A stretch of 64,000 bases of DNA from Candidatus Micrarchaeota archaeon (lineage in GTDB: Archaea; Micrarchaeota; Micrarchaeia; Anstonellales; Bilamarchaeaceae), in NCBI GenBank assembly GCA_038046805.1, contig JBBSVO010000004.1:97419-161418 (forward strand). The letters run 5' to 3'. Made by a program: the position numbers and the translations under genes. Shown here one piece after another: positions 1 to 64,000 of this stretch. The notes beneath the pieces were generated by a model that saw only the letters and a program-made list of their open reading frames with translations, was not told the origin of the DNA and made no database searches. Position 1 is the first letter of the stretch, and every line of letters begins with the position of its first letter.

Positions 1-559
1 ATTCCACGACTTCCGGACCGGTGAAAACGACTGAGGCCTCGCGGTTTACCCTTAGGGCATTTTTGCTCAGGTTATGGGAGCCTACCAGAACCTTTGTTCC
101 ATCGATTATCATGAATTTGGAATGAGTGAGCTTGAATTCTTCGGATGCCCAATGAACCGCTATGCCTGCTTGTGAAAGAGCGGCAAATGTTTCCTCATTC
201 TGCTTTCCTGCAATGCGCTTTTCCATTATTACCCGCACTGCTACTCCACGGTTCTTTGCCTTGATGAGTGCTGAAACAATTTCATCAGATGAAAAAGTGT
301 AGATTTCGATATCAATCGATTTTGTGGCGCTATTAATAAGGGCGAGAATGTCGTCTTCGGCATCCGGGGAAAAAAGAGCGGAGATTGTTACCGGAACCGA
401 AGCAAATGACGTGGAACCGGAACCCTCGAGCGAGTTGGCGAGCGGAAAAACAAGAATTAAAATTAGGAAAAGGAGTGCCGCAACGATGAAGCCAGCTGCG
501 AAAAACAACAACTGCCTACCCTGCGTCTTCTGCTCCTGCGCTGTCTGCTCTCTGTCCAT
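1..559 (-). CDS. Phospholipase D/Nuc-family (HKD) protein with N-terminal membrane anchor, 3' end outside window
   Basis: Not in the ORF track. Manual translation from ATG at 559: MDREQTAQ...LLFFAAGFIVAALLFLILILVFP...FSPDAEDDILALINSATKSIDIEIYTFS...HSKFMIIDGTKVLVGSHNLSKNA, containing the HxKxxxxD...GSxN motif. Overlaps the carB 3' end. Confidence 0.85.
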   Translation of the reverse strand, partial: MDREQTAQEQKTQGRQLLFFAAGFIVAALLFLILILVFPLANSLEGSGSTSFASVPVTISALFSPDAEDDILALINSATKSIDIEIYTFSSDEIVSALIKAKNRGVAVRVIMEKRIAGKQNEETFAALSQAGIAVHWASEEFKLTHSKFMIIDGTKVLVGSHNLSKNALRVNREASVVFTGPEVVE

Positions 560-3500
560 ATTCATCCAACCGTTTTACCTCGATTTCGTTCTCCTTTATT
601 TTCTCGACTGCCTGCAAGAGGGCGATTGCCGTCCTTACATTAGTTATACATGGAATTCCTTTTTCAATACTTGCCCTTCGGATTTTGAATCCATCTGTGT
701 TGAACGCGCCTCCGCGTTGCGGAGTATTTATGACAAGTGAGATTTTTCCGCCATCAATTACATCCAGGACCGTAGTTCCGGAATTAGTATTGAACTCATT
801 TTTGGAATCAGGATTAGCGCTTATTTTATCGACAACGACTGCATCCTGAAGATATGCCGCAGTTCCAGGAGTAGCAAATATCATAAACCCTGCATTTTTC
901 AAAAGTCTTCCGAGCATTGGTGCATATTGCTTGTCCTCCTTGCGCAGGCTCAGGAGAACCGCGGACGACTCGCGTTTTTCTGGCAGGGAAAGACCGCTTG
1001 AAAGAAGTGCCTTCACATACGCCTCGTCAAAAGATTCGGAAATTCCCATTGTTTCGCCAGTGCTTTTCATTTCAGGTCCAAGAGCAATATCCGCTCCTTT
1101 TATTTTCAGGAACGGAAAAACAACCCCTTTGACAGAAAAAGAATTATGAACCCGTTTTTCTTTCTGCTTTTCCAGTGCTTCTGGGTTTAGTTTTTCCCCA
1201 AGCAAAACCCGTGTCGCGAGTTTTGCAAGCGGGATTCCAATTGCCTTACTTAGAAACGGAACGGTTCTGCTTGCGCGGGGATTTGCCTCAAGAATGTAGA
1301 TTATTTCATCTTTTACTGCAAATTGGATATTGATAAGACCGATTGTACCAAGTGCAAGAGCCAATTTCCTGGTGTAATCTTCCAGAGCTGAAATAGTTTT
1401 CGCATCCAGATTCTGTGATGGCAGAACAATATTTGCATCTCCTGAATGCACGCCCGCGAATTCGATGTGCTCCATTATGCCGCCTATGAAAACATTTTTT
1501 CCATCACAAACTGCGTCCACCTCGCATTCAAATGCATTTTCAAGATATTTGTCTATCAACACAGGCTTGTTCTCGCTTACATCAACTGCTTCGTCAATGA
1601 AGGAACGCATACCATCTTCAGTATAAACAATCCGCATCCCCCTGCCTGCGATTACATAGCTTGGGCGGACTACAACCGGATAACCAATTCTTGCTGCGAC
1701 ACTTAAGGCACCTTCTGCGCTTGTGGCAGTTCCGTTTGCTGGCTGGGAAATTCCGAGTTCGTTCGCAAGCTGGCGGAATTTTTCCCGATCTTCCGCGACA
1801 TCTATTCCTTCGAGCTGTGTTCCGAAAATCCTGATTCCCGCATTGTGAAGTTTTTCCGCGAGATTGATGCTGGTCTGGCCGCCGAATTGAAGAATCACGC
1901 CCTCTGCACCCTCGTTTTCAACGATATTGAGCACGTCCTCGAAAGTAAGCGGCTCAAAATAAAGCCGGTCGCTCGTATCAAAATCAGTGCTGACCGTTTC
2001 GGGATTATTGTTTACCATTATGCTCCTGAATCCCATTTCCTTTAATGCAAATGCTGCATGCGAACAGCAATAATCAAATTCAATTCCCTGCCCGATACGA
2101 ATTGGGCCAGAACCGATTACAACGATTTTGCGGCCATCCATTTGACGGGCTTCGTTCTCATCCTCGTAAGTTGAATAGTAATAAGGAGTTATTGCCTCGA
2201 ATTCTCCGGCGCAGCTGTCAACTATTTTATATGTTGGGAGGATTCCGAGCGATTTTCTTCTTACTCTTATTTCAGGTTCGCTGCTTCCGATTAATTTTGA
2301 TATTTGTAAATCCGAAAAACCAGATTGCTTTGATTCCAGCAACAGCTCACGCGACACACTCCCAGGGCTAAAGCCCTGGGCTTCTGACGTTGCGGCTTTA
2401 GGCGGAAAGCCGGTTGGAGAAGAAAAAACGAAGCCTGCGGGTGCGCTTCCTCCAATGTTTAAAGACAAAGGCTTCCGCGCACCCTGGGAGTGTGAAAGAG
2501 GTTTTGATTCTGCAATGCGCAGCCTTTCTTCCATATCAACGATATATTTTATCCGTTCAAGAAACCAGGGATTGATTTTTGTTATGGAATTCAGTTCGTC
2601 AATGCTTTTTCCTTTCCTAAACCATTCAAATATTGCAAAAAGACGAAGGTCGGTGGGGGGCATGAGATGCTTAGACAAATCAATATCCTTTGGCAATTTT
2701 ACTTCGAGACTCCGGATCGCCTTCATGAGCGCTTCTTCGAACGTTCTTCCGATGGCCATTGCTTCTCCCGTGCTTTTCATTTGTGTTCCTATGGTTCTTT
2801 CAGCATTTACAAATTTTTCAAAAGGCCATTTTGGGATTTTCAGAACGCAATAATCAAGCGCAGGCTCAAATGCAGCAGTAGTTCCGGTTATTGCATTTTT
2901 CAGTTCTGGAAGAGAACTACCAAGAGCAATTTTTGCAGCAACCCTGGCGATTGGATATCCTGTTGCCTTTGATGCAAGGGCAGAAGAACGGGAAAGCCGT
3001 GGGTTGATTTCAATTACGGCAAAGTCCCCGGTTTGCTGGTTAAGAGAGAATTGGACATTGCATCCGCCGACTATTCCAATTGCGCGAACGATTTTCAATG
3101 CGGCATTCCTGAGCATCTGGTGGTCACGGTCGCTTAATGTTTGGGATGGAGCAACAACAATCGATTCACCTGTGTGTACCCCCATCGGATCGAAATTTTC
3201 CATATTACAGATGATAATCGCATTATCATAAGCATCCCGGAGAACCTCATATTCAAATTCACCCCAGCCTGCCACAGATTTTTCAACAAGAACCTCGTGG
3301 GTTGCGCTCAGGCGAAAGCCGGCATCAAGAAACTTTTTCAGCTCGTCCTTGTCATGTGCTACCCCGCCACCTGTTCCGCCAAGCGTGAATGCAGGACGCA
3401 GAATGACTGGATAACCAATACTTTCAGCGAATGAATATGCTTCCAGGTAATCTTTTGCTGCAATTCCAGGAAGAATTGGAATTCCGATTCTTTTCATAAC

Positions 3501-3935
3501 TTCGTTGAATTTTTCCCGACTTTCTGCGTTTTCTATGGATTCAAGACTTGTTCCTATAACAGCGACTCCATTTCGCTGAAGAATCCCCTTTCTGCCTAAC
3601 TCTACCGCAAGGTTAAGGCCAGTCTGACCTCCCATTGTCGGTAGAATGGCGTCTGGTCGCTCGCGTTCGATTATTTTTTCCAGAAATTCCGGTGTAAGCG
3701 GTTCAATATAAACAATATCCGCGATATCATAATCAGTCTGGATGGTTGCTGGATTGGAATTAACAAGAACCACTTTGACCCCTTCTTCACGGAGGGAGCG
3801 GCATGCCTGTGCGCCAGAATAATCGAATTCTGCAGATTGACCTATGACGATCGGGCCAGAACCGATAACGAGAACCTTGGATGGTTTCGCGTTCTCAGTC
3901 TTGCGTCTTGATGGGTTATGAGACATGCTGAACAC
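516..3935 (-). CDS. carB: Carbamoyl-phosphate synthase large subunit, with an in-frame 47-aa insertion
   Basis: GSGPIVIGQSAEFDYSG, MGVHTGESIVVAP, EINPRLSRSSALASKATG, duplicated ATP-grasp halves, C-terminal MGS domain. Confidence 0.98.
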   Translation of the reverse strand: MFSMSHNPSRRKTENAKPSKVLVIGSGPIVIGQSAEFDYSGAQACRSLREEGVKVVLVNSNPATIQTDYDIADIVYIEPLTPEFLEKIIERERPDAILPTMGGQTGLNLAVELGRKGILQRNGVAVIGTSLESIENAESREKFNEVMKRIGIPILPGIAAKDYLEAYSFAESIGYPVILRPAFTLGGTGGGVAHDKDELKKFLDAGFRLSATHEVLVEKSVAGWGEFEYEVLRDAYDNAIIICNMENFDPMGVHTGESIVVAPSQTLSDRDHQMLRNAALKIVRAIGIVGGCNVQFSLNQQTGDFAVIEINPRLSRSSALASKATGYPIARVAAKIALGSSLPELKNAITGTTAAFEPALDYCVLKIPKWPFEKFVNAERTIGTQMKSTGEAMAIGRTFEEALMKAIRSLEVKLPKDIDLSKHLMPPTDLRLFAIFEWFRKGKSIDELNSITKINPWFLERIKYIVDMEERLRIAESKPLSHSQGARKPLSLNIGGSAPAGFVFSSPTGFPPKAATSEAQGFSPGSVSRELLLESKQSGFSDLQISKLIGSSEPEIRVRRKSLGILPTYKIVDSCAGEFEAITPYYYSTYEDENEARQMDGRKIVVIGSGPIRIGQGIEFDYCCSHAAFALKEMGFRSIMVNNNPETVSTDFDTSDRLYFEPLTFEDVLNIVENEGAEGVILQFGGQTSINLAEKLHNAGIRIFGTQLEGIDVAEDREKFRQLANELGISQPANGTATSAEGALSVAARIGYPVVVRPSYVIAGRGMRIVYTEDGMRSFIDEAVDVSENKPVLIDKYLENAFECEVDAVCDGKNVFIGGIMEHIEFAGVHSGDANIVLPSQNLDAKTISALEDYTRKLALALGTIGLINIQFAVKDEIIYILEANPRASRTVPFLSKAIGIPLAKLATRVLLGEKLNPEALEKQKEKRVHNSFSVKGVVFPFLKIKGADIALGPEMKSTGETMGISESFDEAYVKALLSSGLSLPEKRESSAVLLSLRKEDKQYAPMLGRLLKNAGFMIFATPGTAAYLQDAVVVDKISANPDSKNEFNTNSGTTVLDVIDGGKISLVINTPQRGGAFNTDGFKIRRASIEKGIPCITNVRTAIALLQAVEKIKENEIEVKRLDEYGQRADSAGAEDAG
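2351..2491 (-). mobile_element. Non-autonomous palindromic element (IS200/IS605-end-like) inserted in frame in carB
   Basis: 13-bp inverted repeat CACACTCCCAGGG (2355-2367) / CCCTGGGAGTGTG (2482-2494) and hairpin CCCAGGGCTAAAGCCCTGGG. On the - strand it follows TCAC and ends in TCGC. Removing 141 nt gives ...ESKPLSRELLLESKQSGFSD. Confidence 0.75.
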
Positions 3936-4045
3936 TCACCTTCTTGTTGACGAACTTAAGAATCAGAATTATATAACGCACGCCAAAGTTTATATAGATG
4001 CGCTTGTCGCAGAGCGCGAAACGCTAAACACCAGACCCGAAACGA

Positions 4046-4306
4046 TCAAATCCTCAACGCCCTCCACACAGTCATGTGATTAGTTCCGATGATATCCGCG
4101 ATTTCACGGATAGTGAAAAATTCGATATTGTAAAGCCGCTTTGCGAATTCTATTTTATGCTTGTCAAGAATCCGCGGTCGCCCTATTTTCTTAATTCGTT
4201 CGATCTGATTAACTGGAAAGTAAATCTGATTTGAATGACGAATCGTTCAAATCTCTCGGACAGAGTCCTCGATCCCTTTGTTTGGCAAATTTTTTGACCT
4301 GTTCAC
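4046..4306 (-). pseudogene. Small resolvase-type HTH protein interrupted by a 48-nt palindromic insertion carrying an in-frame TGA
   Basis: Manual translation: ...IYFPVNQIERIKKIGRPRILDKHKIEFAKRLYNIEFFTIREIADIIGTNHMTVWRALRI*. The frame is open from GTG 4306 once the insert at 4224-4273 is removed. Confidence 0.6.
4224..4273. repeat. Solo two-hairpin mini-element (REP-like family)
   Basis: ATCTG-ATTTGAATGACGAATCGTTCAAAT-CTCTCG-GACAGAGTC-CTCGAT. Same scaffold as 7834-7877; AT at both ends. Confidence 0.7.
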
Positions 4307-4362
4307 CCCCGTTTTTCATGTAAACTCCTCCACAGAAAATCCGTCAAACCGTTGTTTGCCAG

Positions 4363-4403
4363 CTCTCAAGTTCTTCAGTCGCTTTGCTCCTTCAGAACTC
4401 AAG
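4363..4403. repeat. Half unit of the REP-like family
   Basis: CTCTCAAGTTCTT...CAGAACTCAAG, the same scaffold as units of the 5157-5369 array. Confidence 0.7.
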
Positions 4404-4492
4404 AAGTAGCAACGCTAATTTGTTTCTGCATTATCTTTAGGGAACGCAGGTTTAAGAGGATTTGTAACGGAATCGTAGCGATTCAAAAATTG

Positions 4493-4627
4493 TTACCACA
4501 GATCATCATGTGGATCTTTTTCTCTCTTAAACGGTTTTGCGCCCTTTGAAATTCCAAAGGCATCAACACGCACATGTTTTTTTACTTGTATTTCGGGATC
4601 GCGATCTCCATTATCGACACCTTTCAT
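4493..4627 (-). CDS. Short antitoxin-like remnant (44 aa)
   Basis: MKGVDNG...VRVDAFGISKGAKPFKREKDPHDDLW* resembles the C-terminal tails of the AbrB antitoxins at 26521 and 28652. No intact toxin follows. Confidence 0.35.
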   Translation of the reverse strand: MKGVDNGDRDPEIQVKKHVRVDAFGISKGAKPFKREKDPHDDLW

Positions 4628-4678
4628 AGCTTTACTCTGCGGGAAAGAGTTTTATAATGTTTCTGGTATAATGTTTTC

Positions 4679-5134
4679 ATGAAATGCCATCTTAAAGCAA
4701 AACTTACAGTGCTAATTGTGATTCTTCTTTTTGGATTTGTATTTTCCGCTAGCTCAAGCACGAAGACGCAAACAACCTGCGAGAAAATGCTGAAAGCATA
4801 CGGGAGCAAAATCGCGCTTCCTGAAGAAGTCGGACGATTCTTTAACGGAGAAAGATTAAACCTGATTTTCAAGATGAACAAGGGAAGCGATATCTCGGTG
4901 AACGGGCAGGTAATGAAAAACGCGATAGGCAATATTAAATGCGGAAGCAAAGGCATGAGCGATTATGACGTGACGCTCACAGAAGAGGCTGCAAAAAGCC
5001 TTTCAAAATCCGACACACCTGCCAAAACATTCGTTTCCCATATGAAAAAGGGCGAGATAAAAATAAAGGCGAATGGAATGATGCAGGCGTTTAAGCTGAA
5101 GATTGCGGAAATGATGATGGCGACACAGAAATAA
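4679..5134 (+). CDS. Secreted/membrane-anchored hypothetical protein (possible SCP2-like fold)
   Basis: Hydrophobic N-terminal signal. C-terminal pattern DYDVTLTEE...KGEIKIKANG is reminiscent of SCP2-like domains. Confidence 0.55.
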   Translation: MKCHLKAKLTVLIVILLFGFVFSASSSTKTQTTCEKMLKAYGSKIALPEEVGRFFNGERLNLIFKMNKGSDISVNGQVMKNAIGNIKCGSKGMSDYDVTLTEEAAKSLSKSDTPAKTFVSHMKKGEIKIKANGMMQAFKLKIAEMMMATQK

Positions 5135-5156
5135 TTGTCGCTTCAATTTAGTTAGT

Positions 5157-5369
5157 ACTCAAGATCTAGATAACGACGAATCGTTATATATCTCTCAAGT
5201 TCTTCTCTTGTTTTACTCACTCAGAACTCAAGATCCAGAGAACGACGATTCGTTCTTTGTCTCTCAAGTTCTTCCTCACTCTGTTCGTCAGAACTCAAGA
5301 TCAGAGTGAACGACGAATCATTCACTTCTCTTGACTTCTTCGTCATTTCATTCCTCAGAACTCAAGATC
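5157..5369. repeat. Tandem array of three 67-69 bp two-hairpin units plus a terminal partial unit
   Basis: ACTCAAGATC at 5157, 5226, 5293 and 5360. Each unit has an AACGACGAATCGTT-type hairpin and a CTCTCAAGTTCTT...CAGAACTC-type stem with variable interior. Confidence 0.9.
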
Positions 5370-5482
5370 TTCATCATTAATCAGAATAACTGAGTCATCA
5401 CACAGACAGTTGTGGTTGGCACGAATTAAAATACAAATCTATTTAAACCCAATTAACATAAATTATAACAATAGGTGCAAGA

Positions 5483-6505
5483 ATGCAATTTGTCTCAAAA
5501 GAATCTGCCGGCAGTGGCATTGCTCCAGGAAAGCATAGGGTAGCCGAGTGGGCAAAATGGAACTACGAAAGAGTAAGAACCGCTGCAACAGCAGGCGGAA
5601 ACGTTATTGTGAACAAAACTATGTCGCTCAGCCTCGTTTCAAAACGGGCAAAAAAATTGGAAGAAAAAGCAAACAGTGAAAAAAAACAGCACGAAACAGC
5701 AGTTGAACTTGGTGAAACATTCGGTTTTTGGCCAGTTGTATACGGATTGTCAAAACTTGGAGAAAAAATTTCGCAATTTACTGGTCCGATAATTGGATAC
5801 ACCGTGGCATTGATGGTTCCTGCGGGAATAAAGAAAATACTAACTACGGTCAAGAAACTAACTCATAAAGAAAAAAATGCAGGAAAACCTGATGAAAAAA
5901 ATTTCACAGATTACCTGTTTAATATTGGTCTTACCAGTCTTGCTGTAGTTCCAACATATTTTTTAACGATCCAGATAGTCGTAGACGGCGCAACTAGACA
6001 TGTAAGTGCCTTACGAGCAGCAGTGGCCATAATCGCGGCTACAATAACATCAACAATAGCAGAATGGGGAACATTTGCCCTTTTTTGGAAAGCAAACAAT
6101 GAAAAAAAATCGTTGGGAAACGTGCTTAAGGACCTTACCAGAATTCATGAATGGAAGGATTTCTTTAGAGGAGTCAAAAACGGATTTAATGAAGCAATAT
6201 TTCGAAAAGAAAAAGAATCATGCGACCAATGCCAACAAAACTTGATGGAAGAAGCAGGGCACCTCATGGCAATAAGAGACTTTTACTTCCTGCCAATCCA
6301 ATTAATGCGAACATTCTGGGCAGTTTTGATTGGAATGGGAGCATTTGAACTGACTACGGCAAAGGATTTCATCGATACATTTTTTGTAAGCTTATCTACA
6401 TACCTGGGATGGTTTAATACATATTTTGTTTCTCTGAGCTATAAAACATCAGACAAAAAACTACAGGAATACAACAAACAACCCCTTGAACAGAATAAAG
6501 ATTGA
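5483..6505 (+). CDS. Hypothetical multi-pass membrane protein
   Basis: 340-aa ORF with several hydrophobic helices and a TATA-like TTTAAA upstream. Confidence 0.7.
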   Translation: MQFVSKESAGSGIAPGKHRVAEWAKWNYERVRTAATAGGNVIVNKTMSLSLVSKRAKKLEEKANSEKKQHETAVELGETFGFWPVVYGLSKLGEKISQFTGPIIGYTVALMVPAGIKKILTTVKKLTHKEKNAGKPDEKNFTDYLFNIGLTSLAVVPTYFLTIQIVVDGATRHVSALRAAVAIIAATITSTIAEWGTFALFWKANNEKKSLGNVLKDLTRIHEWKDFFRGVKNGFNEAIFRKEKESCDQCQQNLMEEAGHLMAIRDFYFLPIQLMRTFWAVLIGMGAFELTTAKDFIDTFFVSLSTYLGWFNTYFVSLSYKTSDKKLQEYNKQPLEQNKD

Positions 6506-6798
6506 GAAGAATATAAAATTAAAAATTAAAGAATTCACAGGGATTATAGAAAGTAGCGAGTAGCTTCTAGCCAGTAGCTAGTAGCCAGAACACGGTAGCA
6601 ATAGCATTTACTTTTTCTTTCCTTTCTTTCCCTTTTTCGCAGCAACATGTGGCTTGCAGTGAGCACAACTATCGGATTTGTGTCCGAACAATTTCTTAAC
6701 CGCATGCACTAACCTGTGTACCATATTTTTTCACCTCAATGTTATTCTCGTAATTTTTATTCTACCTTTATAAACCTATCTCTTGTAGCCTCTCCCGA

Positions 6799-7716
6799 CT
6801 AAAGGTTTATTTTCAAGCCCAATTCCTTCTTGAGTTCCCTGTAACGATTTCTTATCGTGACTTCCGTTACTCCGGCCACATCTGCAACCTCTTTTTGGGT
6901 TCTCTTTTCCCCGAACAATGCGGATGCGATATAAAGAGCCGCTGCAGCAACACCAGTTGGGCCTCTGCCGGATATAAGCCCCTTTTTCAAGGATTTTTTA
7001 ATCAATTTGACTGCCTCTTCCTGAACCTGGCCCCCAAGACGCAACGCAGTTGCAAACTTCGGAACATACTGGCTCGGATCTGTGAGCGGAACGCTTACCT
7101 CAAGTTCAGTTTTCAGGAACCTGTAGGCACGTCCAATCTCCTTTTTCTCTATACCAGACGACTTTGCAATTTCATCAAGCGTTCTTGGGATTCCCTGAAT
7201 TCTGCAAATAGCATAAATAACTGCAGCAACAACACTTTCAATAAGTCTTCCACGTATAAGTTCGGCTTTGACTGCTCTTCTGTAAAGCAATGCTGCACTT
7301 TCCTTTATGTTTTCCGGCAAACCAAGAGAAGATGCTACTCGGTCAAGCTCGGCAAGTGCAATAACCAGATTGCGCTCCATTGAAGTAGCAATGGACACCC
7401 TTTTGTGCCATTTCCTCATTCTGTAGAGCTGTGCCTGCTTTTTCGGAGAGATTTTTCCTCCCCGAATATCACGATTATACTGGTCAATCTCTGTGACAAG
7501 ACCTTTGTTAGGTCTCATATAACGGATAGGGGCACCGCTATGCGCCCTTTTTTCCTTCTGTTCCGCATCAAATGCACGCCATTCCGGACCGCTGTCATGG
7601 ATATTTTCCACGATGATAAGTCCGCATTGAGCACAGAGAAGCTCTCCCTTCTCGTAATCCCTTATAAGCCTTTTGCTGCTACATTCTGGGCATTTAGTTG
7701 CACCCATTCCTGACAT
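6799..7716 (-). CDS. tfb: Transcription initiation factor IIB
   Basis: Zn ribbon CPECxx...CAQCG, GPEWRAF B-reader, cyclin repeats, GVTEVTIRNRYREL. Confidence 0.98.
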   Translation of the reverse strand: MSGMGATKCPECSSKRLIRDYEKGELLCAQCGLIIVENIHDSGPEWRAFDAEQKEKRAHSGAPIRYMRPNKGLVTEIDQYNRDIRGGKISPKKQAQLYRMRKWHKRVSIATSMERNLVIALAELDRVASSLGLPENIKESAALLYRRAVKAELIRGRLIESVVAAVIYAICRIQGIPRTLDEIAKSSGIEKKEIGRAYRFLKTELEVSVPLTDPSQYVPKFATALRLGGQVQEEAVKLIKKSLKKGLISGRGPTGVAAAALYIASALFGEKRTQKEVADVAGVTEVTIRNRYRELKKELGLKINL

Positions 7717-7814
7717 GAAAATCCCCCTTTACCATAAAAAGACTTTTGAATTTTTATGAAAGATTTTTAAATCTTTATACCAATTTAGGAACAAGAATAT
7801 TTATAAATGTTTCT

Positions 7815-8121
7815 GTGACGCTCCACGGCCTAAATCTGCTTGACCTTCGGTCAAATCTCTCGGGCAAAGCCCTCGATGCCGTGGCTTCTTCCTGTTTGAT
7901 AAAATAAGACAAGGATATATAAGGCCTTTATGGGATGTCAGGAACGACGTATCGTTCCTGAACACCTCAAAAACGACGCATCGTTTTTGGGGATTTGAGA
8001 ACCACAAAGTTCTCAAAGTGTTTGAGAACGTTGCGACGTTCTCAACAAGACCATGCTTAAGGAAGAAGCCCTGTTCTCATCCCATGCCTAAAGGAATGGG
8101 CTTCCGAACCGTGGAGCGTCA
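7815..8121 (-). mobile_element. Composite non-autonomous palindromic element (same architecture as the carB insert) with nested hairpins
   Basis: 13-bp inverted repeat TGACGCTCCACGG (7816-7828) / CCGTGGAGCGTCA (8109-8121), two CTAAA(G)...GGCTTC hairpins, and GTGA (TCAC on the - strand) at both 7815 and 8122. Confidence 0.7.
7834..7877. repeat. Solo two-hairpin mini-element nested in the loop of the larger element
   Basis: ATCTG-CTTGACCTTCGGTCAAAT-CTCTCG-GGCAAAGCC-CTCGAT splits the hairpin CCACGGCCTAAA|GCCGTGG. Confidence 0.7.
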
Positions 8122-8152
8122 GTGACTGATGCCGCGCACCTGGACCCGGCAT

Positions 8153-9322
8153 TCACTTCAGGAAAACCCTGAAAAGAAGCAAAATTGTGGGGATTATAAC
8201 CGCGCCCATAAGATTTGTGCGTTCTACGCCAAGACGAATCGTGGCATAACCCAAACAAGACGCAAAACCAAGGATTACAATACCCGCAAGACCATTCAGA
8301 ATAAACGTCATTGCAACCAGATATCCTGCAAGAAGAAGATTAAAATGTGAAAAATCAATTTTGGCAAGAGCGGAAATCCTGTTTCGCAATAGATAGATAA
8401 ACAGAGCAGCTACTGCGATTGAAAATAAAAATACTGCCAGCACGAGCAGCAAATTATCCGCCAGCGCAATATGTTCGGAAAGAAAGACAGTTGAACCCAT
8501 GCGCGCCTTTCCTATTGACGCGGAAGTGGCGAATGAAAAAACAGCCTCGCTTACAGAGATTGATGAAATCGCGGCAAGATATCCGAGCGTATTGACAGGC
8601 ATTATTAGCGAGAAAAAGGTTGCGACCTGTGATGGAGAACTGACTCCCGGAAGAAGGTCTGCCAAAAGACCTCCAAAAACACCCAATACTGCGAACTTCA
8701 GGAAATCCAATGACAACGGTGCATCTTTTTGTCTGGGAACCGAACCGTGCGCATAACTGAATATCGCACCCATTGCAAACATTCCTGAAAATAAAGGAAG
8801 GAACGGATCGGCTAATCCAGCATTGAGCGAAAACACTCCGAGCAATCCGGAAAGAGTGAAAATACCCGCTGATAGAACGAGATTTTTTGTTCTTAATAAA
8901 AGAATTGCGGAAAAAATAACAAGAATGTATTTGATGTACGGCTGAATAAATTTATACGCGAGCGGATAAAACGAAAGTGCGGGATAAAAAAGAACAACAG
9001 ATAAAAGCACGCCGATCAAAAAAGATGCGAGTACGACTTTAAGCGCAAGCGTTCCGTTTCCCTCGCGCACCATTCGCTGCCCGGGCAGAACGGAAAGAAC
9101 CGAACCCTGTTCAGGAATTCCGAAAAAGATTGACGGAATGAACGAAAAAAGCTGATGGGATGCCATAACTGCGATTATCACGTAGGCAAAATCAATCCCG
9201 CTTAAACCAACTGACGAAAGAATAGAGATTATCGTGTTTGAATGAATGCCTGGAAGCAATCCTCCGAGCATGCCGAGAATGATTCCTGCAATGAAAAACC
9301 AGAGTGCCACGTGAAAAACCAT
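8153..9322 (-). CDS. Tripartite tricarboxylate transporter TctA-family permease (archaeal type)
   Basis: GLLPGIHSNT, IPSIFFGIP, SVLPGQRMVREG, LLPGVSS motifs; many TM helices. Confidence 0.85.
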   Translation of the reverse strand: MVFHVALWFFIAGIILGMLGGLLPGIHSNTIISILSSVGLSGIDFAYVIIAVMASHQLFSFIPSIFFGIPEQGSVLSVLPGQRMVREGNGTLALKVVLASFLIGVLLSVVLFYPALSFYPLAYKFIQPYIKYILVIFSAILLLRTKNLVLSAGIFTLSGLLGVFSLNAGLADPFLPLFSGMFAMGAIFSYAHGSVPRQKDAPLSLDFLKFAVLGVFGGLLADLLPGVSSPSQVATFFSLIMPVNTLGYLAAISSISVSEAVFSFATSASIGKARMGSTVFLSEHIALADNLLLVLAVFLFSIAVAALFIYLLRNRISALAKIDFSHFNLLLAGYLVAMTFILNGLAGIVILGFASCLGYATIRLGVERTNLMGAVIIPTILLLFRVFLK

Positions 9323-9363
9323 GATCAGAAGGAATTAAAGCATTTATAGGCACAAATAGAAAC

Positions 9364-9960
9364 ATGCTAGAAGAAGCAAACGGACAATTCGCAGTGGTGA
9401 AATACGATTTAGGGAGCCATGTAATAAATGTAAGACTCAAGGCGCACGCAGAAGCCGCGCACCTGTACAAGATCAAGGAGTTTGCACCAGGAGAACAAGA
9501 GACCGTTATACTTATACTTGCAAAGGATCTGGTACATCCGGAGGCGGACATAAGAAAATCAGCAAAAGATGCATTATGTCATGCATTCAATTCCTCCAGG
9601 GCATATGGCTTGCTAGCCACAGCATTGGGGCAATCCAACTTAGCAGATGTTATTGAATTCGCAATGGAAGGACTGAAAAGCCAGATAGAGGAAATCCATT
9701 TGGCATGTAGATTTTTCATAGGAAAGATAATAGATGAATGCACGATAGAAAGGCTCAGGGATGTTGAGATGGCGCTTCTTGTGAGTCATTCAAAATTGCT
9801 GAAAAAATATGGAACTGACAAGGATATCACGTTGTGGAAACCAGAAATAGAGATGAGAAGACGCGAGATTTATTGCGGGATAAGCGGGGAAGAATCAGGG
9901 ATAAGGCGCGCAGGACTAGACGAAAGAAGACGGCATTTGCGAATTATAAAAACAGGATAG
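9364..9960 (+). CDS. Hypothetical protein, possible HEAT-like repeat
   Basis: 198-aa helical ORF; LVHPEADIRKSAKDAL is HEAT-like. Confidence 0.55.
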   Translation: MLEEANGQFAVVKYDLGSHVINVRLKAHAEAAHLYKIKEFAPGEQETVILILAKDLVHPEADIRKSAKDALCHAFNSSRAYGLLATALGQSNLADVIEFAMEGLKSQIEEIHLACRFFIGKIIDECTIERLRDVEMALLVSHSKLLKKYGTDKDITLWKPEIEMRRREIYCGISGEESGIRRAGLDERRRHLRIIKTG

Positions 9961-10016
9961 ATTACGCGAAGTCAAATGTAGCCCAAGGCTCACGGCCCAT
10001 TGTCCAAACTATTTTT

Positions 10017-11330
10017 CTACCCAATCCTGACTTTTTTTATCCGCACGTGCGGCCCTCCATCACTCACCGGCGCATGCTGTCCTGCCTTTCCGCAAAATCC
10101 AGGGCTTGTGCCAAAATCCTTTCCAACTAATTCAATATTGTGGAGGGTTTCGAGAATATTTCCGCTTATTCCGGTATCGCGGAGCATTTTTCCAATTTCC
10201 CCGTTTTTTATTTCATATGCAAGCTCTGCAGCAAACATGAAACCTCCTGAAAAGATATCAACGCTTCCACCTTTCATTCCCTTCAGATAAATTCCATCGC
10301 GGATATCCATCACATCGTCTTTACTTGCTTTTCCAGGCATAAAATACGTATTGCTCATGCGGACAACAGGAGCACTTTCAAAATCCTCTGCCCGCGCATG
10401 ACCATTAGATTTATGACCAAGTTCTTTTGCAGATGAACGGGAATTTATATAGCCTTTCAGCACCCCGCGCTCTACAAGAACGGTTTTTTTTCCCTCAACC
10501 CCCTCATCATCAAATTTGTAATTACCGAAATTCTTTGCAGTAGGATCGTCATAAATAGTTACAAGATTATTTCCAATGCGCTTTCCTATTTTGCCTCTAA
10601 GGATTGATTCCCGGTCTATTACGGCATCTGCCTCGCATGCATGACCAACGGCCTCATGGCTTAGAACTCCGGTCATTTCCGGGTCAAGAACAACTGAAAA
10701 AATCCCTTTTTTTGAAGGGATTGCTGTGAGGAGTGCCTCAGCCTTTCGCGCCGCATCCTCTGCCGCTTCGGTGAATTCTATTTCTTTGTAACCTATGCTG
10801 GATGCTGAGGTTTCCTGACCCCTTTGCTGCGCAGTTCCGTCTTTTGCTGTTGCAGTGCAGGAAAAATAAACATGAAACGAATCCTGAAGGATTTCAGTTC
10901 CCTCTGAATTAAAGAATCCTTTTTTGATTGTGGAATCAAAAAGCCTGCATGATCGATTGTGGATATGGGTTCCTTCAGCATGCCTTGCGGCTTCCTTTAC
11001 CAAATCTATTTTTTCTTCGATGTGCGGCAAAACAGTCTTGATTGAAACGCGTGTGGATCTTCTTTTGCATGTCACAACTTTTATTTTGCCTTTTGAAAGA
11101 GATGCCAGCCGCTCTGCGCTTTTCAAAAGTGATGGCAAATCCGCGGCCTGATTACTTGAAGAGAACCCCCATGAACCGTTTTTGAGAACCCGGACCGAAA
11201 CCCCATAAGACGGACCTGTCGTTGCATCAATTTCATCATTTGAAAGAAAGATAGATGTTGCCTCTTTTTCCTCGGTTCTTACTTCCGCGTAATCGCAATT
11301 AAGCCTTGAAAGAAGATTAAGAATGTCCAT
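10017..11330 (-). CDS. tldD: TldD/PmbA family metalloprotease
   Basis: GVSVRVLKNGSWGF, HEAVGHACEAD, DDEGV, RMSNTY, CGKAGQHAPVSDGGP. Confidence 0.95.
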   Translation of the reverse strand: MDILNLLSRLNCDYAEVRTEEKEATSIFLSNDEIDATTGPSYGVSVRVLKNGSWGFSSSNQAADLPSLLKSAERLASLSKGKIKVVTCKRRSTRVSIKTVLPHIEEKIDLVKEAARHAEGTHIHNRSCRLFDSTIKKGFFNSEGTEILQDSFHVYFSCTATAKDGTAQQRGQETSASSIGYKEIEFTEAAEDAARKAEALLTAIPSKKGIFSVVLDPEMTGVLSHEAVGHACEADAVIDRESILRGKIGKRIGNNLVTIYDDPTAKNFGNYKFDDEGVEGKKTVLVERGVLKGYINSRSSAKELGHKSNGHARAEDFESAPVVRMSNTYFMPGKASKDDVMDIRDGIYLKGMKGGSVDIFSGGFMFAAELAYEIKNGEIGKMLRDTGISGNILETLHNIELVGKDFGTSPGFCGKAGQHAPVSDGGPHVRIKKVRIG

Positions 11331-11357
11331 ACAGTGACCAACCGGAAATCCCGAGAA

Positions 11358-11717
11358 TTAACCAAGTGCCTTCAGATTTTCAGCACATGAACGCATTTCC
11401 TTTTTTGTTTCGCGGTCCTTTACTATCCCGCATAAAAGATAATTCCCAAGTGGAAGGATTACAAAATAGATTCCATCAAACATGAGCTCTATTTCTTTTT
11501 GCTCATCGTTAAAGGATTTTACTATTGCATCGCTTACATTGGCTAACGAGGATGCCACCGAAGGAACGTGCTCATCCAAAGTAACTGTGGAATGGATTAA
11601 GATTCCGTCTCTGCGCACAAGAAGGCTTTCTATTCCAGTGCCTTTCAGTTCCTGCATCAATGAAGCCGCAGAGCTTTTCCCACTTTCAGTTTCAAGTACG
11701 TGTGCCATATAAATCAC
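11358..11717 (-). CDS. Roadblock/LC7 domain protein
   Basis: IESLLVRRDGILIHS pattern; about 115 aa. Confidence 0.75.
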   Translation of the reverse strand: MIYMAHVLETESGKSSAASLMQELKGTGIESLLVRRDGILIHSTVTLDEHVPSVASSLANVSDAIVKSFNDEQKEIELMFDGIYFVILPLGNYLLCGIVKDRETKKEMRSCAENLKALG

Positions 11718-11736
11718 AGTAAATCAACATTTCGGA

Positions 11737-12459
11737 TTAAATTATCGCGATTCCCGTAGGGGAAAGCCTCATTGGTATCATTGCCTCAACATCCGGGATT
11801 TTTAATTCAAAACTTCCACCTTTATCATGAATCGTAAATGTTGAATCCATGGAATGTTCGAGCATTGCAAACAACTGCTTTTCATGCATTCCTTCTTCGA
11901 TCAACAGTATCACAGTAGCATCCGCGTTTTTCAATCGCCCACCAACAACCTGAAGGAATTTGAGAACAGAATCTTTTTGATTGTAAAGCACCAGTGATGA
12001 AAGAGAGTGGAAGACAACTGCCATCTTCTTTCCAGCACTTTCTTTTATTGATTCGTTTATCGCAAGAGAAAGGTCATTCAATGCCGAAGGACCAGACACT
12101 TGAATAGTCTCTTTAAATGGTGGAGACGAGGTGCCAAGCGTGGATGAAAAACAGTCTATGAATTTGAAATCTTTTCCTGATGCAAGCTCAATGCCCACAG
12201 AAGAGGCCTTGTTGACGATATCCTCAGGGGTCGTATCCGTAGCTATGTAAAATACTTTATGCCCGTTTTCAGAACTTGCCTTTGCGAAATGAAATGCAAA
12301 CGCGCCTTTTTCCATTCCGCTTGGACCAACCAATAAAATATTCCCTGGATTTTGGTATCCGCCCTCAAGCATGATGTCCAGCTCACGTATTCCTGTGGAT
12401 AATTTTGTCTTTCTTAGGATGGGCATTGATTCATCCACTGCAATAGGGGGTAGAGCCAT
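11737..12459 (-). CDS. KaiC/RAD55-like RecA-superfamily ATPase (degenerate Walker A)
   Basis: STGIRELDIMLEGG, LLVGPSGMEKG, FIDCFS, LNDLSLAI. Confidence 0.85.
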   Translation of the reverse strand: MALPPIAVDESMPILRKTKLSTGIRELDIMLEGGYQNPGNILLVGPSGMEKGAFAFHFAKASSENGHKVFYIATDTTPEDIVNKASSVGIELASGKDFKFIDCFSSTLGTSSPPFKETIQVSGPSALNDLSLAINESIKESAGKKMAVVFHSLSSLVLYNQKDSVLKFLQVVGGRLKNADATVILLIEEGMHEKQLFAMLEHSMDSTFTIHDKGGSFELKIPDVEAMIPMRLSPTGIAII

Positions 12460-12492
12460 ACGATTCCATCACAAAAAACGTTTTTAAATGCT

Positions 12493-13230
12493 ATGGACGA
12501 ATTCAGAAGTATGAAAATAGAAATACAACCAGAGATATCCATAATAATTCCCACGCTAAACGAGGAAAAGTATATTGGCGATACGCTCAAATCAATTTCC
12601 AGGCAGAAAACAAAAAGAAAATTTGAAATTATAATCGCGGACAGCTATAGTACGGACAAGACACGGGAGATAGCTAAGAAACATGGTGCACGGATTGTTT
12701 ATGCTCCGCGTGGGATAATCGCGGTTGGACGCCAGAAAGGATGCGATGCAGCACGTGGAAAGGTTCTTGTACATGCAAGCGCGGACACAGTTTATGCCAG
12801 AGACTGGCTGGAAAAACTGGCCGAGCCGATATTAATTGGAAAGGCAATTGCAGTATGCGGAAGATTACTGCCATATAGAGGAAACGTTGCCGAAAATGTT
12901 TTTTCCCTTGCTATTTTTGAGCCGCTCGTGCGGATAACTTATAAATTGAAGATTCCGTTTGCAGCTGCGGACAATCTCGCGGTTAAAGCAGATACATATA
13001 GGAAAATAGGCGGATTTGATACGGAACTCGTGACGGGTGAGGATACGGATTTGATAAAAAGGCTTTCCAAAATAGGAAGGGTAATTTATGCAAAGGACGC
13101 GGTTGCAAGGATTTCAATGCGTCGGGCGCGCAAATGGGGATATATGAAATATTTGTTGTTCCATAATGCTAATTTTCTGAAAATGCAGTTTATCGGGAAA
13201 TGCAATAAGGAGTATGAGGCGATACGGTAG
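12493..13230 (+). CDS. Glycosyltransferase family 2 (start may be 12511)
   Basis: SIIIPTLNEEKYI, IIIADSYSTDKT, GGFD, GEDTDL. Confidence 0.92.
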   Translation: MDEFRSMKIEIQPEISIIIPTLNEEKYIGDTLKSISRQKTKRKFEIIIADSYSTDKTREIAKKHGARIVYAPRGIIAVGRQKGCDAARGKVLVHASADTVYARDWLEKLAEPILIGKAIAVCGRLLPYRGNVAENVFSLAIFEPLVRITYKLKIPFAAADNLAVKADTYRKIGGFDTELVTGEDTDLIKRLSKIGRVIYAKDAVARISMRRARKWGYMKYLLFHNANFLKMQFIGKCNKEYEAIR

Positions 13231-13256
13231 AGCATCACACCAGCACAACAGAATTG

Positions 13257-14015
13257 TTATTTCGGTGTGAATTTCAGATGGATAAACTTCAATACCTCAT
13301 CAAATTCAGGTACGTCCGCAATCAAATGGGGAAGTTCTTTCCATAGTTTTCGGTATTTTTCTAGGCAATCTAGAAATTCGTCCTTGGAAAACGATTTATT
13401 ATAATAACGCATCTTGTCATTGACCCAATCGTAGTTTATAGATATATCTTGCAAAAGAAGGTGATGCAGATCATAAAGATCCCGTGGACGATCTCTCATG
13501 AGTATTGCACGTATTTTCTCGGCAACAATCTCATCTCGTGACATTATGATCACTTCATAGTCTGGCAAATCGGGATATACGGATTTGATAGCAACAACCT
13601 CTTTTGTTTTTGGAGTTTCCCTTCGGCTTACATCAACGTAAATATGGCATATCCCGAGTTCGGATTGCTCGGCGAGAGGCCCTTTTATAGAAAACCGATA
13701 TCCAGATCCGATCTGCTCTTTTACCTTTATTTTCTTCAGAGTATTTACATAACCAAACTTCGAGAATAGTATCTTGCTTACTTCTCCAAGCAGTGCATCA
13801 CAGTCTACATCGCTTATCTGAGTAAAGTCCAGGTCCTCACTGAATCTTTTGAGGCCATACGCCTTTTTTATCGCAGTTCCACCTTTAAATAAAAGGGCAG
13901 AAGTACGAGAGTAGATAAGACTCAATAAAAGATGCTGGAAATATTCTTTTTCTATCTGCCAGGACTTCATTTTGAATGTCTTAGCATAAACCTTGAGATC
14001 TTCTGCACTTATCAT
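13257..14015 (-). CDS. AbiEii-family nucleotidyltransferase toxin (type IV TA)
   Basis: FKGGTAI, RFSEDLDF, EKIRA, RPRDLYD. Confidence 0.92.
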   Translation of the reverse strand: MISAEDLKVYAKTFKMKSWQIEKEYFQHLLLSLIYSRTSALLFKGGTAIKKAYGLKRFSEDLDFTQISDVDCDALLGEVSKILFSKFGYVNTLKKIKVKEQIGSGYRFSIKGPLAEQSELGICHIYVDVSRRETPKTKEVVAIKSVYPDLPDYEVIIMSRDEIVAEKIRAILMRDRPRDLYDLHHLLLQDISINYDWVNDKMRYYNKSFSKDEFLDCLEKYRKLWKELPHLIADVPEFDEVLKFIHLKFTPK

Positions 14016-14725
14016 TGTATCGCCTCATTAACGATCAAATTCCATTCTGAAACATATTCTCCTTTTCTCGGGAGAGCAACATTTAGCAAAACATGATTTT
14101 TTCCAACCCTCTTTTTTAAGGATCGCGGTATTGGGATATTGTTCAAAGAAAGCAGATACCCCAGGCGTTGCACAACGGCTGACGAATCCATTCTCAATGC
14201 ATAAATCACCAGCTTGTCGATATCGCATTCTGGGATTGCGTTGAGTATATCGCTAAATGAAACGATGTTTCGTTTATAATAAAGGCAGTCAATTACTGCT
14301 TTTTCTTTCTCGGCAACAAAGGCATAGCCGCCACGCACCACGCGCTTTTGATAGCCGAAGATGGATTTTGGCGCGAATTTAACAAATTCGACTTCTATTT
14401 CGTTGGATAGAACCCTTTTCTTTGAAGAAGGGGAAACTACCTGGATAGACCTGGGGATTTGAGTCGTAAGCCCGTGAAGATAAAATGCAAAAAGAAAGGA
14501 GATATACGATGGAGTGACTAAACTAGTGGATAATATGAGTGGATCGGCGTCCCGCAGAAGGTACTTCCCTCGTTCAACCCGAAGGATTAAACCTTTTCTT
14601 TCAAGACGATGGAGGTAAATTCGTATGTAAGAACGGGGTTTGTCTATAATGCGCTCTGCATCAGTTACACTAAACATTGGGCGTCCGAGAGATCTTAATT
14701 TTTCGATGAACGCAAAGGCCTGCAT
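14012..14725 (-). CDS. AbiEi-family antitoxin/transcriptional regulator
   Basis: N-terminal wHTH (RLERKGLILRVERGKY), PSYISF...HGLTTQIP, AEKEKAVID; overlaps the toxin start. Confidence 0.9.
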   Translation of the reverse strand: MQAFAFIEKLRSLGRPMFSVTDAERIIDKPRSYIRIYLHRLERKGLILRVERGKYLLRDADPLILSTSLVTPSYISFLFAFYLHGLTTQIPRSIQVVSPSSKKRVLSNEIEVEFVKFAPKSIFGYQKRVVRGGYAFVAEKEKAVIDCLYYKRNIVSFSDILNAIPECDIDKLVIYALRMDSSAVVQRLGYLLSLNNIPIPRSLKKRVGKNHVLLNVALPRKGEYVSEWNLIVNEAIQ

Positions 14726-14770
14726 ATAGATATATGAAATGAAAGATTTAAATAATTTGTTGTTACATAA

Positions 14771-14786
14771 TTATCAAAAATGATAA
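14771..14786. promoter_or_regulatory. Putative AbiEi operator (left operon)
   Basis: Perfect inverted repeat TTATCA-AAAA-TGATAA upstream of the leftward abiEi. Confidence 0.55.
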
Positions 14787-14829
14787 GTATAATCAAACAA
14801 AACAGGAAATATCGAATTTTATGAATCAA

Positions 14830-14939
14830 AGTGACCGAAGAGTCCCCACTGCAAGCAGTGGGGTATGTGCTCATTCGGTCACTACTTCACAAATTGGGGT
14901 CGCTGCAAGCAGCGGGGTATCCGACCCACAATTTGTGAA
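14830..14939. repeat. Two adjacent hairpin elements with (CCCC)RCTGCAAGCAGYGGGGTAT cores
   Basis: Inverted repeats AGTGACCGAA/TTCGGTCACT and TTCACAAATTG/CAATTTGTGAA, flanked by the direct repeat TGAATCAA (14822, 14936). A related core lies at 29867-29898. Confidence 0.7.
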
Positions 14940-15012
14940 TCAACAGATTTGTTGATGGCATGGAAATCCGCTTGTGGCGAGGCCCAGGGATAAACGAAAT
15001 GTTAATAAACCT

Positions 15013-15034
15013 TAGTTATCAAAAAGGATAACTA
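15013..15034. promoter_or_regulatory. Putative AbiEi operator (right operon)
   Basis: TAGTTATC-AAAAAG-GATAACTA between the TATA and ATG; its core is 15/16 identical to 14771-14786. Confidence 0.55.
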
Positions 15035-15627
15035 TGGTTAATCGTATAAATCTGCTAAAACAGCTGGGGCAGTATCCTGTATTTACTGTGAAGAATGTAA
15101 AGGATATCACGGATAAAAAGAGCGATTATGCAAAACTGGTTGTTCACAGGCTGAAAAAAGCAGGATTAATTTTTGCAGTTGAAAGAAATAGATACACCAT
15201 CCATAGCGATCCGTGGATTATTGCGTCTCATATAGTCTGGCCGTCTTACATATCCTCCTGGGCGGCTATCAGGTATTACAACCTCACGGAACAACTGCCT
15301 ACGTATATCCAGGTAGTAACCACCAGGCCAAAAAAAAGGCGCAAAACCAGGTTTTCAAACACGACTATAGAATTCATAAGAATAAAAAGGAAGAATTTCT
15401 TTGGTTTTGGAAAGGTTCCGCATGGGGATACGGACATATTCATGGCAGAAAAAGAAAAGGCCCTTGCGGATGCATTGTATCTCCGCCATATATCTTATGA
15501 AACATTCAGTGAGATTCTGAGGGAGCACCGAAAGGAGATTGATATAAGAAGATTGATAGATTACCTGAAAAGGATGGGAGTGAAGCGCATTATTAAAAGA
15601 GGCGAAGCAGATGATAACAAAAAATGA
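15034..15627 (+). CDS. AbiEi-family antitoxin
   Basis: RLKKAGLIFAVERNRY, PSYISSWAAIRYYNLTEQLP, AEKEKALAD. Confidence 0.9.
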   Translation: MVNRINLLKQLGQYPVFTVKNVKDITDKKSDYAKLVVHRLKKAGLIFAVERNRYTIHSDPWIIASHIVWPSYISSWAAIRYYNLTEQLPTYIQVVTTRPKKRRKTRFSNTTIEFIRIKRKNFFGFGKVPHGDTDIFMAEKEKALADALYLRHISYETFSEILREHRKEIDIRRLIDYLKRMGVKRIIKRGEADDNKK

Positions 15628-16357
15628 TCTGGAACAGGCCGCGAAACTGAAAAGCCTTTCCATGGAAAACTGCGAAAAGGACTATTTTCAGGACCTTGTG
15701 CTTTTTAATCTTTACCGGCAAGTCGGAAAGGAGTTTGTTTTCAAGGGAGGCACATGCCTGTATAAAATATACAAGCTTAACCGGTTCAGTGAAGACCTTG
15801 ATTTTACGGTAACCAAAAGGATAGACATTGACAAAATAATGCGCCTGGTGGTATACTCGCTCCAATCATTGAACATAGGGACAACACTAAAGGAAATGGA
15901 CAAATTCCAGAATCAGATAAACATCAGGATGGCGTTCCGGGGACCGCTCTATAAAGGCACAAAGGAAAGCATGCTTGTCCTTACCCTTAACCTTAGTTCG
16001 AGGGAACGACCGGTAAACAATCCCAAAAAGGAGATGATACTGCCCATATACCGAGATATTCCATCCTTTGAGATATTTGCCATGGATGAAAACGAAATGG
16101 TAGTGGAGAAGATAAAGACCATATTTGAAAGAAACAAGCCAAGAGACGCCTATGACTTATGGTTTTTATTAAAAATAAAGGGATTCATGGTGGATTACGG
16201 GCTCGTGTCAAAAAAGATTGGAAAATTTGACAGAAACGAATTCTCCAAAAAACTTGAAGAAAAGGCTCAAAATTGGGAACGGGAGCTTAAACGATTTATA
16301 ATTGGAACCTTGCCTCCATTCAGCCAGGTAAAAAAAGAGATTGAGGAAAGGATTTGA
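15611..16357 (+). CDS. AbiEii-family nucleotidyltransferase toxin
   Basis: FKGGTCL, RFSEDLDF, EKIKT, KPRDAYD. Confidence 0.92.
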   Translation: MITKNDLEQAAKLKSLSMENCEKDYFQDLVLFNLYRQVGKEFVFKGGTCLYKIYKLNRFSEDLDFTVTKRIDIDKIMRLVVYSLQSLNIGTTLKEMDKFQNQINIRMAFRGPLYKGTKESMLVLTLNLSSRERPVNNPKKEMILPIYRDIPSFEIFAMDENEMVVEKIKTIFERNKPRDAYDLWFLLKIKGFMVDYGLVSKKIGKFDRNEFSKKLEEKAQNWERELKRFIIGTLPPFSQVKKEIEERI

Positions 16358-16471
16358 GAGGGACCGTGGGAAATGCACAATCAGAATGCACTATCCAAAA
16401 CGAGAAACCCAAAACTCTGGACCAATCCTGCCCTTTCCCGAAACAGTTATAATCCTTTATCGTAACAGAAA

Positions 16472-17443
16472 ATGGATATGAAACCTGTGTTTTGGAATCC
16501 GATGTTTTTGGGTGCGTATGGCATTGCAAAAGTAACTGGGAATCATTTTAGAAGAGCACAGTTAATAGAAGAACGAGCAGATTACCTCGCAGCAAAAAAT
16601 GCTAAAAAACCTGAGGAGATAGCTAAGATTTTTGAAAAAGCTGGTGAAATATTAAAATGGTATAATTATTGTCATTCTAAAAAGAGTGAAGAAGCAAACG
16701 CACGGGTTTATGAAAAGGCTGCGAGATATTATGAAAGAGCACATTCTAAGAATTCTGCGGGCACGATATATTACAGACTTGCTGAAATTTATGGGACTTC
16801 GTTGCACAGACTAGCTGATGCTGCAAGAGCTTATGAAAAGGCATACGCTATGAATGGAGGTCCATACGCTATGAAAACGGTTGCTAGACTATATCAAAAA
16901 ATGGGCAGAATTGAAGATGCTGCCAGAGCATATGCGATGGGAGGATGTAGTTTAGATGCTGCAATAATATATGATAAACTAGGTAGATTCTCGGATGTTG
17001 CGAGAATGCTTGTACGAATAATTAAATATGAAACGCCACAACGGAATGAGAAGCAAAAATTTTATTTTGCTGAGTCTAATTATGGATGGGGCGAGGGTGG
17101 TATCGATAGACTGGGAGAATTGTTAAGACTCGTATATACCCATCAAGGAAATGAGGGTCTGGAAGAGTGTAGAAATGATATCGAGGCTTTTAAAGAAGCG
17201 GCTGAGAGACGATGGAGAACAAGAGTATATCTGTTTCAGTCTGATCTTTCTCCCTCACCATCCGACAGTAGAAAATATGATAGTCCACCTAAGACATTGG
17301 ATCAGACTATTGCCGATAGTATAAACGGAATACCAGATCTTATATGGGATATAATTAACTTAGGACAAAAATCAACATACGATTCAGATGCGTTTTTTGG
17401 GGGTCAACATGGTCGCGGACCAGATACTGGCGGCTCCCATTAG
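16472..17443 (+). CDS. Hypothetical protein with TPR/SNAP-like helical repeats
   Basis: Repeated AARxYEKA / YxKxGR motifs. Confidence 0.65.
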   Translation: MDMKPVFWNPMFLGAYGIAKVTGNHFRRAQLIEERADYLAAKNAKKPEEIAKIFEKAGEILKWYNYCHSKKSEEANARVYEKAARYYERAHSKNSAGTIYYRLAEIYGTSLHRLADAARAYEKAYAMNGGPYAMKTVARLYQKMGRIEDAARAYAMGGCSLDAAIIYDKLGRFSDVARMLVRIIKYETPQRNEKQKFYFAESNYGWGEGGIDRLGELLRLVYTHQGNEGLEECRNDIEAFKEAAERRWRTRVYLFQSDLSPSPSDSRKYDSPPKTLDQTIADSINGIPDLIWDIINLGQKSTYDSDAFFGGQHGRGPDTGGSH

Positions 17444-17546
17444 CTCAAGACACTAAACCGGAAACCCTTTCTCAGCACAGGTTGGATACCCCGAGGGGCA
17501 ATCACCCAAACGTTATGTTTTTATACCTCGCCAAAGTAAATTAATC

Positions 17547-17741
17547 ATGACACGCGGAATAACCATGGAAATGCTGCATGAGGATTTGGAATCCCTGAAA
17601 CGGGATTTTGCAGCGATAAGGGCGCTACTTCTGGAGCCAAAACTGAAAAAGGAGATAGTTACGCGGGTAAAAGAAGCCAGAAAGAGAATGAAATACGCCT
17701 ATGTTTCAAACGAAGATATGCGAAAAGAGTTTGGTGTTTGA
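17547..17741 (+). CDS. RelB-like antitoxin
   Basis: 64 aa immediately upstream of RelE; C-terminal YVSNEDMRKEFG. Confidence 0.7.
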   Translation: MTRGITMEMLHEDLESLKRDFAAIRALLLEPKLKKEIVTRVKEARKRMKYAYVSNEDMRKEFGV

Positions 17742-17999
17742 GTGGCTTACGAAATCAGATGGGACGAAAAAGCCAGGGACTTTCTGAAAACAATCCCACG
17801 GGTGGAAGCACAAAGAATTATAAAAAGAATCAACGGAATTGCTGATTTTCCCGAGCATTATATTGAGGCATTAACCGGGATAAATGCATATAAATTAAGG
17901 GCAGGAGATTACAGGCTAATTATTGACCTTGACAAAACAGATAAAATCATCATGGTGCGGTTCATAGGCCATAGAAAAAATATCTATGAAAAATTATAA
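17742..17999 (+). CDS. RelE/ParE family toxin
   Basis: YKLRAGDYRLI, IGHRKNIY. Confidence 0.9.
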   Translation: MAYEIRWDEKARDFLKTIPRVEAQRIIKRINGIADFPEHYIEALTGINAYKLRAGDYRLIIDLDKTDKIIMVRFIGHRKNIYEKL

Positions 18000-18041
18000 C
18001 CGGTAAACGCGGAACTCAAAACCCGAAACTGGAAATGCAAC

Positions 18042-18461
18042 TCAGCACGTCGGTATTCCTGTTCCGGTATTCTTAAGCAGTACTTCCAATACAAACGGCA
18101 CCAACAAGTAGATTAAAGCCGCGATTATCGCGCCATTGAACATTGATGTTGCCCATACTGAAGCCCGTGCACGTGTTTCCGCACCCATGACCTGCCCGAC
18201 CGCGTAAACCAGAGAAGCAGATACAACCATGAACATCATGCCGACTGCAAGGGAATTCTTGACAAGTTGGCAAAGCTGGTAAAGGGCATCGTAGATTTCA
18301 CCGCCCTGACCGGTGAAGCCACTTGTACCCCCTGAACTACCAGTTCCTCCACTGCCACCGGGGTTTGTACCAAAACCCCCTGAACCACCGCCAGCTCCTG
18401 GTGCGTAGAGAACAAGCGGGAGAACGAATATTATGAATACTAGCAAACTTAATTTTTTCAT
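18042..18461 (-). CDS. VirB2/TrbC-like pilin-type membrane protein with Gly/Ser-rich linker
   Basis: Signal peptide, Gly-rich linker, two TM helices joined by GQVMGAETRARASVWATSM; paralogue at 37756. Confidence 0.6.
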   Translation of the reverse strand: MKKLSLLVFIIFVLPLVLYAPGAGGGSGGFGTNPGGSGGTGSSGGTSGFTGQGGEIYDALYQLCQLVKNSLAVGMMFMVVSASLVYAVGQVMGAETRARASVWATSMFNGAIIAALIYLLVPFVLEVLLKNTGTGIPTC

Positions 18462-18525
18462 AGGACTACCTTTGATAATATATAAACAATGAACTAATAA
18501 ACTTTAAAAAGCCGCGTCACCGCAC

Positions 18526-21500
18526 TTATGGTTCAAACAAAGTCGTGATTTTTTTAATCAGATCTGTTTGCTCAAGAGATAAATCCTCTTGTGAAAGTCT
18601 GGCCACGGCAGATCGTATTGCAGAAACAACATTTGCACTGCTCTGTTGGATAATCCCACTTGAAACAAGTGCATCATACATTGCATTGTACAACGCAGAT
18701 TTAGTAGTCTCGTCCAAAGATAACTCCGTGCCTCTTAAATACTGACTCCAAGGCCTGCTGTCAGATCTCAAATATGCTTCAAATGTTTCTGTAAAATCAA
18801 GAATTAAGTCGTCTTTAGACATTGATACGTCGTCCGCAGTTATTGCATTGATCTTGCTCAGGATTACATCATCCAATGGAACTTTACCGCCAGCTACTTT
18901 GAATACTCCCGACAATACACCTGCATCATAAACCGCCAAAGCAACTTTATACCTGACATCGGTAGACTCCCCGCTCAAAAGTCTTCCATTCAGAAACCAG
19001 TTCCATACGTCATTGGTTCCAAGCACTAAACCATCTACATCATAACCATGGGCGTCTTTATTGAAAAGCCTGTAGATGTCAAACTCTTCCGAATTAAGAC
19101 GAGCTACGTTCACTGTTCCATTTTTCGTGTGAAAATCAACAAAATCAGTCAACTGATCGAATAGACGGGTCGGATTGTCCACGTAAACCGCCATTAAAGT
19201 AACATTTGTACCAGGTACTGGGCTATATAAAACCTTTGAAAGTGCAATTTCAACATCTACTCTCTGGGCTTCACTTACCGAATTGGACTCCGCAAATTTG
19301 AGTAGGTTTTGCGTATCGCTAGCATCTACTACTGTTTCTAGCACAATTTTTGCAAAAGTTAATTCTCGCGAAACTTGTCCTGTAGACAAACCTTCGGCTT
19401 TTTGTAATGCTAATTCAAATTGGGTTATGTTTATCCATTTGAATTCCGCATCTTTACCTGTGCAAAGTCTTTTTGCAATCGAGGAACTGTAAACGGATGA
19501 CAGGTTAGACAAACGCACAAGATACTTGTCAAATGTAGCTGCTGCCATACCTGAGACGTTCCAGACATTTATTATTTGTTCCTTGGAGAACCCCTTATCA
19601 AGCAAATCGGATAAATGATCTGCAATAAGTGGAGAGAGCGTTTTGTCTGTTCTAACCCCTTCAAATACTGGATTATTAACCTTATGCTCTCTCGAAGGTA
19701 TCTCCATTTGAGAAAATGCTGCACACGATTTAATTTTACGGTCTGTATTTCCAGAAGATGCAGCCCAATACCCCTTTGATATATATCCCTGAATCGTTTG
19801 CAGTTCCTGGATATACTGTTCCGCAGTTTCTTTTGAGCCCGGACTAACGAATTTTCGCGTCACATTGTCCAAAATATCTTTTCCATCAACAGCCTCTTTG
19901 AATTTTGCCACTACGACTTCAAAATCAGAAATCTGCCTTGCCGTCAAACCACTCAGTTTTGGAACTAATGATTCTGGTAACTCGGCAGCAGTAACCGCTT
20001 TCTCTAATCTTTTATCTAATTCTTCCTGCGGAGTTTGTTCAAAAAATAATTTATGAGTCAGATTTCCTGCAGGACGCAAGTACCATTCCGCAGCAGGTCG
20101 TTCTCTGGTAAGAACTACGTTCCCAGAATCAAAAGCAACAATTAATGGAAGAAGTGTAACAAATACGTTAGTTCCTATGCTTAACGAGGACCCAAGACCA
20201 CCAAAAAAGCCGCTTGACCACGGAGAACGCATTGCATATCTTGGATTTAACCACCATCGCGGTGCATATAATGGGTTTGATTTAGTTGAAAGCGCATCGC
20301 CAAGATCTCTTGTAAGTTTGTCATTAACTTCAATAGCATCGCGTGTAAACAAATTGCTCCATTTACCAACCCATATTGGCTTTTGTTGTACCTGGAAGCG
20401 CCCAAGATAATTTTCTCCAAGCTCCTTAAGATATGCAGGAACAGTTACTCTATCAACTTCTCGATTAAACGGCTGGGTAGCATCCATCAAAAACAGGTCT
20501 ATGAGTCTGGTTCCGCCAACTGGATCCTGAGTATACATATGATCAAGAACTCTTTGACAAACTGTTGCGTTGGTTAAATTTCTTCGAAGAATTTGCTCGA
20601 AAGGACGTGCTCCATCTCCTGAACGATAACTATAATTAGTCATTTCATCAAGAATATCTCTTTGTACATTTGGGTCGATAGTCTCAAGATCAAATACGTG
20701 CGCAAGTCTTGCAAATACTATTTCTAGTGCGGGCTCTGCTGGACCTAACCTCATCTCGCCTGAGATAAGACGAGGCAATAATCTTGCCCTTCCTCCTGGC
20801 TTTTGTGCTTGTGCTAAATCCGTATAAATAACATGAAGTGAATCCGTACCAAGTGTCTCAAATACCCTGCCAACTTGTTGAGATGAAGCGCTATCTAAAG
20901 CAGATCGTCCTCCATTGATCAACCCTTGTCTTGCTTTTATCTTATCTGTTTCAGATCCTTTTGAATATTCTGCTATTTTCCCATCCATCCACGTCCTGTA
21001 AGTAGCTGGATTTCTGGCTTTAAGCCTGCTCATTGTATCATGTCGGGTAGCAATACCTAATCTAAACAAAAATTCGTCGAAAACTTCTATTTGTGCCTGA
21101 CCCTTGATAATGGGATCATTTCGCAGAGCCTGCGGATCACCAGCAACGGGCTTGCCTAATGCTATGGCAGCGCGTGCATAATATTCATTACTCAGTTGAG
21201 GAAGCTGAACTTCGGGTGGCAAATGTCCTTTCAAAGACGTTTCAAGAGCCTCAGAATCTTTTAACATATTCCTCAATGTAGTTAATTCTGAAATATTACG
21301 TGGCCCACCATCCTTGGGAGTTGTAATATGCAATTGGTCTGAAGTTTCTAAAGCTGTAAGCGAAGTTTCAAATTTCTTTAAAGCACCTGAAAACTGAGAT
21401 AACGTGGTCTCATCAAGAGGAGCACCCCTGGTTAGTGCTCTTCCCCTAATATCCTCGAGAGTATTCTGAATCGCTTCCAAGCGAGCCAACAAATCGGTAT

Positions 21501-24246
21501 GGGCATTGGCAAAATCAGAGGCTTCGTCGGGAGGTAACCCCTTCCTTGTTAAACCACTAACCAAATCCTGTCCTTCTCCGACTAAATGAGGGACTAAACC
21601 ACTAACTCTCCAACGCATACAGAATATTTGAACTCCAACTGCTCCACTAGCATGTGCAGTGTTAATGTCGTTCAGTAGTCCGTTTGCACGATTTACCTCA
21701 CCACTTAAAAGTTCTGCTTCGACAGTATTAAGCGCTGTATTGAAAGCAACTTCGTTCTGGGTGGATAGTCTCATTTCACGCGGGACGTTCGAACCACGAA
21801 TATTGGAAACCTCTTGTAAATTTGGAAGTATTGTTTCAAGATAATTAATTGCATTTTCTGCAACAAGCGGCCCACCACTTACTAAATTGTGTTCTATACT
21901 CCTTAGTTCAGATTCAAGCGCAGTTTTTGTAGTAAGAAGTAGATTAGCAAATTCTCGCCCTCCAAATGCAGTTCTGAGTGTACTAACTCTTCCAAATTCA
22001 GGGGAAATCAATTGAAAACCTGCATCTTTTGCCTTAAACGGATTCATAACGACTTCCGACTCATAACCCCTCAGATTATTAAGAAGAGCCTGTTTGGTTT
22101 CAGAAGTGAGGTTTAAACTATTTAATCGGGTTCTTGCAGTACTAGTTCTTTGTAGAAACGCGTATGCAAGAGTTTCACTTTGAGAAAGGTATGATTCTGC
22201 ACCTGAGAGACTTCGAGTGAATAAAAAATTTTCAACAGATTGACGCTGTGGCGGATCATTAATTCTTAAACTTGTTTGAGAATCTAAGTTTAACCTGTTT
22301 AAATTAGACCAATACCGTTGATTCCTCTCTAGTAAACCGACCCGCGCTTCAAGATCTGTCACCCGAGCGCCTATATTTTCGCCTCTTGCTTCTGCAGTTC
22401 TAGCCTCAGTTATAGTATTAGAAATAAGAGAATATGTATCAGGATGTAAATTCGATCTAAGTCCGGCAGCTTTAGATTCTAAACGAGTTAATATTTCAGC
22501 TGAAGTTTCTCCAGGGGTGCCAGTTGTAGGCGCTCCGGCCCTCATTGCCCTTCGATCTGCCTCTTCAAAACTACGTCTGCCTCTTGGGGCGAAAACAGAT
22601 CTTTTATCTGCAGGACTCTCAGGCCCATGACGCTCGTCTGGTGTTGATCTTGAATAATAAAGTTTTTTACCGCCCATCCCTTCTCTCCCCACTTCCACAG
22701 CTTCGGCTGGCCTTTCAACTTCTGTTCTAATTGGTATTACTTTAGCCCCCGAACCCTTTTTAATACCTTGTCCCACTCCTATGACCTTTGCCCCTTCCAA
22801 TGCTTCCTTAAGCGAGGATTTCACTGCTGAAAGTCTTCCCGTAGCGACTCCAAGTCCGAACGCCCCGAAAACAGCATTCTGAACTGTTTCTTTTACAAGC
22901 TCCGGAGTATAACCATACTTCGCGCCTTCCACCGCCCCGCGAATTGCATTATAACCCATTGAGCCTGTAAAATATACGCCGATTGCCCTTTCCGAAAGCA
23001 CAAGCGAATACGCTCCGGTGGTAAGTGCTTCTGAGCCGCTGCGAGACGCAACGGCCAGCATTCCCTTTGCCGCAGTGCCGAGCATTAACGGTGCCATCAT
23101 CAGCATTCCCGCTAGAACCAGGTCATTGTTTTTCGTAACAATCCCCAGATGAGTATAAAATCCGCCCTTTACGGCAAAATATGCCGAAGCAGCAAGTGGA
23201 GCGGCAGGACCGCCGACTTTCGCACCGATTACTCCCATTCCCAGAACTGCTGCATCTGCAACAACCTCTTTCCATTGAGAAGGAGATATCCCAGTATTCG
23301 CATAAACCGCTTCCCCGATTCTCTTGTTTGCAGCTTCCCGGACTGAAACGATTTGCTCTGCCGCCTGCTTGAAAAGTTTTGCCGCCTTTTTTGAATCATC
23401 CTGCTTAAGCGAAGCAGATGCCTGGGCAAGAAGCACTTCAACTTCTGAATACGCATCACCGAGTTTTTTCCTGACTCCGGCATCAATGAGTTTTTCCTCA
23501 ACCGGCCTGCCAGATTTATCAAGAACGACCTTTCCTTTCTTGAATGTGACTGTCTGTGCATCAAGCGTACTTTTGGATTCGTCTCTTACGCTTTTTAGTG
23601 CCTCTCTCAAAACATCCGCGAATTTCTCTGTATGGCCCTTTAGATAAATTTCGCTGTGTGTGTGCCAAAGCATCCTTTCCGCAACTGACGAATCAATCGC
23701 CTGTGCCTGGGAAATGAGGGCAATATGCTTAAGCGCCTTCTGACTAGGGGACAACTCCGCACCGAATAATTCAGATAAAGAAACCATTGATGCTAGCTTT
23801 AGGTCTCCACTTAGGCCGGCAAATGCGGCTTTTATTTCCTTTTCCTTGTAGATGGACGCGGTTTTCAGTAAATCGCTTCTTGCATCTGAAATATTTTGGC
23901 TACCGGAATATACTGCTGAAGAATATGCCTTTGCACATTCCAGCTTTACTGCGAATTCGGCTCTTTTCGCGGAAAAGTCCGCGTATTCTAATGCAAATGA
24001 ACGTACGAAATCTTCGTCAGGTTTTCCGCTTTTTTTTGCGTTTTGGAGTGTGGTTTCAAGCCTGTTTGCCCAGTCTATTCCGGAATTGCAAAGCCTGGAT
24101 AGATCCTCCTTTAACCTTGGCAAAAACTGGCCGCTTTTTATATCGGCGAGCGAGCCCTCAAGACTTGTTCTATCCGCCCTGACGGAATCCAATAAATTAG
24201 AGTAGCCAGCATCGAATGCAGAAACCTGTTTGTAATCCATAACCAA
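18526..24246 (-). CDS. Giant hypothetical protein (1906 aa) with internal hydrophobic helix cluster
   Basis: Uninterrupted 5.7-kb ORF; helical N-terminus, Gly/Ala-rich hydrophobic helices at about aa 330-470. Confidence 0.8.
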   Translation of the reverse strand: MVMDYKQVSAFDAGYSNLLDSVRADRTSLEGSLADIKSGQFLPRLKEDLSRLCNSGIDWANRLETTLQNAKKSGKPDEDFVRSFALEYADFSAKRAEFAVKLECAKAYSSAVYSGSQNISDARSDLLKTASIYKEKEIKAAFAGLSGDLKLASMVSLSELFGAELSPSQKALKHIALISQAQAIDSSVAERMLWHTHSEIYLKGHTEKFADVLREALKSVRDESKSTLDAQTVTFKKGKVVLDKSGRPVEEKLIDAGVRKKLGDAYSEVEVLLAQASASLKQDDSKKAAKLFKQAAEQIVSVREAANKRIGEAVYANTGISPSQWKEVVADAAVLGMGVIGAKVGGPAAPLAASAYFAVKGGFYTHLGIVTKNNDLVLAGMLMMAPLMLGTAAKGMLAVASRSGSEALTTGAYSLVLSERAIGVYFTGSMGYNAIRGAVEGAKYGYTPELVKETVQNAVFGAFGLGVATGRLSAVKSSLKEALEGAKVIGVGQGIKKGSGAKVIPIRTEVERPAEAVEVGREGMGGKKLYYSRSTPDERHGPESPADKRSVFAPRGRRSFEEADRRAMRAGAPTTGTPGETSAEILTRLESKAAGLRSNLHPDTYSLISNTITEARTAEARGENIGARVTDLEARVGLLERNQRYWSNLNRLNLDSQTSLRINDPPQRQSVENFLFTRSLSGAESYLSQSETLAYAFLQRTSTARTRLNSLNLTSETKQALLNNLRGYESEVVMNPFKAKDAGFQLISPEFGRVSTLRTAFGGREFANLLLTTKTALESELRSIEHNLVSGGPLVAENAINYLETILPNLQEVSNIRGSNVPREMRLSTQNEVAFNTALNTVEAELLSGEVNRANGLLNDINTAHASGAVGVQIFCMRWRVSGLVPHLVGEGQDLVSGLTRKGLPPDEASDFANAHTDLLARLEAIQNTLEDIRGRALTRGAPLDETTLSQFSGALKKFETSLTALETSDQLHITTPKDGGPRNISELTTLRNMLKDSEALETSLKGHLPPEVQLPQLSNEYYARAAIALGKPVAGDPQALRNDPIIKGQAQIEVFDEFLFRLGIATRHDTMSRLKARNPATYRTWMDGKIAEYSKGSETDKIKARQGLINGGRSALDSASSQQVGRVFETLGTDSLHVIYTDLAQAQKPGGRARLLPRLISGEMRLGPAEPALEIVFARLAHVFDLETIDPNVQRDILDEMTNYSYRSGDGARPFEQILRRNLTNATVCQRVLDHMYTQDPVGGTRLIDLFLMDATQPFNREVDRVTVPAYLKELGENYLGRFQVQQKPIWVGKWSNLFTRDAIEVNDKLTRDLGDALSTKSNPLYAPRWWLNPRYAMRSPWSSGFFGGLGSSLSIGTNVFVTLLPLIVAFDSGNVVLTRERPAAEWYLRPAGNLTHKLFFEQTPQEELDKRLEKAVTAAELPESLVPKLSGLTARQISDFEVVVAKFKEAVDGKDILDNVTRKFVSPGSKETAEQYIQELQTIQGYISKGYWAASSGNTDRKIKSCAAFSQMEIPSREHKVNNPVFEGVRTDKTLSPLIADHLSDLLDKGFSKEQIINVWNVSGMAAATFDKYLVRLSNLSSVYSSSIAKRLCTGKDAEFKWINITQFELALQKAEGLSTGQVSRELTFAKIVLETVVDASDTQNLLKFAESNSVSEAQRVDVEIALSKVLYSPVPGTNVTLMAVYVDNPTRLFDQLTDFVDFHTKNGTVNVARLNSEEFDIYRLFNKDAHGYDVDGLVLGTNDVWNWFLNGRLLSGESTDVRYKVALAVYDAGVLSGVFKVAGGKVPLDDVILSKINAITADDVSMSKDDLILDFTETFEAYLRSDSRPWSQYLRGTELSLDETTKSALYNAMYDALVSSGIIQQSSANVVSAIRSAVARLSQEDLSLEQTDLIKKITTLFEP

Positions 24247-24447
24247 CCACCATTAATGCCTATCTATAATTTGCTCAAAACAAGTTTATAAAGGCGATGG
24301 TTTGAGTGTCTTGCGTCTAGCGTCTTGGGTTTTGTGTCCTGGGTCTCGCGTCCGATAAACCAGTCTTGAGTTTTGTATTCTGGGTACTGGAAACTGGCTG
24401 CGCATTGCCGATTGCGCGCTGCCCATTACTCATTGCCAGAATAAGTC

Positions 24448-24507
24448 AATCTTTTCCCATTTTCAGGAAACTTTTGACCGATTCTTTCCCAAAATCGGGA
24501 AACTTTT
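24448..24507. repeat. 60-bp direct repeat, downstream copy
   Basis: AATCTTTTCCCATTTTCAGGAAACTTTTGACCGATTCTTTCCCAAAATCGGGAAACTTTT; 59/60 identical to 25748-25807. Confidence 0.92.
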
Positions 24508-24536
24508 ACTAAAACTGCTTGAAAAAAGCCAAAAGG

Positions 24537-25721
24537 CTAAAAAAGGCCCAAAACAATAAGCTGGCGCTCACTAATAACCAGGGTCTTTTCAGAAAATCCC
24601 CTTAACTGGGAGCGGCCTTTTGATATCCCGCCTATTTCAATTATGAATTTCTCCCGCCCGCGCTCTACGATGTAATCCGGATTTTTCTTCATGCCCTTGA
24701 TTGTGCTTACCCTCCATCCCCGCAACCTGAAAAAGAAAACCGCCAGCTCTTCCCTTAACGCACCGATATCCGGTTCTACGCCAAGGTTCCTGCAAACTGC
24801 TTTTCGCATTACAGGATGATAGAACATCAGTTTCGGGTCCCCCCGGACAAGCTTTGCACCACGGCCATAAGGCTTTACCAATCTGAGGATACGCATGAGC
24901 TCCAGGATATGAACCAGATGATATGCCTTGTTTTTTGGGATCCCGAGCGTTCCGGCAAGGCTGTTTATACTGAACTCCCCGAGCCTGGAGGTTGCGAGAA
25001 AAACCAGGGCGCGCCCCATCTGAAGTATAAGGTCTCCATCCACATTTGGAAGAAAAACCGCGTCCTCGGAAACAGACTTTTGAATGCTATTGTAGATGCT
25101 ATCAAGCGTTTTATCGGCATAGGAAAAAAACGTCGGAAACGCACCACCGTCCATGTAAGCATTGAAGACTTCATAAATCTTAGGATTGGCCGCGATAATT
25201 TCAAGGGTTTTGTCCACAGACCTCCACGCTTCCTTGTCCTGCACATCGATTGAATCGCCTTTAAGCTCTGAAAATTCCAGAATTGAAAGCGGTTCCACCT
25301 CTATGATTTCGTATCTTCGTTCAGGCTCAAACGCAAGCGGGGCGCTGCCTGAAACAATTATAGTAAGCCCGGGAAACTCGTCATAAAGCGCTTTTGTATC
25401 TGTTTTCCAGTTTTTGTAATGGTGCGCCTCGTCCATAAGAAGACTAGAATACCCTTCCGACACCAGCTTTTGACCAAGGTCGTATAATGAATGAAGCTGA
25501 ACATGCGGGTTATCCATTGAAAGGTACATGGAGCGGGGTGAACCTAAAAGCTGTAATAATGCGGTGGTTTTTCCCAGCCCGCGAAAGCCGCGCAACACCT
25601 TTATCCTCGGCTCCCTTCCAACAGCCACCCGTGATAGAAAATAACGCCTTTTGAATCCTTCAACTGTCTTCGCAAGGCGCATCGCAGTTTCCCGAATCTC
25701 AAGCGAATTGATGTCTACCAT
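24537..25721 (-). CDS. AAA_14-family ATPase with wHTH and C-terminal DUF4143-like (PD-(D/E)xK-type) region
   Basis: GFRGLGKTT Walker A, LMDEAH Walker B, SGSA, YMDGGAFP, PKLMFYHP, PDYIV...IEIG. Confidence 0.88.
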   Translation of the reverse strand: MVDINSLEIRETAMRLAKTVEGFKRRYFLSRVAVGREPRIKVLRGFRGLGKTTALLQLLGSPRSMYLSMDNPHVQLHSLYDLGQKLVSEGYSSLLMDEAHHYKNWKTDTKALYDEFPGLTIIVSGSAPLAFEPERRYEIIEVEPLSILEFSELKGDSIDVQDKEAWRSVDKTLEIIAANPKIYEVFNAYMDGGAFPTFFSYADKTLDSIYNSIQKSVSEDAVFLPNVDGDLILQMGRALVFLATSRLGEFSINSLAGTLGIPKNKAYHLVHILELMRILRLVKPYGRGAKLVRGDPKLMFYHPVMRKAVCRNLGVEPDIGALREELAVFFFRLRGWRVSTIKGMKKNPDYIVERGREKFIIEIGGISKGRSQLRGFSEKTLVISERQLIVLGLF

Positions 25722-25747
25722 AAGGTATATTCAGCGTATGTGTTTTT

Positions 25748-25807
25748 AATCTTTTCCCATTTTCAGGAAACTTTTGACAGATTCTTTCCCAAAATCGGGA
25801 AACTTTT
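25748..25807. repeat. 60-bp direct repeat, upstream copy overlapping the ATPase promoter
   Basis: Second copy exactly 1300 bp from the first; abuts the TATA-like ATTAAAAA about 25 nt upstream of the ATG. Confidence 0.92.
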
Positions 25808-25828
25808 GAGATTTTTGCAACAATCAGA

Positions 25829-26413
25829 TTAATGAGCCTCAACAGAGGCTTGTTCTCTTGCCCTCTTTTCAATGCTCTCGATTTCCAGAGAGGCAGTTTC
25901 CCGCAGCAACGGCTCTTTTGACATTTTCGCGATAAGCTTAATGGAAGAAACGGCCCGGGTAGAAACAAATGTTTTCAGATGGCGTTCGAACAATCTGACA
26001 AAACTGTCTGTAAAACAATTTGGATGGGAATTCATAATTGATTCCGCCGCAAGTTCCCACCTCTCATGCTTTAACAGAAAATGCACTCCAAAAGGACGAA
26101 TGTCATCCCGTCCCCTTTCAGCCACATCTGCAATTCTCCCGAAGCGCCCGTGCTTTTCCAAAAGACCAATCGCAGTGAGGGCAGTTGGTACATCTGTAGT
26201 GTTTAGCAAATATCCGTGCATCCTGTGAAGACAGTCCGCCACTGCACTCGAATCGTCCAGATGGGTAAAATAATCAGAATGAATTGGTTCGAAATCTTTT
26301 GCGGAAACAGAACGACGCGGATTAAGGATATACTCGGATGGCGAGGACTCATCTTTCCATCTGTACCAGTTCGGTTGAATCGTCCTGCGTTGAAAAATAG
26401 AAAGGAATCTCAT
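25829..26413 (-). CDS. Hypothetical protein
   Basis: 194-aa ORF with upstream TATA-like sequence. Confidence 0.55.
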   Translation of the reverse strand: MRFLSIFQRRTIQPNWYRWKDESSPSEYILNPRRSVSAKDFEPIHSDYFTHLDDSSAVADCLHRMHGYLLNTTDVPTALTAIGLLEKHGRFGRIADVAERGRDDIRPFGVHFLLKHERWELAAESIMNSHPNCFTDSFVRLFERHLKTFVSTRAVSSIKLIAKMSKEPLLRETASLEIESIEKRAREQASVEAH

Positions 26414-26520
26414 TGATGAGTATATAAGCGGAAAACGTTATAAAGATTGGTGGAATAATGGAGATTGGGAAAAGAAAAGATTTATAATTATATGTTAAGT
26501 ATAATTAGATTGGTGATATA

Positions 26521-26730
26521 ATGGACATCCGAACAAGAACAAGAAGATGGGGGAATTCGATTGGCATAACTATTCCAAAAGAGATTGCAGATAAGATGCA
26601 CATCCACGAAGATGAGGACGTCATTATAGAGGTTAAAAAAACATTTTCGTTAAAGGACGCATTCGGCTCGCACAGGTTCAAAAAACCCACGGATCAGATT
26701 ATGCGCGAAATTGACGAGGGGTGGGACTGA
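26521..26730 (+). CDS. AbrB/MazE-family antitoxin
   Basis: RRWGNSIGITIPKE. Confidence 0.9.
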   Translation: MDIRTRTRRWGNSIGITIPKEIADKMHIHEDEDVIIEVKKTFSLKDAFGSHRFKKPTDQIMREIDEGWD

Positions 26731-27098
26731 TGTATTATCTTGATACCTACGCCCTAATAGAGTATCTAAAAGGAAATCCCAAATACAAAAGATACATTGA
26801 ATACGCAATTTCAACAAGCCGCTTTAATCTCATGGAATTATATTATGCATCTCTAAGAGATTCTGATGAGGAAACTGCAGAACGGGATTATGAAACATTC
26901 GTACCTGCGGAAGTTGAAATTCCAGAACGCACATTGAAAAACGCGATGAAATTTAGACTTGATCTCCAACAAAAAAAGAAAGCTAACTTGTCGTATGTTG
27001 ATGCTATAGGATACCGGTATGCACTGGAGAACAAACTAAAGTTCCTGACTGGCGACAAAGCGTTTGAAGGCCTGGAAAATGTGGAATTCGTGAAATGA
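26730..27098 (+). CDS. PIN-domain (VapC) toxin
   Basis: YLDTYALIE, LSYVDA, LTGDKAF; TGATG overlap with the antitoxin. Confidence 0.9.
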   Translation: MYYLDTYALIEYLKGNPKYKRYIEYAISTSRFNLMELYYASLRDSDEETAERDYETFVPAEVEIPERTLKNAMKFRLDLQQKKKANLSYVDAIGYRYALENKLKFLTGDKAFEGLENVEFVK

Positions 27099-27110
27099 AA
27101 GGCTGAATCT

Positions 27111-27662
27111 ATGAAAATCCTTGCAATATCCGGCTCACCGCGAAAAGGGAATACCGAAAGATTACTGGAAGAGATGGTCAAAGACATAGAAGAAGAGAAA
27201 CCGGATACGGCGGATGTTGAAACAATTCTCCTCCGAACATTAAATTTCTCCGGATGCTGTGGATGGGATGAATGCTACTACCACGGGGAATGCAGGATAA
27301 ACGACAGGATGCAAAAGGAGATTTACCAGAAAATACTTTCTGCTGACGGATTTATCTTTGCAACACCGAATTATTTCAACAATATGAGCGGATTATTGAA
27401 GAATTTTTTTGACCGCACGAATCCGTTTGCACTGAAGAAAAAGCTCGCTGGAAAAAAAGCCGCGATTATAGTCGTTGGCGGGCAAAAGAAAACCTCTCTC
27501 GGAAAATGCGAGGATACGATTCGGGAATTTTGCCGAATCCACGGAATTCGGGTGATTGGAAGCGAACTAATTACCGCTGATAAACTTGGAGATGCGGAAA
27601 AAAATAAAAAAGCAATGGAGAAATGCAGGGAGCTTGGAAGAAAACTTGAGAGAAAGATTTAA
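27111..27662 (+). CDS. Flavodoxin-family / iron-sulfur flavoprotein (FMN reductase-like)
   Basis: ISGSPRKGNT, Cys cluster CCGWDEC...C, ATPNYF. Confidence 0.88.
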   Translation: MKILAISGSPRKGNTERLLEEMVKDIEEEKPDTADVETILLRTLNFSGCCGWDECYYHGECRINDRMQKEIYQKILSADGFIFATPNYFNNMSGLLKNFFDRTNPFALKKKLAGKKAAIIVVGGQKKTSLGKCEDTIREFCRIHGIRVIGSELITADKLGDAEKNKKAMEKCRELGRKLERKI

Positions 27663-27687
27663 AAGATGTTGTTAGATAAATAGGATT

Positions 27688-28179
27688 ATGGTAACTGCAC
27701 TACAACTCGTAAAAAAACCTATATGTTGGGCTGGTGAACTTGGATTGAACAGAACTGCGGCACAACTACGTAGTCTACAAACGGTTGTTCGGGAGAGAAC
27801 CAATTTTTGGGGAGAATTCAAACCTCTCACAAGTGGTGGTGTGGGTACTGTGCGAGAATATATCCTGTCCGTACGGAACGTTCTTACGGAAGAAGAAGGA
27901 TTACTTGTTGATCTAAAACCAAGTGAAAAAATGAAAACACCTTTAGTACATCTAAAGGAAACGGGTTCAAGGGCTACCTTCTGGACTCCTATCCTGGAGC
28001 TAGAAATAACAGACTCCAATCGGATACTCGCGGTCCTGCGCAGAGCATTCGATACACATACTTATTCGCTTGAGAGCTTCAAAAGAGAGGTTAGATATAT
28101 TGCCTGTGAAATAAGGGATAAATTAGAAGAACTTGAGGGTATCTTAAATCAAATACGGCCTCCATTACAATCAGGATAG
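27688..28179 (+). CDS. Hypothetical protein
   Basis: 163-aa ORF, no recognised motif. Confidence 0.45.
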   Translation: MVTALQLVKKPICWAGELGLNRTAAQLRSLQTVVRERTNFWGEFKPLTSGGVGTVREYILSVRNVLTEEEGLLVDLKPSEKMKTPLVHLKETGSRATFWTPILELEITDSNRILAVLRRAFDTHTYSLESFKREVRYIACEIRDKLEELEGILNQIRPPLQSG

Positions 28180-28266
28180 AACTTCAAAAACCTGGCGAAA
28201 TCATTTGCTCTCTCGACCACCATGCCCTAAAGAACATGGTTTGGCGCCATATTGCCATTTTTCAAA

Positions 28267-28662
28267 TCATATAATTCGCGAATTCTTGTAATGCTTGAAA
28301 TGCGGGTCTGTTGATATTACAAGCGCGCCTCCGTGCGCATCTGCGATTTCCATGATTATGCTGTCAATGACGGAAATGTCTTTTTCAAACTTGCGCAGTT
28401 TTGCATGCCGTTTACCAGCATTGATGTAAATATTTGGTTCAACTTCAAGAAAAACAGTGTAAAAACGCAGAAGGTCCAGGAATTTATCCAAACCTGCGAA
28501 ACCTTTTCTCTCGGAAATGCTTGAGAATTCTGCGAGCACGATCGAAGGTACGACCACGATATATCTCTGGCTTTCTATCAAATCCCTGACTATTGCCCCC
28601 TTTTGAGAGCCGTCCGCATACTCCACCAAAGCAGAGGTATCCAAAACAACTTCATTTGCCAT
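28267..28662 (-). CDS. PIN-domain (VapC) toxin
   Basis: Start at MANEVVLDTSALVE; ISVIDS, STDPHF. Confidence 0.9.
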   Translation of the reverse strand: MANEVVLDTSALVEYADGSQKGAIVRDLIESQRYIVVVPSIVLAEFSSISERKGFAGLDKFLDLLRFYTVFLEVEPNIYINAGKRHAKLRKFEKDISVIDSIIMEIADAHGGALVISTDPHFKHYKNSRII

Positions 28663-28876
28663 GATAATCTGCCCTGTCTTTTTCCGTAAATGGACCAATC
28701 TTTCCGTTTGCCATCCCAAATGCACTTTTGACAACTTTCTTGCTTCTCAGCGCAAGAGTTATTTCGCTTTCAGGAGCGAGATTGTATTTATCTCGTTCAT
28801 CCGCAGGAACGAAAATTGCAATGGAATTTCCAACCTTTTTTATTTTCCCGTGTATTAATTCTTCATGAACATCCAT
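28652..28876 (-). CDS. AbrB/MazE-family antitoxin
   Basis: IKKVGNSIAIFVP; palindrome AGTATAATTATACT just upstream. Confidence 0.88.
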   Translation of the reverse strand: MDVHEELIHGKIKKVGNSIAIFVPADERDKYNLAPESEITLALRSKKVVKSAFGMANGKIGPFTEKDRADYHGK

Positions 28877-29037
28877 AGTTTCACCGAGTATAATTATACT
28901 TAGTTAAACTTATAAAACCATATTTTGTGAAAAACCTTGCGAAATCTATATAAACCCCAATCGTAGATTAAGTTTAACTGTTTCTAAATAATCAAAACTG
29001 GAAACTCTAGACTGTAAACTGGATTGGAGGTGCGGTA

Positions 29038-29742
29038 ATGGAAAAACTGAACTTTAACACTAAGACAATAGTATTTTTGGCTCTGTTCGCAATAGTTTCG
29101 CTTATAGGACTTAACGTGAATTTCTCAAAACTGGTTGGCGCTGAAAACCAATTCTTCACTCTATTCCAGTTCTTTGGACCAATTGCAGGTGGATTCCTCG
29201 GTGCAACAGTTGGCGTGGCATCAGTATTGCTCGCACAACTGGTAAATTACCTATTCGTTGGAAAGGAATTGAATCTGCTGAATCTGCTTAGATTGACTCC
29301 GATGTTATTCGGTGCGTACTATTTCGCAAAGAACAAGGACAGGTTGCTGAACGACAGATTAAGCATTGCAATTCCGATTGTGGCAATGGCAGCATTTATG
29401 CTTCACCCAATTGGAAGAGAAGTCTGGTATTTCTCGCTTTACTGGACAATTCCGATAATTGCAAAGCTTTTGCCAGACCATTTAATCCTCAGAAGCCTTG
29501 GAGCAACTATGACGACTCACGCGGTTGGCGGTGCATTCTGGGTATGGACGATTCCGATGACTGCGGCACAATGGCAGGCATTGATTCCGGTTGTTGCATA
29601 CGAACGCGCATTGTTTGCACTGGGAATTGCGGCGAGCTATGTTGCATTCAACACCGTACTTAACAAGATTGCGGAAATAAATCCCGGAATATTTGGCGGT
29701 ATGGTGAACGTAGAGCAAAAATACGTGCTTGCTAAATTCTGA
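29038..29742 (+). CDS. Membrane protein, probable ECF transporter S-component-like
   Basis: About six TM helices; FGPIAGGFLGATVG pattern. Confidence 0.55.
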   Translation: MEKLNFNTKTIVFLALFAIVSLIGLNVNFSKLVGAENQFFTLFQFFGPIAGGFLGATVGVASVLLAQLVNYLFVGKELNLLNLLRLTPMLFGAYYFAKNKDRLLNDRLSIAIPIVAMAAFMLHPIGREVWYFSLYWTIPIIAKLLPDHLILRSLGATMTTHAVGGAFWVWTIPMTAAQWQALIPVVAYERALFALGIAASYVAFNTVLNKIAEINPGIFGGMVNVEQKYVLAKF

Positions 29743-29750
29743 GGAAAAAC

Positions 29751-29856
29751 TGTTCTTTTTTCTTTTTCAAATTTTTATTTTTTCTTTTTATCGTTCATAG
29801 TTCTGGTTTTTTTATTTTTACCTGCATTATTCTTCTGGTTTGATTTTTCCTTTTTT
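29751..29856 (+). terminator. Long T-rich tract downstream of the membrane protein gene
   Basis: Multiple oligo-T runs, typical of archaeal terminators. Confidence 0.4.
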
Positions 29857-29950
29857 AATCCCTCGAATTCCCCTCAGCTTGCTGCGGGGGAGGTTCATCT
29901 TTCGCTCTTTTTCTCCTTGATTTTTATTCTTTCCCATATTTATCTTTCAT

Positions 29951-30730
29951 ATGAAAATCCGCCTTTGCATAGACAAAACAGTTCACGACAATGCGGCATA
30001 TTACTACGATCAGGCAAAGGAAATGCGGGAAAAGGCAAAGGGACTTGAAACAGCAATCGCGGAAACAAAAAAAGAGATGGAAAAGGCGCAAAAAGAGGAG
30101 AAGAAAAAAACTGAGAAATTAAAGGAATCCGTGAAAGTCAAGCGCGAAAAAGAATGGTACGAAAAATTCCACTGGTTTAATACATCCGGAAACAGGCTCG
30201 CAATCGGTGGAAAGGACGCACAGCAGAACGACCTGGTCTTTGCAAGGTATATGGACGAGGGCGATTTGTTCTTCCACGCGGACATACAGGGCGGCTCAGT
30301 AGTAATATTAAAAGACGGAACAAACGCGAGCGAACAGGAGAAAAAGGAGGCGGCGCAGTTCGCGGCATCATTTTCAAACGCATGGAAAAACGGGAATGCA
30401 AGCGTTGATGTTTACGCAGTGCAAAAGAGCCAGATTTCAAAACACGCAACCGGAGGATATATACCCACGGGCGCGTTCGCGATAACCGGAAGCAGAGAAT
30501 GGTTCAGGAAAACGACTCTTGGCCTGCGGCTCGGGAAGACCGGAAAACCGGAAATAGCTGTCATTGTTCCGCAACTATCGGAAAAAAAACTCGGAAATAT
30601 GATGTCCCTTGTCCCAATGGTTGGGGGAAAGGAAAAGGGGGAGCTTGCGAAACCGCTTGCAAAAAAACTTGGCGTGCACCCAGACGAGCTGTTGCAGATA
30701 CTTCCAAGCGGAAAAAACAAGGTCGTATAG
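29951..30730 (+). CDS. NFACT RNA-binding domain (DUF814) protein, Rqc2/NEMF C-terminal part
   Basis: NAAYYYDQAK, WYEKFHWF, GGKDAQQND, FHADIQGG, GAFAITG. Confidence 0.88.
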   Translation: MKIRLCIDKTVHDNAAYYYDQAKEMREKAKGLETAIAETKKEMEKAQKEEKKKTEKLKESVKVKREKEWYEKFHWFNTSGNRLAIGGKDAQQNDLVFARYMDEGDLFFHADIQGGSVVILKDGTNASEQEKKEAAQFAASFSNAWKNGNASVDVYAVQKSQISKHATGGYIPTGAFAITGSREWFRKTTLGLRLGKTGKPEIAVIVPQLSEKKLGNMMSLVPMVGGKEKGELAKPLAKKLGVHPDELLQILPSGKNKVV

Positions 30731-30794
30731 CACCATTTATATTTCTTCTCGCAGAAGTCAGCACAGGAACTTTTTATAGTGCAGGTGTATCATC

Positions 30795-33704
30795 ATGCCA
30801 ATGCGTATCGAAGTCAGCATTAAGGATTCCGTAAAGGACGTCATAGGCGACCGCACAAAGGAACGCATAGAGCGGGAGCTTGGACTCAAGGCCTCATTTT
30901 CCCATTTCGTTGAAGCGTATAATATAGACGCCGACCTGAGCAACGAAGAAATACAAAAATTAGGAAGCGAGGTTTTCACGGATGCGGTAATCCAGGATTA
31001 TCATTGCGACAAACCATCATTTGAGCACCTCTGGCGTATAGAAATCGGATTTCTTCCAGGAGTAACTGACAACGTAGGAAAAAGCGCAAAAGAAGGGATA
31101 AAGGACGCGTTCGGAAAGAACGTGGACGTGTATTATTCCCGCATGTATGCTCTGGGCGGGGATGCAATGGACGAAGATGCATGCATCCGCATTTCTCAAA
31201 CTCTGTATAATCCACTTGTAGAGCGCGCGATTATACACGCACCGCTTCACCCTGCAAAACCATATGTACCACGTGTTGAATTAAAGCATGAGCCAAACGT
31301 TGAAAGAATAAGCCTTAGAATAAACGAGGACAAACTTGAAACACTTGCCAAGCAAAGGATACTTGCACTAAACATGGAAGAATTAAAGATAATAAAAACG
31401 CATTTTAAAGAGGAAAAATTCATTGCGGAAAGAGAAACTGTTGGTCTAGATGAAAAAATAACGGATGTGGAACTGGAATTGCTGGCGCAAACCTGGAGTG
31501 AACACTGCAAGCATAAGATATTCAACGCGCAGATAACCTATGCAGACAAAGGAGAAAGTCACGCGATACATTCTTTATTCAAAACATTCATTCAGGGAGC
31601 TACGGAAATGGCAAAAAAGCCATATGTTGTCAGCGTGTTCAAAGACAATGGCGGAATAATAAAATTCAATCAGGATTGGGATATCGCAGTAAAGGTTGAA
31701 ACTCATAATGCGCCGTCCGCCCTTGACCCATATGGAGGCGCACTTACCGGAGTTCTCGGAGTTCAAAGAGATATTCTCGGAACAGGAATGGGGGCAAAAC
31801 CAATTGCGAATATAGATATTTTATGTTTTGGACCGCTCGGAATAAAACAAAGCGAACTTCCAAAAGGTGTTTTGCACCCCAGGCGAATATATGAAGGAGT
31901 CACAAAGGGCGTTGAACATGGCGGAAATAAGATGGGGATTCCGAATGTGAATGGATCGATTGTTTATGAAAATGGATTTACTGCAAGGCCTTTGGTGTAT
32001 TGTGGAACAATCGGAATACTGCCATCGCAGATAAATGGCAAAAGAACAAGCGAAAAAACAATAAAACCCGGCCATCTTGCGATAATGGTCGGTGGAAGAA
32101 TAGGAAAGGATGGAATTCATGGCGCAACTTTTTCTTCACAACAAATAGACGAACATACTCCCCAAAGTGTTGTGCAGATAGGAGATCCGATAACACAAAA
32201 GAAAATGATGGATATGATTCTTGAAGCACGAGATTTGGGGCTTTATGATGCAATAACAGATAATGGGGCGGGCGGACTTTCATCCAGCGTTGGGGAACTG
32301 GCACAACTCTCTGGTGGTTGCGAAATTTATCTTGACAAATGTCCTCTCAAATATCCAGGGCTTGACCCATGGGAAATTCTTGTTTCTGAATCTCAGGAAA
32401 GAATGACTCTTGCAATCCATCCTGAAAAATTAAAACAACTGGAACATCTTGCAAAAAAACATGATACAGAAGTAAGTGTAGTCGGAAAATTCACAAATAG
32501 CGGAAAACTTCATGCATTTTACGGAGAACAAACCGTGGCGTATCTGGATATGAACTTCCTTCACGACGGCTTGCCAAAAATGAAACTAAAGGCAGTGAGA
32601 AAGCCAAAGGAATTTCCACAACCTGAGATAATCGAAACAGATCTTTCTGAAGTGTTAAAGAGGCTGCTTTCATCACCGAACATTGCAACCAAAGAGGTAA
32701 TCACGCGGCAATACGACCATGAAGTAAAGGGAATGAGTGTGATAAAGCCCGTTATGATTGGACCAAACGATGCAGGCGTAATCAAACCTATTCTTGATTC
32801 TGATGAAGGGATTGTAATTGCACACGGCATATGCCCGAAAATCATGCAAGACGCATATGATATGGCAACTAATGCATTTGACGAAGCAGTCAGGAACGCT
32901 ATTGCAGTTGGCGCGAAATTTGGATATATGGCATGCCTGGACAATTTTTCATGGCCAGACCCGGTACAGTCTGAGAAAACCCCTGATGGAGAAGCGAAAT
33001 TGGCAGAGCTTGTTCGCGCATGCATTGCGCTCCATGATCTTGCGATTGCATATGGAATTCCGATAATTTCCGGGAAGGACAGCATGAAAAATGATTATTA
33101 TTCAGGTGAAAGGAAATATTCAATCCCACCGACATTGTTGATCACGGTTGTTGCAAAAATGGACGATGTGAAAAAAGCCGTAAGCGCAGAATTCAAACAA
33201 GTCGGAGATTATATTTACGTTCTTGGAAAAACCCGGGCAGAAATGGGCGGAAGCGAATACTTCAAACTGTTCGGAAATATAGGAAATAACCAGCCAAAAG
33301 TAAGGCCGGGTGAAACTATGCCTACATATAAAGCAATTTCCGAGGCGATAGAAAGCGGGCTCGTTTCATCCGTGCATGATATATCAGATGGTGGATTGGC
33401 AATTGCACTTGTGGAATGTGCATTCCCAACTGGAATCGGAGTAGATGTGGATTTTTCACAGCTTCAACGCGAGACTGATAATGAAGATGCGCTTTTGTTT
33501 TCTGAGAGCCCGGGAAGGTTTGTGGTAAGCGTGAACGAAAAACACTGCGCTGCATTTGAAAAACTGATGCATGGAAAAATTTTCGGAAAGATTGGGAGAG
33601 TACGCGGGGATAAACGATTCATAATAAGAAAAGGACACGAACGGACTATAATCAACGAGGATATTGAAGATTTGAAAACAGCATGGAATAATCCTAGATA
33701 CTGA
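30795..33704 (+). CDS. purL: Phosphoribosylformylglycinamidine synthase synthetase subunit with N-terminal PurS-like region
   Basis: QTWSEHCKH, KVETHN, DGIHGA, DNGAGG, SESQERM, ISGKDS, HDISDGG. Confidence 0.96.
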   Translation: MPMRIEVSIKDSVKDVIGDRTKERIERELGLKASFSHFVEAYNIDADLSNEEIQKLGSEVFTDAVIQDYHCDKPSFEHLWRIEIGFLPGVTDNVGKSAKEGIKDAFGKNVDVYYSRMYALGGDAMDEDACIRISQTLYNPLVERAIIHAPLHPAKPYVPRVELKHEPNVERISLRINEDKLETLAKQRILALNMEELKIIKTHFKEEKFIAERETVGLDEKITDVELELLAQTWSEHCKHKIFNAQITYADKGESHAIHSLFKTFIQGATEMAKKPYVVSVFKDNGGIIKFNQDWDIAVKVETHNAPSALDPYGGALTGVLGVQRDILGTGMGAKPIANIDILCFGPLGIKQSELPKGVLHPRRIYEGVTKGVEHGGNKMGIPNVNGSIVYENGFTARPLVYCGTIGILPSQINGKRTSEKTIKPGHLAIMVGGRIGKDGIHGATFSSQQIDEHTPQSVVQIGDPITQKKMMDMILEARDLGLYDAITDNGAGGLSSSVGELAQLSGGCEIYLDKCPLKYPGLDPWEILVSESQERMTLAIHPEKLKQLEHLAKKHDTEVSVVGKFTNSGKLHAFYGEQTVAYLDMNFLHDGLPKMKLKAVRKPKEFPQPEIIETDLSEVLKRLLSSPNIATKEVITRQYDHEVKGMSVIKPVMIGPNDAGVIKPILDSDEGIVIAHGICPKIMQDAYDMATNAFDEAVRNAIAVGAKFGYMACLDNFSWPDPVQSEKTPDGEAKLAELVRACIALHDLAIAYGIPIISGKDSMKNDYYSGERKYSIPPTLLITVVAKMDDVKKAVSAEFKQVGDYIYVLGKTRAEMGGSEYFKLFGNIGNNQPKVRPGETMPTYKAISEAIESGLVSSVHDISDGGLAIALVECAFPTGIGVDVDFSQLQRETDNEDALLFSESPGRFVVSVNEKHCAAFEKLMHGKIFGKIGRVRGDKRFIIRKGHERTIINEDIEDLKTAWNNPRY

Positions 33705-33719
33705 AAGTAAATTGGTGAT

Positions 33720-35456
33720 GTGTTAATGCTTCAAAAAGCAAAATCAGAAATCGCAAAATGGCTGGCAAAGGAACTCGGGGTAGCGGAAGAGACCTTACTT
33801 GCAACGCTGGATACTCCAAAGGATGAATTCGGGGATTTGACCACGAGAATAGCATTTGTGCTGGCAAAAGAAAGAAAGGAGAATCCGGTTAAAATAGCCG
33901 CAGAGCTCGTCAAACAATTGAAGCCGAACGGTTATGTGGAAAAGATATCCGCGACAGGCCCGTATCTGAATTTCCATTTCTCAAACGAATTTTATTCCGA
34001 TGCGCTTGCGGAAATAAAAAAAGAAGATTCAAAATTCGGAAAAGGAAAAAAGACAGGAAAGAAAATGGCTGTGGAATTTTTCCATGCAAACACTCACAAG
34101 GGTGTGCATATCGGACATATACGAAATATTTCCACAGGAGAAGCGCTGAGCAGGGTGCTCGATGCCGCAGGAAACAAGGTGGTGCGGCTGAATTATCAGG
34201 GAGATATTGGTCCGCATGTAGCAAAATGTATTTGGGGCGTCCTCAATCTATACGGAGGTAAAGTGCCGGATGACAACCGAGATAACCGCGGAGTCTGGCT
34301 TGGAAAGGTTTATTCAGAGGCAACCAAAAAAACAGAAGGGAATCCGGAGCTTGAGGCAAAAGTCCAGGAAATAAACCAAAAAATTTACGCCGGGGATAAA
34401 AAACTCGCAGATGTTTGGAAAAAAACGCGCCAGTGGTGCCTAGATGACTTTGAGGAATTCTATAAGGAGTTTGGGGTGAAATTTGACGAGCTTTATTTTG
34501 AAAGCCAGACTGAAAAAATCGGAAAGGAAACTGCACTTGAACTGGTTAAGAAAAGCGTTGCCAAAAAGGATCAGGGCGCAATAATAATGGACTTGAAAGA
34601 TGACGGGCTTGGCGTGTTCGTTCTTGTCACAACAGAGGGCTATCCACTTTATTCTGCAAAAGATCTTGGACTTGCAAAAATAAAATTCAAAAAATACAAA
34701 CCAGACAAAAGCATTCATGTTGTAGGAAAGGAACAGGAATTATATTTTAAACAGCTTTTCAAAACGTTTGAAAAAGCCGGGATTGCAGGAATGGAGGATA
34801 TGGCACGGGCAGCACAAGCATCGTACCACCTAATATATGAACTCGTTATGCTTCCAGAAGGCAAAATGTCATCGCGAGAGGGGACGATGGTGCTGTATGT
34901 TGACCTTCGAGACAAATTACTGGAACTGGTCAAAGAAGAAGTAAGAAAAAGGCACGAAGACTGGGAACAGAAACGAGTGGAAGAAACATCCATGAAAATC
35001 ACACTTGCAGCAATAAAATTTTCCATGCTTAACAGGGAAAGTAACAAAGTAATGGTATTTGACTGGGATCAAGCACTTAATCTTGAAGGTGAATCCGGGC
35101 CATACATTCAATATGCGTGCGTTAGGGTACGGGGGATTTTAGAGAAAGTTGGAAAAATAAAGGAATCTGCAGCAACAGACTATTCGATGACTCATGAAGA
35201 ACGCAAACTAATCAAAAAGCTTTGTGAATTTCCGGAGATTGTTAAAAATAGTGCAGAACATCTGGCAGTTTACAGAGTTGCAAATTATCTTATAGACGTG
35301 GCAGCCGAGTTTAGCAAATTCTACAATGTTTCTCCTGTTGCAAATGCTGAAAGCGAAAGCGCGAAGGCAGCAAGGAAAAGAATTGTTGAGGCAACTGGAA
35401 TAGTTTTGAGAAACGGGCTCGAACTTCTTGGGATTGAAGTGCCTGAGAGGATGTAA
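33720..35456 (+). CDS. argS: Arginine--tRNA ligase
   Basis: HIGHIRN, GKMSSREG, GPYIQYA, GIEVPERM. Confidence 0.97.
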   Translation: MLMLQKAKSEIAKWLAKELGVAEETLLATLDTPKDEFGDLTTRIAFVLAKERKENPVKIAAELVKQLKPNGYVEKISATGPYLNFHFSNEFYSDALAEIKKEDSKFGKGKKTGKKMAVEFFHANTHKGVHIGHIRNISTGEALSRVLDAAGNKVVRLNYQGDIGPHVAKCIWGVLNLYGGKVPDDNRDNRGVWLGKVYSEATKKTEGNPELEAKVQEINQKIYAGDKKLADVWKKTRQWCLDDFEEFYKEFGVKFDELYFESQTEKIGKETALELVKKSVAKKDQGAIIMDLKDDGLGVFVLVTTEGYPLYSAKDLGLAKIKFKKYKPDKSIHVVGKEQELYFKQLFKTFEKAGIAGMEDMARAAQASYHLIYELVMLPEGKMSSREGTMVLYVDLRDKLLELVKEEVRKRHEDWEQKRVEETSMKITLAAIKFSMLNRESNKVMVFDWDQALNLEGESGPYIQYACVRVRGILEKVGKIKESAATDYSMTHEERKLIKKLCEFPEIVKNSAEHLAVYRVANYLIDVAAEFSKFYNVSPVANAESESAKAARKRIVEATGIVLRNGLELLGIEVPERM

Positions 35457-35487
35457 CAAGGTGTTACAAATTTAAATCAGTTTTCTT

Positions 35488-35578
35488 AGGGACGCGAATG
35501 CTCGCTCCGGCTCGTTATTCGCTTTATTTCCCAACAGTATAAATAAGATAAGGAAACACAATAACGGGCGCGTCCCCT
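35488..35578. repeat. Small inverted-repeat element downstream of argS
   Basis: GGGACGCG...CGCGTCCC outer and CGTTATT...AATAACG inner inverted repeats. Confidence 0.45.
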
Positions 35579-35646
35579 TCGGGTTCGCGCGGAACATTAT
35601 TTGGATTGTAGAGAGAATACAGATTTAAAGATTCTTCTGGGAATAT

Positions 35647-36342
35647 ATGTTGGCTATGCATCCTTCTTCAGGAATTCGCAGGACCAATGTGATAGTCAGA
35701 CTTGAGGACGATAACGTATTCAAGCAGTATAGAAATTTTCCGCCAGTTGTCATGGGCCAGGTTTTGCTTAGACTTAGAAGCCCGCGCGCCCTGTTTGGAA
35801 GGCATCGTTGCGAAGTAGAAGAAAAAAAGACAAGGCTTGTAAGAGAATCTGGTCTTCCTCTCGCGGTAGAATATATCTATTTTTTACCGGAAGGAACTCC
35901 CCCAGTTACAGTTATGAAATATAAGCCATGTTTCCAAAACGTTGAGGAGCAGATAAGAAGCGGTGTTTCAGAAGAAAGAGCGTACGAATTAGTCATGAGA
36001 TGCGCGGCTGCGTTGAACGAATTTCATTGCGCAGGCAGAACAAGCAAAGGTTTTACCCTGACACATGGGGATCCGTTCCTTGAAAATTTTGTTTTGGTGG
36101 ATGGAAAAGCAGTTCTTTTTGATTTCGAACAGGAATACCGAGATGGATCGGATGCAGTGAGATTGGACCGTCTTATTTTCTTTTGGCATGCTGCGGATGT
36201 TCTAAGGGAATGTGGGCATCTGGAACCAGGAAGGCTTGACAAACTCCAGGACGCGATAACAACCGGATATAATGGTTTTGATGAAACTCTTTCAGGAATA
36301 GGGGCATTAAGCAGGCTATATTTTCGGGCAAGATTTATGTGA
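35647..36342 (+). CDS. Protein-kinase-like phosphotransferase
   Basis: HGDPFLENF catalytic loop; FDFE. Confidence 0.7.
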   Translation: MLAMHPSSGIRRTNVIVRLEDDNVFKQYRNFPPVVMGQVLLRLRSPRALFGRHRCEVEEKKTRLVRESGLPLAVEYIYFLPEGTPPVTVMKYKPCFQNVEEQIRSGVSEERAYELVMRCAAALNEFHCAGRTSKGFTLTHGDPFLENFVLVDGKAVLFDFEQEYRDGSDAVRLDRLIFFWHAADVLRECGHLEPGRLDKLQDAITTGYNGFDETLSGIGALSRLYFRARFM

Positions 36343-36361
36343 GTAAAATTGTGAATTACCA

Positions 36362-37105
36362 TCAGGCCTTTAACCATTCCATCGTCTTCTCAAAATCCTT
36401 TTTACATCCGAATTTTGCGAAATATTTCAAAATGTTCCGCACGTCACGCTCTAAAAATTCCATTGCTCGCGGATGGGAAAGGATTACGCCCTGCCCGAAA
36501 TCAATCAAGGTCGGCGGATCGCTCATCATAATATTGTATTCGCTTATATCCGCGTGAACCAGGCCCGCGCGGTACAACTTTTTTATATCCTCCAAAATAG
36601 AGTTTAGGACGTCTTCTGATTTCGAACCAAACACATTTAGCGTTGGAAATGGCAAACCCGTCGCATCTCCGACAAAGGACATTACCAGAACGTGCCTTTG
36701 CATATAAAGAGGACGCGGCGCATGAACACCCTCATCCTCGCAAATCTTCAGATTCTTGAATTCTTTTCTTGCAAATGCAAGGACTAGGTTTCGGTCTCCA
36801 CCTTTAATCCCCATAAAGCGAGGATCGCCCTCCAGGTACTCTGCCTTTCTAAAGAAAGGAGCAGTTTCCAATTTATATATTTTAACAGCTACAAACTCCC
36901 CGCTGGATGTTGTAGCACGGAAAATATTTGCCTCTTTGCCAGTTGAAATAGGATAATCAACATTTGCAATAATCCCTTTTTTTATCATTTTTGAAAGAAC
37001 AAGAAGTGTGTCACGGTCAAAAACCTCGCTTTCTATCTTCCGCTCGGGCTTTAGAACGAAATCTTCCTTTGAAGGCTTTTTCCTGCGAGATATTCTGCGT
37101 GCCAT
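36362..37105 (-). CDS. rio1: RIO1 family serine kinase
   Basis: ISTGKEANIF, KEFKNL, VHADISEYN, IDFGQ. Confidence 0.93.
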   Translation of the reverse strand: MARRISRRKKPSKEDFVLKPERKIESEVFDRDTLLVLSKMIKKGIIANVDYPISTGKEANIFRATTSSGEFVAVKIYKLETAPFFRKAEYLEGDPRFMGIKGGDRNLVLAFARKEFKNLKICEDEGVHAPRPLYMQRHVLVMSFVGDATGLPFPTLNVFGSKSEDVLNSILEDIKKLYRAGLVHADISEYNIMMSDPPTLIDFGQGVILSHPRAMEFLERDVRNILKYFAKFGCKKDFEKTMEWLKA

Positions 37106-37111
37106 GACAGA

Positions 37112-37477
37112 TCACTTCACAAACTCGACATATCTCTTTCCCTTGAAATGATTGTCCCCAGTCAAAAGTTTTTCTATTGGGGTCGCGTAAGAGTACATGA
37201 TCGCATCTGCAAAAGATAATTTCTCTTGTTCAGCAAGCCTTCCTGAGTATTTGACATTTTCTTCCGTAAGCGGAACTATATAACTTTTCTTTTTTACAAA
37301 TTCAAGAAGTTCTTCCTGCTTGTCTTCTGGTAATCCTTTACGCGTGAAGCTTCTGGATAGCTCCCCTAGGACAAGAATAGGGGTTTTGAGATAGTTATTA
37401 TCTATAAACGGACCATAACTAGGATTCCCGCTAAAATACTCCATCCATGCGTAAGTATCCACGAAATACGTAAACAT
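37112..37477 (-). CDS. PIN-domain (VapC) toxin
   Basis: FVDTYAWMEY, LSFADA, LTGDNHF. Confidence 0.9.
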   Translation of the reverse strand: MFTYFVDTYAWMEYFSGNPSYGPFIDNNYLKTPILVLGELSRSFTRKGLPEDKQEELLEFVKKKSYIVPLTEENVKYSGRLAEQEKLSFADAIMYSYATPIEKLLTGDNHFKGKRYVEFVK

Positions 37478-37671
37478 TAGTCCTCATCCTCAACCATATC
37501 CTTTGCGGATATCTTCCCTTTCAACGCACCAAACATGCTTTTTCTTGTCTCAAAAAGTTCTTTTTTCAGAATGCGATTTACAAACTCGGACATGTTATTG
37601 TCTGATTCTTGTTTTAGCTTCTGAAATACCGACTCTTCGAGAACCAGGGTTGTTCTGACCTTTTCACTCAT
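37477..37671 (-). CDS. RHH-type antitoxin
   Basis: KVRTTLVL...NMSEFVNRIL...SMFGALKG; overlaps the toxin start. Confidence 0.8.
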   Translation of the reverse strand: MSEKVRTTLVLEESVFQKLKQESDNNMSEFVNRILKKELFETRKSMFGALKGKISAKDMVEDED

Positions 37672-37755
37672 ATGCTCACCATAGAACATATGACATAAGA
37701 CATTTTAAAAGGCTTCCGCTGAGCAAGAAGAAAGAATAAAAACAAGACGGACTGC

Positions 37756-38403
37756 CTAACTGCAAGCCTTTGAAACATCCATCGTCGGGTCATTAAGCAA
37801 TAAGTCAAGAACCATCGGCATCAGCACATAAATTAATGCGCCGAATATCGCTCCAACAATCATTGAGGTTGCCCATACTGTTGCCCTTGCCCTTGTTTCC
37901 GCGCCCATCATCTGACCAAGTGCATAAACAATCGCTGCGAGAACAGCAAGAAGCATGAAACCAATCGCAAGCGCGGATTTGATCGTTCCGCACATTGCAA
38001 ATAATGCCTGACCGATATTTCCTTCAGGACCTGCACCTGCATTAAGGGCTGAACCCAGGGTACTGCCAGCGCCACTGCCGAGTGCTGTAAATTGGCATAC
38101 CCCTCCGACTTTGATCTGCCCGGGAGGGCAAAGAGTCCCTGCTGGCGGGATATATATTCCAGTTCCAGTTCCAGTACTAGTTCCGGACCCAACATCAGTG
38201 TCTGCTTTGACAGACTGGCATTTACCTGCTACCAAAACTTGACCAGAAGGACATTGAGTTATCGCAGAACCAGATGAACCGCTTGATCCGCTCCCGCCCC
38301 ACTTCCAATTATCAAACCATCCGGAGAATGCCGCCCCTGATAATAGCAAAAAAACCAGACTAACTGCAAATAACTTATTGTATGGAAATTTGATAATTTC
38401 CAT
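37756..38403 (-). CDS. VirB2/TrbC-like pilin-type membrane protein with Cys/Gly-rich N-terminal repeats
   Basis: Signal peptide, two CPxGQxxVxGxCQ repeats, C-terminal GQMMGAETRARATVWATSM hairpin; paralogue of 18042. Confidence 0.6.
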   Translation of the reverse strand: MEIIKFPYNKLFAVSLVFLLLSGAAFSGWFDNWKWGGSGSSGSSGSAITQCPSGQVLVAGKCQSVKADTDVGSGTSTGTGTGIYIPPAGTLCPPGQIKVGGVCQFTALGSGAGSTLGSALNAGAGPEGNIGQALFAMCGTIKSALAIGFMLLAVLAAIVYALGQMMGAETRARATVWATSMIVGAIFGALIYVLMPMVLDLLLNDPTMDVSKACS

Positions 38404-38577
38404 GCTGAAAGATTTTTGCGAAAATCTTTCATTATGAGAAAAATGTGTGCCTGACATGAGATGCTTAACAAAAATAGATTTTTAAAGGTTTATACCCCCC
38501 TCAAGACACGAAACTGGAGACTGAAAACTGGATTTTCACTAAACTCTCTTCCGGAAACCAGAGCCAAAAGCCGGTAA

Positions 38578-38907
38578 TCAGATATGCCCATTCTCTTTCA
38601 ACCATCTTGCCTGGTACGGATTATATCTCCAAATAACATCTCCTTTCTTGTCGCCTTCGATTTCATATGGCTCGACGATTATGATATCTCCTTCTCTTAC
38701 CCAGACTGTGTTTTTCATTCTTCCGGGAATGCGGCACATTCTCTCCTTTCCATCCTTACACTGCACACGCATCCTGCTTCCGCCCATGAGACCGAGCACT
38801 AACCCAAGAACTTCTCTCCCTCTGGGCAGTCTAACTCGCTGCTGCTCTGGAGGAATCGGAGCCGGGCCATGTGGCTTGTACGGCCTGCTATGTTGATATC
38901 CTGGCAT
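38578..38907 (-). CDS. eif1a: Translation initiation factor aIF-1A
   Basis: RVRLPR, CRIPGRMK, WVREGDIIIV, KGDVIWRY. Confidence 0.95.
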   Translation of the reverse strand: MPGYQHSRPYKPHGPAPIPPEQQRVRLPRGREVLGLVLGLMGGSRMRVQCKDGKERMCRIPGRMKNTVWVREGDIIIVEPYEIEGDKKGDVIWRYNPYQARWLKENGHI

Positions 38908-38918
38908 AAAATTACCTT

Positions 38919-39332
38919 TTATTTGACAGACGACCTTGCGCCGCATGCCTCGCATACGACCTGCTTGAAACCATGACCGCCATCTATTATATTTGTATCG
39001 GGTTTCTTACATTCCTTGCAAATCACGTATTTGGTAGTGAAATCATCTAGTTTTGAATTAAGAGATTCTGGAACAAGTCTTCTCTGAAGAACAACCCTGT
39101 CTGCATCCTGCACAATAGGAACTGCAAGCTCCTTTGAAAGAAATTTTATAAGCATTGATTTGTCTCGCCTTAATTTGGATACAACTGCATCAAAATTCTT
39201 TATGAATGTTTTAGTTCCTTCTGTAAAGCATTCAAATTTCGGATATTCAAAACGCTCGCCAGTGCCTGCTGCCTTGGCTGGAAGTTTTGAATAAAGACTA
39301 TCCAGCAATTTATCGTAGTTTGAATCTGTCAT
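38919..39332 (-). CDS. eif2b: Translation initiation factor aIF-2 beta subunit
   Basis: YDKLLD, ERFEYP, YVICKECKKPDT...CEACGA. Confidence 0.95.
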   Translation of the reverse strand: MTDSNYDKLLDSLYSKLPAKAAGTGERFEYPKFECFTEGTKTFIKNFDAVVSKLRRDKSMLIKFLSKELAVPIVQDADRVVLQRRLVPESLNSKLDDFTTKYVICKECKKPDTNIIDGGHGFKQVVCEACGARSSVK

Positions 39333-39463
39333 CGAGATTAATGATAGAGAAAGGGTTTATAAATCCGTAGATTTCCAAGTGGAAATCTCCATCTGTCAAA
39401 ATAATCTTGAATCGCCACGGCCCATTGCTCACAGCTCATTGCTCAGGGCCCATTGCCAATAAT

Positions 39464-40750
39464 TTATGTCCCTTCTTCCCAGCTTCCCAAATATTTCTTC
39501 TGCTCTTGCGTGAGCGTGTCGCATTTTATGCCCATCGCGGCGAGTTGAAGGCGGGCGATATCATTATCAACTTCTTCAGGAAGTCGGATGACACCTGCGC
39601 TAAGCTTGCCCTTGTTTTTAACCAGGAATTCGCATGCCAAAGCCTGACCGCAGAACGAAGTGCTCATGACTTCACTGGGATGGCCTTCTGCCGCGGCAAG
39701 ATTGACCAGTCGCCCTTCCCCACACAAGTAGATGCGCTTGCCTCCGACAACGTATTCGTCAAGGGATGGCCGCATTTTTCTCTTTTTCCCCTTTGATTCG
39801 GATTCAAGGAATTTCATGTTTATTTCCGCATCAAAATGCCCGGAATTGGCAAGTACGGTGCCATCTTTCATGAGACGAATGTGTTGTGCGTCAATTACGT
39901 TCTTGTCCCCGGTAACAGTTATGAAAATATCCCCAATCCTGCTTGCGTCTTCAAGCGGCATTATTCTGTATCCATCAAGCGTTGCCTGAAGCGCACGGAA
40001 CGGTTCAACTTCGGTTATAATCACATTCGCGCCCATCCCCTTTGCGCGCATTGCGACTCCTTTTCCGCAGTCACCATAGCCACATACCACAACGCTTTTT
40101 CCTGCGAATAAAATGTTTGTTGCCCGCAGAATCCCGTCAATCGTGGATTGCCCGGTACCGTAATAATTATCAAGAAGATGCTTTGTCTTGTTGTCATTGA
40201 CTGCAATCATGGGGCATTTAAGAGCGCCATCGCGTTCCATTGCATGCAGACGGATTATCCCTGTTGTTGTTTCCTCGCAACCTCCGAGAATTTCTTTAAT
40301 GAGTTCCGGATGCTTTGTATGGATTTCTGTAACCAAATCGCATCCATCGTCAATCGTTATGTGCGGTTTTGCGGCAATGACCTTGTTAAGATATCTGTAA
40401 TAATCTTCTCTGGTTTCGCCTTTGTACGCATATACTGAAATTGAACCGCCCGTTTCGCCCTCTTTTGCAAGCGCTGCAGCAACATCATCCTGCGTTGAAA
40501 GCGGATTACAGCCAGTGATTGATATTTTTGCCCCACCAGCGACAAGAGTCCTGACAAGCACTGCGGTTTCCTTTGTAACGTGAAGCGCAAGCCCTATAGT
40601 TAGTCCATTAAATGGCTTCTCGCGAACGAATCTTTCACGCACTTTGAGAAGAGCACCCATGCGCATTTCCGCAAGCTCTATGTTAAGTAAACCCTGGGAT
40701 GCCAGAGAGATATCCTTTACTTCGTAATTTTTTCCACTGTCCATATACAT
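39464..40750 (-). CDS. ahcY: Adenosylhomocysteinase
   Basis: GCNPLSTQD, IDDGCD, EETTTG, GYGDCGKG, GHPSEVMS. Confidence 0.97.
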   Translation of the reverse strand: MYMDSGKNYEVKDISLASQGLLNIELAEMRMGALLKVRERFVREKPFNGLTIGLALHVTKETAVLVRTLVAGGAKISITGCNPLSTQDDVAAALAKEGETGGSISVYAYKGETREDYYRYLNKVIAAKPHITIDDGCDLVTEIHTKHPELIKEILGGCEETTTGIIRLHAMERDGALKCPMIAVNDNKTKHLLDNYYGTGQSTIDGILRATNILFAGKSVVVCGYGDCGKGVAMRAKGMGANVIITEVEPFRALQATLDGYRIMPLEDASRIGDIFITVTGDKNVIDAQHIRLMKDGTVLANSGHFDAEINMKFLESESKGKKRKMRPSLDEYVVGGKRIYLCGEGRLVNLAAAEGHPSEVMSTSFCGQALACEFLVKNKGKLSAGVIRLPEEVDNDIARLQLAAMGIKCDTLTQEQKKYLGSWEEGT

Positions 40751-40843
40751 TCACCCTAAAATTTCAACATAAAATTCAAATAAAAATCTCCACTAAGGTT
40801 TTTAATACGCGACATCTAAAAGCAAGAACATACCAGCGGTTAG

Positions 40844-42982
40844 TTGTATCCAGATATAGGTGAGCACTTGGAATTGATTGTAGCAGAAAAACCAAAAGTC
40901 GCTGAAAAAATTGCCTTTGCCCTGTGCAGCAACGCGAAAAGAAAGGCGCTTGGCGGGATTGCATATTACGAAGGCACGGCAACCGAGGATGGAACAGAGA
41001 TAGCAGTGGCTCCGGCAGTTGGCCATGTTTACACGCTTGTTGAAAAGGAAAAAACCAATACTTATCCAGCATTTGACATAGAATGGGTGCCATCATTTGA
41101 AGTGGAAAAAGGCGCGGCATATACCAAGGGTTATGTAAAGTTACTTGAAAGCCTCTCCAAAAAGGCAGATAAACTGACTGTTGCCTGCGATTATGATATT
41201 GAAGGGTCACTAATTGGATATAACGTATTTCGCTTTGCGTACGGGAAAAAGACCGGCGCGAGAATGAAATTCTCAGCATTAACACAGGGAGACCTTGTTG
41301 AGGCATATCTGGAACGTGGTGAATTAGATTACAATAATGCATTTGCAGGAGAGGCAAGACATATTCTTGACTGGTATTACGGTATCAACCTTAGCCGCGC
41401 ACTCATGTCTGCGCTTAAGGCAGCTAACAGATTCAAGATAATGAGCATTGGACGAGTGCAGGGGCCAGCACTTGGCATTCTTGCGCAATTGGAATTGAAA
41501 ATCCGCGCGTTTGTTCCTACCCCTTATTGGGAGGTTTCCGCACACATAAAAGGCGTGGAGTTCATGCATTCTGGCGGGCGGTTTGAAAATGAAGAAGAGG
41601 CGCACAAAGCGCTCGGGGAGACTAAAAAGGATGGGAAAATTGAAAGCGTTGAGAAAAGAGAGCAGATAGTCCAGCCAAATCCGCCATTTGATTTAACTTC
41701 GCTACAGGTGGAGGCATACCGCGTGTTTGGAGTTGCACCCGCACGCACCCTGGAGCTAGCGCAGACGCTTTACGAAGGCTCCCTTATCTCTTATCCAAGA
41801 ACCTCATCACAAAAATTACCGGCAAAACTAAACTTAAGCGGAATAATAAAAAAATTAACCGAAAATCCCGCGTATGTGAAAGAGGCAAACGCACTTTTGG
41901 ATAATAAATGGTTCAAACCATTAGAAGGAAAGAAGGAAGACCCGGCACATCCTGCAATTCACCCGACAGGATTACAACCGTCTGGCAAACTGGAGGAACA
42001 GGAAAGAAAATTATACGATCTTATTGTCCGGAGATTCCTCGCGACATTCGCACCTGAAGCCAAAAAGGAAAGAACCGCAGTTGTTGCAGATTCGAACGGG
42101 CAGAAATATTCAGCGGGCGGAGTTGTTACCACTAAAAAAGGTTGGATTGATTTCTACGGCCAGTATTACAAAACTGAGGATAAAGAGTTGCCTCCGTTTT
42201 CAGAATCAGAAAAGGTTGAATTCGAAAAGAAAAAGAAAACAAAAAAAGAGACAAAGCCTCCGAGGCGTTACACGGACGCATCAATAATCTCGGAATTGGA
42301 AGACCACCATCTCGGGACAAAGGCTACTCGTGCAACGATTGTTGAGACTCTGCACAAGCGCGGATACATGACCGGAAAATCGATTCAGGTCAGCGATTTG
42401 GGGTTAAAGGTTATTGATGTTCTTGGAAAATACGCACCGGAGATTCTTGATGAAAACCTGACGCGAAAGCTTGAGGATGACATGGAAGAAATCCAGAATG
42501 GAAAGATGGGCAAGGAAGAGGTAATAACCGAAGGGAAGGAAATTCTTATTCAGATACTCGACAAATTCAAAAAAAGCGAGGCGAAGATTGGCAATGAATT
42601 GCTCGGAGCATTAGAAGCAAGCGAAAAGGCGCAGAGCCAGGTAGGTGTTTGCGACAAATGCGGCGCACAATTGAGAATAATAAAAATGAGATTAGGGAAA
42701 CAATTCATTGGCTGTGGCGGATACCCGAATTGCAGAAATGCATACCCGCTTCCGGGCGGTGCATGGGTTATGCCGACGGGAAAGCCATGTGCAACCTGCG
42801 GGAAACCAGTTGTAATCGTAAAAATGTCAAAAGGACGAAGCGCGTTCCAGATGTGCATAGACCCGAAATGCCCTACGAAGGCAAATTGGGGGAAGGGAAA
42901 AAGCACCGATGTAAAGAAATCCGAGCAGGAGAAAACCAAAAGCGCAGAGACAACCAAAACCGCGGAAACAAGCGAGGTTTAA
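40844..42982 (+). CDS. topA: Type IA DNA topoisomerase (start probably about 40868)
   Basis: VAEKP, ACDYDIEG, SIGRVQ, ISYPRT, AHPAIHPT, GTKATR, C-terminal Zn ribbons. Confidence 0.96.
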   Translation: MYPDIGEHLELIVAEKPKVAEKIAFALCSNAKRKALGGIAYYEGTATEDGTEIAVAPAVGHVYTLVEKEKTNTYPAFDIEWVPSFEVEKGAAYTKGYVKLLESLSKKADKLTVACDYDIEGSLIGYNVFRFAYGKKTGARMKFSALTQGDLVEAYLERGELDYNNAFAGEARHILDWYYGINLSRALMSALKAANRFKIMSIGRVQGPALGILAQLELKIRAFVPTPYWEVSAHIKGVEFMHSGGRFENEEEAHKALGETKKDGKIESVEKREQIVQPNPPFDLTSLQVEAYRVFGVAPARTLELAQTLYEGSLISYPRTSSQKLPAKLNLSGIIKKLTENPAYVKEANALLDNKWFKPLEGKKEDPAHPAIHPTGLQPSGKLEEQERKLYDLIVRRFLATFAPEAKKERTAVVADSNGQKYSAGGVVTTKKGWIDFYGQYYKTEDKELPPFSESEKVEFEKKKKTKKETKPPRRYTDASIISELEDHHLGTKATRATIVETLHKRGYMTGKSIQVSDLGLKVIDVLGKYAPEILDENLTRKLEDDMEEIQNGKMGKEEVITEGKEILIQILDKFKKSEAKIGNELLGALEASEKAQSQVGVCDKCGAQLRIIKMRLGKQFIGCGGYPNCRNAYPLPGGAWVMPTGKPCATCGKPVVIVKMSKGRSAFQMCIDPKCPTKANWGKGKSTDVKKSEQEKTKSAETTKTAETSEV

Positions 42983-42986
42983 TCGC

Positions 42987-43787
42987 ATGACTAAAGTCAT
43001 TTCATTATCATCTGATTTTGGAGTAGGCAATAAAGGAATCGCGGTAATGGAATCGGTCGCGTTAGGAATATGCCCGGATGCAAAAATTTTCAATATGAGC
43101 CACGGAATCCCCTTTTTTGGAATATCCCAGGGAGCACGTGTTCTGGAAGCAACGGCTTATTTGCCAGTTGGATGCCATGTAATGGTTGTTGATCCAGGTG
43201 TTGGAACCGAAAGAAGAGGGGTAATCATTGAAACAGGGAGAGGAGACAAATTAATCGGACCGGATAATGGTGTCCTATTGCCAGCCACCAGGTTTTTGGG
43301 CGGATTCAAAAGAGCGTTTCAATTGAAAAATGAAAAATATTATAGAAAACCTGTTTCACCGGTTTTTCATGGGAGGGATGTATTTATCCCAGCAGCGGCT
43401 CATATATGCAATGGCGTAAAGCTCGAAGATTTTGGGCCGGAGTTAAAAGAAGGTGAATTGGTTAAAGCACCGTATGATGAAGCAAAAGTTGATGACAATA
43501 AAATCATTGCCCGTATAATAGATGTAAACAATTTCGGCAGCCCTTTCCTAAATATAATGCAGGGAGTTATGCACGAATTGTTTGAGCCTGGCGATTTGAT
43601 AAGGGCCTCACTAAACGGAAAAAATTTTGATTTGCCTTATAAGAGAACCTACGGCGACGTGAAGGTCGGAGAAGCATTGCTGGTGGATGACGATTTCGGC
43701 CGTGTTGAGGTAGCAGTGAACCAGGGATTTTTCATAAATAAGTTCAATGCAAAGGTCGGGAACGAAATAATTTTAGAGAAGAGATGA
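42987..43787 (+). CDS. SAM hydroxide adenosyltransferase (DUF62 family)
   Basis: SDFG, VVDPGVGTERR, GPDNG, FHGRDVF. Confidence 0.92.
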   Translation: MTKVISLSSDFGVGNKGIAVMESVALGICPDAKIFNMSHGIPFFGISQGARVLEATAYLPVGCHVMVVDPGVGTERRGVIIETGRGDKLIGPDNGVLLPATRFLGGFKRAFQLKNEKYYRKPVSPVFHGRDVFIPAAAHICNGVKLEDFGPELKEGELVKAPYDEAKVDDNKIIARIIDVNNFGSPFLNIMQGVMHELFEPGDLIRASLNGKNFDLPYKRTYGDVKVGEALLVDDDFGRVEVAVNQGFFINKFNAKVGNEIILEKR

Positions 43788-43845
43788 TGCATTAGACAAA
43801 AGTATAAAACCGAGTAGATAAAAAGTATAACGAAGACTACTTTTT

Positions 43846-46302
43846 ATGAAAACAGAGACATTTGCGATAATATTAATCGCAATTCTTTTTATCTCAGGCT
43901 GCATTTCCCAGCAGACCAAGCAGAGTTTTGCCAAGGACATTGAAAGATCTCTCCAGATTTTTGATTGGATGAATAAGTCTACATTCTGTTGTATGCCCCA
44001 GAACCCAGGGCAGGAAACCGGATTCCAGATCCCAGCAGATGGCAGTCAGCAGCCAGAACCCAAAATCCAAGACACAGGACTCAAGACGCAAGACTCTCAA
44101 TCCAAGACACCAAACTCCGGACCCGAAACTCAGAACGCGAAACTTCCGATAGGCTGCGACAACATCTGCGATGATTTTGAAAAACAGGTCAAAGAGCAAA
44201 GCCCGTGCTATAATCCGGATTGTTTGGGTATAAAAAACGGGAATGAAACAATTCCGAAAACTGTGAATCAACAATCAATTCAACCACAACAACCCCAACA
44301 GGGAATGCAGCAGTTTAACTCTCCGCCACAAATGAAGAACGCGGAAATCCAGATAACAAAAACAAATTCAACTTATAAAATCGCGGATACTGACAAAAAA
44401 CCATCTGGCTGGTTCTCAAGCGGGCAAAGCGCAGATATTATGCTTTCAGGAATTGATTTCAACAATTCGGGCGGCCCACTTTTATTTAATCATCCCGGAA
44501 CGATTGCAAGCGATGGAACGCATCTTCTGCTCGCGGACCGGAATAACAATAGAGTTTTGATTTGGAACAAATTGCCGAAAGGAAACGAAGAGCCGAACCT
44601 GGTGCTCGGACAAAAAAATTTCTACACAAATAATCCCGGAAACGGGCTGAATGAATTTAACTGGCCTGTTGCTGTTGCAGTATCACCGGACGGAAAAGTA
44701 ATCGTTGCAGATACATATAATGACCGTATCCTTATTTGGAACAAATTCCCGACAAAGAACGGGCAAACTGCGGACTTAGTGATACAGGACATTCGATCGG
44801 AACAAGGAACCCAAGGCCCAGGACTCGAGACTCAAAACTCTAAACGCAACCTCGGCTGGCCCTGGGCAGTATGGACAGACGGCAAGAAACTCATAGTGAC
44901 AAGTACCGCTACCGGTTCTGTCCTTATATGGAACAGTTTTCCGACAAAAGACAACCAGGCCGCGGATATACGGCTCACTGCAAATGGGAAATTCGGAACC
45001 CCGAGAAGCATTGGAAGTGATGGAAAGCACCTTATAATAGGAGACCACAACGCGAAATTATTCACAGGAAGCGATGGCGGAGGGCAAGGCACATTTTTCT
45101 GGAAAACATTCCCGACTAAGGATGACCAGCCGTATGATTTTGCTATGAAAAATGCCGGGTCAGGACATGGAATGATTGGGGAGGAGCTTTGGGCAGCGGA
45201 ATTTTTGGAAGATGGAAAACTCATGGCAATAGGAGAATCAATATACGTTTGGAACGGATTTCCGGAAAATGAAAACGACAAGCCAGACCTGACAATAGGT
45301 TACCCGTTCAAATCAAACAGCGGGTCGGGCATCATCGAAGCAAATGGAACGCTTTACATCGCATCAACAAACGGAAACATGATATGGGGGTATGGCTCGG
45401 TTCCGAAATCCGCGGAGCAAAAGCCGGACTTTGTTATTGGGAGCAAGAACATGGATTCTGACCCACTCGCTGAAAATTATTTTATGACAAATCCTGTTCC
45501 ACTTACCGACGGGAAAAGCCTTGTTGTAGTCTCAGATTTTGACCGCAAGATGTACGTCTGGAAAAATATTCCTGATGAAAGCGGGGCAAAACCGGATTTC
45601 GTGCATTCAAATGTTGGCGGGCCATGGGGCGGCGCACTATTCAACGGAGTACTCGCTATTGGCGGAAAACGGGGAATTTATATATGGAATAAAATTCCGC
45701 TGAACGGTGAAAAACCAGATACAACAATAAATGAAAAAATCGGAAGCGTGGAATTCAAAGAAATACGCGGAATAGCGATTGATGAAAAATATTTCTATGT
45801 TGCGGATAACAAAGCAAACAAGATATATGTATGGAAAGGAATTCCGACAGAAAACGCTGAACCTGTTGCAACTATTTCAACAGACCGGCCATTCAGGCTT
45901 TCAAGCAACGGCAAGTATCTTGCAGTAGTCAAAACATACGGGCCTACATTGGAGATTTACAAAATTTCGGAACTGGGAACTGGAAACGCGAAACCATCTA
46001 TTATCGGAGGTGCGGGAATTTTCAACCTTCCGGAAGGAGCTTTGCTGCATGAGAACAGCCTTTTCGTTGCAGATACCGTATTCAACCGCGTCCATATCTG
46101 GAAAAATGTTGAGGATGCACTTGATGGAAAGTCGGCGGATACAATACTGGGAAACACAAACACGGACCAGAATAAACTCAACCACCCGGAGATTGGAAAA
46201 AACAAATTATTCTGGCCTGCGGCAATTGCATTTGACGGAAATTATTTGTGGGTCGGAGAATTCAAGTTTTCTGGAAGGCTGCTAAGGTTTTCGGTGAAAT
46301 AA
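43846..46302 (+). CDS. Lipoprotein with NHL-like beta-propeller repeats
   Basis: Lipobox ISGC; repeated ADxxNxRVLIWNxxP and PxxxAxDG motifs. Confidence 0.82.
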   Translation: MKTETFAIILIAILFISGCISQQTKQSFAKDIERSLQIFDWMNKSTFCCMPQNPGQETGFQIPADGSQQPEPKIQDTGLKTQDSQSKTPNSGPETQNAKLPIGCDNICDDFEKQVKEQSPCYNPDCLGIKNGNETIPKTVNQQSIQPQQPQQGMQQFNSPPQMKNAEIQITKTNSTYKIADTDKKPSGWFSSGQSADIMLSGIDFNNSGGPLLFNHPGTIASDGTHLLLADRNNNRVLIWNKLPKGNEEPNLVLGQKNFYTNNPGNGLNEFNWPVAVAVSPDGKVIVADTYNDRILIWNKFPTKNGQTADLVIQDIRSEQGTQGPGLETQNSKRNLGWPWAVWTDGKKLIVTSTATGSVLIWNSFPTKDNQAADIRLTANGKFGTPRSIGSDGKHLIIGDHNAKLFTGSDGGGQGTFFWKTFPTKDDQPYDFAMKNAGSGHGMIGEELWAAEFLEDGKLMAIGESIYVWNGFPENENDKPDLTIGYPFKSNSGSGIIEANGTLYIASTNGNMIWGYGSVPKSAEQKPDFVIGSKNMDSDPLAENYFMTNPVPLTDGKSLVVVSDFDRKMYVWKNIPDESGAKPDFVHSNVGGPWGGALFNGVLAIGGKRGIYIWNKIPLNGEKPDTTINEKIGSVEFKEIRGIAIDEKYFYVADNKANKIYVWKGIPTENAEPVATISTDRPFRLSSNGKYLAVVKTYGPTLEIYKISELGTGNAKPSIIGGAGIFNLPEGALLHENSLFVADTVFNRVHIWKNVEDALDGKSADTILGNTNTDQNKLNHPEIGKNKLFWPAAIAFDGNYLWVGEFKFSGRLLRFSVK
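44001..44143 (+). repeat. Degenerate heptamer tandem repeat (consensus about RACNCAR) inside a CDS
   Basis: ...AACCCAA AATCCAA GACACAG GACTCAA GACGCAA GACTCTC AATCCAA GACACCA AACTCCG GACCCGA AACTCAG AACGCGA. Confidence 0.75.
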
Positions 46303-46473
46303 CGTAGTAATTTAAATTTGCGAGACATAGAAAGATAGTGATCCAAGAAAGTTTTGCGAAACCTTCTTGTCTCAATACATAGCAAACATGAAGGTTTGGC
46401 AACGGATACTGATAATATATACCATTGCAGTGTTTTCGTGGTTTGCTATAATTATATCAGCAAGGTGTTTTGA

Positions 46474-47697
46474 ATGTCTCTTGGATTTTTGGAAAGTATG
46501 AAACCAAAAGAAATTAGTACATTCCATAAAAAAGTCGTAAGCTTCTTCGAGGAGAGAAAGAAAGAAGCAAACTATCCAAGAGCCATAACCCTATTCTTAA
46601 TCAGCACATTTCTTCTTTCGCAGTTTCTCAGGTTCATTAACCTGGGCATATCAAAAGCGGATATTATCCAGGTCCTGAGCGAAAATTATGAATATTTCAT
46701 ATCTAATATTGCACCCACTGGATCAGCCACAGCAGGAGTACTCTTCATTTCTGCTGCAATTTATCTACTCACCATAAGCAAGGCCCTCAAAATAAAGATA
46801 AACTTCTCACAGATTTTGTATTTTTATGGTATGGCCGCACTGGTTGCCTCATTAGCCTTAATCCTGTTTATAGTCTATGAAAATGCAAAGAGCAACTCTC
46901 CTGCTTCAGTCTTTGCTGTCCTAGCCTCGTTGCTCATTTTGTTTGGAACGCTTACTTCGTTATATATGATATTGGTTATGTTCAAGGTTCTCAACGGAAT
47001 TTCCTATAAGAAAACCGCGGCAATACTTATAGCCACAACCATTTTAACAAGGGCGCTCGCATCAACCATCTTTGTATTTGTCATGGTAATGCCGTATTAT
47101 ATGATATTTGGAGTTCACAATCCCCCGACGTATTACTATTACAATATAACCACGAATTCAGATGGCTCAATCACCGCCACCTATGCGTGGATGCTCAATG
47201 CGACGAACAAGCCACAGGAGATTTGCTATGTTGGGTTTCCTAAGGGGTGGGTGCTTGCAGAGTATAACATTACTTCTATCGTAGTGCTTGCAGAGAGGAA
47301 TAGAACCGTGGAGAGTTATGACATGAGTGATGTTTTCTATAAATCAAATACTGGTGAGAGAGATATCGAATATTTTATTTTTGTACATTCGCCTCCCGAA
47401 GATTGGGGTGCTGGTTTGGTCGAAAGTATAGCACAGGGGGCTAAGAGAGATAAAGAAACCGAAGTGCTATTCAACGAAATGTTTAAAATAAACGACTTTA
47501 GATATGATACTTTTGACGATAGAACTAAAGCTGTCGTTGTTGAAATGTCTGATATAAATCGAACGCTCAATAGATATAGAATTGTTTTGCGAACTGCAGT
47601 TGGGATTGGTTACGAAGCGGTTTATCAATCTCCATACAACGAGAATAACGATATTAGTTATATTTTGAACCATTCAAAATGCTACAAATATGGCTAA
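46474..47697 (+). CDS. Membrane protein with C-terminal extracellular domain
   Basis: About five TM helices followed by a soluble domain with N-x-S/T sequons. Confidence 0.7.
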   Translation: MSLGFLESMKPKEISTFHKKVVSFFEERKKEANYPRAITLFLISTFLLSQFLRFINLGISKADIIQVLSENYEYFISNIAPTGSATAGVLFISAAIYLLTISKALKIKINFSQILYFYGMAALVASLALILFIVYENAKSNSPASVFAVLASLLILFGTLTSLYMILVMFKVLNGISYKKTAAILIATTILTRALASTIFVFVMVMPYYMIFGVHNPPTYYYYNITTNSDGSITATYAWMLNATNKPQEICYVGFPKGWVLAEYNITSIVVLAERNRTVESYDMSDVFYKSNTGERDIEYFIFVHSPPEDWGAGLVESIAQGAKRDKETEVLFNEMFKINDFRYDTFDDRTKAVVVEMSDINRTLNRYRIVLRTAVGIGYEAVYQSPYNENNDISYILNHSKCYKYG

Positions 47698-47712
47698 TTG
47701 TTGGTGTAAAAC

Positions 47713-50256
47713 GTGAAGTTTTTCCATATCAGGCAGGAAAACGAAGACTACAAACTAGTTCGGCACTACTCAAATTCTGCCGAGCCACTGAGCGAAGGAA
47801 TCCTTGGAAGGTCTTTTAGAAAAATCAAAGACACTGTAGCAACGGTTGTAGCTGCAACAATGTTCTTCACGGCTGTTGGAGCTGCTCACTTCCGTTGCTC
47901 TTCATCTCAGGAAGAATCCGATGAGACTGGCCAAAGTTCTCAGGCAAACCAGACGATATCAAAAACCGGCAAAACAGATGAAAACGGAAAGGCTGTTTTT
48001 GAGGCAAATGGAAAAACCTATGAAATAAACCTTTTTGACCGTGAAAGCGGAAATCCGATTGCAGGAATGAACGTAATACTTTCAATAAAAGGAGATGGTG
48101 GATTTTACATCGTTCTGGATTCTAGCGGAACATACATTCCAAGAATTGCCGGCTTGGGGAAACCATCGGATGAGAAAACAGATTCTTCATCTATAAAAAA
48201 GGTGAGCAATGTTGTCATGCATAAACAAGGTGGAGTCTGCCAGTTGCCGGCAGGATTTTTCTCCACAGTTGATCTTTCAACAGACGAAGGAATGGCAAAG
48301 CTGGATGACTGGCATGAGGAATGGAAAAAAGACAAAGGAACAGAAAATCCATTAACAGAAAACTTCGAAAATAAAGCTGAAGTAGTTCTCTCCGAACTAA
48401 ACGATAAAATCCGATATATCCTTCAGCATATCATAGGAGATACCACTGCAAGAGCCACTGCTGAAATTCCAATTTATTTTGGCTTGATTAAGCTTGGAAA
48501 AGCTATCTCTACACTTTTTTCAAAGGCAAACTCTGGTCTTTTCATCATGGACATATGTGCTATGTCTGAACAGCTGGACTGGGCAGGCTATTACAAAGGC
48601 CTGTGCTACGAAAATTCTGATAAGTTTGAGGTATGGAAGCTTAAGGCGGCCAATTATTTTGAAGTGGATCCAATAATCCAAAACCCTATTTTGCTAGTTC
48701 TTCCTGTTCAGAGCAAGAATAACTGGACAGTACCAGTGGCTGGCATAAGCGGCAAAGTCGTATATGAATCACCTGAAGAGCAGTTTTTTGGCATGTTTTA
48801 TTCTGAAGTGGAACTAAAGCATGTTGATGGCAAGCTTCCAACGATTAAGTCGGAAACCCCACTTTTTTATCCTGGGATACCTGAAACCACATTCTCGTTT
48901 GTGGCAAGCGCGTGCGGGAACATAAATCCGACCTATGAATTAAAGGTAAATTATGCAGGGTCCTACGGTGAAGGGGGCGAGCCAAAATTCATGCTTACTG
49001 TAGAGGAAGGCGTAGAGTACACGGTAAATTTCAAAGTAAAGAAAGATTGCACTGGTGGTTATACTTCCAAGACTACTGGAACGAATGGGTTTGAAGTTGT
49101 GTGTAAATCGGATAGTATATCACAGAATAAAATAAACTGTGAAAACACAGTTATAGAAGCCTGTGATGGGATAAAAGTAATTGCAAAATATTCCAGCAGT
49201 ATCTGGTCATGCCCAGCAATAGATACAGATGGCAATCTATATGTACAGACCGGAAATATACTGACGGAAGAAGATAGTCTAATCGCATTAACGTCCAATC
49301 TGAGTGAAAGATGGTCTATTAAGGGAATAGATTTTGTAAATTTTGGCACTCTTCCCGGGATTCAACCCATCATATCGCAAACAAGCAACACTATCTATGT
49401 TATCTATTTTTCAACTTTGTATTCTATAGCCAATAACGGAACAATCAATTGGGATTTGGGGACTACAGGTCTTTCTATAGATGGATTAGCAATTGGAGCT
49501 AATGAAACGATTTACGTGGTAAGTGGGTTTGATATCTATGCAATAAGTCCAACAGGAAATATACTCTGGTCTGTTTATTTAAACACAAGCTTCATTCAAC
49601 CTACTGTTGACCTTGATGGAAATCTATACCTTGGGCAGGACTCGCCAGGCCTCATTTTTAAATTTCTGCCGGATTCTACTTATCAGTCTTGGCAATTACC
49701 GAGTTCAATTACCGATGCAATAAGTGAATTTGCGATTGCCAATGATAATATTTATGTCGGAACGACCGAAGGTCTTTATGCGTTGAATCGCGAGAGTGGG
49801 GCGGCGCAATTAAAATTTGATACAACCACGGCGATTGATGGAGCAGGTTCAGAGATAACTACCCCTCCTTCGTTTGATTCAGCCGGGAATATATATTTTG
49901 GAGTTAATAACTGGTTATTTTCCATAACCCAGCAAGGAGATTTGAGATGGAAAAAGCAAACCTCGGCGTTTATTACACAACCTACAATCGCATCCAATGA
50001 CGTAATATATTTTATCAACGTGGGCTATCCAGCGGAATTGCGAGCGATACGATCAGATGGAAGTGATATACTAACTACGAATATAAATAGTGGCAATTAC
50101 TGCCCGGCATATATCTCAAAAAATGGCACAATATACATCACAAACACTTCAGAGATATATGCCATTGAAGGTTCCTCGCCCCTAATGAATTCCCCCTGGC
50201 CGATGTACCGCCACGACCCTCAGAATTCCGGGAACGCAGGAACTCCTTTAAAATGA
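47713..50256 (+). CDS. Large surface protein with C-terminal PQQ-like beta-propeller
   Basis: Repeats PAIDTDGNLYV, IYAISPTGNILW, PTVDLDGNLY; terminal SPWPMYRHDPQNSG. Confidence 0.8.
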   Translation: MKFFHIRQENEDYKLVRHYSNSAEPLSEGILGRSFRKIKDTVATVVAATMFFTAVGAAHFRCSSSQEESDETGQSSQANQTISKTGKTDENGKAVFEANGKTYEINLFDRESGNPIAGMNVILSIKGDGGFYIVLDSSGTYIPRIAGLGKPSDEKTDSSSIKKVSNVVMHKQGGVCQLPAGFFSTVDLSTDEGMAKLDDWHEEWKKDKGTENPLTENFENKAEVVLSELNDKIRYILQHIIGDTTARATAEIPIYFGLIKLGKAISTLFSKANSGLFIMDICAMSEQLDWAGYYKGLCYENSDKFEVWKLKAANYFEVDPIIQNPILLVLPVQSKNNWTVPVAGISGKVVYESPEEQFFGMFYSEVELKHVDGKLPTIKSETPLFYPGIPETTFSFVASACGNINPTYELKVNYAGSYGEGGEPKFMLTVEEGVEYTVNFKVKKDCTGGYTSKTTGTNGFEVVCKSDSISQNKINCENTVIEACDGIKVIAKYSSSIWSCPAIDTDGNLYVQTGNILTEEDSLIALTSNLSERWSIKGIDFVNFGTLPGIQPIISQTSNTIYVIYFSTLYSIANNGTINWDLGTTGLSIDGLAIGANETIYVVSGFDIYAISPTGNILWSVYLNTSFIQPTVDLDGNLYLGQDSPGLIFKFLPDSTYQSWQLPSSITDAISEFAIANDNIYVGTTEGLYALNRESGAAQLKFDTTTAIDGAGSEITTPPSFDSAGNIYFGVNNWLFSITQQGDLRWKKQTSAFITQPTIASNDVIYFINVGYPAELRAIRSDGSDILTTNINSGNYCPAYISKNGTIYITNTSEIYAIEGSSPLMNSPWPMYRHDPQNSGNAGTPLK

Positions 50257-50289
50257 TGATGAAACGTTTATTTATCGTTGGTGAAAATT

Positions 50290-51495
50290 ATGAAAACCAT
50301 AGACGACTTGGATGTTAGGGGAAAGAGAATAGTTATTCGCGTTGATATCAATTCTCCTGTTGAGAAAGAGGGTGGAAAAATAGTCCTTAACCCACGGATT
50401 TTATCGCATGCACGAACCATACGAGAGCTTAGCCAAAAAGGCGCCCGTGTGGTCGTCATTGCGCATCAGGGACGAAAAGGAGACCCTGACTTTTTGGATT
50501 TGAAAGGGCACGCAGAAGTTCTTTCACAAGTTGTGAAGCACCCAATAACATTCATTGACGAAATTATAGGACCGCGCGCAAAGGCGGCAATACAAAACAT
50601 GACGGACGGGGAAGTCGTTTTGCTTGAAAATGTCCGCTTCCTTGATGATGAGACTAAAGGCAATGCGGAAGAGTCCGCGATTGTCCGGGAAATTGCACCG
50701 CTTGCGGATTATTTCTTCCTTGACGCGCTTTCAGTTGCGCACCGCGGGCATGCCTCGGTTGTCGGATTCACAAAAACTGTTCCAAGCGCGGCTGGCCGAG
50801 TACTAAAGGAAGAAGTCGATGCGCTTGATAAAATCATGGACAGCACAGACATCACGTTCGTTTTCGGAGGCTCAAAGCCAGAAGATTCCATGGAAATAAT
50901 GAAAAAATGGATGGAAGCCGGAAAGATAAAAAACGCCCTTGTTGGCGGAGTGCTTGGCATATTGTTCCTGAAGGCAAGCGGAGCAAATGTTGGGAAATCA
51001 GAGGCGTTCCTTGCATCAAAAGGTTTGCTTGAAAAATTAGGGGAAGTGAAAGTCATACTTGAAAAATACGGAGACAAAATCGTTATTCCGTCCGATTGCG
51101 GGATAAATATTGATGGAAAACGGGTTGATTGCGACATTTCCGATTCGGAGTGCATTGCAAACGGGGAAATATTCGATATCGGACCGAAAACAACGGAAAG
51201 ATACAGGAAAATCTTATCCGAAGCCAAAACAATAATGATAAACGGACCGCTAGGAGTTTATGAAATAGATGAATTCGCTACCGGAACAAAGAAAATTCTA
51301 AACACAATCGCGGACTGCACGAACTTCTCCATAGTTGGAGGCGGACACACGATAACAGCAATAGAAAAATTCGGGATTGATAAAACGAAATTCAGTTACA
51401 TCTCGCTGTCAGGAAAAGCGCTTATTGAATATCTGAGCGGAAAGGAATTAGTCGGGATAGCCGCATTGAAAGATAGTGCGAAGAGGCATTTCTAA
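50290..51495 (+). CDS. pgk: Phosphoglycerate kinase
   Basis: RVDINSP, AHQGR, LLENVRF, AHRGHAS, DIGPKT, GGGHT. Confidence 0.96.
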   Translation: MKTIDDLDVRGKRIVIRVDINSPVEKEGGKIVLNPRILSHARTIRELSQKGARVVVIAHQGRKGDPDFLDLKGHAEVLSQVVKHPITFIDEIIGPRAKAAIQNMTDGEVVLLENVRFLDDETKGNAEESAIVREIAPLADYFFLDALSVAHRGHASVVGFTKTVPSAAGRVLKEEVDALDKIMDSTDITFVFGGSKPEDSMEIMKKWMEAGKIKNALVGGVLGILFLKASGANVGKSEAFLASKGLLEKLGEVKVILEKYGDKIVIPSDCGINIDGKRVDCDISDSECIANGEIFDIGPKTTERYRKILSEAKTIMINGPLGVYEIDEFATGTKKILNTIADCTNFSIVGGGHTITAIEKFGIDKTKFSYISLSGKALIEYLSGKELVGIAALKDSAKRHF

Positions 51496-51509
51496 AGAGA
51501 TTGCAGGGT

Positions 51510-52619
51510 TTATCCTTCATCCGGCTTTGACGGAACCCAACCTAATTTTTTTACCCAGATATAAGACACTGCTATTGCAATAACCGTTGAAACCGTCAAT
51601 AGAGCAAGATACCACCCGGCATCCTGGGGCCCAAGTGCAAATGCAGAACTGCCCATAATCGTAGCGATTGTATTTGGAACAAGAACCGCCGTACCTATTA
51701 TTGTCAGATAGGTTACGACCATTGTAAGCCGATTGTTCAAAACCTGTAATTGATTATTGTATATGCTTTGCAGAACTTCCAGACCGCTCGCCAAAACCTC
51801 GCTCAAATGCTCTGCCAGACCGATTTGGGTATTTACCTCACTGCTCAATGCGTCCAACTGGTCCAGGAGACGATCTTCGTCTGTGAGTAGTACCGGATCA
51901 CCGTAACGAAGGGAGTTCAAAACATCTAAAGTGCTCCACAGAGAACCTAAATAGACTATAAGTGCGTGCTTCATCTGATGGATTTTTGGTCCGATTACAC
52001 CTCTCGGAGTTTTTGGATCTGCGAGAATTTGGCTTAACTGATCCCCATTTTCCTCGATTTCCCTTAAGTGGTCAAAATTTCGTCCGTTGTTTTCATCTAC
52101 AATCCTGATGAGAATTTTCGTAACCTTGTCCGCCGCAGGTTCATCCACCTTAATTTTTTTCATGAATGTTTCGGCATATCTTCTCAGATGGAAAAATCTC
52201 CTGACTTCGGTTCCGTGCAAAGTGAAGACGATATTGTTTTTTATGAGAATAAGAAGCGGGTTTACTTTTACATCAAAATGATTCACGATTACGGCTGGGA
52301 TAAGAATTCCGAGCTCTGAATCATTATCTACATAGGAACCACGTTTGTTGTTCAGCAGACTGCGAACAAGCTGCTTGCTAAAACCCATTGTTGAGGCAAT
52401 GGATTCTGCTTCTTTGTGAAGGTCTACGGCAACAAAATCAACCCATGAGACTGATGCCTCGTCTACCAAATCCTTAAACTCTGTAACGTTCCTTCCTTCC
52501 TGTTTTTTAGTGCCTGAATTTTCCAACAAAGAAACGCAGAATCCCTGTGATTCTACGGCGAGAACCAGTGCTTGCTGGTCTTTGAGCTTGAGTTTCTTCC
52601 CCAAGGTGTGTCTTACCAT
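51510..52619 (-). CDS. CorA-family divalent cation transporter
   Basis: Large soluble domain, LNNRLT and two C-terminal TMs; GMN replaced by GSS. Confidence 0.82.
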   Translation of the reverse strand: MVRHTLGKKLKLKDQQALVLAVESQGFCVSLLENSGTKKQEGRNVTEFKDLVDEASVSWVDFVAVDLHKEAESIASTMGFSKQLVRSLLNNKRGSYVDNDSELGILIPAVIVNHFDVKVNPLLILIKNNIVFTLHGTEVRRFFHLRRYAETFMKKIKVDEPAADKVTKILIRIVDENNGRNFDHLREIEENGDQLSQILADPKTPRGVIGPKIHQMKHALIVYLGSLWSTLDVLNSLRYGDPVLLTDEDRLLDQLDALSSEVNTQIGLAEHLSEVLASGLEVLQSIYNNQLQVLNNRLTMVVTYLTIIGTAVLVPNTIATIMGSSAFALGPQDAGWYLALLTVSTVIAIAVSYIWVKKLGWVPSKPDEG

Positions 52620-52670
52620 ACGGGAGAAAACGACAAGAAGATATAAATAGGTTGCTGGAGGAAACAAACT

Positions 52671-53066
52671 ATGCAGCTGCAAAATGAACTCAAGAATTTG
52701 GCTGGGCAGGCAAAAAAAAGAAAAGGCGTGCTGGCGATTTACTTATTCGGATCTGTTGCAAGAGGACATCCAAATGCAAAATCCGACATAGACATATGTA
52801 TAATTCCTGAAAAAGAAAAACTAGGTATGGACAGTATCATAGAAATGTTCGGCACTGCCAGCCCCAGTATTGATCTCGTGAATTTTTACAGACTACCTAT
52901 TCAGATGCGCTATCGGGTCTTTAAGGAAGGGAAATCAATATATGAAAAAGACAGAGGTCTGGTGTCTCGCATCATTTCAAAAACAATAAGCGAATATCTG
53001 GATATGAAACCAGGACTCGAAAGGATTTACAAAGCAATACTAAAGGGGAAGAGAAAACATGGATAA
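52671..53066 (+). CDS. Minimal nucleotidyltransferase (MNT antitoxin)
   Basis: LFGSVARG, SDIDI, IDLV. Confidence 0.9.
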   Translation: MQLQNELKNLAGQAKKRKGVLAIYLFGSVARGHPNAKSDIDICIIPEKEKLGMDSIIEMFGTASPSIDLVNFYRLPIQMRYRVFKEGKSIYEKDRGLVSRIISKTISEYLDMKPGLERIYKAILKGKRKHG

Positions 53067-53462
53067 GGAACGAATAGCCGCAATAATAAAAGGCATAGAA
53101 CAGAATCTCACTGAGGCAGAAGAACGCTTCAAAGACGGAGATGCATTTAATGACAAGATAAAATTTGATGCAGGTTGCATGTCCATATTCCAGTCAATAA
53201 ACCGATCCATAGACCTTGCTGAAGAGATTATCTCTTTGCTGAGGTTGCAGATTCCAGGAAGTTACAATGACTCGTTTGACATCCTGAAAAAAGCAAAAAT
53301 CATAAAAGAAGGCACCTGTGAAGAGATGAAAAACTTGTCAGATATAGGAATTTGATATCACACGAATATTATAATATAAGCCCTGAAGATGTGAAGAAGT
53401 TAATAAGGAGAATACATGCGATTGACGATTTTTTGAACGAAGCCAAAAGAGCAATGTTATAG
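53059..53462 (+). pseudogene. HEPN (DUF86) toxin, frameshifted at the A5 run 53329-53333
   Basis: The zero frame stops at 53355. The -1 frame continues LVRYRNLISHEYY...RAML* (RxxxxH motif) to TAG 53462. Confidence 0.85.
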
Positions 53463-54551
53463 TAATTTCACAAACTCGTCAAACAGGAACTTCGAATCAT
53501 GTGGTCCTGCTGATGCCTCTGGATGGTATTGGACTGAGAATATTGGCTTTGATACGTGGCGGATCCCTTCAACCGTATTATCGTTTGCGTGAATATGCGT
53601 AATTTCAAAATCCTTTGGCATGTTTTTTATCGCATAGCCATGGTTTTGGGTTGTGATTACGAGCCTGTTGCGGATTTTATCTAAGACCGGGTGATTTGAA
53701 CCGCGATGGCCGAACTTTAGTTTATAGGTATCTCCGCCAAATGCATGGGCGATTAGTTGGTGGCCAAGGCAGATTCCAAAAATCGGGTAGCTGATGAGTT
53801 CGCGAATTGTTTTGTGCTGAGCGGTAAGGATTGCCGGATCACCCGGACCGTTGGACAATAAGATTCCGTTTGGTTTATATGACTTGATTTGTTCCCCGGT
53901 CGCATCGTGCGGCAAAACTACAACTCGGATATTTCGCTTGACTAATTCGCGGATTATTGACATTTTCACTCCGAGATCAATGAGGACGACCGTTTGTTTT
54001 GCAGTCTTGTTTCCGAATTCCATTGGTTTTTTTACCGAAACTTTCTCAACGAAATTGATCGAGGAATATTCATAATCAATTGCGGAACTGATGGAAGCTT
54101 TGGAAAGTTCTCCTTCATATGTTATAAGAGTTGCTGGCATAACCCCGAAATTTCTTACCTTTCTTGTTAATGCGCGCGTGTCTATTCCATAGATTCCAGG
54201 CTTGTTGTGTTCTTTCAGGAATTCATCGATGGACTTTGACGCGTCCCTATCCGAAAAAACCTTGCTTGGTTGCCTTACGATGAATCCTTCTGCCTGGATT
54301 TTATCGCTTTCAAAATCGGTTTTGTTTATTCCGTAATTCCCGATTAGCGGATAGGTCATCATTAGTATTTGGCCCGCATAACTAGGATCAGTTAATGCCT
54401 CCTGATACCCCTGCATTGATGTGGTGAAAACCAGTTCTCCGATCGCAGTTCCGATTGCACCGAATCCTTTGCCATGGATTACGGTGCCGTCCTTTAGCAC
54501 AAGGACTGCCTTTTTACAATTGGTCTTGTGTCCAGAGTCTAGAGTCTTCAT
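53457..54551 (-). CDS. carA: Carbamoyl-phosphate synthase small subunit
   Basis: LTDPSYAGQI, GIDTRALT, SNGPGDP, GICLGHQ, QYHPEA. Confidence 0.97.
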   Translation of the reverse strand: MKTLDSGHKTNCKKAVLVLKDGTVIHGKGFGAIGTAIGELVFTTSMQGYQEALTDPSYAGQILMMTYPLIGNYGINKTDFESDKIQAEGFIVRQPSKVFSDRDASKSIDEFLKEHNKPGIYGIDTRALTRKVRNFGVMPATLITYEGELSKASISSAIDYEYSSINFVEKVSVKKPMEFGNKTAKQTVVLIDLGVKMSIIRELVKRNIRVVVLPHDATGEQIKSYKPNGILLSNGPGDPAILTAQHKTIRELISYPIFGICLGHQLIAHAFGGDTYKLKFGHRGSNHPVLDKIRNRLVITTQNHGYAIKNMPKDFEITHIHANDNTVEGIRHVSKPIFSVQYHPEASAGPHDSKFLFDEFVKLL

Positions 54552-54659
54552 TAGAATCAGAAATTAATTAGGGGAGGGAAGAGAATTAAAAGGTTGGGTT
54601 CCTGTTTCGCATTCCGAATTTCGCGTGTCGCGTTTTGAGTTTTACGCATCGTGTTTGAG

Positions 54660-54675
54660 ATTGTTTTTGAACCGC
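54660..54675 (+). repeat. Junction motif copy A (truncated, left boundary of the cassette array)
   Basis: ATTGTTTTTGAACCGC, identical to part of copy B. Confidence 0.55.
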
Positions 54676-54717
54676 GCGGATTGGTTCGCAAATGGGAAAC
54701 CGTTGACAAACGAGCTA

Positions 54718-54860
54718 TAGCAAACCGCGAAAGTAATGCAACCGAATGAGGTACATTGCCCGTGAATTGCAGTCGCGGTTTGCTAGGTAGTAAGACAAGA
54801 AAGTCCATGTTTGTCCGACGAATCGGACAAAATGCATCTTTTTGCTCAAAGCAAAAAGAT
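54718..54860. repeat. Hairpin cluster including a CGACGAATCG-loop hairpin of the REP-like family
   Basis: 13-bp inverted repeat TAGCAAACCGCGA/TCGCGGTTTGCTA; TTTGTCCGA-CGAA-TCGGACAAA; ATCTTTTTGC-TCAAA-GCAAAAAGAT. Confidence 0.65.
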
Positions 54861-54915
54861 TGTCGCAAAACTTTCTTGGATTGCTATATAATTACAAAAC
54901 GTTTTAAATTATCGG

Positions 54916-56517
54916 ATGGAATGTGCGGATATGGCCAAGGCAAAGGAGGTTCTAATTGCCGGTGCCGTCATTGTCACCGGTGCGTGGGCAGTCAATCACT
55001 ATAAGCCTGAAATTTTCGCAAGAGGGGCAAGGTTAATTGAATCCATTGTAAAACCCGTTGGAAACGCAATAAGAAGAGAAATAAAAGATTTTATCCCATT
55101 GGCAGACGAAGAAGCGGCCAGAACAGGCAAATACTTCTGCAAAAGGACAGAAATGGAAGACAACATGCCATCAAAAGCGATTACTGCTAAAGAAGAGGAT
55201 TATGTTTCGGTGTGTATCTGGGATAATGGGGAATTTATAGCAACAAAACATTCTACCGGAAGAGAGATTACGCTGAGCGAGAAATGGTTTCCTCCGGATA
55301 CTTATCATTACTGGATGAAACTTCTTGACATTCGCGGGGATGTAACTGTCACATTTGATGGAGACGACAAATTTGAAATGGAGGAAGAGGTCATCAAAGC
55401 TAAAGACAAAGGCGGCTCAGAGAAATTTACTGTGGAATACGAATGCGAGTACGAAGAACCTTGTGGAGGAGACAACATTCGCGCAGTTTTCATAAGACCA
55501 TGCGAAAAGCAGTTGTTCAGAGACGGTGCTTTCGCAAACGGGGACCTCGGAACAAGAGTTGACGGCGGAAGCCTTGAAAGCGTCTGCGAAGACCTTAAGG
55601 AAAGCGAGATAACAGATGTTTTTGTTGCTTTCAAAGTAGACCATGAAGGGAAGGGTTGCGGAGACTACGGGGAACTGCTTTATGACAGTGAAAAATACCC
55701 TCAGAATGTAAGCGAAAGTTTCAGAAAAGCATTTGAAAGCGGAATAGACCCTATAAAAGAGCTGATGAAAGCATGTAACGGAAAGGGAATGACGTTTCAT
55801 GCATGGTTTCCTGTGTTTGCTGACAGGATAGCCGCAAAGATTGCGGGGGTTTCTGCGAGAAATGAGGCTTTTGGATGTGGTGGGGAACCTATGTTTAGCG
55901 AGGTTTTTGCAGACCCTGAAAATGAAGCGGTTAGAAAATATCAAATTGAGCTTTTAGAAGAGATAATGCATAGGTATTATGGCATAGCCGGAGTAAATTT
56001 AGATTACATTCGATATCCGAACCCTGGTGATGGAGATATACCAACTTATTACACTGTAAAGGTAACTCCACAAGCAATCTTAGATTTTGTAACAATGGTG
56101 AAACATCATGTTACAAGAAGAATTTCTGCAGATGTATTTGCTGAGGAAAGTACAAGAATCAACTCCGGCCAGAATGGAATTTTGGGTTATGTTGACATAA
56201 TTCTGCCGATGTCATACACTTATTTCGGAGATTTTGATGGTCCGAGTGACGTCAAGTTTTGGACACAGGACGCGTATTCTCTTTATCCTTTAAAACAGAT
56301 TGTACCAGTATTGAGAGGGTGGATTGAAGGGATTAACGATTATCGTTCTGATGGATTAATAGATGATTTAACGCAGGATGTTGAAGCAGCAAAGAAAGGC
56401 AGAGCGAATGGTTACGGGATATTTACTTATGAATCGTTGTTATCCGAGCAGTGGAAATACCAAAGATTGGCGGACATCGTGAAAATAATAGAACCTAAAA
56501 ACAAGGAAGGAGAGTAG
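54916..56517 (+). CDS. GHL10 (DUF187/YddW-like) glycoside hydrolase-like protein, copy 1 (start may be 54931)
   Basis: IRAVFI, DPIKELMKAC...FHAWF, FADPEN, GVNLDYIRYP, ISADVF, VDIILPMSY; N-terminal hydrophobic anchor. Confidence 0.75.
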   Translation: MECADMAKAKEVLIAGAVIVTGAWAVNHYKPEIFARGARLIESIVKPVGNAIRREIKDFIPLADEEAARTGKYFCKRTEMEDNMPSKAITAKEEDYVSVCIWDNGEFIATKHSTGREITLSEKWFPPDTYHYWMKLLDIRGDVTVTFDGDDKFEMEEEVIKAKDKGGSEKFTVEYECEYEEPCGGDNIRAVFIRPCEKQLFRDGAFANGDLGTRVDGGSLESVCEDLKESEITDVFVAFKVDHEGKGCGDYGELLYDSEKYPQNVSESFRKAFESGIDPIKELMKACNGKGMTFHAWFPVFADRIAAKIAGVSARNEAFGCGGEPMFSEVFADPENEAVRKYQIELLEEIMHRYYGIAGVNLDYIRYPNPGDGDIPTYYTVKVTPQAILDFVTMVKHHVTRRISADVFAEESTRINSGQNGILGYVDIILPMSYTYFGDFDGPSDVKFWTQDAYSLYPLKQIVPVLRGWIEGINDYRSDGLIDDLTQDVEAAKKGRANGYGIFTYESLLSEQWKYQRLADIVKIIEPKNKEGE

Positions 56518-56922
56518 ATGAAACTTACAAAATTTGATATTTTCATATTTACACTAATATTGGTGTATGTGATTGTTCTTGGTTCAGCCACAATCTCCCT
56601 GCTAGGAGATATAAACATAATTTTTACAAATAAAGTTCCGATAGAATCATATGTTGAATATGTATCCAACATATTCACGTATGAAGACCGATACCGTTCC
56701 TATGCCTTAGAAATCTGTAAAATCGTGGATTCTGATGCAGAGAGTTATAGAGTTATAAGCGGAAACTGGGGGAACAGTGTGGAAACTCACTTCTTTTCAA
56801 ACGGAACGAAAATATGCACATTTTCATCACATATAGAGATGAGGGATGGTGTAAAGTACTATTATGAAAAAGCAGGGTGTCCACCAATAGAGAAATGTAG
56901 GATTATTCTTGGGGGGAGTTAA
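56518..56922 (+). CDS. Small membrane-anchored protein, paralogue of 60665
   Basis: N-terminal TM; C-terminal YYEKAGCPPIEKCRIILGGS. Confidence 0.75.
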   Translation: MKLTKFDIFIFTLILVYVIVLGSATISLLGDINIIFTNKVPIESYVEYVSNIFTYEDRYRSYALEICKIVDSDAESYRVISGNWGNSVETHFFSNGTKICTFSSHIEMRDGVKYYYEKAGCPPIEKCRIILGGS

Positions 56923-56933
56923 ATATTGGTTTA

Positions 56934-56977
56934 TCGGATTTATTGTTTTTGAACCGCTCTCTGGTCCGCCGTAAGGT
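56934..56977 (+). repeat. Junction motif copy B
   Basis: TCGGATTTATTGTTTTTGAACCGCTCTCTGGTCCGCCGTAAGGT followed by TATATATA. Confidence 0.9.
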
Positions 56978-57004
56978 TATATATAGCCTCAGATTCGCAG
57001 TGAA

Positions 57005-57226
57005 ATGAGTCAGTGCTATATGGTCAGGGAAGGAAAAATTACAGTGAACCTCATAAATTATTCGGTTCACTATGTCGCGACCGACGCATCGGTCACGAGC
57101 ATGTTCATGAACGAATCTTCGTTCATGACATCTATCCAACCAACACCTGTAAATCCAAGGTATTTAATCCTGAAAACTTTGTTGGTTGGATATAGGATGC
57201 TTAAATCTGCCGTAGAAGTCCGATAA
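57005..57226 (+). CDS. Short ORF or gene fragment downstream of the junction B TATA box
   Basis: ATG about 25 nt after the TATA; no motif; 3' end overlaps hicA. Confidence 0.3.
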   Translation: MSQCYMVREGKITVNLINYSVHYVATDASVTSMFMNESSFMTSIQPTPVNPRYLILKTLLVGYRMLKSAVEVR

Positions 57227-57431
57227 ATTCGTCCCTTGTTAGTTCCATATCACGTATGATTTTTCTTAAAAGGCCTCTGCCGATTTCTCTGCCTGCATGC
57301 ACCGGGACGGTTATGAGAACTCCCTTTTCGTTCTTGAATTGAACATGACTGCCACTTTGCCTTACCATCGTATATCCTTTAAGAACGAGTATTTTTATCA
57401 GGGTTTTTGCATCCACCAAGGGAAGCTTCAT
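57201..57431 (-). CDS. hicA: HicA family toxin
   Basis: RQSGSHVQFK, TVPVH. Confidence 0.9.
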   Translation of the reverse strand: MKLPLVDAKTLIKILVLKGYTMVRQSGSHVQFKNEKGVLITVPVHAGREIGRGLLRKIIRDMELTRDEFIGLLRQI

Positions 57432-57643
57432 GCAGAAACCTCTATTTTCTGTACCCCTATAAACTCATGTGGCTTAACTTCTTTTTGACCTTGCAGACAA
57501 AGACTTATTACTTCCTTAATATTTTCAAGAACTTCCTGCAGGGTTTTTCCCTGGGTATAGCAACCTTTCAAATCCGGAACTTCTGCGACATACATTCCGT
57601 CCTCGTCTTTTTCAATGATTGCTGTAAAACTATATTTTTGCAT
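57428..57643 (-). CDS. hicB: HicB family antitoxin (short, no DNA-binding domain)
   Basis: DEDGMYVAEVPDLKGCYTQGKTLQEVLENIKE. Confidence 0.9.
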   Translation of the reverse strand: MQKYSFTAIIEKDEDGMYVAEVPDLKGCYTQGKTLQEVLENIKEVISLCLQGQKEVKPHEFIGVQKIEVSA

Positions 57644-57703
57644 ATTTAACACCTATTTATTAAGACGGGCTTTGTTTTTAATCTTTTCCGATTTTTTAAT
57701 TCG

Positions 57704-57760
57704 TTTAACGCTCGGATTTATTGAAGTTGAACCGCTCGTTGGTCCGCCGTAAGGTATATA
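57704..57760 (+). repeat. Junction motif copy C
   Basis: TTTAACGCTCGGATTTATTGAAGTTGAACCGCTCGTTGGTCCGCCGTAAGGTATATA. Confidence 0.9.
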
Positions 57761-57783
57761 TGCATTAACGTGCACAAGTTGAG

Positions 57784-58008
57784 TTGGTGCAGACTATGAA
57801 ACTAAGAGTTGTCCTTGAGCAGGATGAAGATGGTGTCTATGTTGCCGTTTGTCAAACTTTGCCCGGCTGCGTGTCACAGGGGAAAACAAGAGACGAAGCT
57901 TTAAGGAATATAAAAGATGCAATAAGCGGATATTTGCACAGCTTGAAACAGCATAATGAGCCGGTGCCCCCATCAATACAGGAAGAGATAGTTGATGTTG
58001 ATGCCTAA
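57784..58008 (+). CDS. hicB: HicB family antitoxin (short)
   Basis: DEDGVYVAVCQTLPGCVSQGKTRDEALRNIKDAI. Confidence 0.9.
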   Translation: MVQTMKLRVVLEQDEDGVYVAVCQTLPGCVSQGKTRDEALRNIKDAISGYLHSLKQHNEPVPPSIQEEIVDVDA

Positions 58009-58234
58009 GCTGCCAATTTTATCAGGAGCAGAACTTGTCAAACTTCTTTCAAAGATAGGTTACTTACCAGACCACCAAACTGGAAGCCATATTATACTGA
58101 GGCAGGAAAAAGAGCCGCACAGACGATTAACTGTTCCGAATCACAGGGAAATTTCAAAAGGAACACTACTGGCAATCATAAAACAAGCAGGACTGACACG
58201 AGAAGAGTTTGAAATGCTGTATTATAAAAGATAG
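58001..58234 (+). CDS. hicA: HicA family toxin
   Basis: MPKLP, HQTGSHIIL, TVPNH, GTLLAIIKQAG. Confidence 0.9.
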   Translation: MPKLPILSGAELVKLLSKIGYLPDHQTGSHIILRQEKEPHRRLTVPNHREISKGTLLAIIKQAGLTREEFEMLYYKR

Positions 58235-58267
58235 ATTTGTTCTTTGAACCGCTCTCTGGTCCGCCGT
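58234..58267 (+). repeat. Junction motif copy D
   Basis: GATTTGTTCTTTGAACCGCTCTCTGGTCCGCCGT, 34/34 identical to copy E; begins at the hicA stop. Confidence 0.9.
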
Positions 58268-58311
58268 GGGCTAGCAGGCACATGAGATTGCAAAACATTT
58301 TAAATCGTCTG

Positions 58312-59895
58312 ATGGAATATGCGAACATGAAAGCAAAAGATGCTCTGATTGTAGGTGCGACTATTGCCGCAGGTGCGTGGGCAGTCAATCACTATAAGCC
58401 TGAAATTTTCGCAAGAGGGGCAAGGTTAATTGAATCCATTGTAAAACCCGTTGGAAACGCAATAAGAAGAGAAATAAAAGATTTTATCCCATTGGCAGAC
58501 GAAGAAGCGGCCAGAACAGGCAAATACTTCTGCAAAAGGACAGAAATGGAAGACAACATGCCATCAAAAGCGATTACTGCTAAAGAAGAGGATTATGTTT
58601 CGGTGTGTATCTGGGATAATGGGGAATTTATAGCAACAAAACATTCTACCGGAAGAGAGATTACGCTGAGCGAGAAATGGTTTCCTCCGGATACTTATCA
58701 TTACTGGATGAAACTTCTTGACATTCGCGGGGATGTAACTGTCACATTTGATGGAGACGACAAATTTGAAATGGAGGAAGAGGTCATCAAAGCTAAAGAC
58801 AAAGGCGGCTCAGAGAAATTTACTGTGGAATACGAATGCGAGTACGAAGAACCTTGTGGAGGAGACAACATTCGCGCAGTTTTCATAAGACCATGCGAAA
58901 AGCAGTTGTTCAGAGACGGTGCTTTCGCAAACGGGGACCTCGGAACAAGAGTTGACGGCGGAAGCCTTGAAAGCGTCTGCGAAGACCTTAAGGAAAGCGA
59001 GATAACAGATGTTTTTGTTGCTTTCAAAGTAGACCATGAAGGGAAGGGTTGCGGAGACTACGGGGAACTGCTTTATGACAGTGAAAAATACCCTCAGAAT
59101 GTAAGCGAAAGTTTCAGAAAAGCATTTGAAAGCGGAATAGACCCTATAAAAGAGCTGATGAAAGCATGTAACGGAAAGGGAATGACGTTTCATGCATGGT
59201 TTCCTGTGTTTGCTGACAGGATAGCCGCAAAGATTGCGGGGGTTTCTGCGAGAAATGAGGCTTTTGGATGTGGTGGGGAACCTATGTTTAGCGAGGTTTT
59301 TGCAGATCCGGAGAATGAGAAAGTTGTCTCATATCTGTTAGATCTCATTGACGAGATCAGAGTAAAGTATTATCCACTGGCAGGCATAAATTTAGATTAC
59401 ATCCGATACCCTGGAGCGACTGATGGCGATATCCCCGCGTATTATACTGTAAAAGTAAATCCAGTAGCAATCCAAAACTTTGTAATAGAAGCAGAAAAAA
59501 GAGCCAGAACTCTTTCTGCCGACGTATTTCCTTCAGAAAGCAAAAGAATAGAGGTAGGCCAGAATGGGATTTTACAATATATGGATATGATAATGCCAAT
59601 GACATATGTGGGGCTTACAGTTGATGATTCTGATTGGATCGCAATGTGGGTAAATGACATTTATTATTCATACCCTCTCAGGGATATCGTGCCGTTATTA
59701 AAAGGCTGGGGGACAGGCCAAGATTTGATTGAAGGTTTAAGCAAAGATGTTAAAGCTGCTAAAGATGGACGTGCAAATGGTTACGGAATATTTACGTATG
59801 AATCGCTGCTAACAGAACAAGGGGTGTATCAAAAATTAGTGGATGTTAAAAAAATAATAGAACCGGAGGAAGAAAAAGATGGCAAAGTTCATTAG
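58312..59895 (+). CDS. GHL10-like glycoside hydrolase-like protein, copy 2 (start may be 58327)
   Basis: Protein identical to copy 1 from GAWAVNHY to FADPENE, then divergent (GINLDYIRYP, LSADVF, MDMIMPMTY). Confidence 0.75.
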   Translation: MEYANMKAKDALIVGATIAAGAWAVNHYKPEIFARGARLIESIVKPVGNAIRREIKDFIPLADEEAARTGKYFCKRTEMEDNMPSKAITAKEEDYVSVCIWDNGEFIATKHSTGREITLSEKWFPPDTYHYWMKLLDIRGDVTVTFDGDDKFEMEEEVIKAKDKGGSEKFTVEYECEYEEPCGGDNIRAVFIRPCEKQLFRDGAFANGDLGTRVDGGSLESVCEDLKESEITDVFVAFKVDHEGKGCGDYGELLYDSEKYPQNVSESFRKAFESGIDPIKELMKACNGKGMTFHAWFPVFADRIAAKIAGVSARNEAFGCGGEPMFSEVFADPENEKVVSYLLDLIDEIRVKYYPLAGINLDYIRYPGATDGDIPAYYTVKVNPVAIQNFVIEAEKRARTLSADVFPSESKRIEVGQNGILQYMDMIMPMTYVGLTVDDSDWIAMWVNDIYYSYPLRDIVPLLKGWGTGQDLIEGLSKDVKAAKDGRANGYGIFTYESLLTEQGVYQKLVDVKKIIEPEEEKDGKVH

Positions 59896-60619
59896 TATTT
59901 TGATCGTAGCCTTCCTGGTTTTTCTAGCAGGTTGCATAAAAAACAGTACAACTGATAACTACGATAATATGGAAGAAATTTTCAAAAAAGCCATAGAAAC
60001 CAAAAATAAAACCATTTGTGGTAAGGCATTGGGATTTTCCAATAGGTGCTACAACCAATTAGCAAGAATAGAAAATAGACCAGATGAATGTAAACCAATC
60101 CTTTCTTCTGAACCAACAAAAGGCACATGCCATTATGCCCCGGGGGATTTTACGCCAAATTACTGCTCAATTTACATAAAATACGGTGGTTATGAAGAAG
60201 ATTATGGTGCGTGCATAGCAGAGGCATCAGATTATAACGTAAAATTGTGCACGCAGCTAAACGATATGAAACAACAGGAACTGTGCTTAGTCACAGTTTA
60301 TCTAAAAAAAGAAAACCTGACAGATCCCGAAGTCTGTCCCCTTCTGGAAGAGAAGAATAGACAGGACGATTGTAAATTAATTATAATAAAAAATAGTTGT
60401 GATGCAAATCAGTCAGACTGCAAAGTACGACGATGCCTTGATTTGGGATTCTCAGATATTTCCAGTTTAGATCTTTGCAAACAAAGGACTGCCAAGACCA
60501 CATGCAAAAACGATACAAAACAGTGCTCGGTTGATTTGTGCGAAGAACTTAACCTAAGCAATCAAAAAGAACTGGAAAGATGCGAAGAGATGGTATTTCG
60601 CAGTATTGACAAGAACTAG
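59879..60619 (+). CDS. Cysteine-rich lipoprotein
   Basis: Lipobox FLAGC; many regularly spaced Cys. Confidence 0.75.
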   Translation: MAKFISILIVAFLVFLAGCIKNSTTDNYDNMEEIFKKAIETKNKTICGKALGFSNRCYNQLARIENRPDECKPILSSEPTKGTCHYAPGDFTPNYCSIYIKYGGYEEDYGACIAEASDYNVKLCTQLNDMKQQELCLVTVYLKKENLTDPEVCPLLEEKNRQDDCKLIIIKNSCDANQSDCKVRRCLDLGFSDISSLDLCKQRTAKTTCKNDTKQCSVDLCEELNLSNQKELERCEEMVFRSIDKN

Positions 60620-60664
60620 ATGAGATCATAGAGAGAATAGAACCCGAAAAAGAGGGCGAACACG

Positions 60665-61060
60665 ATGAAAAGTAAATTATTGCTCATTCTTATAATTTTC
60701 CTAGGAATCGTTCTGGGTTCACTCCTGATTTTCCTATTGTCTGATTTATATATGATTTTTTCCAACAAAATCCCTCTTTCGGCATATTTTGAATATACTT
60801 CATACAAACTTGAGTATGGTTGTCTGGATTGTTTTCAGCGGATGGAATCGTGCAGAGTTAAAGATAAAAGTACAATAGATTACAAGGTTATTGGTGGAGA
60901 AAAAGCAGAGGTTGGCAAAGAAACACATTTTGATATAAATGGAATGGAGATATGCAGTTTCGTTTGGTCTTATGGAATGGCAGATGCGTTTGGGTATTAT
61001 TACAAAAAAGCAGGGTGCCCACAGATAGAAAAATGCAAGATTATTTTCGGGGGGAGTTGA
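60665..61060 (+). CDS. Small membrane-anchored protein, paralogue of 56518
   Basis: N-terminal TM; C-terminal YYKKAGCPQIEKCKIIFGGS. Confidence 0.75.
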   Translation: MKSKLLLILIIFLGIVLGSLLIFLLSDLYMIFSNKIPLSAYFEYTSYKLEYGCLDCFQRMESCRVKDKSTIDYKVIGGEKAEVGKETHFDINGMEICSFVWSYGMADAFGYYYKKAGCPQIEKCKIIFGGS

Positions 61061-61074
61061 ATATTTTATTTATA

Positions 61075-61119
61075 GGATTTGTTCTTTGAACCGCTCTCTG
61101 GTCCGCCGTAAGGTATATA
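61075..61119 (+). repeat. Junction motif copy E
   Basis: GGATTTGTTCTTTGAACCGCTCTCTGGTCCGCCGTAAGGTATATA. Confidence 0.9.
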
Positions 61120-61144
61120 ATAGTATATTACACTAATTATAACT

Positions 61145-61783
61145 ATGCGATTAAGGAGTAAGGCATTACTTGCAGTCAGTGCTGTTGCATTCATTAGATG
61201 CTCTGCTCCTTTGATTGAGGATGCACATGCGCAGGAGAGACCAGCAGTTACTGTACCAGTATTACCTGCACAGACACAGCCAACTGCTAAACCAGAGCAA
61301 GACGCGAAACCCGAGGAGGAAGCAAAACAGGAACCAAAATGCACTGGAGTTACTGTTGAAGAGATTAGAAGATGGGATGAGGAAACGACACGAGCTGGTC
61401 AAAGAGAGGAAGCATGTTTAATGACTGGAATTGAGTGCCTTTTTATAAGAACTTTAGAAGGGCATTATTTTGCTATGTCAGACATTGCAAAAAAGTTTAT
61501 GGTAATTAGTTTTGGATATAGAAAAGAGACCGTACAACCAACCGAAAAAATAGAACTTGGGATATTATTTGAAGACTACAAACATACTCCTGAAAAAGTG
61601 CCAATTAGTATCAGATTAGTTCGAAAATACGAAACTTCCGGTGTAACTATCTATGCATTTACTGTGCCTACCTCAACTGAAAAAGGAGAATCCCCTATTT
61701 TTAGCGAAACGATGCCTTATGCTTTTATAAGTGGTTTCCGAAGCAATACTTTAGATAAAGGTTATGGTCGTTTATGCCCTTGA
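61145..61783 (+). CDS. Putative lipoprotein, constant N-terminus/variable C-terminus family, copy 1
   Basis: MRLRSKALLAVSAVAFIRCSAPLIE identical to 62746; Pro/Glu linker; unrelated C-terminal domain. Confidence 0.75.
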   Translation: MRLRSKALLAVSAVAFIRCSAPLIEDAHAQERPAVTVPVLPAQTQPTAKPEQDAKPEEEAKQEPKCTGVTVEEIRRWDEETTRAGQREEACLMTGIECLFIRTLEGHYFAMSDIAKKFMVISFGYRKETVQPTEKIELGILFEDYKHTPEKVPISIRLVRKYETSGVTIYAFTVPTSTEKGESPIFSETMPYAFISGFRSNTLDKGYGRLCP

Positions 61784-61794
61784 GATAGACATTG

Positions 61795-62700
61795 TTATCT
61801 TTTTGTCTTAGTTATATATTGTTCAGCTAGTGCCAGAGCCCGACGAGCTTCTAAGTCGTTACCGTGGACGCTCAAACCAAATCGTTTAGAAAACAAAGCG
61901 AGTCGCTGTAATTCTTCCTCATTCTTAACCAGAAATTCCTTTTCATTCTCTGTAAATTGTTTTCTTTCTGCGGTTTTTCTCAAAATACCTCTAAGTTCTT
62001 CACCATCCAGCAGTTCTGGTTTAATCGTCTTATCTCCTAATTTCCCAACATCCTCCAACACTGCCCTTTCTAATCTCACTGCTTCATCAGTTGATTTGTC
62101 AGGCATTCGATGATACTCTGCTAGTTTGCTTTCAATCGCCAATCGTGCGGAATCCCAATCCTTGCTCAGGTAACGCTCTGTTTCATGCTGGGATATTTCA
62201 TGTCCTGTTGGCTCTCTGGCATGCTGTGCTCTGAAATTGTCAAATGATTGGGCGAACTCTGCTCTGGATTGCTCTGCTTTGGATTCTGCCTTTTCGTAGA
62301 CTTCCATTGCTCCTTTTACCTTTGGATTATCAAATAATTCAGGCTTGGATGATTGCAATGCAGGGATATCTTTGGACGATATATCCTCTCCGGTTGCCTT
62401 TGATAAATGCTTTACCAAACTATCTCTTGCTATGTCAGATGCCCCTTGTGCTACTTCAAATTCATGATGGGATTTTGCTAACCTGTTATCTTGATTTATT
62501 TCCTGCTTGTATTGCTCTGAAACACTGCGGATATGGTCTGGTGGTGCTCCTTGGAGCGATTCTGGCGGGCTTGTGACTTGGGTTTGCTCTGCTGTTCTCA
62601 ATGCTCTTTCAACATGGTCCGAGACTGCTTGTTTTATTACTGGGTTTGTGGATTCGGAGACTGATTTAACGCTCGGACTTGTTGGATTTGAACCGCACGC
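61795..62700 (-). CDS. Start-less (orphan) C-terminal module, paralogue of 63621-64000
   Basis: The frame is open upstream of the TTG at 62601 through junction F (GSNPTSPSVKS) to a stop near 62725, with no upstream ATG. Shares EYHRxxDKxxDEAVRLERAVLED with the last ORF. Confidence 0.65.
   Translation of the reverse strand, partial: ACGSNPTSPSVKSVSESTNPVIKQAVSDHVERALRTAEQTQVTSPPESLQGAPPDHIRSVSEQYKQEINQDNRLAKSHHEFEVAQGASDIARDSLVKHLSKATGEDISSKDIPALQSSKPELFDNPKVKGAMEVYEKAESKAEQSRAEFAQSFDNFRAQHAREPTGHEISQHETERYLSKDWDSARLAIESKLAEYHRMPDKSTDEAVRLERAVLEDVGKLGDKTIKPELLDGEELRGILRKTAERKQFTENEKEFLVKNEEELQRLALFSKRFGLSVHGNDLEARRALALAEQYITKTKR
62665..62696 (+). repeat. Junction motif copy F (divergent)
   Basis: TTTAACGCTCGGA (shared with C) plus TTGAACCGC, followed by the TATA-like TAGGTATTTA. 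Confidence 0.75.
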
Positions 62701-62745
62701 TCGGAAACGATAGGTATTTATTATTTATTAACTCTAAATACCACT

Positions 62746-63615
62746 ATGCGATTAAGGAGTAAGGCGTTACTTGCAGTCAGTGCTGTTGCATTCATTAGAT
62801 GCTCTGCTCCTTTGATTGAATCGGCACATCCTGAGCCAACTGAAAAAGTCGGCTCAAGCTATTCAGAACCAAATAGAATAGAAGACGGAAAACGAAATCA
62901 AGATTTAGTTGGTTCTGAACATGCGCAGGAAAGACCTGCGGTTACTGCGCCAGTATTACCGGCACAACCAAGCGAGAAGCAGAAAGAAGAACCTGCGAAA
63001 CCAAAGCCTCAGGACTCAAGACCAGCAGACTGTCCCTCGGTGGTTTATGAGCCTGATGAGAGATGTGGGTTGGAAAGGAGAGAGTGGAAAGGCGGACCGA
63101 TTAGCGAGGAGGAATTGAATGAGGGAGAGAGAATATTATTTATCAAAAAAGAATTCAGAGATTGCTTAGGTCGATGGGCAAAGGAAGAACAAAGAAGAAC
63201 AGAAACGTATGACCGTACTGGAAAGTGGCCTAGAAAATCAGGAATAACATGTAAAACGGAGTCTAAAAAAATTCCTAAAACACATCGAGCACTTATGAAA
63301 TGCGGACCAGATGAGCATACGAACGCTTTTCAATTAACAACCGATGGAGCAGAGATAGCAATCATTGATGGAAACGATATTTTTATTAAATGGGATAATA
63401 CTCCCGCAACCTTGGTGATAGTTATTAAAAATGAAAAAACAAATGAAGAAACAACGTATCTGTTTCGACTCGTTAACCAACCAAGGTACGCGGTTATACC
63501 AAATGGAGATGGTAAAACTAGTGATTTAGTAGTCTGGAGTGGAGGCAAACAGATACGAATTAATCTAGATGTAAGTTGTACGCCCGTCTATAGTGAATAC
63601 CCGGATATTAAATAA
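62746..63615 (+). CDS. Putative lipoprotein, constant N-terminus/variable C-terminus family, copy 2
   Basis: Same first 25 aa and HAQERPAVTxPVLPAQ as 61145; different C-terminal domain. Confidence 0.75.
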   Translation: MRLRSKALLAVSAVAFIRCSAPLIESAHPEPTEKVGSSYSEPNRIEDGKRNQDLVGSEHAQERPAVTAPVLPAQPSEKQKEEPAKPKPQDSRPADCPSVVYEPDERCGLERREWKGGPISEEELNEGERILFIKKEFRDCLGRWAKEEQRRTETYDRTGKWPRKSGITCKTESKKIPKTHRALMKCGPDEHTNAFQLTTDGAEIAIIDGNDIFIKWDNTPATLVIVIKNEKTNEETTYLFRLVNQPRYAVIPNGDGKTSDLVVWSGGKQIRINLDVSCTPVYSEYPDIK

Positions 63616-63620
63616 AAAAA

Positions 63621-64000
63621 TTAGTCTAATCTCTCAGCAGGTTGTTCAATGCTTCGTTTTAATAACGCGCCCCTACTCTCTCCTAACTTTTTATAATGAG
63701 ATAAACTTAGATTCTTTGAAAGTTTATCTATTTCGTGTAACTCATCACCATGCTTTTCTATGAATGCATGCATTTTTTGTATTTCTTCATCTCCATGTTT
63801 TTCAATGAACTCATCAAACTTCTTTTTTGACGAGAGCGCGTCTCCCCTTTCCACCAACAATCTCGCTCCCTCTTCATCCATTATCTTCGGATTTATCTTC
63901 TCATTTCCGCTCACCCTCCCCATATCCTCCAACACTGCCCTCTCCAATCTCACAGCCTCATCACTTCCCTTATCAGCTAACCTATGATATTCAGTTAACT
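63621..64000 (-). CDS. C-terminal end of a gene starting outside the window
   Basis: Frame open to the window edge: LTEYHRLADKGSDEAVRLERAVLEDMG...; diverges from its paralogue after this motif. Confidence 0.75.
   Translation of the reverse strand, partial: LTEYHRLADKGSDEAVRLERAVLEDMGRVSGNEKINPKIMDEEGARLLVERGDALSSKKKFDEFIEKHGDEEIQKMHAFIEKHGDELHEIDKLSKNLSLSHYKKLGESRGALLKRSIEQPAERLD

Follow-up and report, generated by a model that had tools for sequence, protein, structure and literature searches.

A cassette array between copies of a short repeated host segment beside carA in a Micrarchaeota archaeon

Genes and repeats of the array

The window analysed here is a stretch of 64,000 nucleotides from a Candidatus Micrarchaeota archaeon (genome G000); the host is a tiny, symbiotic and uncultured organism. 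From carA to the right end of the window the features are as follows, with coordinates and strand.

53457–54551, −: carA, the conserved left flank of the array, same in the related genome G001; one lone core word at 53696
54660–54689, +: site A; core at 54667, degenerate second half, without TATA; 16 bp common to A and B
54713–54889, no strand: MITE-like element with terminal inverted repeats; partial copies on contigs C13, C6 and C7
54916–56922, +: cassette 1; DUF4015/GHL10-like glycoside hydrolase (54916–56517) and 134-aa membrane protein (56518–56922)
56934–56984, +: site B; full 24-mer at 56949 and a TATA variant; 51 bp 88% identical to C
57036–57196, no strand: dispersed REP/MITE-like repeat
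57201–57652, −: cassette 2; hicB-hicA, reversed (Pfam)
57704–57762, +: site C; 24-mer at 57727 and BRE/TATA-like box; left flank in common with B (15 bp) and F (23 bp)
57784–58234, +: cassette 3; hicB-hicA (Pfam)
58234–58267, +: site D; 34 bp 100% identical to E, stopping directly after the 24-mer; without TATA
58312–61060, +: cassette 4; second DUF4015/GHL10-like gene, Cys-rich lipoprotein, 131-aa membrane protein
61076–61122, +: site E; 24-mer at 61086 and BRE/TATA-like box about 30 nt 5' of the lipoprotein start
61145–61783, +: lipoprotein 1; 212 aa, no family
61795–62670, −: orphan C-terminal piece 1 of a giant membrane protein; constant part and variable 84-aa tip
62665–62724, +: site F; core at 62688, diverged second half, TATA-like box
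62746–63615, +: lipoprotein 2; 289 aa, no family
63621–64000, −: orphan C-terminal piece 2, running on through a collapsed repeat

The array of foreign genes and spare giant-protein tips between repeat copies is real. The core, TTGAACCGC, occurs in six same-strand copies, starting at 54667, 56949, 57727, 58244, 61086 and 62688, and all six lie at module boundaries, as an earlier sequence-only reading had reported from the starts of the extended motifs (54660 and onward). That reading also had the motif continue beyond the core at B–E, and each of these sites carries a 24-bp repeat, found four times in the window, once on the next contig and nowhere else in the genome; the four matches compare with a chance mean of 0.01, and four or more were reached in 0 of 100 shuffles. 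Sites A and F retain only the 9-bp core of the 24-mer. By itself the core is not specific to junctions: the genome has 75 copies, including the one within carA. Every cassette is flanked by two copies of the repeated piece, with site-to-site spacing of 517–2842 bp, and some neighbouring copies have private variants in common. Both ends of the repeats are staggered, the right ends falling 9, 24, 26, 29 and 34–36 nt from the core start and the left ends 0–23 nt away. Sites preceded by unrelated cassettes can also have their left flanks in common: C matches B and F in this, and D matches E.

HicA and HicB are above Pfam cut-offs, and the modules called GHL10 pass for DUF4015 but score 25 and 23 bits for GHL10 itself, below the cut-off of 27.9. 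The hydrolase-like gene of cassette 4 is identical to that of cassette 1 over 935 bp and 54%–68% identical thereafter. A short ORF placed after site B is probably no gene, because it overlaps the dispersed repeat, which is present at seven other places in this genome and accounts for 18 of 27 BLAST rows in G001.

The modules first described as convergent orphans are indeed convergent, but their identity has to be corrected: each is a spare C-terminal tip of one giant membrane protein, comparable to an Rhs orphan. The full-length giant gene, on contig C2, continues into the orphan sequence and has a constant region followed by a variable C-terminal tip; five different tips stand behind one shared motif. 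To the right of orphan piece 2, the collapsed repeat leads to a seventh copy (site G), lipoprotein 3 and tip 3 on contig C5, and then to the giant gene. No recombinase was found near the array. The N-terminal part of the giant protein is present in 53 of 61 relatives. Among 20 relatives' regions none has a tip array like the present one behind the giant gene, and one (L056) has a single displaced C-terminus there. Pfam gave no match on tips 1–2 or on the 1726 aa of the giant protein, which has no NCBIfam match either. The lipoprotein and tip families vary together (5 of 120 permutations), as linkage alone would predict, and a complex prediction for lipoprotein 3 and tip 3 by alignment-free folding (score 0.00) counts neither way on binding. 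The only relatives found for the lipoproteins are three proteins, all matching lipoproteins of these arrays; a search in Atlas gave no usable match, and lipoprotein 2 as query in the genome scan gave none.

Variation between genomes and assembly by accretion

Two genomes of the genus are available for comparison. In G001 the corresponding locus beside carA has these repeats too, with other cassettes between them (HEPN plus nucleotidyltransferase, ATPase_2-DUF234 and two lipoprotein-plus-tip modules, as on the metagenome contig L018); a GHL10-like module of G001 is at another locus, and homology to the carA flank of G001 stops at the base before its first site. These differences bear out the proposal of an archaeal cassette locus built by recombination. 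A metagenome scan returned six rows, three of them the single contig L018, with L021 of the same lineage; L019 and L020 were rejected as chance matches in bacterial-type genes, and one Ca. Micrarchaeota contig, from a separate scan of genome contigs, has the site arrangement of L013 and was not counted as independent. Viral contigs gave no matches to the site. Alternative junctions at the motif, which the sequence-only reading had envisaged, did not appear: the array is unchanged across four read sets and no cassette-skipping joint was seen in any of them (4/4), the gaps of run X13, whose short contigs cover 16 of 30 bins, carrying no weight.

What is repeated as a "site" is host DNA that has been copied, a lipoprotein promoter together with the word TTGWDCCGCWCG (genus-wide, TTGWDCCGC). 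An attempt to read the 24-mer as two tandem copies of this word failed, as its second half scores −1.8 to 5.3 on the profile versus 17–20 for the first. A second array, with different flanks, has the same word in its repeat. Elsewhere, at least eight of 14 inspected loci of G000 consist of accessory genes between locus-specific repeats of 27–113 bp; none of the 14 has the word in its flanking repeat. The same word-free anatomy is seen in two of 20 relatives' regions (repeats of 53 and 122 bp).

We favour, with a probability of roughly 0.55 for the explanation as a whole, an accretion hotspot bounded by carA and the giant membrane-protein gene's 3' end, assembled by short-homology recombination that duplicates its target rather than at a new att site. 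The repeated piece would be the host's own ~25–55 bp before a resident lipoprotein gene, comprising the word and the BRE/TATA-like promoter. DNA from a relative would enter with a homology anchor on one side and a few-base join on the other, or a small circle carrying the repeated piece would integrate by one crossover; either mode would duplicate the piece and push older modules aside. The repeats could then permit further gain and loss through ordinary recombination, and toxin-antitoxin cassettes, by analogy with integron arrays, would slow cassette loss. The same process at the giant gene would leave spare C-terminal tips, each with a convergent lipoprotein, able to replace the expressed tip via the shared constant region. 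A dedicated integrase would not be needed. A like mechanism has been proposed for Vibrio T6SS arrays (PMC5361080).

Several observations count for accretion. Repeats are specific to neighbours (D/E and B/C), and in two coding duplications the differences between copies fall mostly at third codon positions (4/5 and 5/7), as between two alleles. The staggered ends, the lack of an adjacent recombinase and the other accessory genes in different locus-specific repeats together argue against the dedicated novel recombination site that had been suggested; short-homology recombination, the other option then raised, fits best. On the opposite side, a third coding duplication has no third-position bias (2/5), the left flanks shared after unrelated cassettes are what a real two-armed site would be expected to show, the word in the repeats of both multi-cassette arrays (eight of 51 repeat pairs, all from these two arrays and not independent, with 0.48 expected) is not predicted by plain short-homology recombination, and the lack of cassette-skipping joints also speaks against accretion, as does the failure to find ComEC or DprA in G000 (86% complete).

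Rival readings of the repeated segment

Of the alternatives, the highest-ranked, though unlikely, is that a trans-acting XerA-like tyrosine recombinase shuffles the cassettes at a degenerate 45–55-bp site, like a CALIN without attC. Same-orientation sites, 0.5–2.8-kb cassettes with toxin-antitoxin cargo and the shared left flanks would suit such a site, and the genome has three XerA-like recombinases (402–403 aa) that could act in trans. They score 107–117 bits, below the XerA equivalog cut-off of 220, and 46–51 bits against TIGR02249 (IntI; cut-off 265), the best stretch covering the N-terminal half only. But the nearest lies ~73 kb from the array, and one sits within its own tRNA-type repeat pair. 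An 8-6-8 pseudo-palindrome with a variable 6-mer at its centre is weakly apparent in the alignment at B, C and F, only three of 11 sites. The staggered ends, the different flanks of the second array, the commonness of motif-free duplications and the viral contigs devoid of the site weigh against it further. Searches of G000 (86% complete) turned up no member of the Cas1, resolvase or IS110 families. The view that the motif is neither attC nor a CRISPR repeat holds: 13 folds of the 11 sites gave no significant attC-like hairpin (z −1.31 to +1.59), and CRISPR or casposon readings fail on the lack of a PF01867 (Cas1) match, a spacing that is long and not uniform-short, and the lack of an Rfam match in 44000–64000. 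Neither tRNA nor Rfam readings of the site fit.

Ranking below this, and doubtful, is the reading of the word as a functional uptake-sequence-like or Chi-like signal that places or stabilises DNA ends, making the segments that carry it insertion hotspots and giving each cassette a "self" tag. The word has 76 and 56 copies in the two genus genomes (reversed-pattern control, two and one) versus 0–11 in 174 other genomes; relative to synonymous shuffles it is enriched 3–8-fold, in most frames and on either strand. Orthologs retain it at 31 of 62 sites, compared with 67 of 294 for letter-shuffled controls, and it outlives TATA loss at A, D and the first G001 site. It occurs in both arrays of both genomes, and the 9.3 kb within the six cassettes contain none, against an expectation of about 2.6. 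Its reverse strand has the GCGG core reported for the Haemophilus uptake sequence (PMC3458573). Against this, there are only about 331 copies of the degenerate 9-mer, unevenly spaced (CV 1.11), at like density in shared and unshared DNA (2.74 and 3.05 per 10 kb); UvrD_C, like ComEC and DprA, was not found in G000; the CedA-like match is weak (E 0.004, 16.8 bits versus a cut-off of 330); the giant gene beside the CedA-like cluster is found across the order while the word is genus-specific; and the link between word and arrays comes from two arrays. A Chi site would go with replication polarity and a RecBCD/AddAB-type enzyme; no strand bias of the word appears along chained contigs, where GC skew is equally flat. 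A HIP1-like link to a C5-methylase was rejected (PF00145 in one of 31 genomes, absent from this genus).

Very improbable is the tandem duplication of an ordinary promoter or operator within a co-regulated paralog cluster of no special mobility: the BRE/TATA-like right half does lie ~30 nt upstream of start codons at E, F and G, several modules are paralogs and the four read sets agree, but the repeat stands before unrelated and reversed genes and survives TATA loss, non-paralogous cassettes that differ between genomes already contradict it, and G001 has a GHL10-like module at another locus. Scatter of the motif genome-wide upstream of ordinary genes had been named as the mark of such an element. 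Half of this holds: the core word is scattered, but mostly within genes, in all frames and not as a promoter element, and the full 24-mer occurs nowhere outside the array.

The word in the repeat hints at a gene-capture route without a dedicated integrase. As a speculative picture, to which we give little credence, the genus would have an uptake- or Chi-like self signal read while DNA is imported or its ends are processed, perhaps by the CedA/VirB6-like membrane cluster before the giant gene, and signal-bearing host segments would be integrase-free platforms that capture defence genes and swap the tips of a giant contact protein together with partner lipoproteins.

Significance and likeness to known systems

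These results bear on the largely open question of gene gain and shuffling in DPANN archaea with 1-Mb genomes; here an integron-like outcome is apparently reached without an integrase. The giant membrane protein, with its Rhs-like reservoir of variable tips, is a candidate for host or kin recognition. For a sequence-reading DNA machine in archaea, the genus-restricted word provides a concrete candidate open to testing. Our literature search, which covered main texts largely outside subscription journals, found no earlier report of such arrays or such a word in Micrarchaeota, and no uptake- or Chi-like signal of this kind described for archaea.

Like the present sites, short Xer/dif (pdif) sites bracket accessory modules with toxin-antitoxin cargo, and the recombinase acts in trans, as it would here; their geometry is an 11-6-11 palindrome, two inverted arms around a 6-bp spacer, with fixed ends. 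Unlike these, the array sites have no conserved 11-6-11 palindrome, and their ends are staggered. Uptake sequences are dense and evenly spread, with a tightly conserved core, a trait the word lacks on the copy number and spacing given above; it does have their taxon-specific, frame-independent overrepresentation in coding DNA on both strands. Chi sites are likewise non-palindromic, taxon-restricted, enriched words. Compared with uptake sequences and Chi, copies of the word are fewer, more degenerate and unevenly spaced, and ComEC, DprA and UvrD_C were not found. The uptake sequences of Pasteurellaceae and Neisseriaceae (PMC3458573) resemble the word in being non-palindromic, taxon-restricted, enriched in genes on both strands and built on a GCGG core.

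Integron arrays and CALINs, including archaeal ones, share with this array the same-orientation sites between cassettes of one to three genes, the toxin-antitoxin cargo, a content that varies between genomes and independence from an adjacent integrase (PMC9668308). Here, unlike there, the sites do not fold, no IntI was found in the 86%-complete genome, the repeats are locus-specific, and the conserved part precedes the cassette and supplies its promoter.

The Vibrio T6SS orphan effector/immunity arrays, with Rhs C-terminal displacement, differ from this archaeal array, in which the tips are paired with convergent lipoproteins, searches detected no toxin domain, unrelated cassettes are included as well and each junction retains a short promoter-bearing repeat. 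They nonetheless have, as here, a constant 5' gene with variable 3' tips and strings of orphan tips with partner genes, and they grow by sequential displacement without an integrase (PMC5361080), as we propose for the array beside carA.

Repeat sites and cassette content

The locus is a real, variable cassette array and occupies the right-hand end of contig C4 in the host Micrarchaeota genome, G000 (1.2 Mb, 86% complete). The sequence-only reading had described six copies of a motif in one orientation at gene-module boundaries, and this was borne out.

Motif copies in the window, by start of the 9-bp core
54667, + strand, site A, at a module boundary
56949, + strand, site B, at a module boundary
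57727, + strand, site C, at a module boundary
58244, + strand, site D, at a module boundary
61086, + strand, site E, at a module boundary
62688, + strand, site F, at a module boundary

Sites B–E share a 24-mer (four matches in the window versus 0.01 by chance), whose single copy elsewhere in the whole genome lies on contig C5; sites A and F retain the core and nothing further of the 24-mer. Allowing up to three mismatches, a search of 61 genomes gave five matches in G000, three in the same-genus genome G001, and beyond these a single unrelated-looking match in one genome. Sequence common to the sites ends 9, 24, 26, 29 or 34–36 nt from the core start on the right and 0–23 nt from it on the left, and some neighboring sites have private variants in common: D and E match exactly over 34 bp, and B and C at 88% over 51 bp. 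Degenerate heptamer-repeat tracts, possibly terminators, occur at 54600–54660 and in other intergenic regions, beside genes and second-array sites.

The left context of the G001 sites is that of G000 (pgk, corA, nucleotidyltransferase-HEPN, carA), and they bracket a reversed HEPN/nucleotidyltransferase pair, an ATPase_2-DUF234 gene, and a lipoprotein gene facing a "tip", a variable C-terminal piece of a giant membrane protein. Because the cassettes differ and flank homology ends one base ahead of the first G001 site, gene order is not invariant between the two genomes and breaks at the motif, as the sequence-only reading implied. A same-lineage metagenome contig brings the sites to four and the lipoprotein–tip modules to two. 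A GHL10-like module is kept in G001 at a different locus. Contigs from four runs of four studies, none marked as the source, were placed on 55930–64000. One runs across B, C, and D and a second extends as far as E; no cassette-skipping joint at the motif was found in these contigs, which drop rare variants. The array's two glycoside hydrolase genes are identical over 935 bases (54979–55913 and 58372–59306) and then match at 54%–68%; read contigs show eight differences there, and some of the identity may therefore reflect assembly collapse.

A second array was detected through the assembly graph, independently of the motif.

Second array, between primase genes and a signal-peptide-bearing protein
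G000: C10:1–1100, C15, C16, and C3:219900–222541 (L015, L016)
G001: L022, L023

Its boundaries carry the same 9-bp word with other flanks, and its cassettes (HEPN/MNT pairs, hicBA, RelE-like, paired-gene duplicates) are not the same in G000 and G001. In G001 the word stands at two boundaries, while repeats of a host 3' end stand at others. Among 51 repeat pairs with at least one copy outside called frames, eight have the word in both copies (0.48 expected), all from the two arrays; as the pairs are not independent, the word–array link rests on two loci.

Host-DNA repeats and the probable growth of the array

As in the array, accessory genes at no fewer than 8 of 14 inspected G000 loci appear to be flanked by short direct repeats made of nearby host DNA, the repeat differing from locus to locus; the word fell within the repeat at none of the 14. 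The same anatomy is seen in 2 of 20 regions from relatives. Where the copies fall within coding sequence, most differences are at third codon positions in two instances (4/5 and 5/7) but not in another (2/5). We infer that insertion duplicates its target through short-homology recombination, and a one-sided homology anchor or single-crossover integration of a circle would both be compatible with the data. Passages of one paper on Vibrio T6SS arrays (PMC5361080) put forward the anchor model, liken those arrays to Rhs orphan strings and integrons, and report the process to be rare where measured. Short-homology accretion is our main reading of how the array is built (probability about 0.55).

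The sequence-only reading had allowed either short homology or a novel site, and of these the duplicated host repeats favor the former. The latter, with a trans-acting recombinase shuffling cassettes, seems unlikely: G000 has three tyrosine recombinases, all distant from the array and scoring far under the IntI cut-off, and no more than 3 of the 11 sites show a dif-like pseudo-palindrome. Hairpin folding of the 11 sites is no better than that of shuffled sequences, and attC/IntI identity was rejected on this and on the recombinase scores. The initial view that the site is neither attC nor CRISPR stands. Searches of G000 (86% complete) for Cas1, resolvase, IS110, ComEC, DprA, UvrD_C, and C5-methylase families found none. 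A tyrosine recombinase at G000 C6:164696–168550, between 38-bp repeats downstream of a tRNA-like 3' end, marks an ordinary integrated element.

A signal-directed hotspot, in which the word itself would place insertions, we consider slightly less likely still. The word family comprises TTGAACCGC with relatives TTGTTCCGC (134 copies) and TTGAGCCGC (63 copies), and within called reading frames exceeds synonymous shuffles 4- to 8-fold (57 vs 13, 118 vs 18, 53 vs 6), with the excess present on either strand and in the majority of frames. The 12-mer form TTGWDCCGCWCG is genus-restricted, with 76 and 56 copies in the genus's two genomes against 0–11 per genome in 174 other members of the order. Over 213 kb aligned at 81% identity, drawn from a 293-kb G001 sample, 31 of 62 sites are still motif, compared with 67 of 294 controls. 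The reverse strand of the word contains GCGG, described in PMC3458573 as the core critical to the uptake sequence of Haemophilus, a resemblance only; uneven spacing (CV 1.11), equal density in shared and unshared DNA, and the failure to find competence genes in G000 speak against an uptake sequence. Four intergenic palindromes on the core word (G000 C2:51698, C4:86558, C6:130176, C6:132769) lie near other small hairpin repeats.

The right half of the site is a BRE/TATA-like promoter, the resident lipoprotein's own, which at E, F, and G lies ~30 nt ahead of the start codon. Sites A and D and the first site of G001 lack the TATA but keep the core. Plain promoter duplication is very improbable as an account of the array.

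Other repeat-associated arrangements were also seen. At 24448–25807 of the window, an AAA_14/DUF4143 ATPase (PADLOC PDC-S01-like) lies between 60-bp direct repeats (98%) without the word. At L053 (G002) an ATPase follows 53 bp that repeat the start of the next gene, and L049 (G031) has a 52-bp hairpin-like repeat three times.

The giant membrane protein and known arrays

Contig-end overlaps lead from C4 through a collapsed repeat (depth ~3x single-copy in run X5) to C5, with lipoprotein 3, tip 3, and site G, the one further motif copy met right of the contig end, where the sequence-only reading had suggested looking, and on to the end of C2; a run X8 contig bridges the C4 end and site G. A reading frame on C2, at least 1,726 aa long, continues straight into "orphan" sequence, so the convergent orphans are alternative C-terminal ends of the giant membrane protein. 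Each such end has a constant part, then 84–100 variable residues; the N-terminal 400 aa of the protein have matches in 53 of 61 genomes. Lipoprotein similarity follows tip similarity across five modules of two genomes (5/120 permutations), a pattern that linkage alone could produce.

The giant gene is preceded by a membrane-protein cluster (L014:1–6077, on G000 C2), one member having a weak CedA match. At G000 C7:135151–137180 a lipoprotein and convergent orphan have been inserted, and 113 bp at the 3' end of the host gene are duplicated. At L056 (G054), 122 bp from inside the giant gene recur after a new C-terminus and an ATPase.

No description of such an array in Micrarchaeota was found in the literature searched, supplements lying outside the search. 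The points of note are an apparently integrase-free array, a tip reservoir, and a genus-restricted word. Compared with integron arrays, as outlined in part of PMC9668308, the locus is alike in outcome but does not pass the attC and IntI tests. Structurally, its right part qualifies as an orphan array of the Rhs/T6SS type, with toxin and immunity roles that are putative.
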